Assembly: GCA_039589315.1 (NCBI GenBank) | Contig: JBDHHQ010000006.1 | Coordinates: forward strand, 64,001-128,000 | Reading direction: 5' to 3' | DNA from: Gemmatimonadota bacterium | GTDB lineage: Bacteria > Gemmatimonadota > Gemmatimonadetes > Longimicrobiales > Gaopeijiaceae | DNA: 64,000 nucleotides | In this document: in pieces, positions 1-64,000 of the stretch | Numbering within the stretch: the first letter of the stretch is position 1 | Layout of the letters: each line of letters starts with the position of its first letter | Program-made: the position numbers and the translations under genes | The notes under the pieces: generated by a model | Told to the model about the DNA's origin: nothing | The model's input: the letters and a program-made list of their open reading frames with translations, nothing else | Databases searched by the model: none

Positions 1-110
1 TTCATGGCTGCCATATGATGCGAAGTCTCCCCCCGTCACCGGACACCGGGCGTGTGCGAGTCGTGGAGGGACCCCCCTCACCCTGCAGCGCGCCCGCCGC
101 GAGATCCGCC

Positions 111-1610
111 ATGGCATCCGACCCCAAGCGCACCGACTCGGACGGCTTCGAGGATCTGGAGCTCCCCGACCTGAGCCCCGGGAGCATGTTCCTGAAGTTC
201 GGGCCCGGCACGATCCTGATGATGACCGGGATCGGCACCAGTCACCTGGTGACGGCGCCCACTGCCGGGGGACGGTTCGGGTACGCGCTCCTGTGGTGCA
301 TCCCCATCGCATACGTGTTCAAGTACTACGGCTTCGAAATGGCCTTCCGGTTCACGAACGCAACCGGCAAGAGCTTGGTCGAGGCCTACGCAACGACGAA
401 GGGGAAGTGGTCGCTGTGGTACGTGTTGATCACGACGCTCCTCCAGTGCGCGGTGGGGCAGGCCGGTCGGCTCATCGCCGCCGCCGCGGTCCTGTACTAT
501 CTGTTCAGCGTCCAGACCGGCTGGCCCGTGCCACTGACCGCCTACGCCGTCGTCGTGGGCGTCGTCTCCGTGGTCATCATCCTGAAGGGCAGGTACCAGG
601 CCCTGGAGGTAGGGGCCAAAGCCCTGGCGCTGGTCCTCTTCGTGTCCACGGTGGTCGTCTTTCTGGTGCAACCGGCACCGGCCGCCGCAGCCGCCCACTT
701 CTTCATCTTCGAGACCCCCGAGGGATCGTGGCTCATCATCGCCGCGTTCCTGGGCCTGTTGCCCACGGGCATGGACGTGTCCCTGCAGGCCTCGGAATGG
801 GGGAAGGCGAAGAAGGCGGGGCTGTCGAAGATCCGGGACCGCCTCGAGGCTCAGGGGTTGGCTCGACCCTTCGATCCCTTCGACCCGGACCCGAAGGCGT
901 TGGCGATACACGTGCCCGCCATCCCGCAGCGCGCGCAGGACTACGGCCGCCGCTGGTTCACCATCGGCCTGTGGGATTTCCGCGTGGGACACGTGGTCTC
1001 GTTCATCATCGCCACGCTCTTCCTGCTGCTGGCGGCGGTGTGGCTTTACCCCAGCGCCGTCGAAGGCCGCGCGGTCATGGGCGAGATCGCCGGCATCTTC
1101 ACGCTCAGCGTCGGTCCCTGGATGATGGTGGTCTTCATGGGCGGCGCCCTGGCAGCCACCTTCTCCACCGCCTTCAACTACTTCGACGGATGGCCGCGCA
1201 TCGTCGGCGCGTGCGCGCGGAACCTCTTTCGCGGGACGGCCCGTCTGCAGGGCATCGACCGCACGGAGCTCACCCAGGAGCACCGCTCGACCTGGTACTC
1301 CGAGTACAACCTCTACCGGGCGACGATGATCTACTCGCTGGTGGCGTCCGTGGTGATCATCGCCGGAGTGCCCCGTCCGGTCTTTCTGGTGCTGGTGGCC
1401 TCCGCCCTCGCGTTCTTCATCGCACCGGTGATCTTCTTCCTGAATCTGTATTACTGCCTTACCATCATTCCCAAGCAGAACCGACACTTCTACCCCTCCG
1501 GGTGGGAGCGCGTCTTCGCCTGGCTGAGCCTGGCGGTGTTCACGGGTTTGACCGGTCTCAGCGCGATCCTGTTGCTGGCGCAGACCTTCAACGCCCTGTT
1601 CGGAGCGTGA
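111..1610 (+). CDS. NRAMP-related (Nramp/YcsG-like) divalent metal or solute transporter
   Basis: About 11 TM helices. N-terminal FGPG..M..GIGTSHLV.AP.AG.RFGY.LLW motif typical of NRAMP-related permeases. Start placed at ATG 111 (ORF is open from 15). Confidence 0.75.
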   Translation: MASDPKRTDSDGFEDLELPDLSPGSMFLKFGPGTILMMTGIGTSHLVTAPTAGGRFGYALLWCIPIAYVFKYYGFEMAFRFTNATGKSLVEAYATTKGKWSLWYVLITTLLQCAVGQAGRLIAAAAVLYYLFSVQTGWPVPLTAYAVVVGVVSVVIILKGRYQALEVGAKALALVLFVSTVVVFLVQPAPAAAAAHFFIFETPEGSWLIIAAFLGLLPTGMDVSLQASEWGKAKKAGLSKIRDRLEAQGLARPFDPFDPDPKALAIHVPAIPQRAQDYGRRWFTIGLWDFRVGHVVSFIIATLFLLLAAVWLYPSAVEGRAVMGEIAGIFTLSVGPWMMVVFMGGALAATFSTAFNYFDGWPRIVGACARNLFRGTARLQGIDRTELTQEHRSTWYSEYNLYRATMIYSLVASVVIIAGVPRPVFLVLVASALAFFIAPVIFFLNLYYCLTIIPKQNRHFYPSGWERVFAWLSLAVFTGLTGLSAILLLAQTFNALFGA

Positions 1611-1617
1611 TACGGAA

Positions 1618-1896
1618 ATGAGCCAATCGTTCGAGGGTGTCGTCGCGGTGGCCCGCTTCAATCTTCGGCACGAAGCCGAGATTGCCCGGGGGTTCCTGGA
1701 GGCGGAGGGGATCGAGTCGTTCGTGCGGGCCGACGACGGAGGTGGTGCGTTCGGGGTTCCGCTGAGCTACACGCTGGACAGTTTCGCCGAGATCTTCGTG
1801 GCGGCGGAGGATGCTGAGCGGGCCCGCGATATCCTGAAGGACGCGGGGTTCGACGGGGCGCCGGAAGACGAGGAGCCCGAGGAGCCCAGGTACTAG
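1618..1896 (+). CDS. DUF2007-family small protein (putative signal-transducing)
   Basis: EAEIARGFLEAEGIES...V..EDAERAR.IL pattern; 7 nt after the upstream stop. Confidence 0.7.
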   Translation: MSQSFEGVVAVARFNLRHEAEIARGFLEAEGIESFVRADDGGGAFGVPLSYTLDSFAEIFVAAEDAERARDILKDAGFDGAPEDEEPEEPRY

Positions 1897-1969
1897 CGTG
1901 GTGCCAATTGGGGCCGGCGCCGGGCGGGAGGGCGCCGGGACCCTACCGCACCAACGCGGGTGTGGCGCA

Positions 1970-2941
1970 CTAGTAGACGCCCGCTACCCTGGCTCGCTGC
2001 TGGATCAAGGCCAGCACCGTGTCGATGGTGGGGGTGGCTACCCCCACCAGCCTGCCCATCTCCTGGACCGCCGTGACCAACGCGTCGATCTCCATGGGAC
2101 GGCCCCGCTCGAGGTCCTGGAGCATGGAGGTGCGATGGGCCCCCACGGCCGCAGCCCCCTCGATACGGCGGTCGACGTCCACGGCGAAGCGCACGCCCAG
2201 CTTCTCACCGATCGCCTGGGCCTCCACCATCATGGCCCTGGCCACGGCCCGGGTTCCCGGGTCGGTCGCGACCACGTCCAGCGTCTCGAGCGTCAGGGCG
2301 CTGATGGGGTTGAAGGACAGGTTCCCCCACAGCTTCACCCAGATCTCGTCGCGGACGCGACGCACGGGCGCCCTGAGCCCCGCCTCGACGAACGCTCGGG
2401 CCAGCCGCCGCACACGCTCGCTCTTCTCGCCGTTCGGCTCGCCCAGGGTGAACCGGTTGCCTTCGATGTGACGGATCACGCCCGGCTCGGAGACCTCGGC
2501 GGCAGGGTAGACGACACAGCCGAGGATGCGCTCCGGTCCGATCCTCTCCCACTGGACGCCACCGGGATCGACTGAGGGGAGCCGCCGTCCCTCCCACTGT
2601 CCGTCCAGTCCGTAGAAGTACCACCAGGGCACGCCGTTCACCGCCCACACCACCACCGAGTCCGGCCCCAGCAGCGGCTGCAGGGCGTCGGTGATGGCGG
2701 GCACGGAGTGTGCTTTGAGCGTAACGATCACGTAGTCCTGAGGCCCGGCTTCGGACGGATCGTCGGTTGCGCGGGGTCGGGCCACCCGCTCCTCGCCGTC
2801 GATGAGGAGGCGCACGCCTCGCTCGCGCATGGCAGCCAGGTGGGGGCCCCGAGCGATCAACGTCACGTCCTGACCGGCCAACGTCAGCTGGCAGCCCAGG
2901 TATCCGCCGATGGCGCCGGCGCCGTAGACGCAGATTCTCAT
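1970..2941 (-). CDS. panE: Ketopantoate reductase family (PanE/ApbA); possible oxalyl-CoA reductase (PanE2-like)
   Basis: GAGAIGG Rossmann motif, KLWGN, TSMLQDLERGRPMEID; ATGA overlap with the upstream CoA ligase. Confidence 0.85.
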   Translation of the reverse strand: MRICVYGAGAIGGYLGCQLTLAGQDVTLIARGPHLAAMRERGVRLLIDGEERVARPRATDDPSEAGPQDYVIVTLKAHSVPAITDALQPLLGPDSVVVWAVNGVPWWYFYGLDGQWEGRRLPSVDPGGVQWERIGPERILGCVVYPAAEVSEPGVIRHIEGNRFTLGEPNGEKSERVRRLARAFVEAGLRAPVRRVRDEIWVKLWGNLSFNPISALTLETLDVVATDPGTRAVARAMMVEAQAIGEKLGVRFAVDVDRRIEGAAAVGAHRTSMLQDLERGRPMEIDALVTAVQEMGRLVGVATPTIDTVLALIQQRARVAGVY

Positions 2942-4467
2942 CCCGTCAGTCCGAGCTGCTCCGCCAATCCGATGCGCCGGAGCTTGCCGGTCGGCCCCTT
3001 GGGGATCTCGTCCAGGATCAGCACCTTGCGGGGCACCTTGAAGTCCGCGAGCCGGCTGGCCGCGAATTGGCGGATCTCCGCCGGCCTGGCCTGTGCCCCC
3101 TCTACGAGGACGACCGCCGCGGCCACTTCCTCGCCGAGCTTCGGATGGGGCAGGGCGAACGTCACCACCTGGTGGACCGCAGGGTGTTCCATCAGGACCT
3201 CGTCCACCTCTCTGGGTGAGATCTTCTCACCACCCCGGTTGATGATCTCCTTGAGGCGGCCGGTGATCGTCACGTATCCGTCTGCGTCCATGACGCCCTG
3301 GTCCCCCGTCCGGAACCAGCCGGCGGTGAAGCCGGCGGCGTTGGCCTCTGGGTTGTTCTCGTAGCCGGGGGTCACATTGGGTCCGCGGATCACGATCTCA
3401 CCGACCTGCCCGGACTCCAGAAGGACACCGTCCCGGTCCATGACCGCTACCTCCGGCCCTGCGGCGCGCCCAACGGTTCCGGGCTTTCGCCGGCCGGGCG
3501 GAAGCGGGTTGCACGTCATCTGGTGCGAGGCCTCGGTCATCGCGTACGCCTCGACCACCGGCACCGCGAACACCTCTTCCAGCTTGGCCATGACCTGGGG
3601 CGGCAGCGAAGAGGACGAGGAGCGGATCAGCCGGAGGGGCGTGGCCCGGATTACGTCCAGGTTGCGGCCTGCACGGGCCAGGATGCCCTGATGCATCGTG
3701 GGGACGGCCGAGTACCATGTGGGCTGCGCCTCATTCATCCACGAAAAGAACTCGAAGGCGTTGAAGCCGGGCGTGCAGAACACCGACGCCCCGGAGCGCA
3801 TGGACGAGAGGACCGGGGCCATGAGGCCGTGAATGTGAAACAGCGGCATCACGTTGAGGCATCGGTCCTCGGGAGTGAGCCTGAGGGTTTCGGCGATGTT
3901 GCCGGCCGATGCACAGACGTTGCTGTGGAGCAGAGGCACGATCTTGGGACGTGACGTGGTGCCCGACGTATGGAGGACCAGCGCCACGTCGTCGGGTCCG
4001 GCCGGTCCCCCCGCCCCCGCCGGGGAAGGATCGGCGTGGCCACCACCGATCTCGAACGAGCCGGCCGGCGCTCCCGGCGGGACGCCCAGGCGCAGCACGT
4101 TGATCCCCAACTCCTCTGCAGATCGGATGGCCGGGGATTCGCTGCCATCCAGGACCACGAGGGCACGGGCGCCCAGGTCCTTCAGATAGAAGTCGAACTC
4201 GGGCTTCCGGTACTGGGGGTTCAGCGGCGCCGCCGTGGCGGCCGACGCGATGGAGAGGAAAGCCGAGGCCATCTCGGGACCGTTGGGCAGGACGATACCC
4301 ACCCGATCGCCGCGACCGATGCCCCGGAGATTGAGAGACGTAGCGGCCTGGTCGACGTGATCCCGAAGCTGCCGATAGGTCATGGGGGTCCGACCCGGGG
4401 CGGAGATGGCCGGGTTGGGGGCGTCGGCCAGATCGAGCAGCTGTCGTATGGTCTGGGGGGCAGCCAT
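2938..4467 (-). CDS. Acyl-CoA synthetase, oxalate--CoA ligase-like (Pcs60/AAE3 subfamily)
   Basis: HTSGTTSRPK AMP-binding loop, PLFHIHGL, WYSAVPTMHQ, YAMTEASHQM, C-terminal TGK. Confidence 0.85.
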   Translation of the reverse strand: MAAPQTIRQLLDLADAPNPAISAPGRTPMTYRQLRDHVDQAATSLNLRGIGRGDRVGIVLPNGPEMASAFLSIASAATAAPLNPQYRKPEFDFYLKDLGARALVVLDGSESPAIRSAEELGINVLRLGVPPGAPAGSFEIGGGHADPSPAGAGGPAGPDDVALVLHTSGTTSRPKIVPLLHSNVCASAGNIAETLRLTPEDRCLNVMPLFHIHGLMAPVLSSMRSGASVFCTPGFNAFEFFSWMNEAQPTWYSAVPTMHQGILARAGRNLDVIRATPLRLIRSSSSSLPPQVMAKLEEVFAVPVVEAYAMTEASHQMTCNPLPPGRRKPGTVGRAAGPEVAVMDRDGVLLESGQVGEIVIRGPNVTPGYENNPEANAAGFTAGWFRTGDQGVMDADGYVTITGRLKEIINRGGEKISPREVDEVLMEHPAVHQVVTFALPHPKLGEEVAAAVVLVEGAQARPAEIRQFAASRLADFKVPRKVLILDEIPKGPTGKLRRIGLAEQLGLTG

Positions 4468-4476
4468 CGCAGTCGC

Positions 4477-5334
4477 TCAGCGTGGCCAGGACCGGGCTTC
4501 GGCCCGGTCGGCGTAGTCGCTCCGTCGCTCCTCGACGATGGGCTCTCGGGTGGCGAGGTCGTATCCGTCGCCCGGAGCCAACAGGGAGAAGCGACCGTGG
4601 TCGCCGATCATGCGCCCCGAGTCGTAGATGGCCACGAACGACTGCCCGATCACCTGGAACCGGTCACCCTGCACCACGATGGCGGTGTTCTCGTCGATGC
4701 CGATGCCCAGAAGCTCGGGCCGAGCCTCGACGACCTCGATCAGGTCGAACTGTCGGTTCCGCTTCAGGAGATGCTGATCGATGGCGGTGTTCGCGAGGAA
4801 GCCGAAGCCCTCTTCGTGATCTCCCATCATGATGGTGTTCGTGCGGGTGTCTCCCCGGACCAGATACGACCCTTGTATGGTGGCGCCGGCCGACGACCCA
4901 CCGATGACGCCACCCCGGTCGAGCACGCCCCAGAGGGCTTTCTCCGTTCTTGTGTCCAGATACGCGTCGGCCAGCCGCCACTGTCGACCTCCCGTGAACC
5001 AGACGCCTCCGGCTGCCACGATGGGTTGGACGAACGCCTCGCTGTCGGCCTCGGCCGGATCCCGGGTGTGGACGACGGTGAGATCCCGGGCCCCCTGGTC
5101 CCGGAAGAGGTCGAGCCGGTCGTACCACTGATCGTAGTCGTCGGCTTCCCCCGCGGTGGGGATGACGACGATAGGGGCGTCGGGTCCCCCGGCCAGCTCG
5201 ATGAAGCGCCGCACGATGACGGGATCCGAGAGCGCACCGCCCACGACCACCAGCGCGCCGCTGGCAGGGCCCACCTCCTGAGCTGGGGTGGGCGTGGCGG
5301 TCAGGCAAAGCGCGAGGAGCAGTAAGCGTCGCAT
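4477..5334 (-). CDS. Cyanophycinase / peptidase S51 with signal peptide
   Basis: FTGGRQ, GSSAG nucleophile elbow, IDQH...RNR, GIGIDENTA; N-terminal signal peptide. Confidence 0.85.
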   Translation of the reverse strand: MRRLLLLALCLTATPTPAQEVGPASGALVVVGGALSDPVIVRRFIELAGGPDAPIVVIPTAGEADDYDQWYDRLDLFRDQGARDLTVVHTRDPAEADSEAFVQPIVAAGGVWFTGGRQWRLADAYLDTRTEKALWGVLDRGGVIGGSSAGATIQGSYLVRGDTRTNTIMMGDHEEGFGFLANTAIDQHLLKRNRQFDLIEVVEARPELLGIGIDENTAIVVQGDRFQVIGQSFVAIYDSGRMIGDHGRFSLLAPGDGYDLATREPIVEERRSDYADRAEARSWPR

Positions 5335-5532
5335 CGGGGCTCGGGTTGTGGGAGGTCATTGGTCGTCCGGTCAAGGCCGCCTTGACCTGGCTGGTCCGGG
5401 GCGTGCCTCCGCCGCGTGCGCGTTAGGGTAGCACCAGGCTGGACCCGCGCCAATCCGTGGGGGTTTCATGGCTGCGGTGGGCCCCATGGGCCTGGCCGTC
5501 GTCAATAACGCGTCCAGCCTGGAACGATACGC

Positions 5533-6951
5533 ATGATGGTCGACTCGACGGAGGGAGCGCCCCGACCGCGGGTGGTCGTGGTGGGCGGCGGCTTCGGGGG
5601 GCTGGCGGCCGCCCGGGCGCTTCGCCGAGCCGAGGCGGAGGTGATCCTCTTCGATCGGCACAACCACCACCTCTTCCAGCCTCTCCTCTACCAGGTCGCC
5701 ACCGCGGCGTTGTCTCCGGGCAATATCGCGGCACCCATCCGTAGGATTCTGAGCCGTCAGCGGAATGCGCAGGTGGTCCTGGCCAAGGTGACCGACGTGG
5801 ACGTGGAGGCCCGCACCGTCAGCCTGGGAGAGCACCGGTACGCGTACGACTACCTGATTCTCGCGGCTGGGGCCGTGACGAACTACTTCGGCAACGAGGA
5901 CTGGGCGGAGATGGCGCCGGGTCTCAAGACCGTGACCGAGGCCCTGGACGTCCGGAGCCGGCTGCTGCTGGCCTTCGAGCAGGCCGAGATCGAGTCGGAC
6001 GCCGAGGCCCGCCGCGCCGCGCTGACCTTCGCCATCGTGGGTGCCGGACCGACCGGAGTCGAGATGGCGGGAGCCCTGGCGGAGATCGCTCGCACCACGC
6101 TGAGGCGGGACTTCCGGAACATCGACACGAGCGCTGTGCGCGTCATTCTCGTGGACGCGAGCGGCCGGGTCCTTCCGGCGTATCCGAAGGAGCTCTCCGA
6201 GCGGGCCGCCGCCGACCTGAGGCGAATGGGCGTCGAGCTGATGCTGGACACCCACGTGACCGGCGTCGATCCGGGGGGTCTCACGGTGGCGCGCGGCTCG
6301 GGCGAGGAGCGGATCCAGGCCGACAACGTCATCTGGGCGGCGGGGGTGCGGGCGGCCGCCATCGGCCAGCGTCTGGGTGCGGAGGTCGACCGGCTCGGAC
6401 GCGTGGTCGTGGGCGACGACCTGACGATCTCCGGCCACCCGGAGGTGTTCGTCGTGGGTGATCTGGCGAACCGGATCGACGCCGCCACGGCCCGACCAGT
6501 TCCGGGCGTCGCCCAGGGGGCGATTCAGATGGGGCGATTCGCCGGCGAGGTGGTGGCTGCGGAGCTACGTGCCCTCAGCCGAGGCGCCCCGCCGCCGCCG
6601 CGAGGGAGCTTCTCGTATCGAGACAAGGGCTCCATGGCGACGATCGGCAGGAACAGCGCCGTGGCGGACGTAGGTAGGCTCCGGTTCGGCGGTGTGCTCG
6701 CGTGGCTGGCCTGGGCGCTGATCCATGTCTTCTTCCTCATCGGATTCCGACGCCGCTTTCTCGTGATGGCCGAATGGGTGTGGATGTACGTCACCTACGG
6801 ACGGGGCGTACGACTCATCACGGGGACCAATCGCCTGCCGCGGCCGGTCCGGCCGCCTCCCGACCCGCGGCTCGCCTCACTCCCACTCGATCGTGCCGGG
6901 GGGCTTGGAGGTGAGGTCGAGGGCGAGGGCGCCCACGCCGGGCAGGGATAG
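5533..6951 (+). CDS. ndh: Type II NADH dehydrogenase (NDH-2)
   Basis: GGGFGG FAD motif, FQPLLYQVATA, GAGPTGVE, AQGAIQMG, YRDKGSMATIGR. Confidence 0.9.
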   Translation: MMVDSTEGAPRPRVVVVGGGFGGLAAARALRRAEAEVILFDRHNHHLFQPLLYQVATAALSPGNIAAPIRRILSRQRNAQVVLAKVTDVDVEARTVSLGEHRYAYDYLILAAGAVTNYFGNEDWAEMAPGLKTVTEALDVRSRLLLAFEQAEIESDAEARRAALTFAIVGAGPTGVEMAGALAEIARTTLRRDFRNIDTSAVRVILVDASGRVLPAYPKELSERAAADLRRMGVELMLDTHVTGVDPGGLTVARGSGEERIQADNVIWAAGVRAAAIGQRLGAEVDRLGRVVVGDDLTISGHPEVFVVGDLANRIDAATARPVPGVAQGAIQMGRFAGEVVAAELRALSRGAPPPPRGSFSYRDKGSMATIGRNSAVADVGRLRFGGVLAWLAWALIHVFFLIGFRRRFLVMAEWVWMYVTYGRGVRLITGTNRLPRPVRPPPDPRLASLPLDRAGGLGGEVEGEGAHAGQG

Positions 6952-8697
6952 GACGTCTCGCCGGAGCTCGTGGAGAACCGCATCGGGCAGCTCCACGGGT
7001 GACGCCGTCATGGCGCGGGCCGAACGGACCGGCCGGATTACCACCATCTCGCCGGGCGACCGGTCGAACGTCACCGGCACCAGTACCGTCGGGCACTGCC
7101 AGATCCGGTCGTAGAGGCCATGGCGTTCCAGCGCCGACATGACCAGGTGATCGGCCTCCCGGAGGACTGCCAGGCGGGCCCCGGTCACGGTGGCGGCTAA
7201 GGGCCGCGCCTGCGCCGGGTGGTCCGGCCCCAGGTTCCACACGCACCGGTTGACGCCCGGCACATCCGCCGTGATCACCGAGGTCGCGTCCAGCAGGGCG
7301 CTCCACGACGAGGTGCCGCTGAGCAGAACGGGGTGCTCGTAGGCCCGAAGGTCGGCCTTTACGCCGACCGACCGGATCGGCAGCGCCAGGGCGGCCAGGC
7401 CCAACTCCGAGGCGAGCCGCGCCAAAGCGGGCTCCAGCGCCTCGAATCCGGCTCGATCGGGTACGCCGTCGGAGCAGAGCAGGCGAACCCCGAGGCCCGG
7501 CCCGGGGAACGGGTGCCGCCAGACGGCCTCGTGGGGGATGCCGAGGCGCTCCCCCAGCTCCCGCACCTCCACCTTGTAGAGCTCTGCCAGGGGCTCCACG
7601 ACCTTGCCGTCCTCGATCATCCGCTCGATGACCGGCACCCGGTTGTGGTGGGTCTTGATGGTATCCGCCCTGCGTGTGCCCCCCGTTTCGATCGTGTCCG
7701 GGTAGATGGTGCCCTGTCCGAGCAGATGCTGGTCGATCCCCAGACGGGCCGCCTCGCTCTGAAACACCCGCACGAAGGTCTCGCCGATGGCGCGGCGTTT
7801 CGCCTCCGGCTCGACGAGGCCTTCCAGGGCCTCCAGAAAGGTGTCGCTGGCGTCGACGAAGTGAAGGCCCTCGTCCAGACCCATGGCCGCGAAACGGGCG
7901 AGCACCTCCTGGCTCTCCTCTTTGCGCATGAGGCCGTTGTCGATGTGGAGGAGATGGAGGCGCTCGGATCCCAGGGCGTCACCGAGCACCGCGGCCGCGA
8001 CCGTGGAATCCACGCCCCCCGAAGCCAGCAGGAAGACGGACCGGCCGTCGACCTGGTCCCGGAGCGTCGTGCGCTGCTCATCCAGGTAGGCCTCCAGGTC
8101 CCAGGTAGGGCGACAGCCGCATATCCCCAGCACGAAGTTGGCGATCATGGTGTCCCCGCCGAGCGTGCTGTCGACTTCCGGGTGGAACTGGAAGCCGTAC
8201 CTGCGAAGGGAGTCGGAGCCGATGGCGGCGAAGCGGTTGGCGTCCCGGCTGCCGCTGGTCACGGTGAACCCGAGCTCCCGGAACTCGGGCCCCACGGCCA
8301 CCACGGAGTCGAAGTGGCTCATCCAAACCTGCTGCACCGGGTCGAGACCCCGGAAGAGGGGATGGGAGTCGGTCACGTGGAGCTCCGCCGGGCCCCACTC
8401 CCGGCCGCCGTGGACCACCTCGCCCCCATAGTGCTTCGCGATCTCCTGGTGCCCGAAGCAGAAGCCCGCGATGGGCACGTCCAGGTCGTAGATCTCCTTG
8501 GCGTACGTGGAGTCCTGGCCGTGGGACGACAGGCTCGGGCTGCCCGAGATGATGATGCCCCGGTACGGAGCGAACGCCTCGATGGGGTCTTCCGGTTGGC
8601 GGATCTCTGCCAGCACCCCATGCCGGCGAACCTTGGTGGCGATGAGGTGGGCGTACTGCCCGCCGAAGTCTATGACGGCGATGGCGTCGTGGTTCAT
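6877..8697 (-). CDS. guaA: Glutamine-hydrolysing GMP synthase (long 606-aa form)
   Basis: DFGGQY, GFCFGHQ (catalytic Cys), QFHPE, SGGVDS, IKTHHN, HPFPGPGL, C-terminal SKPPGTIEWE. Confidence 0.95.
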   Translation of the reverse strand: MNHDAIAVIDFGGQYAHLIATKVRRHGVLAEIRQPEDPIEAFAPYRGIIISGSPSLSSHGQDSTYAKEIYDLDVPIAGFCFGHQEIAKHYGGEVVHGGREWGPAELHVTDSHPLFRGLDPVQQVWMSHFDSVVAVGPEFRELGFTVTSGSRDANRFAAIGSDSLRRYGFQFHPEVDSTLGGDTMIANFVLGICGCRPTWDLEAYLDEQRTTLRDQVDGRSVFLLASGGVDSTVAAAVLGDALGSERLHLLHIDNGLMRKEESQEVLARFAAMGLDEGLHFVDASDTFLEALEGLVEPEAKRRAIGETFVRVFQSEAARLGIDQHLLGQGTIYPDTIETGGTRRADTIKTHHNRVPVIERMIEDGKVVEPLAELYKVEVRELGERLGIPHEAVWRHPFPGPGLGVRLLCSDGVPDRAGFEALEPALARLASELGLAALALPIRSVGVKADLRAYEHPVLLSGTSSWSALLDATSVITADVPGVNRCVWNLGPDHPAQARPLAATVTGARLAVLREADHLVMSALERHGLYDRIWQCPTVLVPVTFDRSPGEMVVIRPVRSARAMTASPVELPDAVLHELRRDVLSLPGVGALALDLTSKPPGTIEWE

Positions 8698-8785
8698 CGA
8701 TGGCGCCGGGCTGCAGGGTCCTGGGTCTCGATCCGGCCGCGCCCGCCCGTGCCGGCAGGCGGGGCTCCCGCGAAGGAGTCGGAAG

Positions 8786-9757
8786 CTAGGTGGATTCGCC
8801 CCGCGCCGGAAGCGGCGTCAGGCGCCGTGCTCTGGCGGTGAGCTCGGCGGTATCGGCGTCCTGAAAGCCCAGGACCCCGAAACGCTCGATGGCCAGCGAC
8901 GCAGCGGCGGCGCCGAAGCGGAGGGCGGCCCCCATGGAGTCCGGGTCCACGGAGGCCGCGCCGGCCAGATGGCCCATCACGCCGCCAGCGAAGGCGTCGC
9001 CGGCGCCGGTTGGATCCTGGACCCCGCCGACCCGAGCCGGCGCCACGGACAGCACGCACCCCGGCCCGAACGCACGCGCGCCGGCCCGGCCCAGCTTCAC
9101 CACCACCCACGGTGGCCCCGCACCACGGATGGAGCCCACGGACGCGGCAAGGTCGTCCGCTCGACCCAGGGTCCGCGCTTCGGTCTCGTTCACGAACAGC
9201 AGCTGAGCTCGGGCGATGAGTCCGCGCAGCTCTGCTGACCGCTCTTCGATCCAGTGGGCCATCGTGTCTACGGCGAGAAGCTCGGGATCCTCCAGCTGGG
9301 CCAGGACCCTGGATTGGAGTCGAGGATCGGTGCTGCCCAGAAAGGCCACCGGCGCCCGTGCCCCGGTGGATGGAACGACCGGCTGAACGGTAGCGGCCAC
9401 TCCACGGTCAGTCGCCAGCGTCTGGCGGGTCCCGAAGTCGGGGGCGTAGCGGGCTCGCCAGCGCATGGTCGGGCCCCGCTCCCGCCGGATTCCGGTCACG
9501 TCGACGCCGCGCTCGTCGAGCCAATCCAGGCAACTCGGCGGGAAGTCGTCACCGACGACGCCGACCAGCACGACCGGGGCCAGGAGGGATGCGCCGAGGG
9601 AGAAGTAGAGAGCGGAGCCGCCCGGCAGGTCGCGACCGGAGCCCTCCGGGGTGTCGACCGAGTCCAGCGCCAGGGTTCCGAAGGCGAGGATTCGGCGGCG
9701 GCGTCCGGGGGCCGGAGGCCGAGGACGGGCCTCCCCGGTGCGTCCACTGGCCGTCAT
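8786..9757 (-). CDS. PfkB family sugar/nucleoside kinase
   Basis: PGGSA, DPTGAGDAFAGG anion-hole motif; overlaps the nupC stop (ATGA). Confidence 0.9.
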   Translation of the reverse strand: MTASGRTGEARPRPPAPGRRRRILAFGTLALDSVDTPEGSGRDLPGGSALYFSLGASLLAPVVLVGVVGDDFPPSCLDWLDERGVDVTGIRRERGPTMRWRARYAPDFGTRQTLATDRGVAATVQPVVPSTGARAPVAFLGSTDPRLQSRVLAQLEDPELLAVDTMAHWIEERSAELRGLIARAQLLFVNETEARTLGRADDLAASVGSIRGAGPPWVVVKLGRAGARAFGPGCVLSVAPARVGGVQDPTGAGDAFAGGVMGHLAGAASVDPDSMGAALRFGAAAASLAIERFGVLGFQDADTAELTARARRLTPLPARGEST

Positions 9758-11343
9758 AGAAGGATCGCGGCCACGGCGGCGGTCATGAGGGCGGCCAGCG
9801 TACCACCGACCATGGCCCTGAGCCCGAGCTGGGCCAGGTCCGTCCGCCGTTCGGGGGCGATCTCGCCGATTCCGGCGATCTGCATGGCGATGGAGCCGAA
9901 GTTGGCAAAGCCCGCCAGCGCGTACGAGGCGATGGTCACCGAGCGTGGGCTGAGCTCACCCCCTGACGCGGTCAGGTCGGCGAGCTGGAGGAAGGCCACG
10001 AACTCGTTCAGGACGGTCTTGACACCGATGAGCTGCCCGACGGTGGCGCTCTCCGACCACGGCACGCCCACCATCCACGCCACGGGCTGGAGGGTCCAGC
10101 CCAGCATGCCGGAGAGAGTCAAGCCGGCGAGGCCGACCAGACCTCCCACCAGTCCCACCAGGGCGTCCAGGAGGTGCAGCAACGCCAGAAAGGCCAGCAG
10201 CATGGCGGCCACGCTCATGGCCAGAAGCAGCCCTTGTGCCGCGCCTCGAGCGGCCGCGTCGATCACGTTGACGTCGGTCCGCTCCACGTTCATGGCCAGC
10301 GACCCTGACGTAGCGGGCGCTCGCGTCTCGGGCAGCATGAGCTTGGCGACCACCAAGGCGGCCGGCGCAGACATCACCGACGCGGCGATGAGATGGCCGG
10401 CGATGCCCGGGAAGTAGGGGGAGAGCATGCCCACGTACGCTGCGAGTGTCCCTCCGCTGACGGTGGCGAATCCGCCGACCAGCAGCGCCATGAGCTCTGA
10501 TCGGGTCATGCCGGCGATGTATGGCCGCACGAAGAGGGGTGCCTCCATCAAGCCGACGAAGATGTTGCCCGCCGTCGCCAGCGTCTCGGCACCGGACGTG
10601 CCCATGGTGCGCTGCATGACCCAGGCGGCGCCGCGCACCAGGCGCTGCATGATCCCCAGGTGGTACAGCACCGCCATGAGGGACGACACGAAGATGATCG
10701 TGGAGAGCACGTTGAACGCGAAGAACGCGCCCGTGCGCCCGACGGTGCCATCGGCGGCAACCGGATCGTTGGTGCCGGCCGTGCCCGCGCCTACCGGGAC
10801 GTTGTTGTAGATGAGGTTACCGAAGATGAACCGCGCGCCCTCCTCGGAGAAGTCGAGGACTCCGTGGAGCACGTGGTCGACGCCCTGGAAGAACCCCTCA
10901 CCTACCGGGGTGCGGAGGACGAAGAGGGCGAAGCCGAACTGGAGGGCGAGCCCCCAGAGCACGACCCGCCACGGCACAGGCCTGCGGCCACCGCCCAACG
11001 CCCACGCGAGGCCGGCGAGCAGACACAGCCCGAGAGCCGCCCGGACCCGGGGTCCCCATGGAGCCGGCCCGGACTGCGCTGCGGAGGAAGTGGCCGTGGT
11101 CGGGCCTCCGTCGGCCACCGGTTCACTCCGGGTGGCGGGCGGCCGGACGGCGGGCGAGGGGCCTGCTCGATTGGCGAGCCGCGCCCCGGACACCACCGAA
11201 GAGGGGGCCCACGCCTCCGCCCCCCGGCCATCCGGGCCCACCACGGCCGAGGCCGCCGCCAGTGTGGTGGCGCCCCAGGCCGCAGCGATGACGACTGCCG
11301 TCAGAAGGATCCTCGCGCCGACCCGGCGCCGGGACGAATCCAC
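9754..11343 (-). CDS. nupC: CNT-family (NupC-like) nucleoside transporter
   Basis: SGAET...GNIFVG..EAP, GFATVSG, NEFVAF, GFANFGSIA motifs; start codon uncertain. Confidence 0.9.
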   Translation of the reverse strand: MDSSRRRVGARILLTAVVIAAAWGATTLAAASAVVGPDGRGAEAWAPSSVVSGARLANRAGPSPAVRPPATRSEPVADGGPTTATSSAAQSGPAPWGPRVRAALGLCLLAGLAWALGGGRRPVPWRVVLWGLALQFGFALFVLRTPVGEGFFQGVDHVLHGVLDFSEEGARFIFGNLIYNNVPVGAGTAGTNDPVAADGTVGRTGAFFAFNVLSTIIFVSSLMAVLYHLGIMQRLVRGAAWVMQRTMGTSGAETLATAGNIFVGLMEAPLFVRPYIAGMTRSELMALLVGGFATVSGGTLAAYVGMLSPYFPGIAGHLIAASVMSAPAALVVAKLMLPETRAPATSGSLAMNVERTDVNVIDAAARGAAQGLLLAMSVAAMLLAFLALLHLLDALVGLVGGLVGLAGLTLSGMLGWTLQPVAWMVGVPWSESATVGQLIGVKTVLNEFVAFLQLADLTASGGELSPRSVTIASYALAGFANFGSIAMQIAGIGEIAPERRTDLAQLGLRAMVGGTLAALMTAAVAAILL

Positions 11344-11523
11344 GGAGCGGCCTCCGGGTAGTAGCCAGGTGGAAGGGCGGAACGGATCGGAACAGTGGCG
11401 GTCCAGGTCACGGTACCGGTCGCGGGGTCAGACAAATTGGGCTGAAGACCCGGAAGGCGCCACGGGTCCTTGTCTGGCTCCCGGTGCCACTGCCACGGAG
11501 GCGACAATGGAGAGAGTCCAGCA

Positions 11524-11682
11524 ATGAGTCAGAGGGGGCTGCTTGCCGAGCTCTGGGCGTTCATGCGGGTCCGGAAGAAGTGGTGGTTGGCTCCGGTCCT
11601 GATCGTCCTGGTTCTGGTCGGTGCCTTGCTGGTATTCGCTCAGACGTCGGCGCTGGCGCCGTTCATCTATACGATCTTCTAG
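11524..11682 (+). CDS. DUF5989-family small membrane protein
   Basis: ELWAFMRVRKKWWLAP...SALAPFIYTIF signature; GGAG RBS upstream. Confidence 0.85.
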   Translation: MSQRGLLAELWAFMRVRKKWWLAPVLIVLVLVGALLVFAQTSALAPFIYTIF

Positions 11683-11769
11683 CGGCCACAGGCGGCCCGG
11701 ACCATCTGCCCGTGGCCGACTCGCTCGCTGGTGCCAGAGCCCCCACGACCGGACTGCCGGCGGCCCGCC

Positions 11770-14208
11770 TCAGGTCACGGGGGTCGTCTTCTTCTTGAGG
11801 ACGAAGAGACCTTCCCGCATGCTGGTCACGACGATGACCCCGCTCTGGAAGTACGGGTAGTTGCTCCAGGATCCGGCGAAGCCGGGAGCGTCCTCACCAA
11901 CCGACACCGTGTCGAAGTACCCCACCTCTTCGGGGTTCTCCGGGTCCGAGATATCCAGGATCCTCAGCCCGCTCGTGTAGTTGGACTGATACATGAGGTC
12001 GCCCTGGACATACAGGTTGTGGTCCGACGCGGAATTGCTGCCGAGATGCTCGTTCACCAGGATCGGATCGTCCAGATCGGCGATGTCCCAGACCAGGGTG
12101 CGGGTCCTCTCGACGGCGCCCGCCAACTCGTCGAGCTCGTCGTTCATGTAGAAGTAGCGGTGGTCGTCCGACACCCAGCCCTGGTGGAGGTAGGCGGAGT
12201 TCGGATACGCTGCCGAGGCCACGGCGATGGGGTTGGCCTTGTCGGACACGTCCGAGATGCTCAGAGCGTTCTCGTTGGCCCCGAAGCAGATCTCGCTGCC
12301 GGCGTAGTCCTCGTCGGGACCCTCGTACGCGATGCACTGGGCATCGTGGCTGTAGCCGGTGGAGGCAAGGCCCGTGTTGGAGTCGGAGAAGCACCCCGCG
12401 AACACCAAGCTCCCGGGCTCGCGGATGTCGATCATGTGAAGCCCTCCCCCGCACGTCTGTCCCCCGCCGCTGGCCCCCACCACGTAGGCGAACCCGGTGT
12501 CCTCGTTGATCACGATGTTGTGCGCGCTGTAGATCCCGTCGTAGTGGGCGGTCTCCTCGAAGACAACAGGCTCCGCTCCCACGTCCCGCAGCTGGGTGAG
12601 GTCGAAGACCTGCACACCGTGGGCGCCTGCGTTGTCGGCGACCACGAACGCGTGGTCTCGGTAGACCTTCACGTCGCGCCACATGTTGGCGATCGCGCCC
12701 TCGTGGAGGGGGAGCTCACCCAGATACACCGGGTTGGCGGCGTCGCTCACGTCGACGAACGCTGTGCCGTCGTTCCGGCCCACGATGGCGTACTCGCGAC
12801 CCGTCTCGGGGTCGGTCCATCCCCAGATGTCGTTCACGATCACGCCCCGCTCGCCCCCCAGGCCCTGCACCGGGACGAAGGCCACGAGGTCCACCTCCTC
12901 GCACGTGAACGACCGGGCCGTGCCTGACTGGCACTCGACGGGCCCACCCACGACGGCCTCCATCCCGCCGCTCTCGTCGAAGAGCTCCGCCCCGCTGGCC
13001 CACTCCCGCGTGGCGGGATCCAGGGCGTAGACATGCCCCGTGCCCTCAAAGAAGGCCTCTCCCGGGGCCCCGATGACCGCCACGTCACCTTCTGCGGCCA
13101 GGGCCTGTCCGAAGAATGCGAAGGGGGAGCCGAAGTCGATCTGTTGGACCTGCGTCCACGTTCCGGCGTCGGAGGGGCGGAACACGAAGGCGCCACCTGC
13201 TCCACCGCCGAGGAGGGGTGCGCCGAGGAACAGGTCGGTCTCGGAGAACGCCATCGAAAGCCCCGCCAGGGACTGGGGTGGGGCGTTCTCGGGCGCGATG
13301 ATCTCCCGCTGACCCCACTGTCCCGTCGCGTCGTCCGCCGCGAACCGGAACGCGCCGCCCGCGAACTGGTTGGCCAATGGTGCGGTGGCGAAGACGTGAC
13401 CGTCCCGAACGGCAACGGCCCAGCCCAGAGCGCCAGGGCCGGGGTCGGCGGGCCGAAGGTCGGCCACCGGGTTCCAGCCGTCGTCGTCCCGCTGGAAGAT
13501 GTGGACGGATCCGGGCAGGATCGTAGGCGGATTGGGGTCGGGAATCAGACTGATCATGTCTCCGGGCGCACCGGCGGCCAGAAGGCCGTCGGCCACGGCC
13601 AGCGCACTGCCGAACCGCGCGCCATCGGCGGCTTCCGCCGGCGTGAGCTCGGCTCCCCGGCTCCAGGTCCCGTCCTGACCCAGCGCGTACGCGATGACGC
13701 GGCCGGCGGGAGCCCGGTCGGGAGACGAGATCAGGGCCACGCCGTCCTCGAGGGCCACCGCCGAGCCGAATCCCTCCCCTTCCTCTCCGTCCTCGGGTGC
13801 GAGGCGCGTCACCTCGCGCCAACTCCCGTCCGGGGTACGCTGAAAGACCCAGGCCGCCCCAGCGCGGCCGGCCCGGGGCGCACCGACGAGCAGCAGGCCG
13901 CCGTCGACGGCCAGGGCGTCGCCGAACCCGATGCCGAGCTCCGCCCCGGTCGGTGACACCGTCGCGGACTCCACCCACTCACCGCCTCGGGGCACGAAGA
14001 CGTGCACCGCACCGGGCCGGTTGGCCGGCAGCGGGAACGCCCCCACTTCACCCGGTTGGCCGACGAAGAGCTCCCCGTCGTGGAACACGACGGTAGCGGC
14101 AAACGCGCCGGCCGAGACAGACGGGATACGCGACGATATGGACTGGGCGGCGGCCGGGGCGGCCAGCCCCAGCGCCAGCATGACTGCGACAGTCACGGAC
14201 CCCTGCAT
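11770..14208 (-). CDS. Secreted FG-GAP-repeat plus choice-of-anchor B domain protein (paralog 1)
   Basis: Signal peptide; FG.ALA..G...VGAP repeats; NDIWGWTDPETGREYA, WRDVKVY, HNIVIN, HDAQC, HQGW, HNLYV, WSNYPYF. Confidence 0.85.
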   Translation of the reverse strand: MQGSVTVAVMLALGLAAPAAAQSISSRIPSVSAGAFAATVVFHDGELFVGQPGEVGAFPLPANRPGAVHVFVPRGGEWVESATVSPTGAELGIGFGDALAVDGGLLLVGAPRAGRAGAAWVFQRTPDGSWREVTRLAPEDGEEGEGFGSAVALEDGVALISSPDRAPAGRVIAYALGQDGTWSRGAELTPAEAADGARFGSALAVADGLLAAGAPGDMISLIPDPNPPTILPGSVHIFQRDDDGWNPVADLRPADPGPGALGWAVAVRDGHVFATAPLANQFAGGAFRFAADDATGQWGQREIIAPENAPPQSLAGLSMAFSETDLFLGAPLLGGGAGGAFVFRPSDAGTWTQVQQIDFGSPFAFFGQALAAEGDVAVIGAPGEAFFEGTGHVYALDPATREWASGAELFDESGGMEAVVGGPVECQSGTARSFTCEEVDLVAFVPVQGLGGERGVIVNDIWGWTDPETGREYAIVGRNDGTAFVDVSDAANPVYLGELPLHEGAIANMWRDVKVYRDHAFVVADNAGAHGVQVFDLTQLRDVGAEPVVFEETAHYDGIYSAHNIVINEDTGFAYVVGASGGGQTCGGGLHMIDIREPGSLVFAGCFSDSNTGLASTGYSHDAQCIAYEGPDEDYAGSEICFGANENALSISDVSDKANPIAVASAAYPNSAYLHQGWVSDDHRYFYMNDELDELAGAVERTRTLVWDIADLDDPILVNEHLGSNSASDHNLYVQGDLMYQSNYTSGLRILDISDPENPEEVGYFDTVSVGEDAPGFAGSWSNYPYFQSGVIVVTSMREGLFVLKKKTTPVT

Positions 14209-14316
14209 TCGTTCCTCCGACGATTCCGGGTCTGTAGCGTGGCGCCCGGGGGCCCCACGATGGACGGGAAGCGCTGAATCTCATCGGGGAGACCGGTCAC
14301 GTAAAGGCCACGGCGC

Positions 14317-16443
14317 CTAGCCCTCGCCCTCCCGGCGGACCCGGGCTTGCACGATGATCTCCCCTTCGAGGACGCGGTCCACCACGTCCATGCCGCGGAT
14401 GACCTCGCCGAAGACCGTGTACTGGTGGTCGAGGCGCAAGTTGTCCACCAGGTTCACGTAGATCTGGGCATCGCCGGTGTCCCGGCCCCTGGTGGAGAGC
14501 CCGACGGCGGCCCGCCAATTGCCCGCGAGGCCCACCTCGTCCCGGGTGTACGGCCCGTCGCCCCAGTACTCGTTCGCCCCGGGACTCCCGCCCTGGATCA
14601 CGAAGTTGGGCGCCACCCGGTGGAAGGTCAGGCCGTCGAAGTACCCCTCTCTCGTCAGGCGGGCGAAACGCGCGGCGTTGGTGGGGGCCAGATATGGAAA
14701 GAGCCGGATCTCGATCTGTCCGCCGCTGTCCATGTCCAGAACCACGGTCGAGCGGGCCAGCTCGGCGAGCTCGGCCGGGCCGGGAACCGCCGACAGGGGC
14801 AACGGAACGGGCTCCGGCGTGTGAGGCTCGCCGGTCCAGTCGGTCAGCAGCTCGGCGGCCCGGCCGGCGATCACGGGATCGAAATCGACGAGGTAGGGAA
14901 CGACGTCGGCGGTGCGGGTCGGGTCGCCCAGCTCGCCCAGCCGCTCCAGGAGGGCTGCGCGGACGTCCCGGGAGGTGTCCCGACGTTGCTCCGTGAACCG
15001 GGACAGCGCTTCCAGGAGGGCCGGTACCGCGGCCGCTCGCTGCGGGCTGCCGGCCAACAGGCCCGCCGCGGTCATGACCAGCTGAGGGTCGTCGGCGGAC
15101 AGCTGTCCGACCAGAACCGGATCGGCACCGTGGCCCAGGGCGGCCACGAGCTCGCGGATCGCCGCCAGCCGAACGTTGGGGTGGGGGTCCCGGGCCAACT
15201 CCCTAAGGAGCGCTTCGTCGCTTCGAGCGGCTGCGGCTGGGGCGGCGTAGGCCCGGGCGAACGGGCTCCGGTGCCGGGAGAGCACGACTACGGCGCTACC
15301 GGCCTCGTGGGGCGCCACGGTGGCCAACGCCGCGACGGCGTGAGCCCAGCGGTGCCATGACCTGCCGGGGTCGGGGACGTCCGCGGCCCCACGTGCCAGG
15401 ACGTCGAGTTGCCCTGCGGCCTCCGGGCACGGCTCGGCCAGCTCGTCCAGCGCCAGCAGCGCCACGTGGTCGTCGGTGTCGGAGGCTGCCCTGAAGAGCG
15501 GCTCGCAGCCCATTGAAGCGCGCAGTGCGGCCGCGGTGCGGAGCGCTTCCCAACGCACCCTGGGTGCCGAGTCGATGAGGGCCCGACCGAGGAGCTCGAC
15601 CGGATCGGCCAGGGCGGCGAGACCACGGGCCGCAACGCGCCGCACCTCGTGGTCCGGGTCCGAGAGCCCGGTCGCCAGCACCGATCGCTCCGGCGTCGTG
15701 CTGCCGGCCGTGTACGCCAGGAGCGCCGCACGGCGGACCCGCGCGGCGGCGAGCCCTGCGGCGGTTGTGGGTCCGGACTGCCGTGCGTCCGACCCTCCGG
15801 AGGTCCGTCCCCACTGAGCCAACTCCGCCAGTGCGGCTCGCGTGTCGGCGTCGAACGCACGAAGCGTGCTCCCCCTTCGGGCCAACGATTCGAGGCCTCG
15901 GGCCAATGCCAGGCCTCGCGCGTCCGCGGCCGTCGTCCCCGCCTCACCGGCTGGTTGGGCCAGGAGGTCTACGAGCACGCGCTCCGCCTGGGCGTGGGCT
16001 TCGGCCCCGTCGTACGCCAGCCTGCCCAGCGTCTGGCCGTAGACCGCCTGGACGACTGGATCCCGCTCACCGGCGAGGCCCTGGATCAGGGCCGTCCACG
16101 CTGCCGGCCATCCCTCGTTCCAGGACGCCTGTCCGATGGCGTTGACCGCCTCGGCCCGGACGCCGGCGTCCGGGTCGTCGAGCGCCCCGGATAGCGTCCC
16201 GATCCAATCACTGCGCTCGTACCGCCCCAGGGTCCGGACCGCGACACGTCGGACCGCGGCGCTGTCATGGGCCAGGGCCTCCCGCATGACCGCCATAGCT
16301 TCAGGGGAGTCGTCCCGGGCGTCCTCGAGGGACCGGAGGGCGCGGAGGATCTCGGCACCGGCGTCCTCGTCCGAGCCCGACTCGGGCGGCGAGCAGGCCG
16401 CGAAGATCAGTGGCAAGACGAGAATCCAGGGGCGCTTCGGCAT
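14317..16443 (-). CDS. HEAT-repeat plus cyclophilin-type peptidyl-prolyl isomerase lipoprotein
   Basis: Lipobox IFAAC; repeated D.D..VR..A HEAT units; C-terminal FHRVAPNFVIQGG, DTGDAQ, YTVFG. Confidence 0.85.
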   Translation of the reverse strand: MPKRPWILVLPLIFAACSPPESGSDEDAGAEILRALRSLEDARDDSPEAMAVMREALAHDSAAVRRVAVRTLGRYERSDWIGTLSGALDDPDAGVRAEAVNAIGQASWNEGWPAAWTALIQGLAGERDPVVQAVYGQTLGRLAYDGAEAHAQAERVLVDLLAQPAGEAGTTAADARGLALARGLESLARRGSTLRAFDADTRAALAELAQWGRTSGGSDARQSGPTTAAGLAAARVRRAALLAYTAGSTTPERSVLATGLSDPDHEVRRVAARGLAALADPVELLGRALIDSAPRVRWEALRTAAALRASMGCEPLFRAASDTDDHVALLALDELAEPCPEAAGQLDVLARGAADVPDPGRSWHRWAHAVAALATVAPHEAGSAVVVLSRHRSPFARAYAAPAAAARSDEALLRELARDPHPNVRLAAIRELVAALGHGADPVLVGQLSADDPQLVMTAAGLLAGSPQRAAAVPALLEALSRFTEQRRDTSRDVRAALLERLGELGDPTRTADVVPYLVDFDPVIAGRAAELLTDWTGEPHTPEPVPLPLSAVPGPAELAELARSTVVLDMDSGGQIEIRLFPYLAPTNAARFARLTREGYFDGLTFHRVAPNFVIQGGSPGANEYWGDGPYTRDEVGLAGNWRAAVGLSTRGRDTGDAQIYVNLVDNLRLDHQYTVFGEVIRGMDVVDRVLEGEIIVQARVRREGEG

Positions 16444-16749
16444 ACGGGCGGTCCTGGCTGCGGGGATCGGATGATGCTCCTTGATAGGGGAAGTAGGCGG
16501 TGGGGGCAAACGGCTCCGCGCTCATGGGGATCCCCTCCAGGCGGCCCCGGCACGGAAGGCGTCCGGTGCGGAGCCATTTCGTCGCATTTCATGAATGAGC
16601 GGGTGCTCGCCAGCACGGGTCTGTCCCGGACACTGGGCCCGTGTTAGGCTATGTGCTGAACACGCCGCGGTGCTCGAGGTAGGTGACGGCAGACGCGCGA
16701 ACGAGGCGCCCTGGAAGGCCAGGTGGACCATCCAGCGGGGGAGAGCACA

Positions 16750-17268
16750 ATGGAGTTGGCCAGGCACGCCATCGGAGAGGGTCGGTCACGCATAGGTCCG
16801 GGCGCGGCTGCCCGGGGTGCAGCCGTCCCGGCGGACGCCCGGAGCGCACGGCCCGGCCGCGCCGAAGCCGTCGAGCCGGTGCGCGGGGTGCGTCGGATCG
16901 TGACGCTCAGCGCCGGATGGATCAGCTTGGCACTCGGCTTCCTCGGCGTCTTCCTGCCGTTGCTGCCGACGACGTGTTTCGTTCTCCTGGCTGGAGTCTG
17001 CTTCGCGCGAACCTCGCCCAGAGCGCATCGTTGGCTCTACCACAACCGGCTCTTCGGCCGGCACCTCACGTCCTACCGGGACGATCGTTCCGTGCCCATG
17101 GGGTTGAAGGTCGGATCGCTGACGCTCCTGTGGCTCACGGTGGGAGGCAGCGCCCTGGCCATCGACGGTCCCGGCTGGGTTCGGTTGACGCTGGTCGCCA
17201 TCGCGGTGGCCGTGACCGTGCATGTCGTGAGTCTGCAGACGCGGAAGGCCGCTCGCTCCAGGCCGTAG
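16750..17268 (+). CDS. YbaN/DUF454 family membrane protein
   Basis: LGFLGVFLPLLPTT.F.LLA..CFAR.SPR.H.WL motif. Confidence 0.85.
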   Translation: MELARHAIGEGRSRIGPGAAARGAAVPADARSARPGRAEAVEPVRGVRRIVTLSAGWISLALGFLGVFLPLLPTTCFVLLAGVCFARTSPRAHRWLYHNRLFGRHLTSYRDDRSVPMGLKVGSLTLLWLTVGGSALAIDGPGWVRLTLVAIAVAVTVHVVSLQTRKAARSRP

Positions 17269-17327
17269 GCCCACCGGGTGGACCCCATTCCTGATCCTTC
17301 GCCCCCAGGCAGCCGCCGAGTCATCGC

Positions 17328-18050
17328 GTGACCGTCTTGGATCTCGCCCAATCGGGCGGACTTTCGGACACCCTTGCCAACAGTCCTGTCCTGGCTTCTG
17401 TGACGCTGTTCGGGGCCGGTGTGCTGACGAGCCTCACGCCGTGCATCTACCCCATGATCCCCATCACCGCTTCGGTGCTGGCGGGCACGGCGGGAGACGA
17501 GCCCTCGCGCAGGCGGACGGTGGGCCTGACCCTGACATACGTGACGGGCTTGGCCCTCTTCTACGCCGTCCTGGGTCTCATGGCAGGGCTCACCGGGAGC
17601 CTGTTCGGCACGGTGAGCGCGAATCCGTGGGTGCGTTTCGCCACCGGCAACGTGCTTCTGCTCTTCGCCTTGGCCATGCTGGACGTGATCCCCCTCTCCG
17701 CTCCACAACGGCTCCTCAATTGGGCGGGAAACCTCGGGGGTGGATCGTACCCCGCGGTCTTCTTGCTGGGCGCCACGTCCGGCATCGTGGCCGCTCCGTG
17801 CGGCGCGCCCGCGTTTGCCGTGGTGCTCACGTGGGTGGCGGCGACCGGCGCCGGGGTCATGGGTTTCTTGTATCTGTTCGTCTTCTCCCTGGGGATGACG
17901 GCCCTACTGGTGGTGGTGGGCCTGTTCTCCGGCACGCTGGCTCGCTTGCCTCAGGCCGGTCGCTGGACCGGATGGATCAAGAAGAGCGCAGGAGTGATAA
18001 TGCTTGGCGTGGCCCAGTACTACTTCGTGCTGACGGGAATGGGACTGTGA
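17328..18050 (+). CDS. ccdA: CcdA/DsbD-type transmembrane electron transporter
   Basis: SLTPCIYPMIP and APCGAP paired-Cys motifs; 6 TM helices. Confidence 0.9.
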   Translation: MTVLDLAQSGGLSDTLANSPVLASVTLFGAGVLTSLTPCIYPMIPITASVLAGTAGDEPSRRRTVGLTLTYVTGLALFYAVLGLMAGLTGSLFGTVSANPWVRFATGNVLLLFALAMLDVIPLSAPQRLLNWAGNLGGGSYPAVFLLGATSGIVAAPCGAPAFAVVLTWVAATGAGVMGFLYLFVFSLGMTALLVVVGLFSGTLARLPQAGRWTGWIKKSAGVIMLGVAQYYFVLTGMGL

Positions 18051-18664
18051 AAGACGAACACGCTGCGATGGAGCTGGAGCGAGTGTGCTCGTCGGGCGCC
18101 ACGGGCCATCGGACCCTTCAGGCCTCTCCGTGGTCGTGGCTCCGGTGGCCGGTGCGGGTGACCCTGCTCCATCTGGCTCTGGTCCTTCCCGCGGCGATCG
18201 TCCCCGCGAGTCCCCTGGCCGCCCAGGAGCGGGGCGAGCTGGGGATCGCCGTGGGCTCCACCGTGGCGCCCGTGGTCGTCGAGGATCTGGACGGCAATCC
18301 GGCCGATCTGGGCGAGTACCTGGGGCAGGGCCCCATGCTCCTGGAGTTCTGGGCCAGCTGGTGCGAGAACTGCAGGGCGCTCCAACCCCGCATGGATGCT
18401 GCCCACGCAGCCTGGGGAGATCAGGTGGCCTTCGTGGCCATCGCGGTAGCCGTGAACCAGACACCGCGGCGGGTGCGGCGGCACATCGACAAGGAGCCGA
18501 TCCCGTATGCCGTGCTCTGGGACGACGGCGGTGGGGCGGTCCGTGCCTTCTTTGCGCCTGCGACCTCCTACGTGGTGGTCCTGGACTCGGCGGGCACCGT
18601 GACGTACACGGGTATCGGCCCCGACCAGGACATCGACGCCGCGGTTCGGACCGCTCTGGACTGA
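18047..18664 (+). CDS. TlpA-family exported thioredoxin-like disulfide reductase
   Basis: FWASWCENC (CxxC); signal peptide ending LAAQ; GTG start overlapping the ccdA stop (start uncertain). Confidence 0.85.
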   Translation: MKDEHAAMELERVCSSGATGHRTLQASPWSWLRWPVRVTLLHLALVLPAAIVPASPLAAQERGELGIAVGSTVAPVVVEDLDGNPADLGEYLGQGPMLLEFWASWCENCRALQPRMDAAHAAWGDQVAFVAIAVAVNQTPRRVRRHIDKEPIPYAVLWDDGGGAVRAFFAPATSYVVVLDSAGTVTYTGIGPDQDIDAAVRTALD

Positions 18665-18748
18665 GCCTACTGCCTGTCCGGGGGTCCTGGCCGGCGACGC
18701 CACGGCGGCTGCCGACGTCCGCTTCTACCCGGCTGCCGAATGGCGCTT

Positions 18749-19399
18749 CTAGCAGTCTCCGGGTGACAGTGTCCGTTGAAGCAGCAGGGCCAGGTCCACG
18801 CCGTCCCGACCGACCTCCTCCTCCTGCTCGAGCTCCGGCGCGACCGCGGCTACCGCCGCCGCCAATTCGTCGTAGGCGGTCGGATCGATCTCACGGAAGG
18901 GAGAGGCCGTGAACGCCACCCGGCCCTCGGGGTCCAGCACCGCCACCATGCGGGAGCCGGCCGAGCCACTCTCCCTCACCCCCACGCCGAGCTTCCGGAA
19001 GGAGTCCCCGTCGGGATCGGACGCGAACAACATGGGGAAGTCGGCATCCCGGGCCCAGGACGCGAGCTCATCGATGGGGTCCCTGCTTATGGCGATCACG
19101 GTGACGCCGCGCCCACCGCGGAAGATCGTAGCGTACTGATCACGGTACGCTTCCATTTGGATCGTTCACCCACGCGTTCGAGCACGGAAGAAGAACGCGA
19201 GCACGACGGCGTCGCCCCGGAAGTCGCTGAGCCGCACCGGATCGGCCAGAATCCCGTAGCGAGTGGCTCCCGGAAGCTCGAAGTCGGGTGCCATCGTACC
19301 GACAGCGATCGGATCCGGGTCGACGGCTTGCGCGCTCAGGGGAACGACGACAGCGCAGAGCGCGGCCGCGATGAGCAGTGCTGTGCGGAAGAGGCGCAT
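18749..19399 (-). CDS. Probable selenoprotein: exported peroxiredoxin (BCP/AhpC-TSA-like) with TxxU active site; TGA at 19166-19168 read as Sec
   Basis: ORFs 19166..19435 and 18749..19156 are in the same frame: APDFELP...VVLAFFFRARTRG[TGA]TIQMEAYR...ISRD...SRMVAVLDPEG. The TGA aligns with the peroxidatic Cys of the FYPxxxTPGCT motif, and a hairpin follows it. Confidence 0.85.
19130..19151 (-). promoter_or_regulatory. Candidate bacterial SECIS hairpin for the minus-strand peroxiredoxin
   Basis: mRNA AGCGUAC-CGUGAUCA-GUACGCU; perfect 7-bp stem with 14 nt between the UGA and the stem. Confidence 0.65.
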
Positions 19400-19540
19400 G
19401 GGCTGGTCCAGCTGGAGTGTCAGTTGGGCGGGCAACGCGTCAGTATAGGGCCTGGACGACGGCGCCGGCTACCACCAGCGCGACAACCTGCGCGTGACGC
19501 AGAGGCTGCTGGAAGATCTGGGTAGCCACGATCCCCATCC

Positions 19541-19744
19541 GACTCGGGCCTCTCCGGCGCGACGCGAGCCCTTCCGGCAGCTCGGGCCCTTCCTCCGCAG
19601 CCCAGAGCCCCTCCGCCGCGACTCGGGCCCATCCGCCGCAGCCAGAGCCCCTCCGCCGCGTCTCGGGCCCTTCTGCCGCAGCCTGGAGCACCTCCGCTGC
19701 AACTCGGGCCCTTCCGCCGCGACGGCAGCCCCTTCGCTGCAACC
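19541..19744. repeat. Degenerate tandem array of ~20-bp units (~10 copies) with partly alternating sub-types
   Basis: GACTCGGGCCCATCCGCCGC / AGCCAGAGCCCCTCCGCCGC / GTCTCGGGCCCTTCTGCCGC / AACTCGGGCCCTTCCGCCGC etc. Confidence 0.85.
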
Positions 19745-19941
19745 AGGGTGGAGGAGTGACAGTCCAAGGGGGGAACTCGGGGGCGGTTCGATTGTTACAA
19801 CGTCCATCGTCGCATGGCAGCTTCAGCCCCTCCGCTTTCAGTCGGAACCGAGGCGGAGGCGTTTTCTTGTCGGGCCCCGGGGCCAGCACGCCCAGCGGCA
19901 CCTGTTGTTCATGAGCTTCAATCGCGTGGGGTAGGCCGATC

Positions 19942-22311
19942 GTGAGGCAATCAACGAGCATTCTGTCGGTCGCGCTGCTGGCTTCGTTGGCGGCAACGTC
20001 CGGGCTTCAGGCACAGGGGTATGGCACCTCGGTGGCGGTGGGGGAGGACGAGGTGGTCGTGGCCGAGCCCCTGGTCGAAACCGGCCCGGGAGCGGTGTTC
20101 GTGTACTCCAAGGACGGCGGCGAGTGGGTGGAGGCGCAACGGGTGGAGGCATCCGACGCCTCCCAGGGAGACCACTTCGGCAGGGCGCTGGACCTGGACG
20201 GCAACACGCTGATTGTCGGTGCCACGGTCCGGGAGAACACCCGGGGTGCCGCGTACGTGTTCGAGCGGAGCGCCGACGGAGCCTGGGCCGAATCCCAGAT
20301 TCTGCTCGCGAGCGATGGAGCCGACGGCGACGCCTTTGGCCGGGTCGTGGCCGTCGAGGGTGACGTCGCGTTGGTCTCGACATGGGGACACGCGGACGGC
20401 CAGGGCGCAGTCTACGTGTTTCGACGGGACGCCTCTGGCTCGTGGTTCGAGGACGCCAAGCTCATGGGGAGCGACATCCGGCCGAACGAGTGGTTCGGGA
20501 TGAGCCTCGCCGTTCACGGCGAGACGGTTCTGGTGGGAGCTCCACAGAAGAACGGCAACCGTGGTGCGGTCTACGTGTTCCGCCGCGACGCGGAATCGGA
20601 CGCGTGGTTGGAGGCAGCGATTCTCTCCGAGGAGCTTCCTCAGAACGCGTCGTTCGGGATGGCCGTGGCGCTCAGCGGCGGCCGCGCCCTGGTGGGGGCA
20701 CCCGGTCTCTACAGCGGAAGCGGGATCGTCTTCGACTACCGCCTCGACCCGGAGGCCGGTTGGGTGGCGACCGGCGCCCTCAGCGCGTTCGATGCAGCCC
20801 TTCCCGGCGCTCAGTTCGGCACGACGATCGTGGACAGGGGGCAGGAGGTGTGGATCTCGGCCCCTGGAGCCGTCGGCGCGTCCGGGGCCGCGTACGTCTA
20901 CCGGCGCAGTGAAGAGGGCGAGTGGCGCGGAACCGACAAGGTCATGGTGCAGAACGAGGCCGGTGACCGCTTCGCCACGACCTTGGCCGTCAACGGACAG
21001 TTGGCCGTGGCCGGCGCCGTGGGAGACGACTACGGCGCCGGCACTGCGGTCATCATCGAGCGAGGTGAGCGGGAGTGGGCCGCTGTCTCTCGTGTCTGGA
21101 GCGAGGCCCAGACCCTGGACCCGCTCCTGGGTGGCAAGATCGAGTGCTCGGACGGCAAGGCGGCCTTGTTCGACTGCTCGGACGTGGACGTCCTCTCGTT
21201 CCTGCCGGTGCGGGAGATCGGCGGCTCACGGGGTGTACAGCTCAATGACGTGTGGGGGTGGGTCGATCCGGAGACCGGTCGCGAGTACGCTCTCGTCGGG
21301 CGGATGGACGGGACGTCCTTCATCGACGTGACCGATGCCGCCAACCCCGCCTACCTGGGCAACCTCCCCAAGCCGGAGCAGGCGCGCGCCAACGTGTGGA
21401 GAGACATCAAGGTGTACGCCGACCACGCTTACGTCGTCGCCGACGGAGCAGGGGAGCACGGCATGCAGGTCTTCGACCTGCGCCAGCTTCGCGACGTCAC
21501 GGCCGGGCCTGTCACGTTTCAGGAGATCGCCCACTACGACGGAATCCACAGCGCGCACAACATCGTGATCAACGAGGACACGGGCTTCGCCTACGTCGTG
21601 GGCAGCAACGGCGGCGGCAACAGCTGCGGCGGTGGCCTCCACATGATCGACATCCGCTCTCCGTCCAATCCGGTGTTCGCCGGTTGCTTCTTCGACACCG
21701 AGACGGGGAATCAGGGCACCGGCTACAGCCACGATGCCCAGTGCGTCACCTATCACGGGCCCGACGAGGACTACCAGGGAAGCGAGATTTGCTTCGGAGC
21801 CAACGAGACCGCGCTGAGCATCGCCGACGTCACCGACAAGGCGGAACCCGTGGCGTTGGCCAGCGCCTCGTACCCGAACGTCGGGTACTCCCACCAGGGT
21901 TGGCTCGACGAGGAGCACCGGTACCTCTACATGAACGACGAGCTCGACGAGTCCGCCGGCACCGTCGTAGGCACGCGGACGTTGGTCTGGGACGTGACCG
22001 ATCTCGACGATCCCATTCTCGTGAAGGAGCACTTCGCCGAGAACGGCGCCACCGACCACAACCTGTACGTCAGGGGCGACTTGATGTACCAATCCAACTA
22101 CCTGAGCGGCCTCCGGGTGTTGGACATCAGTGATCGCGAGAATCCGGTCGAGGTCGGGTACTTCGACACGGTGCCGTGGGGGGAGGATTCGCCTGAGATG
22201 GACGGCTCGTGGAGCAACTACCCGTACTTCGCCAGCGGGACGATCGTGGTGACCAGCCAGCGGGAAGGCGTCTTCTTCCTTCAGAAACGGGAGCGGAATC
22301 TGCTGCCCTGA
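19942..22311 (+). CDS. Secreted FG-GAP-repeat plus choice-of-anchor B domain protein (paralog 2)
   Basis: Signal peptide; same architecture and C-terminal motifs as 11770..14208. Confidence 0.85.
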   Translation: MRQSTSILSVALLASLAATSGLQAQGYGTSVAVGEDEVVVAEPLVETGPGAVFVYSKDGGEWVEAQRVEASDASQGDHFGRALDLDGNTLIVGATVRENTRGAAYVFERSADGAWAESQILLASDGADGDAFGRVVAVEGDVALVSTWGHADGQGAVYVFRRDASGSWFEDAKLMGSDIRPNEWFGMSLAVHGETVLVGAPQKNGNRGAVYVFRRDAESDAWLEAAILSEELPQNASFGMAVALSGGRALVGAPGLYSGSGIVFDYRLDPEAGWVATGALSAFDAALPGAQFGTTIVDRGQEVWISAPGAVGASGAAYVYRRSEEGEWRGTDKVMVQNEAGDRFATTLAVNGQLAVAGAVGDDYGAGTAVIIERGEREWAAVSRVWSEAQTLDPLLGGKIECSDGKAALFDCSDVDVLSFLPVREIGGSRGVQLNDVWGWVDPETGREYALVGRMDGTSFIDVTDAANPAYLGNLPKPEQARANVWRDIKVYADHAYVVADGAGEHGMQVFDLRQLRDVTAGPVTFQEIAHYDGIHSAHNIVINEDTGFAYVVGSNGGGNSCGGGLHMIDIRSPSNPVFAGCFFDTETGNQGTGYSHDAQCVTYHGPDEDYQGSEICFGANETALSIADVTDKAEPVALASASYPNVGYSHQGWLDEEHRYLYMNDELDESAGTVVGTRTLVWDVTDLDDPILVKEHFAENGATDHNLYVRGDLMYQSNYLSGLRVLDISDRENPVEVGYFDTVPWGEDSPEMDGSWSNYPYFASGTIVVTSQREGVFFLQKRERNLLP

Positions 22312-22336
22312 CGGGCGCAGCTTGCCGGCCGGGCCC

Positions 22337-23428
22337 ATGACCGTGAACGCATCTCACGCCTCTCTCACTGCCGGTCGACGCCGGGGCGCGGCACTGCCCA
22401 TGGCGCTCGTGGCGATGGCCGCCACAGCCCCTCTGTCCGTCTCCGGCCAAGAGGGCCCCTACCTCTACGCAGCCGGCCAAGGCGCTGCCACGGTGTCCGT
22501 CATCGACGTGGGGTCCCTCGAGGTCGTGGAGACCGTCGACCTGCGGACCCTCGGCTTCTCGGGGAACGCCAAACCTCATCACATCGTCGTCGAGCCCGAT
22601 GGGTCTGCGTGGTACCTGTCGCTCATCGGCGAGAATCGGGTGCTGAAGTTCGATCGAGACAACGCCCTCGTCGGTCAGGTGGAGCTGGAGGTACCGGGCA
22701 TGCTGGCCATCCACCCGAGGGAAGACCTCTTGTACGTGGGCCGCTCCATGAGCGCGGTGAACCCGCCTCGGCGGATCGGCATCGTCGACCGGTCGGACAT
22801 GTCCGGCGATGAACTCGACGTCCTCTTCCCGCGGCCACACGCGCTCGCCGTCCGTCCCGAAGGCGACTTCGTCTACTCCGCCAGTCTCGCGGCCAACCAG
22901 ATGGCGACCATCGAGACGGATACCGACGCAGTCACGCTGGCCGAGTTGGAGGGAGAGACCCACACCCTCGTACAGTTCGCGATCTCGCCGGACGGGAGCA
23001 CGCTGGTGGCGACCGGTCAGCTCACCGGGTTGCTCCTCGTCTTCGACCTGGCCGACCCGGCATCGCCGCGGCTCGTCGACACCATCGCGGTGGGCGCGCA
23101 CCCCTGGCACCCGGTTTTCACGCCGGACGGCCGGTACGTGTACTTCGGCAACAAGCTCGCGAACACCGTCACGGTGATCGACGTGGAGGAACGGCGCGTG
23201 GCCAAGGTGGTCGAGGGATACGGCATCTCGGAGCCCCACGGAAGCGCCGTGTCCCCGGACGGCCGCTTCGCGTTCATCGCGAGCAACAATCTGGGCGGCG
23301 CGTACGCGTCCGACGACGGGTCGAGACCCGGCACGGTAACCGTGATCGACACGTCCACCTACGAGATCGTCGCCGTGGTCGAGGTGGGAGAAAACGCCAC
23401 AGGCCTGGGGATCCGGCCTCCGTCGTGA
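22337..23428 (+). CDS. YncE/YVTN-like (cytochrome d1-type) beta-propeller, exported
   Basis: Repeated PH...PDG...Y blades, TVTVID motifs, signal peptide. Confidence 0.8.
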   Translation: MTVNASHASLTAGRRRGAALPMALVAMAATAPLSVSGQEGPYLYAAGQGAATVSVIDVGSLEVVETVDLRTLGFSGNAKPHHIVVEPDGSAWYLSLIGENRVLKFDRDNALVGQVELEVPGMLAIHPREDLLYVGRSMSAVNPPRRIGIVDRSDMSGDELDVLFPRPHALAVRPEGDFVYSASLAANQMATIETDTDAVTLAELEGETHTLVQFAISPDGSTLVATGQLTGLLLVFDLADPASPRLVDTIAVGAHPWHPVFTPDGRYVYFGNKLANTVTVIDVEERRVAKVVEGYGISEPHGSAVSPDGRFAFIASNNLGGAYASDDGSRPGTVTVIDTSTYEIVAVVEVGENATGLGIRPPS

Positions 23429-23604
23429 GCCGGTTGGGGGACCGTGAGCCTGCGATCCCGGATCGAGTGACCCGACGAGGGCTCCGGCCGGCGCCGGCTC
23501 CATCGCCTGCCTGGTCCGCATCGCCGCCACATTGGTCCGACCCGAGTCTCGCTGCGGCGTGGTGGTCTCGACACGCAGTCGACGCTTCAACGCGACTCCA
23601 CGCC

Positions 23605-25488
23605 ATGCCATCGATGCCCCCGAGGTCCGCCGCGACTCGGTCTCGCCCGCGGCGGCTTCACCCCACTGCGCCTGCTGTCGCTCTGCCGTTTATGGCCGTG
23701 GTACTGGCCAGCTGCGCGCCGTCGACAGGTGTCGGGAGCTCAGGACCATCCCCTAGCGTCGAGACTACCGACTGGGAGCGGAGCGTCGACGGGGCATTCG
23801 CGGCGGACGAGGACGGCGTACCCTTCGCCTTTCCGTTCCTCGGGGGACTCAACGTCCCGCGGCCCCAGTTCGTCGACATCGACGCCGACGGCGACCTGGA
23901 CCTGTTCGTCCAGGAGCGCACCAACGACCTCATGTTCCTCGAGAACGTGGGCTCGGCGACGGCCGCGGTCTTCGAGTGGCGTACCGACCGGTTCATGAAT
24001 CTCGGCCTTGGTGAGTGGAACCGCTTCACGGACCTCGATGCCGACGGCGACCTGGATCTGCTGGCCGAGGAGCCGTTCAGCTACGTCCGCTACTACCGGA
24101 ATGACGGAAGCCCCCAAGCCCCGGCGTTCGTCCTGCTCCCGGACTCCGTGCTGGACGCCGAAGGGGAGCCGGTCTTCTCGGATCGGCAGAACATCCCCTC
24201 GGTGGCGGACATCGACTGCGACGGTCTCCCGGACCTGTTCCTGGGACGGGTCGAAGGGACCGTTACCCGATACGAGATGGTGCCCGGGACAGGCGCTGAT
24301 CCCCGGTTCCGCTTCGTCACTGGCCGCTTCGAGGACATCGAGATCGTGAACCAACTCGGGAGCCTGCACGGGGCCAACAGCATGGCCTTCGCCGACCATG
24401 ACGGCGACGGCGACGCGGACCTCTACTGGGGAGACTTCTTCGAGCCGGGTCTGCTCATCATCGAGAACCGGGGGTCGTGCGATGCCCCGAATCTACGGAG
24501 CGCGCCCGGTCCGGTCCCCGCCACCGCGCCCATCTCCACCAGCGGCTTCAACGCCCCCATGCCTGCGGATATCGACGGTGACGGGGACCTGGACCTCTTC
24601 GTCGGCGTGCTCGGCGGCGCGTTCAACCCCAACCGCACGGCTTCGGACAACTTCCACCTGTACGAGCGTCTGGCGGACGGCACCGTCGAGCTGCGCACGA
24701 CCCGTTACCTCGACGGCATCGATGTGGGAAGCGAGTCCCTCACCGTCCTGCGGGACCTCGACGCCGACAGCGACCTGGACCTTCTGATCTCAAACAAGAT
24801 CGACGCGCACGACCTTCAACGAGCCAGCCTCTACCGCTTCGACAACGTGGGCACGCCCACGGAGCCGAGGTTCCGCGCAGCGGGTACCTTCGACGTGGGC
24901 CGCGATTATCACATGGCGCCGGCATTCGGGGATCTGGACGGGGACGGAGACGACGACCTGCTGCTGGGAACCTGGAACAAGGGTGTGGCCCTGCTCTTGA
25001 ATGTCGGCACGCCCGAGGCTCCCCGCTTCACCGTAGCCGACTCGCAGTTCGTGAAGCTCACCCGGGGAAGCAACACCACGCCGACGCTGGGTGACCTGGA
25101 CGCCGACGGTGACCTGGACCTCGTCATCGGAGAAGCATCGGGGACGCTGAACTACTACCGGAACATCGGGTCCTCCGCCGAGCCGCGCTTCGAGTTGGTG
25201 AGCGATGAGTACGGCGGCTTCGATGTGGGTCGCCGGAGCGCTCCAACGCTGGTGGACGCTGACGGAGACCAGGACCTGGATCTGATCGTCGGACGGGAGA
25301 CGGGAGGTGTCTCGTTCTTCCGGAACGTCGGCACGCGCGCTGCTCCGGAGTTCGAGGAGGCCGAGGCGCCCGACCTGCCGCTCTGGTCCTTCGCGACTCC
25401 TTCGTTCGGTGATCTTGATGGGGACGGCGATCTGGATCTGGTGTCAGGGTCGGGAGCAGGTGGGGTGCTCTACCTGGAAGCGCGCTAG
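23605..25488 (+). CDS. FG-GAP/VCBS repeat lipoprotein
   Basis: About ten D.D.DGD.DL Ca-binding repeats; lipobox VLASC; start uncertain (ORF open from 23425). Confidence 0.8.
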   Translation: MPSMPPRSAATRSRPRRLHPTAPAVALPFMAVVLASCAPSTGVGSSGPSPSVETTDWERSVDGAFAADEDGVPFAFPFLGGLNVPRPQFVDIDADGDLDLFVQERTNDLMFLENVGSATAAVFEWRTDRFMNLGLGEWNRFTDLDADGDLDLLAEEPFSYVRYYRNDGSPQAPAFVLLPDSVLDAEGEPVFSDRQNIPSVADIDCDGLPDLFLGRVEGTVTRYEMVPGTGADPRFRFVTGRFEDIEIVNQLGSLHGANSMAFADHDGDGDADLYWGDFFEPGLLIIENRGSCDAPNLRSAPGPVPATAPISTSGFNAPMPADIDGDGDLDLFVGVLGGAFNPNRTASDNFHLYERLADGTVELRTTRYLDGIDVGSESLTVLRDLDADSDLDLLISNKIDAHDLQRASLYRFDNVGTPTEPRFRAAGTFDVGRDYHMAPAFGDLDGDGDDDLLLGTWNKGVALLLNVGTPEAPRFTVADSQFVKLTRGSNTTPTLGDLDADGDLDLVIGEASGTLNYYRNIGSSAEPRFELVSDEYGGFDVGRRSAPTLVDADGDQDLDLIVGRETGGVSFFRNVGTRAAPEFEEAEAPDLPLWSFATPSFGDLDGDGDLDLVSGSGAGGVLYLEAR

Positions 25489-25597
25489 CCGCCCCCTCCT
25501 GTCCGAATCGCACGCCAGTCGGCCACAGCCGTGCTCTCGGATCGGGCACCGTCCACTCACCAAGCGTCGTTGTCCGATCGCGCCACCCCCACTGCCC

Positions 25598-25700
25598 CGT
25601 TCTCGAAACGGTGTGCCAATCGCTCCCCGCCGCCGCGTTCTGAAATGGTGTGCCAATCGCTCCCCCTGACGCGTTCTCGACTCAGCCACCCGCTCACCCT
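25598..25700. repeat. Direct repeats with ~36-38 bp period
   Basis: CGTTCTCGAAACGGTGTGCCAATCGCTCCCC (25598-25628) and CGTTCTGAAATGGTGTGCCAATCGCTCCCC (25636-25665), plus degenerate copies on either side. Confidence 0.7.
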
Positions 25701-25826
25701 ACCGCGCCCTCCGATCGCACCAGCCGGGAACTCCTACCCGACTTGCGCGTTCCCCGAGGGGAAGCGTGATTGCAGGTCGGTCGGTCCAAGCATACCCATC
25801 CTCGAGGGAGCCGAAGCGTGTCCACC

Positions 25827-26441
25827 ATGCGGCGATTCGTCCTGGGCGCTGCCCTTTCTATCGGGGTCGCCCTGGCTGTGGTCTGGCTCTTCACCGAGAT
25901 GAGCCCGATGGAGCTGGGGCCTGTGGATGGTCACGATCTACCCCCAACCGACCTGGAGCGGGTGGCGGTGGGGAGCGAGGCGCCGGACTTCACGTTGCGT
26001 GCCTTCCCCGAGGGAGCGGTGACCCTGTCCGACTACCGCGGCCAGAGGGATGTGGTCCTGGTCTTCTACAGGGGACACTGGTGACCGTGGTGCGCCCGTC
26101 AGTTCGGTGAACTGAGCGACCTCCTGACGCCCCAGCAGCGTGAGAACATAGAAATCGTGGCGGTCTCGATCGACGATCGGGAGCGGCAGCAGATGATGAT
26201 CGATCGTGTCCGTGAGGAGCACGGCATAGAGATCGACTACGTGCTCCTCACCGATACCGATCACCGAGTCATCAATCGGTACGGCCTCTTCAATCCCGAC
26301 GAGCCCAAGCATCGACCAGTTCCTCACCCCGCCGTCTACGTCATCGACAAGGACGGGATCGTCCGCTGGAAGTTAGTCGAGGTGAACTACAGGGTCAGAG
26401 CGGAGAACGAAGACATCCTGGCTGCCTTGGCGGACCTCTAG
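25827..26441 (+). CDS. Probable selenoprotein: membrane-anchored AhpC/TSA redoxin with UxxC motif; TGA at 26082-26084 read as Sec
   Basis: ORFs 25770..26084 and 26157..26441 are in the same frame: APDFTL...VVLVFYRGHW[TGA]PWCARQ...AVSID...PAVYVIDKDG. This matches the FYRGxWCPxC redoxin motif. Confidence 0.9.
26099..26115 (+). promoter_or_regulatory. Candidate bacterial SECIS hairpin
   Basis: UCAGUUC-GGU-GAACUGA; perfect 7-bp stem, G/U-containing apical loop, 14 nt after the UGA. Confidence 0.75.
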
Positions 26442-26521
26442 CTTCCGGAGGCCGTGAGCAAGCGCCTGGCCCGGAGGCCCCGTGTACTGCTTCGCAGGCC
26501 CTGCGCCTTTCGCGGGTTCCT

Positions 26522-26546
26522 ACGCTTCGGGGGCCTCTCGAAGCGT
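26522..26546. terminator. GC-rich hairpin downstream of the second selenoprotein gene
   Basis: ACGCTTCG...CGAAGCGT inverted repeat, extended by G-U pairs; no U-tract. Confidence 0.35.
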
Positions 26547-26653
26547 GAGCGGGACCGGTTCCGACGGGGCGCTGGGGTGGGCGGGTCCTTCGCCGTTGGA
26601 TGGTCTCTCCCGGTGGACGGTTTCCGCCAATCGTCGGATTGGCCTCCCTCATG

Positions 26654-26775
26654 CCTGCCCTCGGCTCACGACTCCACCAAGTTCTGCCGTCCCGAGCCAC
26701 CCTGCCCTCCGCTCACGCTCCCACCGGATCCTGCCGTCCCGCCCGGCCCTGCCTTCCCACCTCTCACGATTCCGA
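26654..26775. repeat. Three degenerate direct repeats (47-bp period) at the end of the HNH remnant
   Basis: CCTGCCCTCGGCTCACGAC (26654), CCTGCCCTCCGCTCACGCT (26701), CCTGCCTTCCCACCTCTCACGAT (26748). Confidence 0.55.
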
Positions 26776-27322
26776 GGGCACTGATCCCAACTTGCTGAAG
26801 GCGCTTACGCTTCTGAAGGCGGCGACGGCCATGCCGAGGTCGAGGGTCTCGCCAGCCCAGAGGGGGGTGGTGGTGAAGGGGTCGGGCACGATACCCCGGC
26901 TGCGGTGTTCGGCGAGGAGGTGCGCCCCCGGCCGATCCGGCAGCCTCGGCACGGGCGCCGAGGTGGGGAGGATCCGTCTTCTGGCCGGTAGGACGTGACG
27001 CCGCGCCCCGGCTCGGGCTCCACCCGGAAGCCGTCGTCGTGCGCGGCTCGGTGATGACGCCGGCAGAGCAGCACGAGGTTGCCGAGGCGCGTGGCACCGC
27101 CATCGGCCCAGTGCGTGACGTGATGGGCGTCGCAGAAGCGGAGGCCGCAGCCCGGGAAGCGGCATCCCCGGTCCCGGTGGTCCAGAGCCCGGCGCAGGGC
27201 CGGCGGCACGGTACGGGTCTTCCGGCCCACGTCCAGCAGCGCACCGTCGGGGGGCGTGCGTCATGACGACCAGGCCGGTCGCACGCCGAGCGCCGAGACG
27301 TTTCCGCGGAAACGCGCACGCC
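26764..27322 (-). pseudogene. Frameshifted C-terminal remnant of a DUF222/HNH endonuclease (13E12-like element)
   Basis: Pieces in three frames: VRVSAETSRRSACD / TGLVVMTHAP / DGALLDVGRKTRTVPPALRRALDHRDRGCRFPGC..RFCDAHH..HWADGG.T.L.NLVLLCRRHH / RILP...PLWAGETLDL; N-terminal part absent. Confidence 0.8.
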
Positions 27323-27586
27323 AGGGTCGGGAGACAGGGGGCGATCGCGAGCATCCGGGCAACCGTCGCTCCCGCAACCGCATCTACACGTGTAGTTGCT
27401 CGAATGGCTGGCCGCCCGAAGGAAGGTTGGGGTGTGCGACGGTGGGCTCGGGTGCGCGACAGCAGGCCACGGTTGCGCGATGGTCCCCCAGAGCGTGGGA
27501 CACCAGGCCGAAGCTGTGCGACAGTGGACCCGGAGCGTGGGACACCCGGTGCGAGCATGGGACGACACCTGACCGCGAGGACCGAC

Positions 27587-28846
27587 ATGAGGCATCGATG
27601 GGGAGTGATTCCCGGGACTTTGGCGCTCACCACCTTGAGTTTCCTCGGCGCCACCGCTTGCGGGGAGCTGGAGGAAGGCGGAGACGGGTCGCCGGCCGGG
27701 AGAGGGGCAAGGGCCCAAGGCGTGCGGGGAATCGAGCTTTCGGACCCCGCTCGTGCTTTCCCTGAGTCCTACAGCTACATCCAGTCCATCCGGGAGCTTC
27801 CGGATGGACTGGTAATGTGGGCCGATCCGCTGGGCCAGGCACTGGTCGTGGCCGATCTGGACGCGGAGCGGGCGGACACGCTGGGGCGAGTGGGGCAGGG
27901 CCCGGAGGAGTATCGCCAGCCTGACGCCGTCTGGGCCCTGCCCGGTGACTCGACCCTTCTCGTCGACCTGGGCAATGGTCGGCTGACGGCGATCGCCGCG
28001 GACGGCACCTTCGGCGACACCTGGCCGATCGGACAAGGACAGCCCGGCCCCGGCATGGTGATCGCTCTTCCCAGGGCCGTGGACGGCCAAGGCAGACTAT
28101 ACATCCAGGGTCGCTTCGGGCCCGGACCCGGAGGACAGCTGCCGGACTCGGCACCGGTCCTCCGGTTCGACCGGGGGACCGCGTCGGTGGACACGGTGGC
28201 CACGGTCAAGCTCGAAGAGCGTACGATGGAGCGGAGTGGTGGACCGGGGAACGAACAGGTTTCCATCGGCCTGGTGCCGTTGTCTCCGGCCGATGCCTGG
28301 GGGGTTGCTCCAGACGGACGAATGGCCATTGCCCGTTCGGCGGACTACCACCTCGAGTGGATCGCACCGGACGGATCTCAGGTGGCGGGATCGCCTGTGG
28401 ATGTCGCGGGCGTTTCCATCGGCCAGGCCGAAAGGGAGGAGTGGGATCGGGAGCGCTCGCTTTCCGGCGGAGGACTTTCCATCGGAATCTCGATGAACAA
28501 CGGTGTGGCGCAGATGAGCTTCAGCCGCGGGGGCAACATGCGCCTGGGCGGCGAGGACGAGGACAGTGGGCTCGACCGGTACGATTGGCCGGACCGGAAG
28601 CCTCCCTTCTACAACGCGACGGTCCTGGTGGATGACGTCGGCCGTGCGTGGGTACGGCGGCACGTGGCGGCAGGGAAGCAGCCCACCTTCGACGTCTTCG
28701 ACGGGAGTGCGGAGCGAGTGGCCACGGTCGTGCTCCCCATGGGCCGACGCATCGTCGGATTCGGCCCATCCGGCCTTTACGCCGTCAGGGTCGACGAATT
28801 CGACCTGAACTACCTGGAACGCTACGAGATGCCGGGTCTGCAGTAG
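27587..28846 (+). CDS. 6-bladed beta-propeller lipoprotein, function unknown
   Basis: Lipobox ATAC; LGR.GQGPEEY..P motif; C-terminal D..D..YL.RY; GAGG RBS. Confidence 0.75.
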   Translation: MRHRWGVIPGTLALTTLSFLGATACGELEEGGDGSPAGRGARAQGVRGIELSDPARAFPESYSYIQSIRELPDGLVMWADPLGQALVVADLDAERADTLGRVGQGPEEYRQPDAVWALPGDSTLLVDLGNGRLTAIAADGTFGDTWPIGQGQPGPGMVIALPRAVDGQGRLYIQGRFGPGPGGQLPDSAPVLRFDRGTASVDTVATVKLEERTMERSGGPGNEQVSIGLVPLSPADAWGVAPDGRMAIARSADYHLEWIAPDGSQVAGSPVDVAGVSIGQAEREEWDRERSLSGGGLSIGISMNNGVAQMSFSRGGNMRLGGEDEDSGLDRYDWPDRKPPFYNATVLVDDVGRAWVRRHVAAGKQPTFDVFDGSAERVATVVLPMGRRIVGFGPSGLYAVRVDEFDLNYLERYEMPGLQ

Positions 28847-28915
28847 CAGGCAAGGCATGGCGGCGTGGCGTGGCGTGGGCCACGCCTCATGTCGGCTCTG
28901 CAGTGGCAGCCGAGG

Positions 28916-28955
28916 CACCGGGCGGTGTGGGTCAGGACCCATGAACCGCCCGGTG
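28916..28955. terminator. Long hairpin between convergent genes (possible bidirectional terminator or REP-like element)
   Basis: CACCGGGCGGT...ACCGCCCGGTG outer stem, TGGGTC-AG-GACCCA inner stem; right arm overlaps 26-bp direct repeats at 28944-28995. Confidence 0.5.
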
Positions 28956-29019
28956 TGAAGCCAGGCCTCAACCGCCCGGTGTAAGGCCGGCCCTCGACCG
29001 CCCGCCTGGCGCAACCGGC

Positions 29020-31092
29020 TCAGAACACCTCTTCCTGGAGGAGGCCAAGGTCCCGGGTGGCCTCGGCCAGTCGCACGAACTCCTGGCGGTAGCCGTGCGC
29101 GTCTCTCCCCAGCGCCCCACTCGCCAGCGAGATCACGTCCTCGAGGGCAAACTCGCCGCAGTGCTCCGAGTCCCTGAGAATCATGCCGAAGGCGGCGATG
29201 GCGCCGGCGAAGCGGAGGTCGACGGAGGCCTCTCCGGGCCGGTCCACGACCACCTGGGTCAGCAATCGGCTCTCCCGGCCCGTGGGCTCCTTGTAGCGGA
29301 CCTTCACGAACATGAGCTCATCCGAGTCCATGCGCCGCGTGGGTCCGTCCTCCGGTTGGTACCGGAGTGGGTCGACCGATCCGGTCTGGACATCTGTCTC
29401 GGAGTCCACCGGAACCAGCTCGTAGAGGGCTGTCACCGAGTGACCGGCACCGAGCTCCCCCGCGTCCTTGCCGTCATCATTGAAGTCCTCGTCCGCCAGC
29501 AGCCGGTTCTCGTATCCGATCAGTCGGTATGCGCGAACGGTCGCCGGGTTGAATTCGACCTGGAGCTTCACGTCCTTGGCGAGGGTCAGCAACGTGCCGC
29601 CGATCTCCGTGACCAGCTGCTTGCGCGCTTCGAGGACGCCGTCGATGTACGCGTAGTTCCCGTTCCCATGATCGGCGAGGGCCTCCATCTTCGAGTCCTT
29701 CAGGTTCCCCGTCCCGAATCCGAGCACCGAGAGGAAGGTCCCCTGTTCCCGCTTGGCCTCGACCAGGCGGGTCATTTCGGCGTCTGAGGACGGACCCACG
29801 TTGAAATCACCGTCCGTGGCCAGGATGACCCGATTGTTGCCGGCGTCGATGTGATTCTCCATGGCTACGGCGTAGGCCAACTCGAGCCCCGCGCCGCCGG
29901 CCGTCGATCCGCCGGCCTCTAGCCCCTCGATGGCGTCGAGGATTGACTGCTTCTCGTCACCCGCGGTGGACGGGAGCACGAGGCCTGCGGCGCCCGCGTA
30001 CACGACGATGGCGACCCGGTCCTCCGGACGCAGCTGTCCCACCAGCAATCTCATGGCGGATTTGAGAAGCGGCAGCTTGTCCGGCGATTGCATGGAGCCT
30101 GAGACATCCAGGAGGAAGACGAGATTGTTCGGTGGAAGGTCCTCCGCGTCGATCCGCTCCGCCTGGACACCGATGCGAACCAATCGATGGGCGGGCTGCC
30201 ACGGCGCCGGGGCCACCTCGGTCGTCACCGTGAAGGGGGCGGCGCCGTCGGACGTCGGGTAGTCGTACGGGAAGTAGTTCACCATCTCCTCGATGCGAAC
30301 CGCATCTCTGGGCGGACGACGGCCCTCGTTGATGAACCTGCGCACGTTGGAATAGGACGCCCGGTCCACGTCGATGCTGAAGGTGGAAAGAGGAGACGAG
30401 GCCACTGGCAGGAAGCCGCTTTCGCTGATGCGCCCGTACGACTCCGTATTGAAGGCCGGATTGTACCGGCCCGGCAGCGACTGTTGGGCCAGAGACGGCG
30501 TCATGACCGACAGGGCGTCGGCCACGACCCGGGCGCCGATTACGCTCTCCGACACCTTGGCCAGCAGCTCGCCGGCGGCAACCGCCTCTTCGGGCTCTTG
30601 CCGCATCGACCTCAACGTGAAGTCCAGGGTCATGCTGGACCCGTCGACCAACAGGGTCGCAGTGCTCCGTGCGTAGCCCGGGTGCTCAGCCCGAACCGTG
30701 AGCTCACGGCCTGCCCAGGCCTCCGGAAGCGTGAGGACATACCCTCCGCCTCGGTCGGTCCTCGCTGCGAGACGGGTCCCCGAAACCGATACGACAGCCT
30801 CGCGCAAGGGCTGGCCCGTGACCGCGTCCGTCACCTTCCCCATGAGCGAGATCTCCGCACTCGGGGCGTCGGACCCCGGCGTGGGGGCCCTCGGCGCCCC
30901 GGCCGTCGGGCTGGTGGGCTGCAGCTCCAGGGTCCAAAGCGGGAGCTCCGGGGCGGTCGCCGGTGCCGATGGGGTCGCGGGGATCGGACTCCAGATCGAT
31001 GCCGGCAGCTCTGACGCCGGCCGGTCGTCCAGGACCGACGAGACCGTTGCCACTGCGGCAACGGCGATCATGAGCAGAACGGGGGTCTTCAT
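29020..31092 (-). CDS. YfbK-like VWA protein with N-terminal carboxypeptidase-regulatory-like domain and DUF3520
   Basis: PLSTFSIDVD.ASYSNVR, DVSGS MIDAS motif, ATDGDFNVG, YRLIGYENR, DAGELGAGH. Confidence 0.9.
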   Translation of the reverse strand: MKTPVLLMIAVAAVATVSSVLDDRPASELPASIWSPIPATPSAPATAPELPLWTLELQPTSPTAGAPRAPTPGSDAPSAEISLMGKVTDAVTGQPLREAVVSVSGTRLAARTDRGGGYVLTLPEAWAGRELTVRAEHPGYARSTATLLVDGSSMTLDFTLRSMRQEPEEAVAAGELLAKVSESVIGARVVADALSVMTPSLAQQSLPGRYNPAFNTESYGRISESGFLPVASSPLSTFSIDVDRASYSNVRRFINEGRRPPRDAVRIEEMVNYFPYDYPTSDGAAPFTVTTEVAPAPWQPAHRLVRIGVQAERIDAEDLPPNNLVFLLDVSGSMQSPDKLPLLKSAMRLLVGQLRPEDRVAIVVYAGAAGLVLPSTAGDEKQSILDAIEGLEAGGSTAGGAGLELAYAVAMENHIDAGNNRVILATDGDFNVGPSSDAEMTRLVEAKREQGTFLSVLGFGTGNLKDSKMEALADHGNGNYAYIDGVLEARKQLVTEIGGTLLTLAKDVKLQVEFNPATVRAYRLIGYENRLLADEDFNDDGKDAGELGAGHSVTALYELVPVDSETDVQTGSVDPLRYQPEDGPTRRMDSDELMFVKVRYKEPTGRESRLLTQVVVDRPGEASVDLRFAGAIAAFGMILRDSEHCGEFALEDVISLASGALGRDAHGYRQEFVRLAEATRDLGLLQEEVF

Positions 31093-31317
31093 GGGGTCAT
31101 CCCTCCCTCGGTGTTCGGGGTCTTGCGGGCTGCAATCGCCAGGCTCTCGTGTAGGAAGACGTTGGAGGGGAGAGATCTTGCACAGCGCTCACGCCGTTCG
31201 AAGCACAGCGCGGACGACATGCGTGCCGGGATGAGCGCTCCAGGCGGACGAAGGCCTGGCCTACGCCCCGGCGAAGGCCTGCTCGCGCTGGCCCCCCCCG
31301 GGCTCAGCCGGATCGGC

Positions 31318-32094
31318 TCAGGCTGCCCGGCCCGACGAGTCCGTGCCCGCAGGCGCCGAGACGAGATGGGGATCATCCAGGACACGGGTGAGAACCGCCA
31401 TGAGCCCGAAGACGACCATGACGTTGGTGACCAGAAAGAACATGGCTTCCTCGACAGGGAGGCCCATGGGAGCGGCGCCGAACGTGTAGCGGTCGGAGAT
31501 GGTCCGTGTCCCGGCGTCGATGGCCGTCCGGTCGGCGAACCAGAGGTACAGGGTCGGCACGAGGATCGACGGCAGCACGGCGGGTCGAAAGCGGAGAATG
31601 AGGGGGCCAGCGTGAAGCCAGAGAAGAAGAAGAACCGGCGCGCTCCAGATCAGGATCAGACCCATATACGTGCCCGGCTCCGAGGCCAACAGGAGGACTC
31701 CCTCTGCGCCCATCGCCAACAGGGGGATCGTGCCCCAGAACCTCACGCGGGCAGGCCTGGCGACCGCCGGGGGAGGCTGGCCTGACTCAAGGATGCGGAG
31801 GAGGAACACGTACAGGACCATGCCCGTGAGAAGAGGCTGCAGGATGAAGAACGCGTATTCCTCGATGGGCACCCATCCGATCGTACCGAGGACTCGTCTC
31901 TCGCCGTAGCCCCAGATCCCGTTCGCCACGAGGTAGTTGTCCCAGGGGGTCGCGTACAGGAGCGCGATGAGTGGGATGGCGATCAGGCCGAGGCGGGCTC
32001 TGGGACCCAGGACGGCGACGGCGCGGGGAAGCCGGGTCGCCAGGATCACCAAGGGCGGCAGCAGGAAGATCAGGTGAAACTGTAGGTAGGTCAT
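31318..32094 (-). CDS. Lycopene cyclase domain protein (fused CrtYc/CrtYd type)
   Basis: MTYLQFH, PWDNYLV, VPIEEY.FF and LPVEEAMFF duplicated cyclase motifs. Confidence 0.85.
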   Translation of the reverse strand: MTYLQFHLIFLLPPLVILATRLPRAVAVLGPRARLGLIAIPLIALLYATPWDNYLVANGIWGYGERRVLGTIGWVPIEEYAFFILQPLLTGMVLYVFLLRILESGQPPPAVARPARVRFWGTIPLLAMGAEGVLLLASEPGTYMGLILIWSAPVLLLLWLHAGPLILRFRPAVLPSILVPTLYLWFADRTAIDAGTRTISDRYTFGAAPMGLPVEEAMFFLVTNVMVVFGLMAVLTRVLDDPHLVSAPAGTDSSGRAA

Positions 32095-32134
32095 CGGCCC
32101 CCGCGGTGGTGATCCATGTGGTCAAGTTGGCAGC

Positions 32135-32262
32135 GTCGGTCAGTCGCCCAGGCTGGTCACGTCGGTCAGTCGGTCGATCGGATCAATCGGTCGATCGGTC
32201 AGGTCGGTCAGGTCGGTCAGGTTGGTCAATCGGTCAGGTCGGTCAATCGGTCAGGTCGGCCA
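32135..32262. repeat. Short tandem repeat, 8-9-bp unit (G/A)TCGGTCA(G), about 15 degenerate copies
   Basis: ...GTCGGTCA GTCGGTCG ATCGGATCA ATCGGTCG ATCGGTCA GGTCGGTCA GGTCGGTCA... Confidence 0.85.
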
Positions 32263-32455
32263 GGAAGCCCGCGTGGCTCGGTGGCACGATGCTGGTGAAT
32301 CGCTCGTGATCCGTCTACGGCGGTGGGCCCGCGGCCACCGCGGGGGCACTGGTCGAGGGAGTCGTTCGGATCCCCTCGGGAGCAGATTGACAGACTCGCG
32401 GGCCACGGGGACTATTCCCGCTCCCTCACGATCCGCTTGTCGAAACAAGGAGCCC

Positions 32456-33028
32456 ATGATGTCCGACCGCATTCCGCGCCGCGACTTCCTCGCCGGAGGT
32501 TCAGTGTTCGCTGCCGGCGCCCTCACGGCAGCCGCCACGACGGATCTCGGGGCATCGCCTCAGGGGCCGCAGCAGGTTCCGACGCCCGAGGAGCGGTTGC
32601 GCGAGCTGGGCATCGAGTTGCCCGAGCCGGCCACACCGGTCGCGAACTACGTCACTCGTGTCCAGGTGGGCGACCTGTTGTTCATCTCCGGACACACCTC
32701 GAGCGCTCCCCGCGGAAAGGTGGGTGGGGAGCTGACTCTCGAGGAAGGGTACGATGCGGCGAGAGACGCAGGTCTTCGCGTTCTGGCCACCGTCCGCGAC
32801 GAGCTGGGCACGCTCGACCGCGTGGCGCGCGTGGTCCAGATCATCGGAATGGTCAACTGCACCCCCGACTTCATCCAGCAGCCCCAGGTCGTCAACGGAT
32901 TCAGCGACCTCCTGGTCGAGGTCTTCGGCGAGGACCTGGGCCGGGGCGCCCGGGCGGCGGTCGGCATGGTGTCGCTGCCGCGCGGGGTGCCGGTGGAGGT
33001 CATGACGACCTTCCAGGTTCGAACCTGA
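32456..33028 (+). CDS. RidA/YjgF family protein with twin-arginine (Tat) signal
   Basis: PRRDFLAGG Tat motif; P.P..PVANYV, V.NGFSDL..EVFG, ARAAVG..SLP. Confidence 0.85.
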   Translation: MMSDRIPRRDFLAGGSVFAAGALTAAATTDLGASPQGPQQVPTPEERLRELGIELPEPATPVANYVTRVQVGDLLFISGHTSSAPRGKVGGELTLEEGYDAARDAGLRVLATVRDELGTLDRVARVVQIIGMVNCTPDFIQQPQVVNGFSDLLVEVFGEDLGRGARAAVGMVSLPRGVPVEVMTTFQVRT

Positions 33029-33795
33029 TGGCCGCTGGCCCCTCCCGTCCACTGGAAGGGAAGACCGCGCTCGTGACCGGTGGCGGCAGACGGCTGGGTC
33101 GGGCCATCTCACTGGCCCTGGGTGGGGCGGGGGCCGCCGTGGTCGTCCACTACAACCGCTCGGCGGTGGAGGCGGCCGAGGTCTGTGACGAGCTCGAGGC
33201 CATAGGGGCGCGATGCCACTCCCTGCGGGCGGAGCTCTCCCGCTCGGATGGACTCGAGGACCTGGTGGCTCAGGCGTGGGATTGGTCCGGCGCGGTGGAC
33301 GTGCTCGTCAACAACGCGTCCATCTTTCCGACAGGGCGACTGACGGACATGACGTTCGAGAGCGTGACGGCCAACATGGCCGTGAACGCCTGGGCGCCTT
33401 TCGCGCTCACCAGAGCCCTGTGGGAGCGGGCCGAAGCGGCGGAGCGTGGGGGGGCCGTCGTCAATCTGCTGGACAGCCGACTCGTCGGCGGGGACCCCCT
33501 CCACGCCGCCTATTTCGTCAGCAAGTCGGCCCTCGCGCAGCTCACGGAGGCCTCGGCGCTGGAGTTCGCTCCAGCGCTTCGGGTCAACGCCGTAGCCCCG
33601 GGTCCCATCCTCCCGCCCGAGGACAAGACCAAAGAGTATCTGCGTCAGCAGCTGGACCGGCTGCCACTTCAGCGTTGGGGCGGGACCGGGGCCATTGCCG
33701 AGGCCGTGCTCTACCTGGCCACGGCGGACTTCGTGACCGGGCAGACCATCTTCGTCGATGGCGGACAGCACCTTCGACCCTGGGGCCGAGCATGA
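33028..33795 (+). CDS. Pteridine reductase-like SDR (FolM/PTR1-like)
   Basis: TGGGRRLG, VHYNRS, NNASIF, YFVSK, TGQTIFVDGG; precedes folB and folK. Confidence 0.8.
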   Translation: MAAGPSRPLEGKTALVTGGGRRLGRAISLALGGAGAAVVVHYNRSAVEAAEVCDELEAIGARCHSLRAELSRSDGLEDLVAQAWDWSGAVDVLVNNASIFPTGRLTDMTFESVTANMAVNAWAPFALTRALWERAEAAERGGAVVNLLDSRLVGGDPLHAAYFVSKSALAQLTEASALEFAPALRVNAVAPGPILPPEDKTKEYLRQQLDRLPLQRWGGTGAIAEAVLYLATADFVTGQTIFVDGGQHLRPWGRA

Positions 33796-34151
33796 CCGAT
33801 CGAATCCACATCTCCGACCTCCTCCTTCGCTGCGTGATCGGGGCGAACGACTGGGAGCGCAAGGTCCAGCAGGAGGTGCTGATCAACATCGAGCTGCGAA
33901 CGGACCTTCGGCAGGCAGGCGTGAGCGACGACCTGACCGACGCCGTCGACTACCGTTCCTTGACGAAGAAGGTCATCGCGATGGTCGAGTCATCGGACTA
34001 CCACCTCGTGGAGGCGCTGGCCGGCGCCATCGCCGCCCTCTGCCTCGAGGATCCGCGAGTGCGTTCGACCGTGGTGCGCGTGGAGAAGCCCGGCGCGCTT
34101 CGCTTCGCGAGGACCGTCGGCGTGGAGATCGAGCGCGCACGGGATGAGTGA
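33792..34151 (+). CDS. folB: Dihydroneopterin aldolase (FolB/FolX family)
   Basis: DRIHI.DL...IG...WER...Q, SDDL...VDY, LVE.LA, VEKPGA. Confidence 0.9.
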   Translation: MTDRIHISDLLLRCVIGANDWERKVQQEVLINIELRTDLRQAGVSDDLTDAVDYRSLTKKVIAMVESSDYHLVEALAGAIAALCLEDPRVRSTVVRVEKPGALRFARTVGVEIERARDE

Positions 34152-34686
34152 GGATCCAACCGACCGCGAACGTGGGGACACCGTCCAGGCGTTCGTGGGC
34201 GTGGGCTCCAACATTCGTCCTGGCGACAACGTGCTGAAGGCGGTGGCGCTCCTGGCGCGACGCGCCAGTCTACGGGGTGTCTCGACGTTCTATCGCACGT
34301 CTCCCGTGGGAGCCGGGGACACCCGAGACTTCTACAACGGCGTCTTGGAGATCATGGTCGACGGCGACGTAAAGGCGGTGCGGCGCCTCCTCGCGGACGT
34401 AGAGGGCGCCCTGGGCAGGGTCCGGACCGAAGACCCCCACGCCGCCCGGGTCATCGACCTCGATCTACTGACCTGGCAAGAGCCCCTTGCCGGCGGCGAC
34501 ACTGCGGACGTGCATCCCGACGTCACCCGAAGGGGATTCGTGGCCCTACCGCTCCTCGAGCTGGCGCCGGAGCTGGTTCTGGGGGACAGCGGCCGCCCGC
34601 TGGCGGAGGTGGCGGAGAGATTCGAGGCGCCCCCTGGACAGCCCCTGGTGGAGCTCAGCCGCCGGCTGCGTTCCCTCGTTCGGTAG
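34144..34686 (+). CDS. folK: 2-amino-4-hydroxy-6-hydroxymethyldihydropteridine diphosphokinase
   Basis: VGSN, FYNGV, LGRVR, RVIDLDLL, HP....RGFV..PL. Confidence 0.85.
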   Translation: MSEDPTDRERGDTVQAFVGVGSNIRPGDNVLKAVALLARRASLRGVSTFYRTSPVGAGDTRDFYNGVLEIMVDGDVKAVRRLLADVEGALGRVRTEDPHAARVIDLDLLTWQEPLAGGDTADVHPDVTRRGFVALPLLELAPELVLGDSGRPLAEVAERFEAPPGQPLVELSRRLRSLVR

Positions 34687-35482
34687 AAGGGTCACCGCCG
34701 TTGCGGAGCTGCCGTATCTGGTCCAGTTGGCCCCGGACGGCCTCCATCGCCCGGTCCACGATCGCCTGCGCCGTTTCCCGGGATCGATCACCGTCGAGAA
34801 GGTCCGAGTAGTCCACGGGCGCGCCGTAGGACACGTAGATGCGCTTGAAGATTCGGGGCCAGGAGCTGCCGATGGGCAGCACGTCCTGCATGCCGTCGAT
34901 GGCGACGGGGATGACCCGCGGCTGCGTCCCCAGGATGACGAAGCCGGCGCCCGGGCGACCCGTGCCGACGTCGGCGCTCCGGGAGCGGGTCCCCTCCGGG
35001 AAGAGCGTCAGCACGCCGCCTGGGAGCACCTCCATCATGCGATTGAGGGCGTTCAGGTCACGGCGACCCTGGCGGACCGGAATGCAACGCCAGTGCTTGG
35101 ACATCCACCGGACGATCTTGTTCCTGAAGAAGTTCTCTTCGGCGGCCAGGTGCCAGGGGATCAGGTGGGGCTTGAGCCAGGATCTCGGGTAGAACGCGAA
35201 CATGGCCACCGGGAAACTGTCGATCATGGACTGGTGGTTGGAGAGCAGGAGCGTGTTCCGGTACTCTCCGATGTTCTCTTTCCCGATCACCTTCGTTCGA
35301 TTGAGGACCTTGAAGTAGATCCACAGTAGGCTGACCGAGACGTTCGTGAAGACGTAGCTCGTGACGCCCCACAGCATTCGACCCAGGCCAGGCCTGGGTA
35401 GCCAGTGGAGTGTACTGCTGGCGTGTGCCCGATGACTCACGGGCGTCTCGTCGGTGAGAACTGCTTCGTGCGGCTCGTTCAC
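34655..35482 (-). CDS. plsC: 1-acyl-sn-glycerol-3-phosphate acyltransferase (PlsC family)
   Basis: NHQSMID (HxxxxD) and FPEGTRS; the real gene is the C-terminal part of ORF 34655..36604, start inferred. Confidence 0.85.
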   Translation of the reverse strand: MNEPHEAVLTDETPVSHRAHASSTLHWLPRPGLGRMLWGVTSYVFTNVSVSLLWIYFKVLNRTKVIGKENIGEYRNTLLLSNHQSMIDSFPVAMFAFYPRSWLKPHLIPWHLAAEENFFRNKIVRWMSKHWRCIPVRQGRRDLNALNRMMEVLPGGVLTLFPEGTRSRSADVGTGRPGAGFVILGTQPRVIPVAIDGMQDVLPIGSSWPRIFKRIYVSYGAPVDYSDLLDGDRSRETAQAIVDRAMEAVRGQLDQIRQLRNGGDPSTERGNAAGG

Positions 35483-35632
35483 GGCAGGAACTATGATGTC
35501 GCTTCGAGGCTGACGGTGCAACTGTTCACGCAGTCGTCTGTGACCAGATTGGCATTCCCAAAGCGGGCGGCTTAACTGGAGAGGGGGGGAAGCCTGGGCC
35601 CGAAGTCCGGTCAGCCAAATGCAGGAGTCGAC

Positions 35633-36898
35633 GTGACACTGGCGTTCTCCGAGCGTGACCGTGCGCTGCTCGAGGGCGAGCTGGGTCCCGCGTGCGCCAT
35701 GGCTATGCGTATCCTCGTGCGCATGGCGCGGATCCAGGGCGCGTCGAGCTTCCTCGACGTCACCGGCGCGCACATCGACTCGGCCCTGTACATGGGTGAG
35801 GCCACGCTCGAGTACGCGGAGCGTCTCGCCGACCTGGGGGCGACCGTGGTGGTGCCCACCACGTCGAATGTGGCGGGCGTGGATCCACACGGCTGGGAGC
35901 GGTGGGCGGTCCCACCACAGTGGGCGGCCAAGGCCCAGAGGCAGATGGACGCCTACCGGCGGATGGGCTGCGCGCCGACGTGGACCTGCGCGCCGTACCA
36001 GACCGAGCGTCGGCCAGGGTTCGGTGAGCAGGTGGCATGGGGGGAGTCGTCTGCCATCGTATTCGCCAACTCGGTCCTGGGCGCCCGCACAGAGCGCTAC
36101 CCCGACCTGCTGGACATCTGCGCCGCCGTGACGGGCCGGGTGCCGGCCGTGGGCCTGCACCTGGACGAGAATCGGGCGGGCCAGGTTCGGGTCGTCCTCC
36201 GAGACGTCCCGCCGGAGGTCCAGGCACACGAGAGCTTCTATCCGGTCTTCGGCCACTGGGTGGGGGGAAGGGTCGGCGGCCGCATCCCGGTCATCTCGGG
36301 CCTGGCCGTCGCGCCGAACGAGGACCAGCTCAAATCGATGGGCGCCGCCATGGCCTCGTCGGGCGCCGTGGCCCTCTTCCACCTGGTCGGTGTCACGCCC
36401 GAGGCCCCCACCGAGGTGGAGGCGTTCCGCGGGCGGGTGCCGGAAGAAGAGATCGTGGCCGACCTGGACAGCCTGAGGGCCGCCCGTCGGGACCTCCATA
36501 CTGCCCTGGGGCAGCGCCTCGACCTGGTGGTGCTGGGCAGCCCCCATTTCTCCCTGACCGAGTTCAGGCGCCTGGTCCCGATGCTGGAGCGCCGTCACGC
36601 CCACGCGGCCGTCCGCTTCCTGGTGACCTGCGGGCGTGGCGTGAAGCTGCTGGCAAGGGAAGCCGGTCTCCTCGAACCCCTGGACCGGTTCGGCGGAGAG
36701 GTCACCGTGGATACGTGTATCCTGACCACGCCCATGCTGGGTGAGGACGTCCGTGTCATCATGACCAACTCGGCGAAGTACGCCTACTACGCTCCGGGAC
36801 TGCTCGGCACGACCGTCGCATTCGGTAGCCTGGAGGATTGCGTGGCGTCCGCCGAAGCGGGACGGGTGCTTCGAAAGGAGGGTCCATGGGCCGAGTGA
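35633..36898 (+). CDS. Aconitase X catalytic (large) subunit, DUF521
   Basis: AHIDS, TWTCAPY, WGESSA..FANSV.GART, LFHLVGVTPEA, DTC, MTNSAKYAYYAPG. Confidence 0.9.
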   Translation: MTLAFSERDRALLEGELGPACAMAMRILVRMARIQGASSFLDVTGAHIDSALYMGEATLEYAERLADLGATVVVPTTSNVAGVDPHGWERWAVPPQWAAKAQRQMDAYRRMGCAPTWTCAPYQTERRPGFGEQVAWGESSAIVFANSVLGARTERYPDLLDICAAVTGRVPAVGLHLDENRAGQVRVVLRDVPPEVQAHESFYPVFGHWVGGRVGGRIPVISGLAVAPNEDQLKSMGAAMASSGAVALFHLVGVTPEAPTEVEAFRGRVPEEEIVADLDSLRAARRDLHTALGQRLDLVVLGSPHFSLTEFRRLVPMLERRHAHAAVRFLVTCGRGVKLLAREAGLLEPLDRFGGEVTVDTCILTTPMLGEDVRVIMTNSAKYAYYAPGLLGTTVAFGSLEDCVASAEAGRVLRKEGPWAE

Positions 36899-37305
36899 TC
36901 CGAGGCCGTGTCCTGGTGACGGGCGAGGCGACGGGAGACCTCCTCGTGGCCACGGAGCCGTTGAGCTTCTGGGGGGGCTACGACCCGGCTACCGGGGAGA
37001 TCATCGACCGGCGCCACCCACTGTCGGGTCAGGTTGCCCGGGGTCGTATCCTGGCCGTGCCCGCCACGAGAGGGTCGAGCACGACCACGGCCATCCTCCT
37101 CGAAGCCATCCGCCAGGGAAACGCCCCTGCCGCCATCGTGACGGCCGGGACCGACGGCTTCCTGGCCCTGGCCAGCGTCGTGGCCGACGAGATGTACGGG
37201 ACGCCGATGCCGTTGGTGGAGCTGACCCCGGCCGAGTTCGACCGACTGCGGTCGGGCGTTGCGGTGAGGATCGAGCTGGATGGCACGCTGGAGCTCGCGG
37301 GCTGA
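36886..37305 (+). CDS. Aconitase X swivel (small) subunit, DUF126
   Basis: LSFWGG.DP.TG.IIDRRHPL.G, RGSST. Confidence 0.9.
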   Translation: MGRVIRGRVLVTGEATGDLLVATEPLSFWGGYDPATGEIIDRRHPLSGQVARGRILAVPATRGSSTTTAILLEAIRQGNAPAAIVTAGTDGFLALASVVADEMYGTPMPLVELTPAEFDRLRSGVAVRIELDGTLELAG

Positions 37306-37345
37306 CCGTCCCGGTCGGCGTGGAAGCCCGGGAGCTACCGTAGCG

Positions 37346-37846
37346 TCAGGACTCGGGCTCTTGGTCCCGGACGCCGGGCTCGGCCCGCCGATCGTGGTCG
37401 AGCCGCCGGTGGCCTTCCATCGTGCGATCCGGGAGATAGCGACCGGAGGCCTGTCGGCGGTCCGGGGTATGGCGCCGGTTCGGGGGCCAGCCGGGTGGAA
37501 CGAATCTGTCGTTCTCTCCAAGTGCCTGGGCGGGGGCAGTCTCGGCCTCCGGTCCGACGAGGAATCGCTTGAGAGACCAACGCATCACCTCGGCGGAGTG
37601 CTCCACCGACTCGCGACACGACGCGCAGACGAGCTGGTAGACCTCGGGGTCTCCACCGAAGTCGTGCTTTTCCCAACCCATGAGGAGTCGCCGGCGGAAG
37701 GGGGTCGGCAACAGCTGAACCTCGTGGTCGCCACTCGCTTCGCACCGCCAATGGGAGAAGGAGATGTCCCCGCGGGCGTAGTGGAGGAGCGGATCGAAGC
37801 GATCGAACTCCGTGAAGATGTGTGTCGTGTCTACGATAACGATCAT
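37346..37846 (-). CDS. Hypothetical protein
   Basis: GGAGG RBS before ATG 37846; fills the gap between genes; contains CASC; no recognised family. Confidence 0.4.
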   Translation of the reverse strand: MIVIVDTTHIFTEFDRFDPLLHYARGDISFSHWRCEASGDHEVQLLPTPFRRRLLMGWEKHDFGGDPEVYQLVCASCRESVEHSAEVMRWSLKRFLVGPEAETAPAQALGENDRFVPPGWPPNRRHTPDRRQASGRYLPDRTMEGHRRLDHDRRAEPGVRDQEPES

Positions 37847-38117
37847 TGCTAACACCCCTCCGATGGCCCCGTCGGGTCCGCGGGGAGTCGGGAGCCCATT
37901 GTCAACAAAAGATGGCGCCCCGATCTCTGGTGAATCAAGCTTTCCGGCGCCGATCGAGTGGCCCCGGCGGGACCAGGTGACGGCAGATCGCCGAGCTTCG
38001 AAACGGTTTTGGCCCGGTTCCCGTAGGGACACATGTAGGATGAGGGTCGACCTTACATTAGGATGTGAAGGTCAGGCTGTGCATCAGGAAGGAACCACTC
38101 CCCTGGGAGGACGACCG

Positions 38118-38381
38118 ATGTCGCTCATTGGACTCGGGATCGCAGGCGTCGCTAGCGTCTTCGGTCACATCAAGACACGCGAATACGTGCGGCGTCGGCT
38201 ACGCTTCACGAGCATCATCGAGAAGCCGGGAATCGGGTTGGCCGCCGGCGCCCTGACCACCGTGGCGGTCGCCGCCTTGCCGATCGTGGGGATTCCCACA
38301 GGCTTGATCCTCGGCGCGGGCGTCGGTACCGGCGTAGCGTTCGGCGCCAAAGACGCGAAGAGCCGCCGCCTCGAAGACTGA
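38118..38381 (+). CDS. Small hypothetical membrane protein
   Basis: GGAGG RBS; Gly-rich hydrophobic segments. Confidence 0.65.
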   Translation: MSLIGLGIAGVASVFGHIKTREYVRRRLRFTSIIEKPGIGLAAGALTTVAVAALPIVGIPTGLILGAGVGTGVAFGAKDAKSRRLED

Positions 38382-38568
38382 TCATCAACGCCGTCCGGAG
38401 GTGGGAGCTCCCTGCCCCGGGCGCGGTCTTCGCCACGCTCTCCGGTCCCTGTGGACCGGGGGGCGCTTTCACGTCAGGTCTCCGTTCACCCTCGATGTCA
38501 GAAACCGCCGCCGCCCCACGTTTTCGATGCGAGGGGTGGAGACTGCGCCGCAACCGGAAGGGGAACGG

Positions 38569-38985
38569 ATGAAACGACAACGACTACGGGTCCTACGACT
38601 CCCGGTCCTCGGGGCGTTGGCCCTCGCCGTGGGTGCCTGCCATCACGTGATCATCGACGGCGGCCTCGAGCCGTCGGAAATCCGGTACGACGAGGAGTGG
38701 AATCTGGCATTCGCGGGGGCCATCTACCCGGCCAACGTGGACGCCAGTGACCGCTGCGGCGGCTACTACTCCAGGGTGGAGACGCGGCAGAGCTTCCTGA
38801 ACCTCGTCGTGGCGGCCTGGACGGTCGGATGGATCAACCCCATGCAGGCCCGGCTTGACTGTGGCGCACCCACCGGCGGCAACGCTGCAGACGGGGACGC
38901 TCCAGACGAGGACGCGGCGGGAGGGGAAGGCAGGGCGGCAGGAGTGGCCGACATGGTCGGGAAGGAGGCGAACGGTGCGCGCTGA
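38569..38985 (+). CDS. Bor/Iss-like lipoprotein (copy 1)
   Basis: Lipobox VGAC; C..VETRQSFLN.VV..WT.G...P...C pattern. Confidence 0.7.
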   Translation: MKRQRLRVLRLPVLGALALAVGACHHVIIDGGLEPSEIRYDEEWNLAFAGAIYPANVDASDRCGGYYSRVETRQSFLNLVVAAWTVGWINPMQARLDCGAPTGGNAADGDAPDEDAAGGEGRAAGVADMVGKEANGAR

Positions 38986-39322
38986 CAGAGGGCTCGGAGC
39001 GATCATATTGGCCCTGGCCATGGGTCCCTTGACCACGGGCTGCTTTCACTCGGTTATCGACACGGGCCTCCAGCCCGGACCTGTGGGCTACGCGGAGGAA
39101 TGGGAGACGGCGTGGCTCATCGGGGCGGTCCCCGCTCGGGTGAACGCCACCGAAGCGTGTCAGGGGCCCTGGGCACGGGTGGAGACCCAGCAGTCCTTCC
39201 TGAACGGCATCGTCACGGTCCTGACCGTGGGGATCTACGCTCCCCACCAGGTCGAGGTCACGTGCGCCCGGACCGACGCCGGAGCCTCCTCGCAGGAGGA
39301 GAGCGGGTCCGCAAGCCGCTGA
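38975..39322 (+). CDS. Bor/Iss-like lipoprotein (copy 2)
   Basis: Lipobox TTGC; C.....RVETQQSFLNGIV..LT.GIY.P..V.VTC. Confidence 0.75.
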   Translation: MRADRGLGAIILALAMGPLTTGCFHSVIDTGLQPGPVGYAEEWETAWLIGAVPARVNATEACQGPWARVETQQSFLNGIVTVLTVGIYAPHQVEVTCARTDAGASSQEESGSASR

Positions 39323-39402
39323 GGGGGACAGCACGGCTGGAGGTCTCGGATTAATTCAACTATATTCCCATGTGAGAATGTGGCTCTCCCTGGGGGTTCT
39401 AC

Positions 39403-39735
39403 GTGGGAAGCAAAGCACTGACACCGCAGCTCCTGGGTCTCGTGGCCGAGCGCTTCCGGGTCCTCTCCGAACCTGCCCGCCTTCAGCTCATGAACGTCCT
39501 GCGGGACGGCGAGCGGACGGTTTCGGAGTTGGTGGAGGCCACGTCCCTCGGTCAGGCCAACGCGTCCAAGCACCTCCAACTCCTCAAGGCCCACGGCTTC
39601 GTGGACCGGCGGAAGGAGGGCCTGTTCGTGTACTACCGTATCGCCGACCCTGAGGTGTTTCGCCTCTGTGATCTCATGTGCGATCACCTGGAGCGGCACT
39701 CGCAGGCGCGGCAGGAGCTGTTCACCACACCCTGA
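39403..39735 (+). CDS. ArsR/SmtB family transcriptional regulator (possible persulfide sensor)
   Basis: FRVLSEPARLQL, VSELVE...Q.N.SKHL, RRKEG..VYY; C-terminal CDLMC. Confidence 0.9.
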   Translation: MGSKALTPQLLGLVAERFRVLSEPARLQLMNVLRDGERTVSELVEATSLGQANASKHLQLLKAHGFVDRRKEGLFVYYRIADPEVFRLCDLMCDHLERHSQARQELFTTP

Positions 39736-39782
39736 CGGCGCGGCCACCTGTGGCCTTGCCCGCTCGTGAGGGCACGACAGCC

Positions 39783-39818
39783 GACGGCCCGGCTCACCGC
39801 GCTGTGAGCCGGGCCGTC
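39783..39818. terminator. Perfect 15-bp hairpin between convergent arsR and sqr
   Basis: GACGGCCCGGCTCAC-CGCGCT-GTGAGCCGGGCCGTC. Confidence 0.6.
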
Positions 39819-39922
39819 CCGTCCCCTGCACCAGCGCTCGAGGGTCGGACCGACGCGCCGGCCTCGGATCCGAGCCCTCGAGTCTGGGACCTTCGCCGCT
39901 TGGCCCGTTCCTCCGGTACGAC

Positions 39923-41194
39923 CTAGGCCCTCCCTTTGAGCATGAGGTTCCAGTACAGCCATGGCAGCCCGTACCGCTTGAGCAGATACATGCTGTACCG
40001 CTCCTTGCCCGTGTTGATCAAGGGGATGGAGGGCGTGGGGGTGTTGTTGTAGTCGAACTCGGCCAGCAGCATGCGGTTGTGAGCCGTGATCAAGGGACAG
40101 GACCCATAGCCGTCGTAGGCCGGCTGGGGCTCCCGCCCAGCAATGACGGCGAGAAGGCCGTCCACGACCACCGGCGCCTGCTTCCTGACCGCGGCGCCCG
40201 TCTTGGCGTTGGGCGTGTTGCCGGCGTCACCCAGCGCGAAGACCTCGGGGTAGCGCGTGTGCTGCAGCGTGTGCTTGTCGACGTCGACGAAGCCATACGG
40301 CCCCTCCTCGGCGAGGGCGCTATTCTTGATGAAGTCCGGGGCGCTCTGCGGGGGCGTGACGTGCATGACGTCGTACGGCATCGTTTCGTACGAGACTTCC
40401 TCGCTGTCCTCCTGCGTGACCCTGAACACCGCCTCTCGCTTGTCCGGGCGGATCTCGCAGAGGTCGTGCCGGTGTTGCGCCTCGATCCCGTACCGCTCGA
40501 CGACGCCCAGCAAGAAGGTCTTGAACGGCTCGACGCCGAAGATCACCTTGCCGGCGTTGCCGAAGACGATGTGGGCCTGGTCGAGCATGCCCCTCCGTTT
40601 GAAGAGGTCAGCCGCGAGGTACATGATCTTCTGGGGCGCGCCCCCACATTTGAGGGGGGTGCCGGGACTCGTGAATATGGCGTTGCCACCCTTGAACTCG
40701 TCCAGCATGCGGAACGTCTTCGGCGCCAGCTTCGGGTCGTAGTTGCTCGAGACGAAGTCGGTCCGAAGCGCCTCTCGCAGGCCGGGAATCTCGTCCCAGT
40801 CGAGTTGGATCCCGGGAGCCACGACCAGGAAGTCGTAGCCGATCCGCTGCCCCTCTTCGGTGGTCACGGTCTTGGCCTCAGGATCGATCTCGGCGGCTCT
40901 GGCCTTGATCCAGTGGGCGTCCTTCGGCATTACCCTGGCCTCCAGGCGCACCGTCTCCCGGATGTCGACGATCCCGCCTCCCACCAGTGTCCAGAGGGGC
41001 TGGTACCAGTGCTGCTCGGACGGCTCGAGAATGGCGATGTCGGTCACACCGGCGCGCCCCAGTCGAGCGGCCACGGTGATCCCGGCGGTGCCTCCGCCGA
41101 TGATGACAACGCGATGATGAGCTCCCGACCCGGGCCTGGATGCCGGGCGTTGTGCCGCGGGGGCAGTCGTGGGCGACATCATGTCAGCCTCCAT
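39923..41194 (-). CDS. sqr: Sulfide:quinone oxidoreductase, type II-like
   Basis: GGGTAG, HWYQPLWTLVGGG, KCGGAPQK and YGSCPL active-site Cys, KTGAAVRKQ, LAEFDY. Confidence 0.9.
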   Translation of the reverse strand: MEADMMSPTTAPAAQRPASRPGSGAHHRVVIIGGGTAGITVAARLGRAGVTDIAILEPSEQHWYQPLWTLVGGGIVDIRETVRLEARVMPKDAHWIKARAAEIDPEAKTVTTEEGQRIGYDFLVVAPGIQLDWDEIPGLREALRTDFVSSNYDPKLAPKTFRMLDEFKGGNAIFTSPGTPLKCGGAPQKIMYLAADLFKRRGMLDQAHIVFGNAGKVIFGVEPFKTFLLGVVERYGIEAQHRHDLCEIRPDKREAVFRVTQEDSEEVSYETMPYDVMHVTPPQSAPDFIKNSALAEEGPYGFVDVDKHTLQHTRYPEVFALGDAGNTPNAKTGAAVRKQAPVVVDGLLAVIAGREPQPAYDGYGSCPLITAHNRMLLAEFDYNNTPTPSIPLINTGKERYSMYLLKRYGLPWLYWNLMLKGRA

Positions 41195-41209
41195 GCGGAC
41201 GGTCAGAGA

Positions 41210-41258
41210 TAATCAACTTTGTAGTAATGTAGTTATGTAGTGCGGCCTCACAAGAAGG
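41210..41258 (-). promoter_or_regulatory. Putative sqr promoter/operator block
   Basis: TTGTGA-16-TACATT on the minus strand; 35/49 identical to the 41310-41358 block. Confidence 0.6.
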
Positions 41259-41309
41259 GCTTATCCCCAGGTGCGCGTAGGGGACCTCACCACAACGTGT
41301 AGTCGGAAT

Positions 41310-41358
41310 CCTTCTTGACAGGGCCCACCGTATGACTACATTCGCATTCAGTTGATTA
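41310..41358 (+). promoter_or_regulatory. Putative sigma70 promoter/operator of the yeeE-yeeE-PDO operon
   Basis: TTGACA (41315-41320)-16-TACATT (41337-41342); GGAGG RBS downstream. Confidence 0.7.
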
Positions 41359-41377
41359 ATCAGCTGGAGGAGCCTCA

Positions 41378-41938
41378 ATGATCGACTTCATATCACAACC
41401 GTGGCCATGGTACGTCGCCGGGGTCCTGATCGGGCTGGTGGTGCCATTGCTGCTGTTGGCCGGCGGCGAGTTCGGGATCTCGTCGAACCTCCGGCACATC
41501 TGCGCGGCGGCGCTCCCCACGAAGGCGCCGTTCTTTCAGTACGACTGGAAATCCAAGGGCCTGTGGAACCTGACCTTCGCCCTCGGAATCATCATCGGTG
41601 GCTTCGTCGCGGGCACCTTCCTCGCCTCGCCGGATCCCGTGATCGGGATCAGCGAGGCTACGGTGGCTGACCTGCGGGCCATCGGCGTGGCACAGTCCGA
41701 GGGGCTGGCCCCCGCTGCGATCTTCAGCTGGCAGGGGCTCTTCACCCTCCCCGGCTTCATCATGATCGTGGTTGGCGGCTTTCTGGTGGGCTTCGGGACA
41801 CGCTATGCCGGGGGGTGCACCTCCGGACACGCGATCTCGGGTCTGGCCAACCTGCAGCTTCCGTCCCTCATCGCGGTGATCGGGTTCTTCGCCGGCGGCT
41901 TGCTGGCGACGCACTTGATCCTGCCCTTGCTCTTCTGA
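41378..41938 (+). CDS. YeeE/YedE family sulfur transporter subunit
   Basis: PWPWY, FGISS.LRHICA, GFGTRYAGGCTSGH. Confidence 0.9.
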   Translation: MIDFISQPWPWYVAGVLIGLVVPLLLLAGGEFGISSNLRHICAAALPTKAPFFQYDWKSKGLWNLTFALGIIIGGFVAGTFLASPDPVIGISEATVADLRAIGVAQSEGLAPAAIFSWQGLFTLPGFIMIVVGGFLVGFGTRYAGGCTSGHAISGLANLQLPSLIAVIGFFAGGLLATHLILPLLF

Positions 41939-41950
41939 AGGGGGACGAAC

Positions 41951-42439
41951 ATGAGCACGCAGACAACGACACGGACGAGCGGGCAAGCGCCCTCGTCGGA
42001 GCAGCGCTCGCTCAGCGGCGCGGGATTGCTGGTGTACCTGTTGATCGGAATCTACTTCGGTATCGTGCTGACGAAATCCGAAGTCGTCTCGTGGTACCGC
42101 ATCCAGGAGATGTTCCGGTTCCAGGACTTTCACATGTACGGGATCATCGGCGTGGCCGTGTTCGTGGCCATGATCTCGGTGGCGGTCATCAAGGCGCGAC
42201 ACGTGCGCACGGTGAAGGGCCAGGAGATCGTGCTCGTGCCGAAACAGCTCGACAAGGGTGCCTACCGCTACTGGATCGGTGGCACCATCTTCGGGTTGGG
42301 ATGGGCCCTGGCCGGGGCGTGCCCGGGGCCTATCTTCGCGCTGGTCGGTAACGGGCTGACGGTCATGGCGGTGACCATCGCCAGCGCCGTGGCGGGGACC
42401 TGGCTCTACGGTGTTCTGAAACCCAGGCTTCCGCACTGA
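41951..42439 (+). CDS. YeeE/YedE family sulfur transporter subunit
   Basis: SWYRIQEMFRF..FHMYG, FGLGWALAGACPGP. Confidence 0.9.
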   Translation: MSTQTTTRTSGQAPSSEQRSLSGAGLLVYLLIGIYFGIVLTKSEVVSWYRIQEMFRFQDFHMYGIIGVAVFVAMISVAVIKARHVRTVKGQEIVLVPKQLDKGAYRYWIGGTIFGLGWALAGACPGPIFALVGNGLTVMAVTIASAVAGTWLYGVLKPRLPH

Positions 42440-42513
42440 TCGCCAACTGCTGGAACGAACAAGAACAACCGACTTCGGCGGCTCGCAGGTCGCCCGACCC
42501 TGGAGGCGAGACA

Positions 42514-43959
42514 ATGCTCTTCCGACAGATCGAGGACAACAAGCTGGCTCAGTACGCCTACCTGATCGGATGCCAGAAGACCAACGAGGCCCTGATCATC
42601 GATCCCGAGCGGGACATCGATCGCTACGTGGACATGGCGACGGCCTCGGGCCTGAAGATCGTGGCCGTGGCAGAGACCCACATCCACGCGGACTTCCTGT
42701 CGGGTGCCCGAGAGCTCGCCGAGCAGCACGGCGCACGCCTCTATCTGTCGAAGGAGGGCGGCCCGGACTGGCAGTCGTTCTGGGCCCAGGACAGCGACTA
42801 CGACGTCCACTTCCTGGCCGACGGCGACACCTTCAAGGTCGGCAACATCGCGGTGAAGGCGTTACACACGCCGGGGCACACGCCCGAGCACGTGAGCTTC
42901 CTGATCACGGACCTGGGGGGTGGGGCCGACGCACCCATGGGGATGGCCACGGGCGACTTCGTTTTCGTGGGCGATCTGGGCCGTCCGGACCTGCTCGAGT
43001 CGGCCGCCGGCATCGCCGGCATGATGGAGCCGTCAGCACGAACGCTGTACGCTTCTGCCCAGGACTTTCTGGAGCTTCCGGACTACCTGCAGGTGTGGCC
43101 GGCGCACGGCGCGGGGAGCGCCTGCGGCAAGGCGCTCGGCGCCGTGCCCGAGACCACGGTCGGCTACGAGCGTCGGTTCAGCCCGGCGCTGGCCGCCGCA
43201 CAGCAGAGTGAGGACGAGTTCGTTCGGTTCATCCTGGAGGGGCAGCCCGAGCCGCCGGTCTACTTCGCGCGCATGAAGGCGCTGAACCGGGACGGCGTTC
43301 CTCTTCTGGGGGGCGTACCTGCCCCGGAGAAGCTGGCGGTCGAGCACCTGGGCGACCTGGCGGGTCGAGACGACGTCGTGGTGGTCGACACCCGGGCGGA
43401 GCGGGACGCATTCTACGCCGGTCATCTGCCGGGCTCCATCCACTCGCCGCTCAACAAGAGCTTCCACACCTTCGTGGGCTCGTACTTCGATTCGGAGATC
43501 CCCGTCTATCTGATCGCCGATGAGGATCAGCTCGACGATGTGGTGCGGAACCTGATTCGCATCGGTATCGACGACATCAAGGGCTATTTCACGCCCGACG
43601 CTCTGGAGCGGTATGAAGCTGCCGGAGGTGAGCTCGGCCGCACGGAGGCCATCGATTTCGAGGAGATGGAGCGGCGGCGCTCGCTCGGCGGCGTCCACGT
43701 CCTGGATGTTCGCAGGGGCAGCGAGTACGCCCAGGAGGGTCATGTGCCGGGGGCGCTGAACATCGCCCACACCCGGCTGCTACCCCGCCTCGACGAGGTC
43801 CCCGGAGACGGCACGCTGCTGGTCCACTGCCAGTCCGGCAATCGAGCCTCGGCGGCCGCCTCGTTCCTTGCGCGGAACGGCTTCGACGTCGTGGCCGTCG
43901 ACGACGATTTCACCAACTGGGCCGGCGCGGGCTCTCAGCAGGAGGAGGCCGGCGTCTAG
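42514..43959 (+). CDS. Persulfide dioxygenase-rhodanese fusion (CstB-like MBL-fold protein)
   Basis: THIHADF.SG, HTPGHTPEH, GDLGRPDL, PAHGAGSACGK; two rhodanese domains, the last with HCQSGNR. Confidence 0.85.
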   Translation: MLFRQIEDNKLAQYAYLIGCQKTNEALIIDPERDIDRYVDMATASGLKIVAVAETHIHADFLSGARELAEQHGARLYLSKEGGPDWQSFWAQDSDYDVHFLADGDTFKVGNIAVKALHTPGHTPEHVSFLITDLGGGADAPMGMATGDFVFVGDLGRPDLLESAAGIAGMMEPSARTLYASAQDFLELPDYLQVWPAHGAGSACGKALGAVPETTVGYERRFSPALAAAQQSEDEFVRFILEGQPEPPVYFARMKALNRDGVPLLGGVPAPEKLAVEHLGDLAGRDDVVVVDTRAERDAFYAGHLPGSIHSPLNKSFHTFVGSYFDSEIPVYLIADEDQLDDVVRNLIRIGIDDIKGYFTPDALERYEAAGGELGRTEAIDFEEMERRRSLGGVHVLDVRRGSEYAQEGHVPGALNIAHTRLLPRLDEVPGDGTLLVHCQSGNRASAAASFLARNGFDVVAVDDDFTNWAGAGSQQEEAGV

Positions 43960-44006
43960 ACGTCCGGCCTCGACCCACGCATTCGGCCGTTCCCCCACCG
44001 CGGCCG

Positions 44007-44040
44007 GCGCCGGCGGGGCTGCGCCCCGCCGGCGCGTTTT
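44007..44040 (+). terminator. Rho-independent terminator
   Basis: GCGCCGGCGGGGC-TGC-GCCCCGCCGGCGC followed by GTTTT. Confidence 0.75.
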
Positions 44041-44070
44041 GTATCGCACGGCGGCAGCCCATATTCCTCC

Positions 44071-44841
44071 ATGACGACCGATGATCGACGAAAGGGTATC
44101 ATGGCCAACGAAGGGTCCGGTCCTGCGCGTTCTCTGGTGAAGCTGATGAAGGCTCCGGACAGGCAGCCCTGGATCTACCACCTGGTTCTGGCAGGGCTGT
44201 TCGTCAGCTTCATGCTGCAGCCCGTTGCCGACGACCTTCCCCTTGGTGGCGTGATCGTGCGGGGCACGTACCTGGCGATCGTCCTCGGGGCCATCGTGGC
44301 AGCCAGCGATCGGCCGGCGCTGTTGATTCCCGCATTGGTGCTGGCGCTGCCTTCGGTGTTGCTCCGGAGCGCGTTCGCAGGTGGCTATTCGATCGTGATG
44401 GCGGACGTCGCGATGATCGGCCTGATGCTCGTCGTGATCGGGATCTTCCTCGTGCGCATCCTCTCGCACAGGGTCGTGACGATGGCCACCATCAGCGGGG
44501 CCCTCTCGGTCTACCTGCTCATCGGGGTCACCTGGACGATCCTCTACGTGGTCCTGGAGACCGTCCAGCCCTGCTCGTTCAACGGGATCGAATGTGCGAC
44601 GGGCATGCTGCCGGGGGCGGAGCCCGTTACGGGGGCCCAATCGGCGCTGTTCTACTACAGCTTCGTGACGCTCTCGACGCTGGGCTACGGGGACATCTCC
44701 CCGGCCACCGAGGCGGCGCGCACCGCCGCGAGCCTGGAGGCCGTGGTCGGGCAGCTGTACCTGGTCGTGCTGGTGGCTCGACTCGTGGGGCTCATCAACG
44801 TGGGCGGGATTCGATCCGACCCGGACCAGGAGCCGGATTGA
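44071..44841 (+). CDS. Potassium channel family protein (Ion_trans_2)
   Basis: YYSFVTLSTLGYGDI selectivity filter, GQLYL. Confidence 0.85.
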   Translation: MTTDDRRKGIMANEGSGPARSLVKLMKAPDRQPWIYHLVLAGLFVSFMLQPVADDLPLGGVIVRGTYLAIVLGAIVAASDRPALLIPALVLALPSVLLRSAFAGGYSIVMADVAMIGLMLVVIGIFLVRILSHRVVTMATISGALSVYLLIGVTWTILYVVLETVQPCSFNGIECATGMLPGAEPVTGAQSALFYYSFVTLSTLGYGDISPATEAARTAASLEAVVGQLYLVVLVARLVGLINVGGIRSDPDQEPD

Positions 44842-44946
44842 CGCCGCTGGCCAGGATCGGTACGCCACCATGGACCTCTGCGCCAATCCGGTTTGCTGCG
44901 CTGCCCAAGGCGTTTCCACCGCATGCGGTGGGATGCGGCGGGGTCG

Positions 44947-45516
44947 CTAGCGCCCGGTGAACATCCCGAACTTGAACTGGATGTTCCCCGAGAAGCCGGA
45001 GAGATCCCGGTTCGTCAGCTCGGGTAGGCTGAGGGACTCCACTGCCCGGTAGCTCGCGCCGACCCCGATGCGGAATATCGGCGTGACGTTCAGCATGATG
45101 TTCGCGGCCGGCTCCACCACGAAGAACCCGCTGTAGAACCCCGCGAGAGAGTTCGACGGGAAGTAGGTGGCTCCGCCGCCTCCCAGTAGCACGGCCAGGG
45201 ACACGTGCACGAGCTCGTTGGGACGGTTCACGTACTCGAGGTCCAGCCCGCCGTACCCCATCTCGAGGGCGTCGAAGGCGAGGTGAGCCTGATTGGTGAG
45301 CCCGTACCCGCCGCCACCGAGCACGAGGGACTCGTTGATGATCCAGCCGCCCCGGCCGCCTACGAAGAACCCGAACTGCTCGTTGATCTCGGTGAACTTG
45401 AGGACGGGAGCACCGAAGCCGCCGCTCCGGATCGGCCCGTCCACGAGGGTCTGCTGCTGGGCTTGAACCGCCCCAGGCAGCAGCGCCAGGATCCCGACGA
45501 TGACGATTCGCTTCAT
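44947..45516 (-). CDS. Outer-membrane beta-barrel-like hypothetical protein
   Basis: Signal peptide; alternating Gly/aromatic strands (GGRGGW, GGGGYG, GYGG). Confidence 0.65.
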   Translation of the reverse strand: MKRIVIVGILALLPGAVQAQQQTLVDGPIRSGGFGAPVLKFTEINEQFGFFVGGRGGWIINESLVLGGGGYGLTNQAHLAFDALEMGYGGLDLEYVNRPNELVHVSLAVLLGGGGATYFPSNSLAGFYSGFFVVEPAANIMLNVTPIFRIGVGASYRAVESLSLPELTNRDLSGFSGNIQFKFGMFTGR

Positions 45517-45816
45517 GGCCCCCTCCTCCCGGTCCTGCTCGGCCCATACGACTGTGTCTCGCCCATGGCTCTGTGCACCATCCGTGCCGTCAGTGCCGTC
45601 CCTCGCCGGATCCCGGCCCGGGCGGCCGTCTGACGGCCGGGGAGGCGCTCGATCGGGTCGTTGGGAGGACTCCCCGGCCCGGAGCAGTGGCTCAGTCCGC
45701 TCGGGACGTCCCGTGGATCGTCCTCCCTGGAGGACAGCGGTGTACGACCTGGAAGATACCCGGACGCCACCCGGGTCGGGTGACGGCGAGAGCCCCCTTG
45801 AGTCCCCGGGTGACCT

Positions 45817-46965
45817 CTAGACGGTCCCCGTCCTGGCCACGGAAACGTCTGCGGCCGCTGCCGCCCGGTGAGCCGCAGGAATCTGCACGGTGAGCGTCGT
45901 ACCGAGCCCCGGCCGGCTGCGCACCTGGACGCGGCCCCCCAGGTACCCGGCTCGCTCGCGCATGCCCACGAGACCGAAGCTGTGGCCGGTGGACGCCGAC
46001 ACGGTGGTGGGGTCGAAACCCTTGCCGTCGTCGCTGATCTCCGCCACCACGCTGTCGCCGGTCGCCCGGATCGACACATCGATGTGGGAGGCGTCGGCGT
46101 GGCGCACCGCGTTGTTGAGGGCCTCCTGGACAATGCGGTAGAGGGTGAGCTGGGCGTCGGTGGTGAGCCGCGAGTTCACCGCTTCGGTCCGGCAGTCGAT
46201 GGGGAGGCCGCTGACCTCCGAGAGCAGCCGGGCGTGGGCGCTTACCGCAGCCGCCAGGCCGAGCTCGTCCAGCTCCGGCGGGCGGAGACGTCGGGCGACC
46301 TTACGGACGCCCTCCATGGCAACGACGATCTCGCTCCGGACCGTCTCGAGGGCTCGGCTTCCGGCAGGCTGGGGCAAGCGGGCCGCCGCCCTGAGGTGCA
46401 GCAGGGTCGTGGCCAGGACCTGGGCGGTGTCGTCATAGAGCTCCCGCGACAGCCACATCCGCTCCCGCTCTTCCGCTTCCAGCACCATGATCGCCAGCTC
46501 CCGCTGCCGTCGGCGGCCTTTGGCCAGGCCGTCCAACATGCCGTTGAAGACGGTCGTGAGGCGCCGGAGGTTGTCGTCCGCAAGGGGGGAGAGGGCGCAG
46601 CGGGCGTCGAGCTCACCCTGCTCGACACTTCGCGCCGTGGCCTCGATGGGCGCCAGGGGCGACAGCGCGAGGCGGACCAGAACGGCATTGGCGGTCGCCG
46701 TGATGATCACGGCCAGCAGGACCGAGGCTCCGACCACGCCCAGCATGAGCACGGTGTCGACCCCTTCGGCGGTCCGTAGCGTGAGCCAGGCGGCCAGGAC
46801 GGCCACGAGGCCCACGAAGAGGGAGTTGGCAACGACGATCTTGTGGTATAGCGGGAACCGCAGGAACCGGCGCACCACGCCCAAGTCGGTCAACCGACCG
46901 ATACCCCGGCGTCCTGCGCCGTCCTGCCCGGAACCACCGGGTGCGCTGCCTTCGATTCGCCGCAC
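45817..46965 (-). CDS. HAMP plus HisKA_3/HATPase_c sensor kinase (NarX/UhpB class) with H-box His replaced by Tyr
   Basis: 2 TM helices, HAMP, SRELYDDTAQ, LRPPELDELGL, YRIVQEALNNAVRHA, DDGKGF, GLVGMRER. Confidence 0.85.
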   Translation of the reverse strand: MRRIEGSAPGGSGQDGAGRRGIGRLTDLGVVRRFLRFPLYHKIVVANSLFVGLVAVLAAWLTLRTAEGVDTVLMLGVVGASVLLAVIITATANAVLVRLALSPLAPIEATARSVEQGELDARCALSPLADDNLRRLTTVFNGMLDGLAKGRRRQRELAIMVLEAEERERMWLSRELYDDTAQVLATTLLHLRAAARLPQPAGSRALETVRSEIVVAMEGVRKVARRLRPPELDELGLAAAVSAHARLLSEVSGLPIDCRTEAVNSRLTTDAQLTLYRIVQEALNNAVRHADASHIDVSIRATGDSVVAEISDDGKGFDPTTVSASTGHSFGLVGMRERAGYLGGRVQVRSRPGLGTTLTVQIPAAHRAAAAADVSVARTGTV

Positions 46966-47204
46966 CGTTCGAAAGGCCTACCACCTCCGGCCGACGAACC
47001 ACGTGTCGGGTCCACCTGGCTGGAGCTCGGGAAAGGCGGATCGGGGGATTCCCGACCGTTTCGTCCAAAATGCATTCGAGGACGCGGGGCAGGTGTCGGG
47101 AGATGGACCCGCGGCGCTGTGGGGGATTTCCTGTGTCGATTGGACCGGATGTCTCGGGTTGGCGAGGCGGAGGGACGTCCCGAGACACGACGGGGAGACT
47201 CCGC

Positions 47205-47717
47205 TCAGGGGCTCCTGAGCACCAGGGCGCCTGCCGCCTGGTCGTAGGTGACCAGCGCGACGTGTCGCGGAAGGAGCTCGACGGTCCTGACCAGCGACAG
47301 ACCGTCCCGCGCGGCGGGAGCATCCGGTCCGTCCGGACGGAAGCTCACCTCTATCCGGTGGGACCCGGCGGCCATCGGGATCTCGTGGAACACGTAGATG
47401 GGCCGATCCTGCCTGGCTCCGGCCGCGCTCACCAACGTATCGGTCGCCATCTCTCCGTCCAGGGCTATCTGGAGCCGGTAAGGCGTGCTCCGACCCTCGC
47501 AGATCGTATCCCTCTGCATGTGCACGGGGAGTCGGGCACGCTCCTCATCGGTGATGGGTCGGCACGCAGCATCGGGCTCGCTCCGGTATCGCCAGGCAAT
47601 CCGGACCAGAGCGTCGTCCGGGTCGCCCGGGGTATAGGGCACGCGGGAAAGGGCTGCGATGGCCACCGCCATGACCCCCGAGACGGCGAGGGCGATGAGC
47701 TTGCCGCCGGTGCTCAC
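47205..47717 (-). CDS. Membrane-anchored hypothetical protein with two Cys, coupled to the cytochrome b fusion
   Basis: N-terminal TM helix; CR....E...LP.HM....C; GTGA overlap with the upstream gene. Confidence 0.7.
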   Translation of the reverse strand: MSTGGKLIALAVSGVMAVAIAALSRVPYTPGDPDDALVRIAWRYRSEPDAACRPITDEERARLPVHMQRDTICEGRSTPYRLQIALDGEMATDTLVSAAGARQDRPIYVFHEIPMAAGSHRIEVSFRPDGPDAPAARDGLSLVRTVELLPRHVALVTYDQAAGALVLRSP

Positions 47718-49282
47718 GCCACGCTCCCCGGCGTCCCGGCCCGGTCACGAGTCGTCTCGCACTCCGTGTCGAGCTCGATGGCGTCCTCCGCCTCCTGCCG
47801 TGCCAGCTCGGCCAACTCCGCGCGGAACGCGGTGACCGCACGCGCGATCTGCATGGCCTCTCCCTCCCCGGCGTACGCCAGGCGCACCCGTTTCTTGTCT
47901 ACGCGGGGCTTCAACTCGGCCTCGCGGTCGTGATAGACCCGGGCCTCGAGCCACTTCACGCCCTCACGGTTCCAGCAGTCCCGGGGAGGGCAGGAAGCCA
48001 CGATCACGCCGTTGGCGCCCGACCGGACCAGGTACTCGATGACGGACGTGTGCGTGCTGCCCGCGCAATGGACGCCGAAGACGGGAGCGCCAGGCGCCAG
48101 CATGCCGCCGCTCCGGTCACACGCGATCACAACCACGTCGCCAGGAACGAGTCGGCCGCTGGCGATGAAGCGCCTCACCTCCGCCAGCTGATCTCGGCCG
48201 GTACGGCCCGGGGGGCCCACGCCCATGGGCGCACACGATCCGGCGCAGATGCCGCAGCTCACGCAGAGCGCCGGATCGACGCGCGCCACCAGGCCTATCC
48301 GGCCATCCGGGCGGGGAATCATCGAGATGGCGTCATAGGGGCAGTCTTCCGCGCACTGCAGGCAGCCCGTACAAAACCGTTCGTTGACGACCGACGCCAG
48401 CGGGAGCGCCTCTGCCCGGGGGCGCGTGAGCCACGGAACCAGCAACACCAGCGCTCCACCGGCTGCCGCTGCGACCCAGACCGTCCACGCGGGCATGCGC
48501 AACGTCAGCGGCAACCAGAAGCCGTAGAAGACGTCCAGGGGGATCCCTTCCGGAAGCCGAAACGGGCTCGCCTCCGCGGCCATGCCGACCGGCCAGAGGA
48601 CCGACAGAGCCGTGAGCACGCCCACCGACCCCCACAGGAGCCCGCGCGGGGGCATGAGCGAGGGTCGGGCGACCCTGGAGACGTGGATCCAGAGAATCAG
48701 CCCCACGCCGATGGGCAGGGCGATGTGCAGGAAGAGGTTCAGGAAGAAGAAAGCGCTGGGAAGGTCGCGCTCGCCCACGAAGGTCCGGGCGATCGGCTCG
48801 CTGAACAGCGGCAGCACGTCGAGGAACCGTGCACCCTCCACCGCCAACAGCTGGGCTTGGGTGTCCCACACCATTACGTAGCCGGTCCACCCGGTTACGA
48901 AGAAGACGAACAGGAGGACCAGACCAGACACCCACGCCAGGGTCCTGGGCCCCCAGCTCCGTCCCTGAAGAAGCATCCGGAGGGCATGGACGGCGGCTGC
49001 GAGCACGGCGACGTCCGAGGCATAGCGGTGCAGGGACCGTATCCAGCTACCCAACCAGGCCTGGTCCGTGATTCGCAGCACGGAGGCGTAGGGTGCGCCG
49101 ATACGGTAGAAGAGGAGCAGGTACAGACCGGTGAGCAGGAGGATGACGAACGACGCGACGGCAAGAGCTCCACTGTGGTACAGCGGATTGAAGCGCCACG
49201 TGTACAGGCGGTTGAACGCGGCGTCCAGACGCGCCAACAGGGCCCGGACGGGGCGTGTCACGGCCGGGGCATCGGCGGCCAT
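47714..49282 (-). CDS. Fusion: cytochrome b/b6 N-domain, 2x[4Fe-4S] ferredoxin and MvhD/FlpD-like [2Fe-2S] domain
   Basis: RSLHRY..AVHALR and FLHIALP..WIHVSR (four heme His), TGYVMVWD; CTGCLQCAEDCP and CVSCGICAGSC; IAC, HCAG, SCPPRDCWNREG. Confidence 0.85.
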   Translation of the reverse strand: MAADAPAVTRPVRALLARLDAAFNRLYTWRFNPLYHSGALAVASFVILLLTGLYLLLFYRIGAPYASVLRITDQAWLGSWIRSLHRYASDVAVLAAAVHALRMLLQGRSWGPRTLAWVSGLVLLFVFFVTGWTGYVMVWDTQAQLLAVEGARFLDVLPLFSEPIARTFVGERDLPSAFFFLNLFLHIALPIGVGLILWIHVSRVARPSLMPPRGLLWGSVGVLTALSVLWPVGMAAEASPFRLPEGIPLDVFYGFWLPLTLRMPAWTVWVAAAAGGALVLLVPWLTRPRAEALPLASVVNERFCTGCLQCAEDCPYDAISMIPRPDGRIGLVARVDPALCVSCGICAGSCAPMGVGPPGRTGRDQLAEVRRFIASGRLVPGDVVVIACDRSGGMLAPGAPVFGVHCAGSTHTSVIEYLVRSGANGVIVASCPPRDCWNREGVKWLEARVYHDREAELKPRVDKKRVRLAYAGEGEAMQIARAVTAFRAELAELARQEAEDAIELDTECETTRDRAGTPGSVA

Positions 49283-49386
49283 CGCGGTCCCGTTTGAGGA
49301 TCGGTCTCGAGATTCTTGCGCCCACACATTTATCATATCATCATGAAGAAAACAAGATAATCCAACGGCAGCAGGGCCATTCCTAC

Positions 49387-49824
49387 ATGATGCTCTCCCG
49401 CACAGGCGAGTACGCCCTCCGGGCAGTCCTACACCTGGCTCAACACGTCGACGAGGGCCCGACCCGTGTCGACGACATCGCCCAGACGCTCTCGGTTCCC
49501 CGTAACTATCTGTCGAAGATCCTCCACGAGCTCGGCCGAGCGGGTGTGCTCACCTCGTCCAGGGGCCCGCGGGGTGGCTTCGTCCTGGCCCGTCCGTCGG
49601 AGGAGTTGACGCTCGAGGACATCGTCGGGCACTTCGATCCTCTGGACGACCGGAGGCGGTGCGTGCTGGGTCGGGAGGGTGGGTGCAACGACGACGCACC
49701 CTGCGCCGCGCACGTTCGATGGTCGGAGCTATCGCAGAGTGTAGTGTCGTTCTTCCGCAAGACGACCGTCGCTCAACTCCTGGTCCATCCGGCCGGGGCC
49801 GAAGCCGTGATGTCGGAAGAGTAG
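49387..49824 (+). CDS. Rrf2 family Fe-S transcriptional regulator
   Basis: EYALRA, YLSKIL, S.RGP.GGF.L; C-terminal CVLG....C.....CAAH. Confidence 0.9.
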   Translation: MMLSRTGEYALRAVLHLAQHVDEGPTRVDDIAQTLSVPRNYLSKILHELGRAGVLTSSRGPRGGFVLARPSEELTLEDIVGHFDPLDDRRRCVLGREGGCNDDAPCAAHVRWSELSQSVVSFFRKTTVAQLLVHPAGAEAVMSEE

Positions 49825-49874
49825 GCGAAGTCGAGGCACCGTAGTCCGAATCTTCAGCCGTAGGGAGGACGTCC

Positions 49875-50045
49875 ATGGAAGAACAGAAGCCAACGGGGCA
49901 GGGCAGCGAGCCCATTCCCCTCGGGCAGCGGGTCTTCGAGAGCCCGTTCCTGCTCCTGATCATGGGCCTGATCGTCATGTTCGTCTTCTTCACCGGCTGG
50001 GGGATCTGGGAAGTCATGTCCCTCGAGCCGGCCCCCCTTCCCTGA
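49875..50045 (+). CDS. 56-aa single-TM protein, probable accessory subunit of the oxidase (absent from the ORF track)
   Basis: GGAGG RBS; MEEQKPTGQGSEPIPLGQRVFESPFLLLIMGLIVMFVFFTGWGIWEVMSLEPAPLP; stop 15 nt before subunit II. Confidence 0.8.
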   Translation: MEEQKPTGQGSEPIPLGQRVFESPFLLLIMGLIVMFVFFTGWGIWEVMSLEPAPLP

Positions 50046-50060
50046 TCCCGGAGGCCGGTC

Positions 50061-50636
50061 ATGCACCATACCGGGATAGAGCCACCGAAGGGTGTGTGGT
50101 GGAAGCCCGCCCACAAGTCGGAGAAGATCTGGGTCACCATCGCCTTCATCTGGTGTCTGGTGCTGTTCGCCATGATGCCGTTTTGGCACCTCCGTGGCGG
50201 CCAGAACCCCACGGGCATTCGTCACAAGGTGGACCCGGACGCCTATGCGGAACGGGTCCGGGAGTTCATTGCCGACTACCAGATCGGCGAGGACAACGGC
50301 ATCCCCATCGTGGAGCCGCCGCCTGGCAGCGACGTGTATCTGCAGGGTCAGATGTGGCTGTGGACGCCCGTCCTGCAGCTCCAGAAGGACGCCGAGTACA
50401 TCCTCCATCTGTCGTCCATCGACGTGAATCACGGATTCAACCTCTATCCGTTCAACGTCAACTTCCAGGTGGTCCCGGGCTATGACTACGGCCTCCGGGT
50501 GACACCCACGGAAGCTGGCGATTATCGCATCGTCTGTAACGAGTTCTGCGGTGTGAACCACCACACCATGGTAGGTCGCGTCATTGTCGTGGACGGTGCC
50601 GAAAGCGCGGCGGCCCAGGTAGGAGGTGGCCGATGA
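50061..50636 (+). CDS. Heme-copper oxidase subunit II with CuA site (B-family-like, 1 TM)
   Basis: DVNHGF and CNEFCGVNHHTM CuA ligands. Confidence 0.9.
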   Translation: MHHTGIEPPKGVWWKPAHKSEKIWVTIAFIWCLVLFAMMPFWHLRGGQNPTGIRHKVDPDAYAERVREFIADYQIGEDNGIPIVEPPPGSDVYLQGQMWLWTPVLQLQKDAEYILHLSSIDVNHGFNLYPFNVNFQVVPGYDYGLRVTPTEAGDYRIVCNEFCGVNHHTMVGRVIVVDGAESAAAQVGGGR

Positions 50637-52399
50637 GCACCGTCGAGCGCGAGGCCTTGAGCGGCGGCACCCCATCCGGAGGTCCGTTCCGCACTTGTCC
50701 GACCACAGGGCTGAAGGTGCACCGCCAGGCGGACGCCCTCATCAAAGCCAACGCGGTCGTCGCCACGGTGGCGCTGCTGGTCGGCGGCATCGCGGCGGTG
50801 CTGGTGCTGCTCACCCGGTGGCAGCTGGTCCACCTTCTCGACGCGGTCTGGTTCTACCGCATGCTGACGGTCCACGGGATGAACATGCTGATCTTCTTCA
50901 TCCTGTTCTTCGAGATGGCGGTGCTCTACTTCGCGGGACCGGTGCTGTTGAACAGCCGGGTGCCGGCCCCGAAGACGGCCTGGGCATCCTTCGGCCTCAT
51001 GGTGCTGGGGACGCTCATGGTGGAGTGGGCCATGTGGACCGGGCGCGCCGACGTGCTGTTCACGTCGTACGTGCCACTGATGGCCCACCCGATCTACTAC
51101 CTGGGGATCATCCTGTTCGCGGTGGGCGCGCTCATCGTGACGGCCATCTTCTTCGGATCCCTGGTCGTGGCCAAGAAGGAGAAGACGTACGAGGGCTCCA
51201 TGCCGCTCGTGACGTTCGGCGCCCTGACCGCCGCCATCATCGCCGTCATCACCCTGCTTCACGGCGCCATCATCTACATCCCCACCTTCCTGTGGTCCCT
51301 CGGCATGGTAACCGTGGATCCACAGATCTACCGCCTGATCTGGTGGGGCCTGGGCCACTCCTCCCAACAGATCAACGTGGCGGCCATGGTCTCCATCTGG
51401 TACCTGCTGGGGGCCCTCACCGTAGGCGCGGTGGTGCTCAACGAGAAGATCAGCCGCGCGGCCTTCGTGCTGTACGTCGCCTTCATCTCCATGGCCTCGG
51501 CGCACCATCTTCTGGTGGATCCGGGCATGGGGGCCGCGTGGAAGGTCTGGAACACCAGCTACTTCATGTACATGGCGGTGCTGGCCAGCATGATCCACGG
51601 CTTCACGGTTCCGGCCGGCGTCGAGCTCGGGCAGCGGCTGCGGGGATTCACCCAGGGCGTCTTCGGCTGGCTGAAGAAGGCGCCGTGGGGGGATCCGGGA
51701 TTCAGCTCGTTGGCGTTCTCGCTCGTGATCTTCGGATTCGTGGGCGGCATCACCGGCGTCACGTTCGGTACCGAGCAGATCAACATCATCGCCCACAACA
51801 CGCTGAGGATCCCGGGGCACTTCCACGCCACTGTCGTGTCGGGAACCGCCATGGCCTTCATGGGCGTCACCTACTACGTGATCCCGCTGATCTTCCGGAA
51901 GCAGGTCTCCTTTTACGCGATGGCCAGGTGGCAGCCGTACATCTTCTCCCTGGGGATGCTCATCTTCTCGATGGCCATGACCTTCGCCGGCACGTTCGGG
52001 ATTCCGCGCCGTCACTGGGACATCACCTTCACGGGTGCGCCCTGGGGCGTGGAGTATTCGCCGGCAGTGGACCTGCTGATCGGCGTCATGGCCGTGGGCG
52101 GCCTGCTGGCCGTCGTCGGTGGCGCCATGTACATCGTCGTCACCGTCGTGAGCGTGTTCTTCGGCAAGCCGTTGGGTGAGGTCAGCGCGGCCAATTTGGC
52201 CGGCAAGGTGCCCCCGGGCGTGTACGCTCCGCCGCGGGCAGCCCTGGAGGCCGCAGGTGCCGAGCCCGAGCTCCCCGAGCACGGGAGGCTGGGGATGGTG
52301 CCCGGCACCATGATCCTCGTGGCGGTCTTCCTGGCCGCGTTCATCACGTACTACTTCGCCAACTGGAAGCTGCTCAGCTTCATCTGGAAGGTCGGCTAG
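50633..52399 (+). CDS. Heme-copper oxidase subunit I, eNOR-type nitric oxide reductase
   Basis: TVHG, WGLGHSSQQ (HPxxY Tyr replaced by Gln), SAHHL, GHFHAT, GIPRR. Confidence 0.8.
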   Translation: MSTVEREALSGGTPSGGPFRTCPTTGLKVHRQADALIKANAVVATVALLVGGIAAVLVLLTRWQLVHLLDAVWFYRMLTVHGMNMLIFFILFFEMAVLYFAGPVLLNSRVPAPKTAWASFGLMVLGTLMVEWAMWTGRADVLFTSYVPLMAHPIYYLGIILFAVGALIVTAIFFGSLVVAKKEKTYEGSMPLVTFGALTAAIIAVITLLHGAIIYIPTFLWSLGMVTVDPQIYRLIWWGLGHSSQQINVAAMVSIWYLLGALTVGAVVLNEKISRAAFVLYVAFISMASAHHLLVDPGMGAAWKVWNTSYFMYMAVLASMIHGFTVPAGVELGQRLRGFTQGVFGWLKKAPWGDPGFSSLAFSLVIFGFVGGITGVTFGTEQINIIAHNTLRIPGHFHATVVSGTAMAFMGVTYYVIPLIFRKQVSFYAMARWQPYIFSLGMLIFSMAMTFAGTFGIPRRHWDITFTGAPWGVEYSPAVDLLIGVMAVGGLLAVVGGAMYIVVTVVSVFFGKPLGEVSAANLAGKVPPGVYAPPRAALEAAGAEPELPEHGRLGMVPGTMILVAVFLAAFITYYFANWKLLSFIWKVG

Positions 52400-52406
52400 G
52401 GCTGCG

Positions 52407-53282
52407 ATGACGCGGGGTGAGAAGTGGGCCGTGGGGGCGCTGGGCGCCCTGGCGGCGATAACGGTGAGCTGGTGGGCGCTGGCCCTGTGGCCGGTGCCCA
52501 CCGGCGCGCCCGCCTGGCTGGAGCGCACGCGCCAGGTGTGCTTCGGCTCGACCGAGTCCGGTCTGCCGGACTCGGGAGGCTGGCTGCTGCTCGTGGGCCA
52601 GCCCACGAGCATGCTGGTGGCCATGTTCGTGATCTGGGGGGACGCCCTCACGGGCGGGGTCCGGGCGTTGGGGCGGTCTCTGCCGGGCCGCGTGGCCCTG
52701 GCCGCTACCCTTCTCCTGCTTCTGACGGGAACGGTGGGGGCTGGCGTCCGGGTGGCCAGCGCTCAGCCCGACGCGATCATCCTGGACGATCCGACCCTGC
52801 CGCCGGAGACGTATCCGCGCCTCGACCGGGAGGCACCCACCCTGGCGCTCGTGGACCAGCGGGGTGAGCTGATCACGTTGGGGCGATTTGCCGGCCGCAC
52901 GGTCCTGGTGACGTTCGCCTTCGGCCACTGCGAGACCATCTGCCCGGTGGTGGTCCACAACGCGTTGGAGGCGGCAGCAGCGGTGCCGGAGCTGGACCCG
53001 GCGGTCGTGGTCATCACCCTGGATCCGTGGCGGGACACGCCGGCTCGGCTCCCCCACATCGCCGGGCAGTGGGGCCTCGGCGACGACACCTTCCTCTTGA
53101 GCGGCTCCGTCGCCGCGGTCGAGGGTGTCCTCGACGATTGGAACGTCGCGCGGGAGCGGGACGAGCGCACGGGTGACGTGACGCACCCGGCCCTCGTCTA
53201 CATCCTCGACCGCACGGGGCGCATCGCCTACGCCACCACCGGCGACCCCCAGTCCATGGTGGCACTGGCGTTGAGGCATTAA
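52407..53282 (+). CDS. SCO/SenC copper chaperone with N-terminal TM extension
   Basis: FGHCETICP (CxxxC), ITLDPWRDTP, DVTH. Confidence 0.85.
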   Translation: MTRGEKWAVGALGALAAITVSWWALALWPVPTGAPAWLERTRQVCFGSTESGLPDSGGWLLLVGQPTSMLVAMFVIWGDALTGGVRALGRSLPGRVALAATLLLLLTGTVGAGVRVASAQPDAIILDDPTLPPETYPRLDREAPTLALVDQRGELITLGRFAGRTVLVTFAFGHCETICPVVVHNALEAAAAVPELDPAVVVITLDPWRDTPARLPHIAGQWGLGDDTFLLSGSVAAVEGVLDDWNVARERDERTGDVTHPALVYILDRTGRIAYATTGDPQSMVALALRH

Positions 53283-53313
53283 GCCCGCCTCGTTGACGCG
53301 CTCGGGCGGGTTT
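53281..53313 (+). terminator. Hairpin after the SCO gene
   Basis: AAGCCCGCC...GGCGGGTTT. Confidence 0.45.
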
Positions 53314-53357
53314 GCCGCCAGGGAGTCGGTCCGGCAGTCGGCGTTGTAGGCGGACCG

Positions 53358-53975
53358 GTGCGGGGGAAGGCCGACGGCCTGTTCATCAACACCACCGGCC
53401 TCGGCGTCTTGGAGGACGGCTTCCGTCCGGACCCCTCGGGCGCGCGCCCGGGGGACGTGGTGCTGGTGAGCGGCCCCCTGGGGCGGCACGGCATTGCCAT
53501 CATGGCGGCGCGGGAGGGCCTGGCCTTCGACGTCGAGCTCGAGAGCGACACGGCGTCCCTCTTCCCGCTGGTCCACGCGCTTCGCCAAGCGGCGGGGGCC
53601 GGCGTGCGGACGATGAGGGATCCCACCCGGGGCGGGCTGGCCAGCGCGTTGAACGAGATCGCCGCGTCGTCGGGAGTGGGCGTGGAGCTGGTGGAGCACA
53701 CCGTGCCTCTGCCGGGTCCCGTCGCGGCCGCTTGCGAGATGTTGGGCCTGGACCCCCTTTATGTGGCCAATGAAGGCGTGCTCACCGCCATCGTGGCACC
53801 GGAGGCTGCGGGCGAGGCCCTGTCTGCATTGCGTGCACATCCGCTCGGCGCAGAGGCCGCGCTGATCGGGAGGGTCGTGGAAGCGCACCCTGGCATGGTC
53901 GTCCTCCGCACCGGCTTGGGGGGCACGCGAGTCGTGGACATGCTGCCCGGCGACCAGCTGCCCCGCATCTGCTGA
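53358..53975 (+). pseudogene. hypE: 5'-truncated hydrogenase maturation protein HypE
   Basis: GKADGLFINTTG, SDTA, MRDPTRGGLA..LNE, DPLYVANEG, C-terminal LPRIC; roughly the N-terminal third of HypE is missing. Confidence 0.75.
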
Positions 53976-54044
53976 AGCGAGGACGAGAAGAGCACCGAGG
54001 ATTCGAGAAGAGGGGAATATGAGGACTTCAACAGGAGAAGCGAG

Positions 54045-54239
54045 ATGACTTCACGAGTGTGGCGGGGTGCCCTCATGGCAGTGGCGTCTGCAGCGATCCT
54101 GGCGGCGCCTGCCTCGGCCCACGGACTGCACACCCATGCCGCCGGGGCCCTGCACGCCGTCATCCACGCCGTGCCGGTCCTTGCGGTCGTCGTGGGGGTG
54201 GTCGTGGCCTACCGGGTCATTCGCTCCAGGCTGGCCTAG
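54045..54239 (+). CDS. Small His-rich exported/membrane protein (HupE/UreJ N-terminus-like)
   Basis: AGGAG RBS, signal peptide ending ASA, HGLHTH...LH...IH, C-terminal TM helix. Confidence 0.55.
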   Translation: MTSRVWRGALMAVASAAILAAPASAHGLHTHAAGALHAVIHAVPVLAVVVGVVVAYRVIRSRLA

Positions 54240-54509
54240 CACGCCACGGCGGCACGACGGGTCGTCGGCCCGCCGGCGGCAGGGCAACGACCCTCCCCGC
54301 ATGCAGGGGCCAGGACCGCCGTCCCCAGGAGCATGCCGCCGTACCGGGTAGGCACGGGCGCGCCCCAGGCGTCTGGCCGTGGTGTGGGGACCATCGCCAC
54401 GGGCCTCGGTGTAGACACTCCCGGTCGCGGGCCCAAGGGCCCGCTTTCTTTCGCCTTGGTGCGTGCCCGCGGGAAGCGGGCCTCGCTCGTTTCCGCTGCT
54501 GCCGGTTCC

Positions 54510-55379
54510 ATGCGACGATCCCGCCACCTTCGAGCCCTGTTGAGCACGTCGCTCCTCCTACTCGCCGGTCCAGTCGGCGTGCAGGCCCAGGGCGAGCACG
54601 ACCTCGACAAGGTCCAGCCCGTCTCCCGGGACGCCGTCCTGCGCGCCATGGTGCTGGAGCGGGAGAAGGGCTACGACCTGACCGCGTCCACCAACGCGAC
54701 CCGCCTCTGGGCCCACACGATCTTCATGCTGGCTGAGAGCGCGCAGGAGGCGGCGCCGGACGGGCCACCGCTCTTCCTGCACGAGGCCGACTACTATCAC
54801 GCCTACCTCGAGGCCACCGGCCTGGACGAAGCGGAGGCCCCCGAATTCATCCGCATCTCCCACGAATACGGCCAGCACACCCTGATCGAATACCGCCTCG
54901 ACCGGGTCGTGGACATGGCCGAGACCGAGACGACACCGCAACGGGCTCTGGCGGTGCGGACGTGGTGGCCGGAATCGGAGTCGCTCGGGGATCGATACTC
55001 GTTCGAGGACACGCTCTCCACCCCCCGGCTGTTGGTGGTCAACGAACGGGAGGTGAGCTACCGGCTGCTGGACTTCGGGGACCAGATGCTGTTCGACGAG
55101 ATCGAGGGCATTCGGGGGCGGCCGACGTCGGGGGTTCTGGGCGTGCTGTTCGAGGTCCTGGGCACGGGCAAGATCGTCTGGTCCCGGATGGCCATCTCCG
55201 AAGAGGGGTCGCTGGTGGTGCGGGCCAAGGCCAAGAAGCTCGTGAGCAAGACGTCCACCGCCGTCGTGGAGAAGGACGGGACCGGCGGCCACGTTCCCGA
55301 CGACCGCGCCGATCTCAGGGTCCTGGCCGAGCGCCTCGAGAGACCGTTGGAGGTGGCGTACCAGCCCTGGCCGTTCTAG
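54510..55379 (+). CDS. Secreted hypothetical protein
   Basis: Signal peptide ending VQA; coding-like codon usage. Confidence 0.7.
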   Translation: MRRSRHLRALLSTSLLLLAGPVGVQAQGEHDLDKVQPVSRDAVLRAMVLEREKGYDLTASTNATRLWAHTIFMLAESAQEAAPDGPPLFLHEADYYHAYLEATGLDEAEAPEFIRISHEYGQHTLIEYRLDRVVDMAETETTPQRALAVRTWWPESESLGDRYSFEDTLSTPRLLVVNEREVSYRLLDFGDQMLFDEIEGIRGRPTSGVLGVLFEVLGTGKIVWSRMAISEEGSLVVRAKAKKLVSKTSTAVVEKDGTGGHVPDDRADLRVLAERLERPLEVAYQPWPF

Positions 55380-55507
55380 GGTGAGGTGAGGTCGTCGGCG
55401 ACGTCGCTCGCCGCATTCCCGCTGGCCAGAGACGGTGGGACGCACCACTCTCCCCGGAGTGGCGGCGTCCAACAGAGCACGCCGCACGTGCCGCTTCCCA
55501 CGGATCC

Positions 55508-56005
55508 ATGTCCCTCTACTACCTGAACGTCATCGTCCACCTGCTGGCCGCCTTGTTCTGGCTGGGTGGGATGTTCTTCCTCGCCCTCGTAGGGGCCCCG
55601 GTCCTGCGAAGGGTGGAGCCGCCGGAGCTGAGGGCTCGGCTGTTTCAGGCACTGGGGGAGTCGTTTCGGTTCTCTGGTTGGATCGCGATCGGGGTTCTGC
55701 TGATCACTGGAGCGGCGAACCTCCACTTCAAGGGCATCCTGTCCGTGGAAGTGCTGAGCAGCGCTGGGCTCTGGGACGGTGCCTACGGTCGAGCGCTACT
55801 CTGGAAGCTCCTCGCCGTCTCGGGAATGGTGGTGGTGAGCTTCATCCACGACTTTGTCCTGGGGCCCCGCTCGACCCGGGCGAAGCAGGACTCACCCCAG
55901 GCGCTGCGCCTCAGGAAGCGAGCGGCCTCGCTGGCCCGACTCAACGCGCTCCTGGGCATCGTGGCGGTCGTTGCCGCGGTCTACCTGGCCCGGGGGACAC
56001 CCTAG
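55508..56005 (+). CDS. CopD/DUF4149-like membrane protein
   Basis: HLLAALFWLGGMFF, LLITG, KL, HDF..GP; 4 TM helices. Confidence 0.75.
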   Translation: MSLYYLNVIVHLLAALFWLGGMFFLALVGAPVLRRVEPPELRARLFQALGESFRFSGWIAIGVLLITGAANLHFKGILSVEVLSSAGLWDGAYGRALLWKLLAVSGMVVVSFIHDFVLGPRSTRAKQDSPQALRLRKRAASLARLNALLGIVAVVAAVYLARGTP

Positions 56006-56017
56006 ACGACCGACGTC

Positions 56018-58816
56018 ATGGACTCAGACAGCGTCAGTGAGCGTGGGACCACAGGAACCCAGCCGGGTCAGGATCTCCGTGCTCCCTGGCACCGCCTGAC
56101 TGCTGATTCCGCCCTCGAAGAGCTGCACGTCGGCGAAGACGGGCTGACGCCTTCAGAAGCGCGGGATCGCCAATCGGTCCACGGCCTCAACGTGATCGGC
56201 GAAGAGGCGCGCATCCGGCCGCTCCGCATCCTCGCTCACCAGTTCACGGGCGCGCTGGTCCTGGTTCTGGCTGCTGCCGGCATGATCTCGCTGGCCATCG
56301 GTCATTGGGAAGACGCGGTGGTGATCAGCATCGTGCTCGTCCTGAACGCTACGATCGGCTTCGCACAGGAATACCGGGCCGAGCGGGCCATCGCGGCGCT
56401 GAAGGGTCTGGTCGCGCCTCGCTGTGTCGTGATGCGCGGCGGGCGGAGACGGGAGGTAGACAGTCGGGAGCTGGTCCCCGGCGACCTGGTGGCGCTGGAC
56501 TCGGGGACACGAATCCCGGCGGATCTACGCCTGATCCGGACGACGGCCCTGAGCGTGGACCAGTCGCTTCTGACCGGTGAGTCCGTACCGGTGGAGAAGT
56601 CGGCCACCTGGACGGCGACGGCCTCCGAAACGCCGGTTGCCGAGCGCCGAAACATGGCGTTCATGGGCACATCGGTGGCATCTGGCCGAGGCCGCGGCGT
56701 GGTGGTGAGCATCGGTGTCGAGACGGAGCTGGGCGCCATCGCCCAGGACATCCGCGCCGTAGAGCGGCCGGAGACACCGCTCCAACGCCGCATGGAGCGC
56801 TTCGGCCGAGGGGTGGCGGTGGCCATCGTGGTGCTGGCGGGTCTCACCTTCGCCCTCGGGCTCCTCCGCGGCGAGTCCATGTCCCAGATGTTCTTGACCG
56901 CCGTGGCCATCGCGGTATCGGCCGTGCCTGAGGGCCTTCCCGTGGTGATGACCATCACGCTGGCCGTGGCTTCGCGCCGGATGGCCCGCCGCAACGCCTT
57001 CGTCCGCCGACTGGCTGCGGTCGAGACGCTGGGAAGCTGCACGGTCATCGCCACCGACAAGACCGGGACGCTGACCGAGAACCGCATGACCGTCACGTCC
57101 GTCTGGGCGGGTGGTGAATCCTTCGCTGTGGGCGGCGGCGGCCTCGACACGGAGGGAGCGATCCTGTCCCGAGGCGAGCCCGCCACGGCGGAGCTGGAGT
57201 CACCCCTCTACTGGACCCTCCTGGCGGGTGCCCTGTGCAACGAAGCGGAGCTGTCTACCGACGAGGACGGCGCCGTCCGCCCCCAGGGTGACCCCACGGA
57301 AGTGGCGCTTCTGATCGTCGCGGCGAAGGCGGGCCTGGTGCGGAAGACCGAGGATGCGGCCTATCCGCAGATCGACGCGGTGCCATTCGAGTCGCAGCGG
57401 GGGTGGGCAGCTTCCGTGCACCGGACGGACGGTGATTCGGTCGTGCTGGTCAAGGGGGCGCCTGAGCGGGTGATGGCCATGTGCGACTCGGTCCTGGTCA
57501 CCGGCGGAGAAGCGGGTCTGGAGCCCGAGGCCATAGGCGTCGAGGCCGAGCGGATGGGGGCCGCCGGGCTCCGGGTCCTGGGCATGGCAGTGGGGCGCGG
57601 GGAGTCGGTGGCCGGCAGCGTCCTCGCCGGCTCGCCTCGAGGCCTGGTGTTCGCGGGGCTCACGGGCATGATGGACCCGCCGCGGCCGGAGGTGTCGGAG
57701 ACGGTGGCGGCGTGTCGGCGGGCCGGCATTCGGGTTCTCATGGTGACCGGCGACCACGAGAGCACGGCGAGGTCGATCGCCCGGCAGGTGGGGATCGTGC
57801 ATGAAGACGGCGCCACGGTCGTGGCCGGGGACCGCTTGGCGGCGCTCACGGAGGACGAGCTGATCGAGGCCCTGGAAGTGGGTCGCGTCTTCGCTCGGGT
57901 CGCGCCGGCGGACAAGCTCAGGATCGTGGAGTCCCTGTCTCGGGTGGGCCACGTCGTGGCGGTCACCGGCGACGGAGTCAACGACGCGCCTGCCCTGAAG
58001 GCCGCTCACGTGGGCGCCGCCATGGGCAAGAGCGGCACGGACGTGGCCAAGGAGGCCAGCGACATCGTGTTGGCCGACGACCGGTTCGCCACCGTGGCCG
58101 CGGCGGTGGAAGGCGGACGAACTGCATTCGCCAACCTCCGCAACGCGACCTTCTTCCTCGTCTCTTCAGGAGCCGGCGAGCTTCTCGCGATCCTGGGGTC
58201 TCTGCTCCTTCGCTTGCCTCTGCCTCTGCTGCCGGCGCAGCTACTGTGGCTGAACGTGGTGACCAACGGGGTCGAGGACGTCGCGTTGGCCGTGGAGCCA
58301 CCGGATCCTGCGCGCTTCCGGGATCCGCCCAGACGCATGACGGAGGGAATCCTCTCTCGCCGCCTACTCGAGCGCCTGGTGGTCACCGGGCTCGTGATGG
58401 CCGCAGGGACGCTCTGGGTGTTCGTCGGAGAGTGGGGAGGGGACCCGGAGCGGTTGGCGGCGGCCAGGGTCGCGGCGCTCACCACGCTCGTGCTGTACCA
58501 GGTGTTTCATGTGGGAAGCTGCAGGTCGGAGACCCGGTCCGCTTTCGCCATGAGCCCCTTCTCCAACCGGTTCCTCTTCTTCGGTGTGGGTGCATCCCTC
58601 CTGTTGCACGTCGGCGCGATGTACTTTCCACCGACCCAGGTGCTACTGCAGCTCGAGCCTCTGGGGGCGGAGACATGGCTGCGCATGGCGGCCGTGGCCA
58701 CCACGGTCGTGATCGCCGTGGAGCTTCACAAGCGTCTTCGTCCCCCGGCCAGCCGTCGTGGACGCGGAAACGCGGCGACGCGGACGGCCCGCGACCCCGA
58801 ACCGGTCATGCCATGA
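56018..58816 (+). CDS. Cation-translocating P-type ATPase (type II, Ca2+/CtpF-like)
   Basis: TGES, PEGL, DKTGTLT, KGAPE, DPPR, TGDGVNDAPALK. Confidence 0.95.
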   Translation: MDSDSVSERGTTGTQPGQDLRAPWHRLTADSALEELHVGEDGLTPSEARDRQSVHGLNVIGEEARIRPLRILAHQFTGALVLVLAAAGMISLAIGHWEDAVVISIVLVLNATIGFAQEYRAERAIAALKGLVAPRCVVMRGGRRREVDSRELVPGDLVALDSGTRIPADLRLIRTTALSVDQSLLTGESVPVEKSATWTATASETPVAERRNMAFMGTSVASGRGRGVVVSIGVETELGAIAQDIRAVERPETPLQRRMERFGRGVAVAIVVLAGLTFALGLLRGESMSQMFLTAVAIAVSAVPEGLPVVMTITLAVASRRMARRNAFVRRLAAVETLGSCTVIATDKTGTLTENRMTVTSVWAGGESFAVGGGGLDTEGAILSRGEPATAELESPLYWTLLAGALCNEAELSTDEDGAVRPQGDPTEVALLIVAAKAGLVRKTEDAAYPQIDAVPFESQRGWAASVHRTDGDSVVLVKGAPERVMAMCDSVLVTGGEAGLEPEAIGVEAERMGAAGLRVLGMAVGRGESVAGSVLAGSPRGLVFAGLTGMMDPPRPEVSETVAACRRAGIRVLMVTGDHESTARSIARQVGIVHEDGATVVAGDRLAALTEDELIEALEVGRVFARVAPADKLRIVESLSRVGHVVAVTGDGVNDAPALKAAHVGAAMGKSGTDVAKEASDIVLADDRFATVAAAVEGGRTAFANLRNATFFLVSSGAGELLAILGSLLLRLPLPLLPAQLLWLNVVTNGVEDVALAVEPPDPARFRDPPRRMTEGILSRRLLERLVVTGLVMAAGTLWVFVGEWGGDPERLAAARVAALTTLVLYQVFHVGSCRSETRSAFAMSPFSNRFLFFGVGASLLLHVGAMYFPPTQVLLQLEPLGAETWLRMAAVATTVVIAVELHKRLRPPASRRGRGNAATRTARDPEPVMP

Positions 58817-60180
58817 GCGACACGCCCGTGTCATCAGCGCCCGAGAGAGTACTCGAAGGCGCGCTGCTGACCGACCTGTACGAGCTCACCATGCTTCAGG
58901 CCTACTGGTCCGGCACAATGACCCAGGAAGCCGTCTTCAGTCTCTTCGTCCGCCGCCTCCCCTCGTCGCGAAATCTCCTTTTGGCGTGTGGCCTACAGGA
59001 CGCCCTGGACTATCTGGAGGGTCTACGCTTCACTCCTGACGATCTCGACTATCTGGTTGGCCTGGACCTGTTCTCCAAGGAGTTTCTGCGGTGGTTGGAA
59101 GGCCTCCGGTTCACCGGAGACGTGTATGCCGTCGCCGAGGGGACGCCGGTCTTCGCCGAGGAGCCCCTGATGGAGGTGGTCGCTCCGCTGCCCGAGGCCC
59201 AGCTCGCAGAGAGCTTTCTCATGAACCAGGTCCACTTCCAGACGCTGGCCGCTTCCAAGGCGTGCCGGGTCGTCCAGGCCGCGGAGGGGCGAACGGTGGT
59301 GGACTTCGGCATGCGTCGCATCCACGGTGCCGACGCAGCGGTGAAAGCAGCCAGGGCCTTCCACGTGGCCGGGGTCCACGCCACCAGCAACGTGCTGGCG
59401 GGCAAGTTGTACGGGATTCCGGTGGCCGGCACGATGGCTCACAGCTTCGTGCAGGCCCACGACCGCGAGCTGGACGCATTCCGGGACTTCGTCTCGCTGT
59501 ATCCCGAGACCATCCTCCTGGTGGACACCTACGACACGTTGGACGGGGTGCGGAGCGTGGTGCGCCTCGCCAAGGAGATGGGTGAGGCGTTCGCGGTGCG
59601 AGGCGTGCGCCTTGACTCCGGGGATCTCGCCGACCTCGCCAAGGGCGCGCGTCGCATTCTGGACGAAGCCGGGCTGGAGGGGGTGGAGATCTTTGCCAGC
59701 GGCAGCCTGGACGAGTACGAGATCGCCCGCCTCGTAGACGGCGGTGCCCCGATCACGGGCTTCGGGGTCGGTACCCGGATGGGGGTCTCCGCCGACGCTC
59801 CGTCCCTGGACATGGCGTACAAGCTCACCGCCTATGGCGGGCGGGGTCGCCTGAAGCTCTCGCCCGCCAAGAGGATCCTCCCGGGCCGGAAGCAGATCTT
59901 CCGCACGGAGCGGAGCGGCACGGCCGTCGGAGACGTGCTGGCCCGCGCCGACGAACGGCTGCCTGGCCGGCCGCTGCTCCAGAAGGTGATGGAGGGAGGG
60001 GTGCGCCTGCCCAACGCCTCGCCCTCGCTCGACGAGATCCGTGACCGGGCCCGGCAGGAGCTCGGGCTGCTCGCTCCGGAGCTGAGGGGGATCGAACCTG
60101 CCGAGCGACCCTACCGGGTCGAGATGAGCCCGAGCCTGACCGCATATGCCGAGAGGTTGGCGGAGGAGGCGAGGACATGA
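58813..60180 (+). CDS. pncB: Nicotinate phosphoribosyltransferase
   Basis: LLTDLYELTM, DFGMRR, GTMAHS, LVDTYDT, VRLDSGD, FGVGT. Confidence 0.95.
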   Translation: MSDTPVSSAPERVLEGALLTDLYELTMLQAYWSGTMTQEAVFSLFVRRLPSSRNLLLACGLQDALDYLEGLRFTPDDLDYLVGLDLFSKEFLRWLEGLRFTGDVYAVAEGTPVFAEEPLMEVVAPLPEAQLAESFLMNQVHFQTLAASKACRVVQAAEGRTVVDFGMRRIHGADAAVKAARAFHVAGVHATSNVLAGKLYGIPVAGTMAHSFVQAHDRELDAFRDFVSLYPETILLVDTYDTLDGVRSVVRLAKEMGEAFAVRGVRLDSGDLADLAKGARRILDEAGLEGVEIFASGSLDEYEIARLVDGGAPITGFGVGTRMGVSADAPSLDMAYKLTAYGGRGRLKLSPAKRILPGRKQIFRTERSGTAVGDVLARADERLPGRPLLQKVMEGGVRLPNASPSLDEIRDRARQELGLLAPELRGIEPAERPYRVEMSPSLTAYAERLAEEART

Positions 60181-61118
60181 CTGCGGCGGGTAGGCGGACC
60201 CGCTCCCAGTGGCGGCGGACCCGCTACGCCGTGAGCAACGCGGACGTGGCGGACGCCCTGGAGCGGGTTGGCGATCTGCTGGAGGTCCAGGACGGGAACC
60301 CGTTCCGGATCCGGGCCTACCGGTCTGCCGCCGGCACGATGCGAACGCTCGATACACCCGTTTCCGTCCTCGTGCTGGAGGGCGATCCCGGCGCGCTGGA
60401 GCGTCTGCCCGGCATCGGAGCCGGGCTGGCGGGCGCCATTCGGGAGTTCGTGCTGACCGGTAGAATGCGCCTGCTGGATCGGCTGGAGGGGCAGGTCTGT
60501 CCGGAGGATCTGCTCCGGACCGTGCCGGGCATCGGGCCGGAGCTCGCCCGGCGCATCCACCGGGACCTGGACGTGGAGACGTTGGAGGACCTGGAGCTGG
60601 CGGCGCACGACGGTCGGCTCGAGACGGTCGAGGGCTTTGGACATCGGCGTGCGGAGGCGGTTCGGCAGACGCTCTCGGGCATGCTGGGGCAGGCCGTCCG
60701 GCGACGAGCCCTCGGCCGGGGACGAAGATGGGGGCCGTCCGTAGACGCCGGCCTGGGGGGTCTGGAGCAGCCCGACGCGCCGTCCGTGGCCGCGCTGCTG
60801 TCCGCGGACGAGGAGTACCGTCAGAAGGCCGCTGTTGACGAGTTGCCCATGATCGCGCCCCGCCGGTTCAACCCCACCGGAGAGGCGTGGCTGCCCATCC
60901 TCCACACCGAGCGGGATGGCTGGCACATCACGGCGCTCTTTTCCAACACGGCTCGTGCCCACGAGCTGGGTCGAACGCACGACTGGGTGGTGATCTACGC
61001 CGACGGTGAGCACGGTGCCGAGCAGCGCTTTACTGTCGTGACGGAGTACCAGGGTGACCTGGCCGGCCGACGAGTGGTGCGGGGGCGCGAGCTGGAGTCA
61101 CGCCTCTACTACGGCTGA
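60177..61118 (+). CDS. Helix-hairpin-helix protein with PolX-like N-terminus but no polymerase/PHP domains
   Basis: N..VA..L...NPFRIRAYR, LPGIG, VPGIGP, EGFG HhH motifs; unrelated C-terminal domain IAPRRFNP...ALFSNTARAH. Confidence 0.8.
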   Translation: MTAAGRRTRSQWRRTRYAVSNADVADALERVGDLLEVQDGNPFRIRAYRSAAGTMRTLDTPVSVLVLEGDPGALERLPGIGAGLAGAIREFVLTGRMRLLDRLEGQVCPEDLLRTVPGIGPELARRIHRDLDVETLEDLELAAHDGRLETVEGFGHRRAEAVRQTLSGMLGQAVRRRALGRGRRWGPSVDAGLGGLEQPDAPSVAALLSADEEYRQKAAVDELPMIAPRRFNPTGEAWLPILHTERDGWHITALFSNTARAHELGRTHDWVVIYADGEHGAEQRFTVVTEYQGDLAGRRVVRGRELESRLYYG

Positions 61119-62749
61119 GGCCGACCTGGCGCCACGGCCCACTCCCTCTCTCTCAGCTCCCGCCGGAGAATCTTGCCACTCACGGTCTTGGGGAGTGCCT
61201 CGACGAACTCCACCTTCCGCGGGTACTTGAACGGAGCGGTGGTCTCCTTGACATGCTCCTGGAGGGCGTGGATCAGATCGTCGTCGGGCTCGGTGCCCGG
61301 CGTCAGAACCACGAACGCCTTCACCACCTCGCCCCGTACGGCGTCGGGGCTCGAGACCACGGCCGATTCGGCTACTGCCTGGTGCTCCAGCAGCGCGCTC
61401 TCCACCTCGAAGGGGCCGATGCGATACCCCGACGAGATGATCACGTCGTCGGCCCGGGCGATGAACCAGAAGTAACCGTCCCCGTCCCGGGTGGCCCGGT
61501 CCCCCGTGACGTACCAGGGACCCCGGTACGTGCTCGCCGTCTTCGCGGGGTCCTTCCAGTACTCCTTGAAGATCCCGACAGGACGGTCCGGCGAGACCCG
61601 GACCGCAAGGTCGCCTCGCTCTCCGGCCGGGAGCGCGTGGCCGCCTTCGTCGATTACGGCCAGTTCGAACCCGGGCGCCGCAACGCCCATGGAGCCGGGC
61701 CGGGGCTCGACGTCCGTGAACGTCCCCGCCAGCACCACCGTTTCCGTCTGTCCGTACCCGTCCCGGATCGTGATCCCGGTCGCCCTCCTCCAGGTCGCCA
61801 CGATCTCGGGGTTGAGCGGCTCACCGGCGGCGACGCACGAACGCAGCGTGGCGAACTCGAAGCGAGCCGGATCCTCCAGCACGAGCATGCGGTACACCGT
61901 TGGCGCTCCGCAGAAGCTGGACACCGGGTGCGCAGCCAACAGCTCCAGCGCCCGCTCCGGCTCGAACTGCTTCGCATGGTGCACGAACACGGCTGCTCCC
62001 ATGTGCCAGGGGCCGAAGATGGAGCTCCAGGCGGCCTTGGCCCACCCCGTGTCGCTCAGATTCCAGTGGAGATCTTCGGGGCCTAGCCCCAGCCAGAAGC
62101 GCCCGGTGATCACGTGGGCGAGAGGGTAGGACGCATGGGTATGCATCACCATCTTGGGCGCGCCGGTCGTGCCGGACGTGAAGTAGAGGATGGCGTTGTC
62201 GTCACTTCGGGTCGGGACGGCCGGAAAGTCGGACGAAGCCTCCCGAACCGCATCGTCGCAGGAGATCCACCCCGGCCGTTCGTCGCCGACGAGCAACCGG
62301 CCGCGCACCTCCGGGAAGTCGTCCATGACCTCGTCCACGTGCTGGGCGGTGTCGGCGTCGGCGACCACACACGCGGGCCGAGCTGCCCGGAGCCTGTAGG
62401 CGATGTCCTTGGGGGAAAGCTGGACCGTCCCGGGGCACACCACCGCGCCCATCCGCAGGCACGCGAGGTTGAGCACCCACCACTCCACGAGCGCAGGCAG
62501 CAACACGAGCACGACGTCGCCACGCCTCACCCCCAGGGACGCGAGGACGTTCGCCGCGCGCCGGCTCCGTCGGGCCATCTCGTCGAAGGTGACACGGAGC
62601 TCTTGGCCCTGGTCGTCGACCCAAAGGAGGGCCAGCTTCTCGGATTCCTCGGCCCAGAGATCCACGACGTCGGCGGCGAAGTTGTACCGCGCCGGGACGT
62701 CCAGTCGGAAGTCCTCGCGCGAGATCGTCCCGGTCAAAACAGCCCCCAC
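61109..62749 (-). CDS. Medium-chain acyl-CoA synthetase (ACSM-like)
   Basis: YFTSGTTGAPK, SDTGWAK, GYGQTET, SGYRIGPFEVES, LPKTVSGKI. Confidence 0.9.
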   Translation of the reverse strand: MGAVLTGTISREDFRLDVPARYNFAADVVDLWAEESEKLALLWVDDQGQELRVTFDEMARRSRRAANVLASLGVRRGDVVLVLLPALVEWWVLNLACLRMGAVVCPGTVQLSPKDIAYRLRAARPACVVADADTAQHVDEVMDDFPEVRGRLLVGDERPGWISCDDAVREASSDFPAVPTRSDDNAILYFTSGTTGAPKMVMHTHASYPLAHVITGRFWLGLGPEDLHWNLSDTGWAKAAWSSIFGPWHMGAAVFVHHAKQFEPERALELLAAHPVSSFCGAPTVYRMLVLEDPARFEFATLRSCVAAGEPLNPEIVATWRRATGITIRDGYGQTETVVLAGTFTDVEPRPGSMGVAAPGFELAVIDEGGHALPAGERGDLAVRVSPDRPVGIFKEYWKDPAKTASTYRGPWYVTGDRATRDGDGYFWFIARADDVIISSGYRIGPFEVESALLEHQAVAESAVVSSPDAVRGEVVKAFVVLTPGTEPDDDLIHALQEHVKETTAPFKYPRKVEFVEALPKTVSGKILRRELREREWAVAPGRPQP

Positions 62750-63846
62750 CGGCGACGGCTCATGGCGGCGCGAACCCGCTCGGTCGCCAGGGCCTCTGCA
62801 GCCTCCCGTGGCAGAATCCCCCGGTCCCGGGAGGTCGACAAAACGCGTCCGGTGTTCTCCCGGAGCTTCTCCTCGATGGTCTCGAGGGCCTGCGTTCGGG
62901 TTCCCCCCGCGTACTCGACGGCTGCGCAGATCACGCCGCCGGCGTTGGCGATGAAATCGGGCAAGACGACGACGCCGGCCTCCGCGAGCGTCCGCTCAGC
63001 GGCTTCCGTGCATGGGATGTTCGCCCCCTGAGCAATCAATCGAGTCTTCAGCCGGTGGACGTTGTCCTCGCGGATTACGTCGGGCCGGGCCGCCGGCACC
63101 CAGATTTCGCACTCGATATCGAGCACGGCGTCGCGATCCAGGGCCTCGCCGGTAGGGTGATCGGCAACGCTTCCGCCTCCGTCCTTGGTGCGGATGAGCT
63201 TCTCCACGTCCAGCCCATCCGGGTCGGAGATCGCGCCGCGCGAGTCCGAGGCGCCCACGAGCACGGCGCCCTCCTGACAGAGGAAACGCGCCGCGTGCTT
63301 GCCGACGGCGCCGAACCCCTGGATCACCAACCGAGCTCCGGCGAGCTCGAAGTCACAGTACTCCACTGCCACGAGCACGGAATGGGTGAGTCCGAAGCCG
63401 GTGGCCCCGATCTCGTCGAGAGGGATCCCACCCGAATCATCCGGCAGGCCCACGACGCGACCGATCTCGTCCCGGATCCACGCCATGCACGTCTCGTCGG
63501 TGCCCATGTCGGGCCCGGGGATGTAGCTCAGGTCGTCCCGTATGGACGAGGCGAAGCAGCGCAAGAGGCGCTCTTTCTCCCTGGCGGGCATCCCGGGGTC
63601 CGCGGCGATGACCGCCTTGCCGCCTCCGTGGGGCAGTCCCGCGGCGGCGTTCTTCAGGGTCATGGCCCGGGCCAATCGCGCACATTCCTCGGCAGTGACG
63701 TCCGGGGCCAGGCGAATGCCCCCGATGGAGGGGCCGATGGCCACGTTGTCGACCACGACCATGCCCTCGAGCCCGACCGCCCGGTTCTGGAGGTACAAGA
63801 CCCGGAAGGGGCCCAGGTCGTCAGCGCGGGGTAGAGAAAGGTCCAT
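62734..63846 (-). CDS. Glu/Leu/Phe/Val dehydrogenase
   Basis: GGIR, MTLKNA, GGGK, PGPDMGT, QGFGAVG, PDFIANAGGV. Confidence 0.9.
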   Translation of the reverse strand: MDLSLPRADDLGPFRVLYLQNRAVGLEGMVVVDNVAIGPSIGGIRLAPDVTAEECARLARAMTLKNAAAGLPHGGGKAVIAADPGMPAREKERLLRCFASSIRDDLSYIPGPDMGTDETCMAWIRDEIGRVVGLPDDSGGIPLDEIGATGFGLTHSVLVAVEYCDFELAGARLVIQGFGAVGKHAARFLCQEGAVLVGASDSRGAISDPDGLDVEKLIRTKDGGGSVADHPTGEALDRDAVLDIECEIWVPAARPDVIREDNVHRLKTRLIAQGANIPCTEAAERTLAEAGVVVLPDFIANAGGVICAAVEYAGGTRTQALETIEEKLRENTGRVLSTSRDRGILPREAAEALATERVRAAMSRRRWGLF

Positions 63847-64000
63847 GCGGAAGTTCCTTGTCCTGGTGTTTCCGTGGTTTCAGCGGCTTGCGGGAATGGT
63901 GCGCGAATCCGAACCGGGTTTGACATCACGGGCAAGCGGACAGCGCGGAAGACCACCGAGCGGGTGGCGATGATCGCGAGGCGTACGGTCTACGGGGTCT

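Follow-up and report, generated by a model that had tools for sequence, protein, structure and literature searches.

The selenocysteine (Sec) peroxiredoxin PrxU of Eubacterium acidaminophilum was reportedly described by Sohling et al. in 2001. It resembles the protein analysed here in that Sec occupies the peroxidatic position of an AhpC/TSA fold and forms part of a TxxU motif. Sec peroxiredoxins of this TxxU type represent an established selenoprotein family (PMC1794560, PMC13188914), of which 43 sequences, assigned to COG1225, were catalogued from the Sargasso Sea in 2005 (PMC1088965) and 253 sequences in the GOS catalogue of 2008 (PMC2398784). According to a review of 2026, Sec peroxiredoxins possess a conserved PxxxTxxU motif (PMC13188914), and the Pro of the PxxxTxxC motif has been called absolutely conserved in peroxiredoxins (PMC3322552). 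Among exported enzymes, a described case is the PrxQ-type peroxiredoxin PprX of Caulobacter, which is reduced by TlpA, with TlpA in turn being reduced by the DsbD-family protein ScsB (PMC3322552).

Here, we analyse a gene in a 64-kb stretch of Gemmatimonadota DNA (hereafter the window) that appears to encode an exported Sec peroxiredoxin of the BCP/PrxQ type. The protein shares with PprX of C. crescentus the exported PrxQ/BCP type, and a TlpA-like gene and a CcdA gene adjoin its own gene. However, PprX is a Cys enzyme with the Pro and a resolving Cys (PMC3322552), whereas the present family has Sec, Phe and usually no second Cys; moreover, the PprX system uses ScsB (PMC3322552), the place of which would here be taken by CcdA in an electron path that we propose from the gene neighbourhood.

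Within the TxxU catalogues, a close counterpart exists. The entry AACY01587908, listed as "Peroxiredoxin" with its TGA in supplementary file 1 of PMC1088965, has the same ...AFFFRVRTRGu... loop as the present clade, and its DNA carries the same hairpin, GCGTACCGTGATCAGTACGC; visual comparison puts it near L041, one of our loci. Unlike the present protein it shows no signal peptide, as the entry begins with MAPDF (PMC1088965). The family is thus less new than assumed by an initial reading of the DNA (the sequence-only reading), since a member of the clade is already catalogued, without comment, in the 2005 supplement (PMC1088965). The catalogue passages make no mention of Phe in place of Pro, a link to Gemmatimonadota or neighbouring genes (PMC1088965, PMC2398784). 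Our literature search returned no Gemmatimonadota Sec peroxiredoxin and no FxxxTxxU motif, with the proviso that subscription papers and supplements may hold more.

Results and discussion

An intact reading frame across an in-frame TGA

The gene is read on the minus strand from an ATG at 19399 to a TAG at 18751..18749, and its frame contains a single in-frame TGA, codon 78, with 138 codons remaining beyond it. The features of the locus are summarized in Table 1. That this TGA falls on the peroxidatic codon and is followed by 138 further codons had been proposed from the letters of the DNA; both the coordinates and the coding content are as proposed, and alignment to the solved BCP structure 2ywn agrees. 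The Pfam AhpC-TSA domain covers residues 33-162, i.e. it runs across the TGA (E = 2.1e-22, 79.8 bits, cut-off 26). A promoter and terminator scan of positions 18600-19600 gave no match. Among sequencing runs, none with RNA was listed as containing the sequence, and those listed with DNA contained at most 0.11 of the words sampled from it. Across the whole window, 249 frames are bridged by a TGA.

Table 1. Features of the Sec peroxiredoxin locus, with positions counted within the window.
Feature	Position	Strand	Basis and remarks
Whole gene, 216 codons + TAG; putatively exported Sec BCP/PrxQ-like peroxiredoxin	18749..19399	-	Frame, Pfam, predicted fold
Signal peptide, codons 1-25 (MRLFR, hydrophobic core, SAQA before VDP)	19325..19399	-	Read from sequence; putative cleavage site
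Phe71 codon TTC, place of Pro in PxxxTxxC	19187..19189	-	Alignment to 2ywn; position -7
UGA codon 78, read as Sec, peroxidatic position	19166..19168	-	TGA conservation and Sec machinery
SECIS-like hairpin, GCGUAC / loop CGUGAUCA / GUACGC	19131..19150	-	Conserved stem, frozen synonymous sites
Arg150 codon, conserved catalytic Arg	18950..18952	-	Alignment to 2ywn; invariant in 28/28
Acidic C-terminal extension (~residues 191-216) ending in Cys216	18752..18829	-	Sub-clade specific; candidate resolving Cys
TlpA/ResA-like exported thioredoxin, WCxxC	18152..18664	+	Start GTG 18152 or ATG 18068; convergent with the peroxiredoxin gene; candidate direct reductant
CcdA, DsbD-type transmembrane electron transporter	17328..18050	+	DsbD_TM 1.5e-44; upstream of the TlpA-like gene

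In the public protein collection the gene is represented by a 135-aa C-terminal piece only (P0002), starting from MEAYRDQY, and 13 of the 120 listed database matches are C-terminal fragments of the same kind. Such records are what one would expect if the gene were broken, affected by a sequencing error or in fact composed of two separate small genes. We regard this explanation as scarcely credible, since 105 of 109 loci, originating from many assemblies, have a TGA at this codon (see below), the protein is conserved on either side of it, a single Pfam domain and a single predicted fold extend across it, and the machinery for Sec insertion is complete in the host genome. Because the TGA is conserved at the same codon across related loci, a sequencing error or a pseudogene can be excluded. 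Likewise, neither of the two outcomes named beforehand as speaking against a selenoprotein was found: the close homologs are not uniformly Cys forms, and the downstream half is conserved. Judged from these comparisons, the gene is a real, intact and mis-annotated selenoprotein gene.

Probable selenocysteine decoding and conservation of the TGA codon

In the host genome (6.67 Mb, 288 contigs) selA (531 bits), selB (335 bits), selD (370 bits) and tRNA-Sec (75 bits) were all detected above curated cut-offs, the tRNA being confirmed by ARAGORN with the anticodon tca. The selD gene of the host likewise contains a TGA, in a classic GAGU-ACK setting and with a hairpin of its own after it.

To follow the active-site codon, orthologs were collected in two sets. 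For the first, 60 relatives and the own genome were searched, which yielded close orthologs from two families of the order; 29 loci were read, with TGA at the exact codon in 27 and TGC in two. For the second, one genome per species was scanned and the best 80 of 535 related loci were taken, all of them from metagenome-assembled genomes labelled Longimicrobiales, Gemmatimonadales, Gemmatimonadota or Candidatus Palauibacter. In the combined set of 109 loci, which includes these best 80 of 535, the active-site codon is TGA in 105 cases and TGC in four, i.e. one of the two codons that had been predicted for this position. The 105 Sec-form loci correspond to 100 distinct sequences, a few loci being one genome counted twice. 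At E ≤ 1e-25 the family is present in 328 of 401 sampled genomes of the phylum, a tally that includes one genome flagged as unpublished (G212). Among the phylum matches listed, 145 of 150 rows have an in-frame TGA, which in very few of them may be the stop codon only, as for instance in G038, whose locus (L040) has TGC at the active site. Cys occupies the aligned position in 103 full-length database homologs among the matches listed. Taken together, the in-frame TGA almost certainly encodes an active-site Sec, as far as comparative evidence can tell. A further, C-terminal Sec was considered for some orthologs with a second TGA at the 3' end and rejected; these are ordinary stops, and many orthologs have TAG or TAA there.

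A conserved hairpin downstream of the UGA

The SECIS-like hairpin begins 15 nt past the UGA, inside the coding sequence, and consists of a 6-bp stem and an 8-nt loop that together code for AYRDQYA. All 105 Sec forms share an identical stem, and the loop reads CGUGAUCA in 98 of them, with 1-3 base differences in the remaining seven; in none of the four TGC forms is the hairpin kept. For the 27 Sec forms of the first set, RNAalifold returns just the 6-bp stem, with all six consensus pairs present in 27/27. Stem covariation in this alignment amounts to zero compensatory pairs, the stem being invariant.

Since the hairpin also encodes the conserved peptide AYRDQYA, conservation at the RNA level was separated from that at the protein level by means of synonymous codon use. 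Within the hairpin, the Sec forms use GCG (105/105), TAC (105/105), CGT (101/105), GAT (103/105), CAG (103/103) and again TAC (105/105), whereas conserved residues outside of it are encoded by two to six codons each. For example, Gln at +3 is encoded by CAA in 54 and by CAG in 51 Sec forms, Asp at -19 by GAC in 80 and by GAT in 20, and for Ala at +12 four codons are in use. Synonymous sites are therefore frozen in the hairpin only, and two U-ending codons of the loop are unusual for the G+C-rich genomes of this group. It should be added that the stem comes partly for free, as the peptide AYRDQYA nearly dictates it, so that independence from the protein sequence is limited to the U's of the loop and to the fixed codons.

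In a fold of the single sequence, the 76 nt after the UGA contain the hairpin at an energy no better than that of shuffles (z = -0.5). A search against Rfam gave three matches, all far under their gathering scores and with no SECIS family among them. The TGC locus L040, whose nearest relatives are Sec forms, retains the 5' arm, has two loop bases changed and a broken 3' arm, and looks like a case of a decaying SECIS. With regard to the mechanism, UGA codon 78 would be recoded by SelB and tRNA-Sec, with this hairpin downstream in the coding sequence as the signal. That the gene encodes a selenoprotein and that the hairpin is its SECIS element we regard as nearly certain.

Peroxiredoxin fold and active site

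In the alignment to 2ywn, the peroxidatic Cys is matched by U78, the conserved Thr by T75, the Pro of PxxxTxxC by F71 and the catalytic Arg by R150, which lies within SRMVAVLD. All three assignments made earlier from the letters alone, i.e. a retained Thr, Phe in place of Pro and the Arg of SRMVAVLD, are thereby borne out. Among the aligned homologs, position 75 is Thr or Ser in at least 90%, and R150 is invariant (28/28). The sequence-only reading had further stressed an unusual, Arg-rich loop. This loop is indeed present, yet it is not specific to Sec forms, since all 28 aligned homologs, including both TGC forms, have R74, and Cys-form database proteins likewise have RT ahead of xGC. An anionic substrate or partner, put forward in the same reading, is a speculation. 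On this comparison, the Arg-rich loop is a family trait, and only the exchange of Pro for Phe tracks Sec.

The 28-sequence alignment was used for an AlphaFold2 model, the mean pLDDT of which is 85.4, with low confidence only at the signal peptide and the last ~25 residues. The best PDB matches of this predicted model in Foldseek are the BCP/PrxQ structures 5enu, 3hjp, 5epf and 3drn (TM 0.82-0.86 on target), with the 1-Cys enzyme AhpE just behind. Including 2ywn and 1xvw (1-Cys AhpE), the predicted fold matches these solved structures with TM 0.78-0.86 on target at an identity of 22-29%. Compared to the solved BCP/PrxQ and AhpE proteins, Sec and Phe71 replace Cys and Pro, and compared to the solved BCP/PrxQ proteins the Cys five residues past the peroxidatic position is absent. 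The earlier proposal that the gene encodes a hidden selenoprotein, BCP-like and exported, in which Sec takes the peroxidatic position, is supported by the Sec machinery, the conserved TGA and SECIS hairpin and the BCP-like predicted fold.

The characteristic features of the Peroxiredoxin superfamily are found here in PF00578, the predicted fold, the Thr, the peroxidatic position and the Arg; the Pro is absent. The scores stay below the NCBIfam equivalog cut-offs for BCP (NF006960, 45.1 bits vs 140), PrxQ (NF053650, 31.3 bits vs 260) and PrxU (NF040737, 31.1 bits vs 270). By its sequence relationships, the protein is a separate sub-family of BCP-like enzymes.

As the Pro of the defining motif is missing, peroxidase activity of the Sec protein is likely rather than assured. 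In such a reaction the U78 selenolate, placed by T75 and R150, would reduce a hydroperoxide and become a selenenic acid. The protein could instead be a real selenoprotein with another redox function in the periplasm, for example as a redox relay or as a Sec-dependent reductase acting on thiol/disulfide pairs or sulfenic acids. The altered active site, with Phe for Pro and an invariant Arg74 in the loop, and the scores under all of the above equivalog cut-offs would suit this alternative, as would the Caulobacter protein PrxL, another ScsB substrate, for which no detectable peroxidase activity is reported in PMC3322552. Yet the protein retains Thr75, Arg150 and the peroxidatic position, the close Cys forms carry the complete PxxxTxxC motif and the predicted fold is BCP-like, and we consider a non-peroxidase function improbable.

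Pairing of Sec with Phe and of Cys with Pro

At position -7 relative to the active-site residue (position 0), 104 of the 105 Sec forms have Phe and one has Tyr, and all four TGC loci have Pro. The 120 listed database matches comprise 103 full-length Cys forms, the 13 C-terminal fragments mentioned above and four unclassified proteins. Among the matches listed, the 103 full-length Cys forms have Pro in 101 cases, Phe in one (P0037) and Tyr in one (P0052); together with the TGC loci, Cys forms have Pro in 105 of 107. The 13 fragments start with MEAYRDQY and are truncated calls of Sec forms, and the four unclassified proteins show L or W in place of the active-site residue, their residue at -7 being Phe or Tyr.

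To see how often the two positions had changed, phylogenetic trees were built without the columns around -7 and 0 (columns 38-41 and 45-48 dropped). A FastTree phylogeny of 202 rows requires at least nine Sec/Cys changes and at least nine Phe/Pro changes, with Cys-Pro and Sec-Phe clades interleaved. A quick IQ-TREE run, in which each 85%-identity group within a state was represented by a single sequence (115 in total), gave ten changes of each kind. On well-supported branches, it contains four independent pairs, in three of which Phe/Pro changed in the same direction as Sec/Cys, in none in the opposite direction, and in one not at all. In the AU test a single clade of all Sec forms is rejected (log-likelihood difference 177, p = 0.0005). 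P0037, the database protein with Cys and Phe, is nested among Sec forms and would be a recent Sec-to-Cys convert.

These observations quite possibly mean that the Sec and Cys versions need a different residue at the position of the Pro and that, within Gemmatimonadota, both residues have repeatedly switched in concert, i.e. active-site epistasis, a reading that we advance tentatively and rate slightly below an even chance. Phe71, in place of the otherwise universal Pro, would accordingly represent a partner change to Sec; as a guess, the Phe might shield or stabilise the selenenic acid, given that the enzyme has no resolving Cys.

Alternatively, the pairing might have nothing to do with active-site chemistry and instead reflect a nascent-peptide or mRNA constraint on UGA decoding, or a few ancestral events combined with an uncertain tree. 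The four independent pairs on well-supported branches are too few for a sign test to become significant, and the sample of loci is biased (best 80 of 535), both of which leave room for this explanation. Conversely, in PrxU-type Sec peroxiredoxins from this phylum the Pro is retained seven positions ahead of the Sec (YPGDFTFVU in L136 and L141), so that Sec decoding in PrxU-type genes can go along with a Pro at -7; these are AhpC/Prx1-like, whereas the present protein is BCP-like, exported and has Phe. In addition, the AU result speaks against one Sec clade, and the change from Phe to Pro recurs despite the two base changes that it needs. We thus consider an origin outside active-site chemistry rather unlikely.

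Neighbouring genes and a candidate reductant

The TlpA-like gene ends tail-to-tail with the peroxiredoxin gene, with a gap of 84 nt. Its product matches the Pfam families Redoxin, AhpC-TSA and Thioredoxin, and its residues W81, C82 and C85 are invariant in 29 sequences. In 77 of the 97 Sec loci having at least 700 nt of flank, such a gene is located convergently downstream, and it is missing from this position in all four Cys-form loci. Within the first set of 29 loci, CcdA adjoins the TlpA-like gene in 16 of 17. Upstream of CcdA, genes for DUF454 and a HEAT/cyclophilin protein are found, and on the other side one for an FG-GAP/LVIVD repeat protein. An ORF at 16683-17294, in frame with CcdA via a TGA, was considered as a Sec-linked fusion and discarded, since it is a shadow frame that is rich in Arg and lacks any Pfam match; the real gene underneath is that of DUF454 (16723-17268).

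As this convergent arrangement recurs in 77 of the 97 Sec loci, the TlpA-like protein is the likely reductant. By gene reading, the parts of a PprX-type pathway are present, i.e. an export signal, an exported TlpA-like thioredoxin and a DsbD-family membrane protein. The exported WCxxC thioredoxin would reduce the oxidised Sec peroxiredoxin and would itself be recharged by CcdA with cytoplasmic electrons. From the neighbourhood and by analogy, we lean slightly towards this electron path from CcdA via the TlpA-like protein to the Sec peroxiredoxin.

CcdA and ResA/TlpA-like thioredoxins are also used in cytochrome maturation. The pair might thus be unrelated to the peroxiredoxin and serve, for example, in the maturation of cytochrome c or the oxidase, with another periplasmic thiol recycling the enzyme. 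This possibility is a substantial one, although we do not favour it. In its favour, the TlpA-like and peroxiredoxin genes are convergent and not co-transcribed, 20 of the 97 Sec loci are without a TlpA-like neighbour, and a role in cytochrome oxidase maturation is on record for homologs of TlpA (PMC3322552). Against it, the arrangement is kept in the other 77 loci across families whose proteins are only ~50% identical, and at this locus no resB/resC-type gene adjoins the CcdA/TlpA-like pair, its neighbours being the genes for DUF454 and the HEAT/cyclophilin protein.

Predicted export, cysteine content and the C-terminal tail

A basic and then hydrophobic leader ending in AQ or AQA was read in all 29 orthologs examined. 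Since every ortholog N-terminus read has such a signal-peptide-like leader, we infer that the protein is exported to the periplasm, whereby the N-terminal signal peptide would carry it out of the cytoplasm.

The product contains two Cys residues only, C15 inside the signal peptide and C216 as the last residue, which matches the earlier statement that the final residue is the sole other Cys of the mature protein. No mature Cys is present in 96 of 104 complete Sec forms; in the other eight, including the present gene, an acidic extension of 20-25 residues carries one Cys, which is among its last three residues (e.g. ...SPGDC). Among the Cys forms, a second Cys is absent in 100 of 101. Going by these counts, the family is of the 1-Cys type. 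The assignment of the present protein as a 1-Sec peroxiredoxin hence fits the family as a whole, but is less straightforward for this member, whose C-terminal Cys could act in resolution. In the predicted model, the C-terminal extension has pLDDT values of 54-69. In the tail-bearing sub-clade Cys216 may first form a selenenylsulfide; that it is the resolving residue is conceivable, though less likely than not.

Conclusions

In conclusion, when all parts are taken together, we consider it highly probable that the locus contains an intact gene for an exported Sec peroxiredoxin of the BCP/PrxQ type, which would be translated by SECIS-directed recoding, recycled by the CcdA/TlpA-like system and marked by Phe71 as a partner change. 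The kind of protein is already known and opens no long-standing question by itself. What goes beyond the earlier catalogue is the recurrent Sec-Phe and Cys-Pro coupling as well as the C-terminal Cys tail of the sub-clade, the protein category being unchanged.

For the phylum, the finding means that this gene and hundreds of its Gemmatimonadota orthologs are fragmented or truncated by gene callers, and that the selenoproteome and the envelope antioxidant defence of Gemmatimonadota are therefore under-counted. If Cys216 acts as supposed, the Cys on the acidic tail of the sub-clade would be a built-in resolving arm. The Sec-Phe/Cys-Pro pairing bears on the role of the conserved Pro and on the preference for selenium in an exported enzyme of the 1-Cys type. 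If the proposed epistasis is true, it would represent a natural experiment on how a peroxiredoxin active site is tuned for selenium versus sulfur, carried out in a 1-Sec enzyme of the oxidising periplasm.

Genomic surroundings of the peroxiredoxin gene

The locus of the exported Sec peroxiredoxin is flanked by three large proteins with FG-GAP or LVIVD repeats. According to a neighbour comparison among relatives, an ortholog of the one at 19942 adjoins the peroxiredoxin only in the same-genus genome. The interval that separates the start of the peroxiredoxin gene from the divergent FG-GAP gene contains a tandem array, for which TRF reports 3.4 copies of a 41-nt unit with 86% matches, periods of 20 and 81 being alternative readings of the same array.

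Upstream of the CcdA gene, an Arg-rich open reading frame was considered as part of a Sec-linked fusion with CcdA and rejected, since it has no Pfam match and resembles a shadow frame, the real gene there encoding a DUF454 protein.

Features discussed in this section
Feature	Location	Strand	Remark
FG-GAP or LVIVD repeat protein	window 11770-14208	-	large
FG-GAP or LVIVD repeat protein	window 19942-22311	+	large
FG-GAP or LVIVD repeat protein	window 23425-25488	+	large
Tandem array	window 19540-19737
Arg-rich ORF	window 16683-17294	+	203 aa; in frame with CcdA via TGA
DUF454 (YbaN-like) gene	window 16723-17268	+	frame different from the Arg-rich ORF
selD (L016)	own genome, C5:69192-70112	-	in-frame TGA
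PrxU/AhpC-type Sec peroxiredoxins	L136, L141 (G011:C192, G040:C1)		YPGDFTFVU
Prx-like thiol:disulfide oxidoreductase selenoproteins	L131, L132, L133, L137, L138, L142		UxxC motif, FYRGHWUPFC
Prx-like thiol:disulfide oxidoreductase selenoprotein	L135		FTUGFC at UxxC motif

Further selenoproteins in the own genome and in relatives

The selD of the own genome is itself a selenoprotein gene. Its TGA stands in the context HGAGU-ACKLG, and 9 nt further on there is a hairpin of 7 bp whose loop is GAUGU.

In the public protein collection, four full-length members of the peroxiredoxin family (P0040, P0058, P0083 and P0103) are printed with L or W as active-site residue and carry Phe or Tyr at position -7, i.e. 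seven residues before the active site. These entries may represent Sec forms translated under another code. Relatives in the phylum also encode Sec peroxiredoxins of the PrxU/AhpC type (L136 and L141), which retain the active-site Pro. Prx-like thiol:disulfide oxidoreductase selenoproteins with a UxxC motif are likewise encoded by relatives, and the thioredoxin-fold selenoproteome of the Gemmatimonadota thus seems to be rich.

Follow-up and report, generated by a model that had tools for sequence, protein, structure and literature searches.

A membrane redox module of two genes, composed of a cytochrome b/ferredoxin/MvhD-like fusion protein and a small protein named P2, lies beside a predicted eNOR-type heme-copper reductase in the window (the whole 64,000-nucleotide stretch of Gemmatimonadota DNA analysed here), and its genomic coupling to eNOR is near-obligate, in two different gene orders. 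Because it is nearly always encoded beside eNOR, the module is probably a functional component that was missing from the picture of this N2O-producing system. Its predicted function, the supply of electrons to eNOR via a Rieske-less Qo-like site, is proposed more tentatively, the chances of this reading falling a little short of even. The cytochrome family itself is already in print; what is new here is the P2 fusion and the tracking of eNOR.

Architecture of the cytochrome b/Fe-S/MvhD-like protein

The larger of the two genes lies on the reverse strand at 47714-49282 and encodes a 522-aa cytochrome b/2x[4Fe-4S]/MvhD-like fusion; its ORF (47714-49336, 540 aa) extends beyond the recorded start, the recorded form being 100% identical and beginning at M19, at position 49282. 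An earlier note on this DNA had read in it a b6-like domain with four heme histidines, extra transmembrane helices, two CxxCxxCxxxC clusters and a four-cysteine MvhD/FlpD-like domain, and each of these elements is borne out. Cytochrome_B (PF00033) matches residues 50-219 (2.4e-14), Fer4/Fer4_7 matches residues 316-368 and FlpD (PF02662) matches residues 418-511 (4.5e-11; 43.3 bits, cut-off 22.3), all over cut-off; the Pfam search gave no PF00032 match in the 522-aa protein. The predicted structure (pLDDT 94.2, pTM 0.90) has two helices, E and F, beyond the four-helix heme bundle, followed by the Fe-S domain. Conservation was counted over 142 aligned relatives in the numbering of the 522-aa form.

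The cytochrome b part (residues 1-290; 48413-49282, reverse strand), delimited by Foldseek and sequence matches, contains helices A-F, the heme ligands and a Qo-like motif in the ef loop. Foldseek aligns it with bc1 cytochrome b over ~280-290 columns, and the closest sequences are those of b6 (E 2e-14). H85, H99, H186 and H200 are invariant, one H-x13-H pair being located in helix B and another in helix D. The ef-loop motif reads P248-L-D250-V-F-Y-G-F-W-L-P; D250 is retained in 135 of the 142 sequences, position three of the motif is L in 49, V in 31 and W in 29, and helices E-F, the ef loop and D250 persist in relatives down to ~30% identity. Helix D reads H200-V-S-R-V-A205, with an alanine five residues past H200, at what we take to be the position of the bovine Qi-site histidine. 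A heme ci as in b6f is ruled out since a histidine occupies the position of the b6 cysteine.

The ferredoxin-like domain (residues 296-356; 48215-48397, reverse strand), assigned from Pfam and cysteine conservation, carries the two CxxCxxCxxxC motifs, in which C304, C310, C314, C340, C343, C346 and C350 are invariant and C307 is conserved in at least 90% of the relatives; it resembles the C-terminal ferredoxin domain of HdrA (5odc_A 555-629, E 2.3e-10). In the MvhD/FlpD-like domain (residues 380-495; 47798-48145, reverse strand; assigned from PF02662 and cysteine conservation), C388, C406 and C431 are invariant and C436 reaches at least 90%. This domain matches the solved MvhD chain 8rvv_F and is the sole FlpD match of the genome, and the ferredoxin and FlpD domains in tandem match the C-terminus of HdrA2 (positions 560-776 of 777). 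The cysteines of the two domains provide ligand sets for a pair of [4Fe-4S] clusters and a single cluster of the MvhD type. Among proteins of 915-2610 aa, no longer fusion partners appeared at E <= 1e-10 (weak evidence). Databases carry the fusion gene as 'hydrogenase iron-sulfur subunit' or 'ferredoxin', both of them misnomers. From homology with the cytochrome b of bc1/b6f, both the N-terminus and the end of helix F are predicted to face the cytoplasm; the Fe-S and MvhD domains would accordingly be cytoplasmic. With the topology taken from homology in this way, the anatomy fits the transmembrane wire suggested in the earlier note, running from cytoplasmic Fe-S centres to hemes and quinone and on to a periplasmic partner.

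P2, a coupled or fused domain

P2 (47205-47717, reverse strand; 170 aa) consists of an N-terminal membrane helix (residues 3-24) and a 10-strand β-sandwich, and its start overlaps the stop codon of the cytochrome gene (GTGA). Its first description as a coupled two-cysteine membrane protein is right as to the helix, the C52/C73 pair and the overlap; in most lineages, however, P2 is not a separate protein and forms a domain of the same module. A P2-like domain was found by phmmer in 92 of 150 representative clusters, and with a profile search the figure rises to 109 of the 150 (106 of the 108 of at least 600 aa), P2 being joined to the C-terminal end of the cytochrome; P2 (P0002) and residues 570-708 of P0131 align at E 5e-22. 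Both genes therefore make up one module, a point that is new in this analysis. The P2 relatives were taken from loci, a word-index search with P0002 giving 6 matches. Because the helix comes after the cytoplasmic MvhD domain in fused relatives, P2 would be placed outside. A cleaved secreted P2 is ruled out, since in fused forms this helix lies inside the polypeptide.

The conserved residues of P2 are C52, E59, H66, M67, C73, D87, G100, D104 and G118. C52 and C73 are invariant in the 62 split-form relatives; among fused forms they are found in 75/93 and 77/93, respectively, the pair being absent from about one-fifth. P2 matches no Pfam or NCBIfam family and has no CxH/CxxH Rieske boxes, and the Protein Atlas offers for it clusters labelled 'hypothetical protein' and nothing else. 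A Foldseek search of the PDB with the P2 fold returned nothing at E <= 0.001; with VIA-align (wide), the best match is the lumenal β-sandwich of HGSNAT (Z 8.0), many generic Ig-like domains score lower, and the best 50 matches include no cupredoxin, Rieske or PCuAC chain. In a complex prediction with cytochrome b 1-305, P2 and the periplasmic domain of subunit II of the neighbouring reductase (residues 45-191, the scored partner), the score was 0.00 in two runs made without controls, an outcome that argues neither way on binding.

The neighbouring reductase operon and its genome context

On the forward strand, the reductase operon begins with subunit II (50061-50636), which bears a full CuA motif (H124 ... 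C159-N-E-F-C163-G-V-N-H167-H-T-M170); the set H...CxExCxxxHxxM is invariant in 57 sequences. Subunit I follows (50633-52399, forward strand): its GHSSQQIN aligns to GHPVVYFW of B-family oxidases, placing a Gln at the cross-link Tyr, the three active-site His are retained, with the HH pair at 291-292, and its best solved relatives are the B-type oxidases 7deg and 1ehk. The last conserved gene of the operon encodes a SCO1/SenC copper chaperone (52407-53282, forward strand), present in 59 of the 60 related loci with enough flank. This content (subunits II and I and sco1, with ctaA/ctaB elsewhere) agrees with published descriptions of eNOR operons, and the reductase, Tyr-less and equipped with CuA, appears to be eNOR-type, named eNORs having been compared by description only. 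According to Murali et al. (2024), eNOR is a true NO reductase, reportedly as widespread as cNOR and qNOR; it contains a modified heme a, CtaA is present in many eNOR operons, and the electron donor in the assay was ascorbate/TMPD.

As had been noticed earlier, no Rieske protein, cytochrome c1, Hdr or hydrogenase is nearby: neither these nor a formate dehydrogenase appear among the ORFs scanned between 39.9 and 58.8 kb, the one caveat being a HypE-like C-terminal fragment, of a hydrogenase maturation family, at 53358-53975. Seven places in the genome match the Rieske domain (PF00355), all on other contigs, and the three other PF00115 loci are A-type oxidases. The gene of the 522-aa protein is the only PF00033 cytochrome b in this 95%-complete genome, and the module is therefore no spare copy next to a bc1 complex. 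CtaA is absent from the locus in the window, the sole CtaA-like match of the genome being weak (31% identity) and on another contig. A profile search of the genome found no FixG_C (CcoG), and no match to NirK, a local NO source, exceeds the cut-off in the genome. Among public sequencing runs no RNA run is listed, and eight DNA runs contain 6-9% of the sampled words.

Co-occurrence of the module with eNOR

Among 401 Gemmatimonadota genomes, the module was found in 96, eNOR in 99 and both in 93, the eNOR of a 94th being cut by a contig end; this gives 94 genomes with both, 2 with the module only, 6 with eNOR only and 299 with neither. The pairs on the same contig are divergent in 89 of 89 cases, with gaps of 849-1652 bp. 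COX2 and COX1 are present in all 65 related loci having at least 3.5 kb upstream, and P2 in all 75 having at least 600 bp downstream. In the Acidobacteriota sample (n = 251), the module is on the same contig in the 4/4 genomes with eNOR and 243 genomes have neither; in the Myxococcota sample (n = 251), the same holds for 26/26, with neither in 222. Read from coordinates, 5 of the Myxococcota pairs are divergent and 21 are co-directional, the co-directional order COX2-COX1-SCO1-module-(CtaB) being shared by Myxococcota and one Acidobacteriota genome. An architecture occurring mostly without eNOR, which would have spoken against a link, is not what these three phylum samples contain: the close family goes with eNOR in nearly every genome. 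The link holds for this close family and does not extend to distant paralogues (28-32% identity), which have the same domain set and are found without eNOR.

Several loci depart from the common arrangement. Downstream of P2, 10 of 80 loci have a same-strand CtaA gene, and one 97%-complete genome retains a module-P2-CtaA operon with no detectable match to a heme-copper reductase. At locus L087, module and eNOR have decayed together. A second eNOR subclade (45-48% identity, with GHxxQQIN and CuA) occurs in four Gemmatimonadota genomes that lack the module genome-wide; hence eNOR-type enzymes are able to function in its absence. One representative is a SCO1-cytochrome b-Fer4 fusion, a one-member cluster from a 6-kb contig and possibly a frameshift artefact. 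No conserved cytoplasmic partner gene adjoining the module was seen in the related loci.

Proposed function and alternative explanations

In the proposed mechanism, the products of both genes would form one dedicated membrane redox module for the neighbouring eNOR. Two b hemes across the membrane would connect a cytoplasmic chain ([2Fe-2S], [4Fe-4S], [4Fe-4S], heme bH) to heme bL, at which end of the chain an outer-face quinol/quinone pocket would be located; P2, anchored in a Rieske-like manner, would cap this pocket with its conserved, cysteine-bracketed His-Met loop. The module would act as a Rieske-less analogue of complex III: while NO is being reduced, the periplasmic CuA of eNOR would receive electrons that originate from quinol, from a cytoplasmic reductant by way of the Fe-S chain, or from both. 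A NO- or redox-sensing Rrf2 repressor would control module and eNOR jointly. In favour of electron supply, the full CuA site on subunit II requires a periplasmic donor, and the elements of the Qo pocket persist whereas a plain wire would need helices A-D alone; moreover, a preprint on Ferrigenium (bioRxiv 10.64898/2026.01.22.701106) detects the cytochrome b/Fe-S protein of an eNOR operon under denitrifying conditions. On the other side, P2 has no recognisable redox fold and its cysteine pair is missing from the said fifth of fused forms, the second eNOR subclade does without the module, module, P2 and CtaA stand without a heme-copper reductase in one genome, and there is no conserved cytoplasmic partner gene to be seen beside the module.

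The position of the module among biogenesis genes, with SCO1 before it and CtaB after it, suits an assembly factor equally well. This raises the question as to whether the module is a biogenesis or maintenance reductase that would assist eNOR in the manner of CcoG instead of acting as its catalytic donor, a strong rival that we consider possible and on the doubtful side. Its substrates might be Cu(II), reduced to Cu(I) for SCO1/CuA, the cysteines of SCO1 or CuA, or the active-site iron, or it might supply electrons to heme O/heme A synthesis. CcoG (FixG), an assembly factor of the cbb3 oxidase and a cupric reductase encoded next to the oxidase genes, is the precedent (PMC7558416). This membrane protein has a pair of [4Fe-4S] clusters on its cytoplasmic side, ends in a periplasmic Ig-like domain and, like the module, is encoded beside a heme-copper enzyme. 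It differs from the module in having no hemes, cytochrome b core or MvhD domain; no sequence relation between them was detected, neither the 522-aa protein nor P2 matches Fer4_5/Fer4_18 or FixG_C in Pfam, P2 has no Pfam match at all and no FixG_C is found in the genome. The order COX2-COX1-SCO1-module-(CtaB) of Myxococcota and one Acidobacteriota genome places the module among assembly genes, and the CtaA genes after P2, including the module-P2-CtaA operon that persists free of eNOR, speak for this reading too, as do the modified heme a and the frequent CtaA of eNOR operons (Murali et al. 2024); the window's own locus, however, is without CtaA. The β-sandwich of P2, with its His-Met and cysteine pair, residues characteristic of copper handling in the periplasm, would suggest a link to copper, and the SCO1 fusion points the same way, but the latter is that single, perhaps frameshifted, representative. 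Five redox centres and a Qo-like pocket are also heavy equipment for a chaperone, and the A-type oxidases of the same genome (the three PF00115 loci), which likewise depend on CuA and heme a, are without a partner of this sort.

Two further explanations keep the quinol pocket and differ in where the electrons go. As a special case of electron supply, a bifurcating Rieske-less Qo site docked to eNOR would send the high-potential electron to CuA, either directly or by way of P2 and its His-Met loop, and the second one from bL to bH and through the Fe-S chain to ferredoxin, or to NAD(P)+ with a partner; we regard this as improbable. The retained Qo-like pocket, with Ala205 at the presumed Qi-site position, and a low-potential-type MvhD/ferredoxin chain resembling the HdrA2 C-terminus are compatible with it. 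The Ferrigenium preprint proposes that a sister protein from the same operon, one equipped with FAD and NADH domains, carries out quinol:NAD+ oxidoreduction, and Rieske/cytochrome b complexes of anammox bacteria have been proposed as NAD(P)H generators. The loci of the present family, however, hold neither a flavin or NAD(P) domain nor a conserved cytoplasmic partner gene, electron flow from bL to bH is opposed by the membrane potential, and the need of Gemmatimonadota for a low-potential reductant is not obvious. In NarI-NarH, an outer-face quinol site is joined by two b hemes across the membrane to cytoplasmic Fe-S clusters, and the predicted layout of the module equals that of this respiratory nitrate reductase; by analogy, outer-face quinol oxidation might deliver both electrons to the cytoplasmic Fe-S chain, the acceptor being not eNOR but a cytoplasmic process induced with it, e.g., the repair of NO-damaged centres. 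Putative Rrf2 control common to module and eNOR, and the genome in which the module persists without eNOR, would accord with such a redox loop, which we nevertheless hold to be highly improbable: it leaves unexplained the fused, conserved periplasmic P2 and the absence of the module where eNOR is absent (neither in 299/401, 243/251 and 222/251), and the joint decay at L087 also stands against it. NarI itself is a heme protein of unrelated fold with a cytoplasmic molybdoenzyme as acceptor and no periplasmic domain.

Relation to known systems and implications

With bc1, b6f and the actinobacterial bcc complex, the module shares the cytochrome b fold (~285 columns), the four heme histidines, the cd-loop W-D and the predicted membrane topology; its ef-loop motif is Qo-like, with the Asp kept in 135 of 142 relatives and the Trp in 29. 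Rieske/cytochrome b complexes have a Rieske subunit as obligate partner, eight helices (A-H), or b6 plus subunit IV, and a Qi site for quinone reduction. In the module, by comparison, a partner of the Rieske or cytochrome c1/f type is lacking, the cytoplasmic Fe-S/MvhD part takes the place of helices G and H, and P2, a periplasmic β-sandwich that belongs to no known family, would occupy the position of the Rieske head. The heme-ci cysteine of b6 is lacking as well, and an alanine stands at the presumed Qi-site position. The 2x[4Fe-4S] ferredoxin/four-cysteine FlpD tandem is that of HdrA/HdrA2 and MvhD in the Mvh-Hdr complexes of methanogens, where it is an established electron wire; by comparison, the wire in the window ends at a membrane heme and not at a flavin, and no hydrogenase, formate dehydrogenase or Hdr is among the scanned ORFs.

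The earlier note knew of no biochemical characterisation of this architecture; none was found in the literature searched, where the cytochrome b/Fe-S/MvhD family is represented by one sequence-level mention and one preprint with proteome detection. Kao and Hunte (2014; PMC4122944) list an uncharacterised 'PDWF-FeS' cytochrome b clade, which is the same family (cytochrome b, 4Fe-4S and MvhD domains, no Rieske gene in the cluster); their account of the clade presents it as a tree branch only and gives no eNOR link, P2 domain or function. The motif in the window is LDVF, compared with the PDWF of the clade name; the Trp of the Qo motif, present in 96% of cytochrome b sequences according to the same paper, is found in 29 of the 142 relatives of the 522-aa protein. 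Likened by description only, Ferrigenium straubiae has a cytochrome b/[Fe-S] protein in an eNOR operon together with sco1 and a heme O synthase gene (bioRxiv 10.64898/2026.01.22.701106). The operon contains two 'bc1 chain C-like' genes, and the authors, who saw the cytochrome b/[Fe-S] protein in the proteome, suggest that it forms a supercomplex with eNOR. 'Rather unusual' is the preprint's term for the genes, which it puts forward as Ferrigenium markers, whereas the coupling described here spans three phyla; the first protein of the Ferrigenium operon has FAD and NADH domains, both of which the family in the window lacks.

A partner of eNOR with five redox centres, present in three phyla, is the obvious candidate for the missing link that would join the N2O-forming enzyme to the quinone pool or to cytoplasmic reductants. 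If the module is the donor, it has to be built into models of how much energy eNOR denitrifiers gain and how much N2O they produce; those concerned are the sampled Gemmatimonadota, Myxococcota and Acidobacteriota and, as stated in the papers on them, Accumulibacter and Ferrigenium. Should the module turn out to be an assembly reductase, it would represent a second kind of CcoG-like factor, one that contains heme. Were bifurcation to be true, reverse electron flow would be driven by NO respiration at no cost in proton-motive force, which would be a novel form of energy coupling for denitrifiers.

The intergenic region and the Rrf2-family regulator

Between the module and the reductase operon lies a gene for an Rrf2-family regulator (49387-49824, forward strand; start set at M45 of the ORF) with three cysteines spaced C-x7-C-x5-C. 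It matches PF02082 (3.3e-31), and TIGR00738 exceeds its cut-off, while the models for NsrR (51.6 bits against 182) and IscR (84.6 against 207) both stay below theirs. An identification as NsrR is thus rejected, its score being under the equivalog cut-off and the Rrf2 superfamily model alone passing. Between the divergent start codons, at 49330-49349, an AT-rich imperfect palindrome reads TCTTCATGATGATATGATAA on the reverse strand, with the core CATG-N4-TATGAT. Of 46 loci that have an Rrf2 gene next to them, 30 contain the exact core, compared with 2 of the 28 that have none; a single further copy turns up in 1.18 Mb of locus sequence, and the 6.67-Mb genome has 3. The palindrome is the candidate Rrf2 operator. 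It overlaps a weak -10-like hexamer.

Architecture of the cytochrome b-FeS protein

The window has a GC content of about 68% and belongs to contig C6; the assembly totals 6.67 Mb and is 95% complete, and the closest relatives of its proteins bear Gemmatimonadota names. The cytochrome b-FeS open reading frame of the module extends over 47714-49336 on the reverse strand (540 aa); an identical database protein starts at M19 and comprises 522 aa, in agreement with the gene end at 49282 proposed in the earlier note. The fusion that the note had read from the sequence is recovered by domain search, as Cytochrome_B, Fer4-type and FlpD domains are each found above the Pfam cut-off in the 522-aa protein; against NCBIfam, the same protein gives sub-threshold matches only, the best being the b-type cytochrome ExtP, cytochrome b6 and the HdrA2 C-terminus. 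In an alignment of 142 relatives with identities down to about 28%, the four heme histidines are invariant, as are seven of the eight cysteines of the two CxxCxxCxxxC motifs and three of the four cysteines of the MvhD-like domain; the remaining cysteine of each set is conserved in at least 90% of the sequences.

The AlphaFold model of the protein is of high confidence (pLDDT 94.2, pTM 0.90). With Foldseek, its first ~280-290 residues align to the cytochrome b of many bc1 complexes over a span that comprises helices A-F including the ef loop, and the nearest solved sequences are those of b6, the HdrA ferredoxin domain and MvhD. Unlike b6, the protein carries a histidine at the position of the heme-ci cysteine. 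Its ef loop reads P-L-D-V-F-Y-G-F-W-L-P; the aspartate is kept in 135 of the 142 sequences and is followed by L, V or W. More generally, the elements that build a Qo site (helices E-F, the ef loop with its near-invariant Asp and the W-D of the cd loop) are kept across very divergent members.

The family is of a known but uncharacterised kind: Kao & Hunte 2014 (PMC4122944) show it as one branch in their phylogeny of cytochrome b, and a 2026 preprint on Ferrigenium (bioRxiv 10.64898/2026.01.22.701106) calls the cytochrome b/Fe-S gene of the eNOR operon unusual and reports its protein in the proteome. The passages on eNOR in Murali et al. 2024 and in its preprint mention no such partner. Full-text literature searches likewise brought up no biochemical work on the module, and neither P2 and its fusion nor a coupling across phyla nor an operator was found described.

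The divergent reductase operon

Four genes diverge from the module and encode an Rrf2 regulator with three cysteines, a CuA subunit II, a heme-copper subunit I and SCO1. The CuA motif of subunit II is complete. Among proteins of solved structure, subunit I is closest to B-type oxidases; the stretch that reads GHPvvYfw in these enzymes, with the cross-linked tyrosine, is GHSSQQIN in subunit I, which retains the HH pair. A B-family relative devoid of the tyrosine and accompanied by a CuA subunit, sco1 and ctaA/ctaB matches eNOR as described in the part of Murali et al. 2024 that deals with it; ctaA/ctaB are seen nearby in the loci of relatives. On these general features, rather than on family-specific residues, the heme-copper reductase of the window fits the eNOR type. 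No other PF00115 protein is found on C6 by profile search, and three further heme-copper subunit I loci are present in the genome, on contigs C21, C27 and C43 (the last split into two pieces).

Coupling of the module to eNOR

Phylogenetic profiling against eNOR, which the earlier note had put forward as a check on the module, places the two together in nearly all carrier genomes of the Gemmatimonadota, Acidobacteriota and Myxococcota samples. Among 401 Gemmatimonadota genomes, with thresholds of E <= 1e-20 for the module and E <= 1e-80 for eNOR subunit I, the module is found in 96, subunit I in 99 and both in 93; in one apparent module-only genome the eNOR gene is cut by the contig end, which brings the number with both to 94. 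Two module-only cases are left. One is a decayed locus (L087, genome G127) in which COX1 and COX2 are absent, SCO1 survives as frameshifted pieces and Rrf2 as split ones, the cytochrome b-FeS protein is reduced to its C-terminal third (residues 340-511) and a P2-like reading frame is intact; it looks like a deletion that took eNOR and the heme domain together. The other is a 97%-complete genome in which a module-P2-CtaA operon is intact and no heme-copper match is found at E <= 1e-8. Six Gemmatimonadota genomes have eNOR only; the gene sits at a contig end in two of them, and the other four carry a second subclade without the module. All 89 same-contig pairs in this phylum are divergently oriented, with gaps of 849-1652 bp.

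The gene neighbourhood was compared in 80 related loci, mostly from Gemmatimonadota with some from Acidobacteriota and Myxococcota; as these are close kin of one another and hence not independent, counts are given and no statistics. COX2 and COX1 are present in all 65 loci with at least 3.5 kb of upstream sequence, and P2 in each of the 75 that extend 600 bp or more downstream; SCO1 is found in 59 loci and Rrf2 in 39, each out of 60. In the other two phyla (251 genomes each), the module lies on the same contig in all four Acidobacteriota genomes having eNOR at 59% identity or more, and on the eNOR contig in all 26 Myxococcota genomes with eNOR. Four more Acidobacteriota matches, at 28-32% identity, represent a distant paralogue without eNOR; module matches stand alone in three Myxococcota genomes, two of them near a contig start and one weak and restricted to the heme domain. 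As read from coordinates, 5 of the Myxococcota pairs are divergent and 21 co-directional, and three loci from Myxococcota and one from Acidobacteriota show the order COX2-COX1-SCO1-module (fused)-(CtaB)-(Rrf2). Since adjacency thus persists through two different gene orders, there is good evidence that the module and eNOR share a function.

Several related loci have features of their own. The distant paralogue, at ~30% identity, is found outside any eNOR context in an Acidobacteriota locus (L097, genome G543, 4314-11102), where a FixO-like cytochrome c, a di-heme cytochrome c, an unassigned 219-aa reading frame and a full-length cytochrome b with both N and C domains are followed by a cytochrome b-2x[4Fe-4S] protein, FlpD/MvhD being encoded by a gene of its own after it. 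The second eNOR-like subclade is represented by loci L083, L084, L085 and L086 (genomes G270, G191, G261 and G290), whose subunit I is 45-48% identical to that of the window and keeps the GHxxQQIN active-site stretch, the CuA motif being confirmed in L083; no module is found anywhere in these four genomes and no SCO1 in the four loci, and L083 is flanked by a divergent UbiA/CtaB gene on its upstream side and by an Rrf2 gene on its downstream side. In four co-directional operons, from Myxococcota and one Acidobacteriota genome, COX2 is immediately preceded by a second COX1-like reading frame of very divergent sequence, which shares 24-26% identity with eNOR subunit I (L100, 13010-14443; L114, 11002-12264; L115, 2053-3018; L116, 10767-11972). 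It may be the “eNOR scaffold protein” named in the Ferrigenium preprint; nothing similar is found at the locus of the window.

P2 and its fusion to the cytochrome

The P2 gene (47205-47717, reverse strand) overlaps the cytochrome b-FeS gene by GTGA, and its product, P0002, matches no family in Pfam or NCBIfam. Its model (pLDDT 94.6) consists of an N-terminal helix followed by a ten-strand β-sandwich, for which fold searches return generic Ig-like matches only (best Z 8.0). Among the distant relatives of the cytochrome, many reach 650-750 aa, the additional C-terminal part being made up of a membrane helix and a P2 domain; P2 aligns, for instance, to residues 570-708 of the comparison protein P0131 (E 5e-22). 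With phmmer the P2 domain is detected in 92 of 150 representative clusters, and a profile search raises this to 109, including 106 of the 108 clusters of at least 600 aa. As the domain is fused in most clusters, the two genes of the window are the split form of a protein that is single elsewhere. The membrane helix comes after the cytoplasmic MvhD domain, so the P2 sandwich probably lies outside the membrane. This topology, an N-terminal anchor and an outer β domain, is that of a Rieske protein, but P2 is devoid of any Rieske motif.

Conserved in P2 are a cysteine pair, C52/C73, bracketing a loop with E59, H66 and M67, and also D87, G100, D104 and G118. Because all 62 split forms have the pair but about one fifth of the fused forms do not, a structural disulfide would fit better than a metal ligand.

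A conserved palindrome between the divergent operons

The divergent start codons are separated by a 100-bp AT-rich gap. Alignment of the same gap from 46 loci reveals an imperfect palindrome with the consensus TTATCATGATAATATGATAA; in the window, this candidate Rrf2 operator occupies 49330-49349 and overlaps a weak -10-like hexamer. The exact core CATG-N4-TATGAT occurs in 30 of the 46 loci in which an Rrf2 gene adjoins the module and in 2 of the 28 loci without one; elsewhere in the 1.18 Mb of DNA from these loci it turns up just once. The 6.67-Mb genome holds three copies, and only that of the window has the AT-rich arms. This distribution suggests that the Rrf2 protein binds the palindrome and would control both divergent operons. 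By analogy with its family, the protein might conceivably sense NO; its match to the NsrR model does not reach the cut-off.

Electron supply and alternative roles

The analysis establishes the ligand sets and the fold of the module, its topology (by homology), the fusion with P2, the coupling to eNOR and the conserved palindrome as a candidate operator. A chain of [2Fe-2S], [4Fe-4S], [4Fe-4S], heme bH and heme bL would connect the cytoplasm with a pocket at the outer face, and eNOR would take the electrons, supplied either by quinol or from the cytoplasm, at its periplasmic CuA site, with the module as its dedicated input. A plain wire would need helices A-D only, so quinol or quinone probably binds the Qo-like outer pocket; for the “PDWF-FeS” clade, Kao & Hunte 2014 came to the same general conclusion. 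The coupling to eNOR is most simply explained by a dedicated electron-input module, which is adopted here tentatively, as a possibility that falls somewhat short of being probable; a bifurcating variant, in which electrons are split between branches, appears improbable.

The main alternative is a biogenesis factor, comparable to CcoG of the cbb3 oxidases, which in the account given by a review (PMC7558416) is a membrane protein with 2x[4Fe-4S] and a periplasmic Ig-like domain, encoded beside oxidase genes and proved to be a cupric reductase. This precedent, drawn by analogy, is joined by the position of the module between SCO1 and CtaB in co-directional operons, by CtaA following P2 in 10 of 80 loci, by the persistence of module-P2-CtaA without eNOR in one genome and by a SCO1-cytochrome b-Fer4 fusion in one single-member cluster (P0271). 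The size of the redox chain, the retained Qo pocket and the lack of such a partner for the A-type oxidases of the same genome speak against a biogenesis role; we regard it as rather unlikely, yet a serious competitor to electron input. A loop resembling NarI/NarH, delivering electrons to a cytoplasmic acceptor, explains neither P2 nor the co-loss with eNOR and seems very improbable.

P0271 itself stems from one ENA contig of 6095 bp; its SCO1/SenC domain spans 47-180, contains a CxxxC motif and precedes cytochrome b and Fer4, and its C-terminus looks frameshifted. As its cluster has a single member, it may be a genuine fusion or else a product of misassembly in which neighbouring SCO1 and module genes were joined.

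Profile searches of the 95%-complete assembly find no second PF00033 cytochrome b and no FlpD elsewhere in the genome. With no second cytochrome b of this bc1/b6 type, electron transfer from quinol to cytochrome c must use another enzyme. Seven Rieske-domain genes lie on contigs other than C6, and NirK has no match above the cut-off in this genome.

Other features of the window

A HypE-like reading frame of 205 aa (53358-53975, forward strand) with an AIRS_C domain matches only positions 130-332 of TIGR02124 (244.5 bits against a cut-off of 251.6). It begins 76 bp past SCO1, so the N-terminal domain is missing; either a gene for hydrogenase maturation has been truncated here or the product is an AIRS_C protein that stands alone. 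By tblastn, none of the 80 related loci has a counterpart, not even L002, which is 87% identical.

A sulfur-handling cluster occupies 39923-43959 and comprises an FAD-dependent pyridine nucleotide-disulfide oxidoreductase (39923-41194, reverse), two YeeE/Sulf_transp-type membrane proteins (41378-41938 and 41951-42439, both forward) and a metallo-β-lactamase/rhodanese fusion (42514-43959, forward) that resembles persulfide dioxygenase-rhodanese proteins. A HAMP/HisKA_3/HATPase sensor kinase, NarX/UhpB-like, is encoded at 45817-46965 (reverse), at a distance of 240 bp on the downstream side of P2; the adjoining reading frames show no response-regulator domain, and the kinase falls outside the conserved module since it is found in only 3 of the 80 related loci. 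Beyond the HypE-like reading frame, a CopD-family membrane protein (55508-56005, forward) is directly followed by a P-type ATPase (56018-58816, forward), whose Cation_ATPase_N and Cation_ATPase_C domains mark it as type II and not as a copper P1B pump. CopD homologues occur at variable positions in 11 of the 80 related loci.
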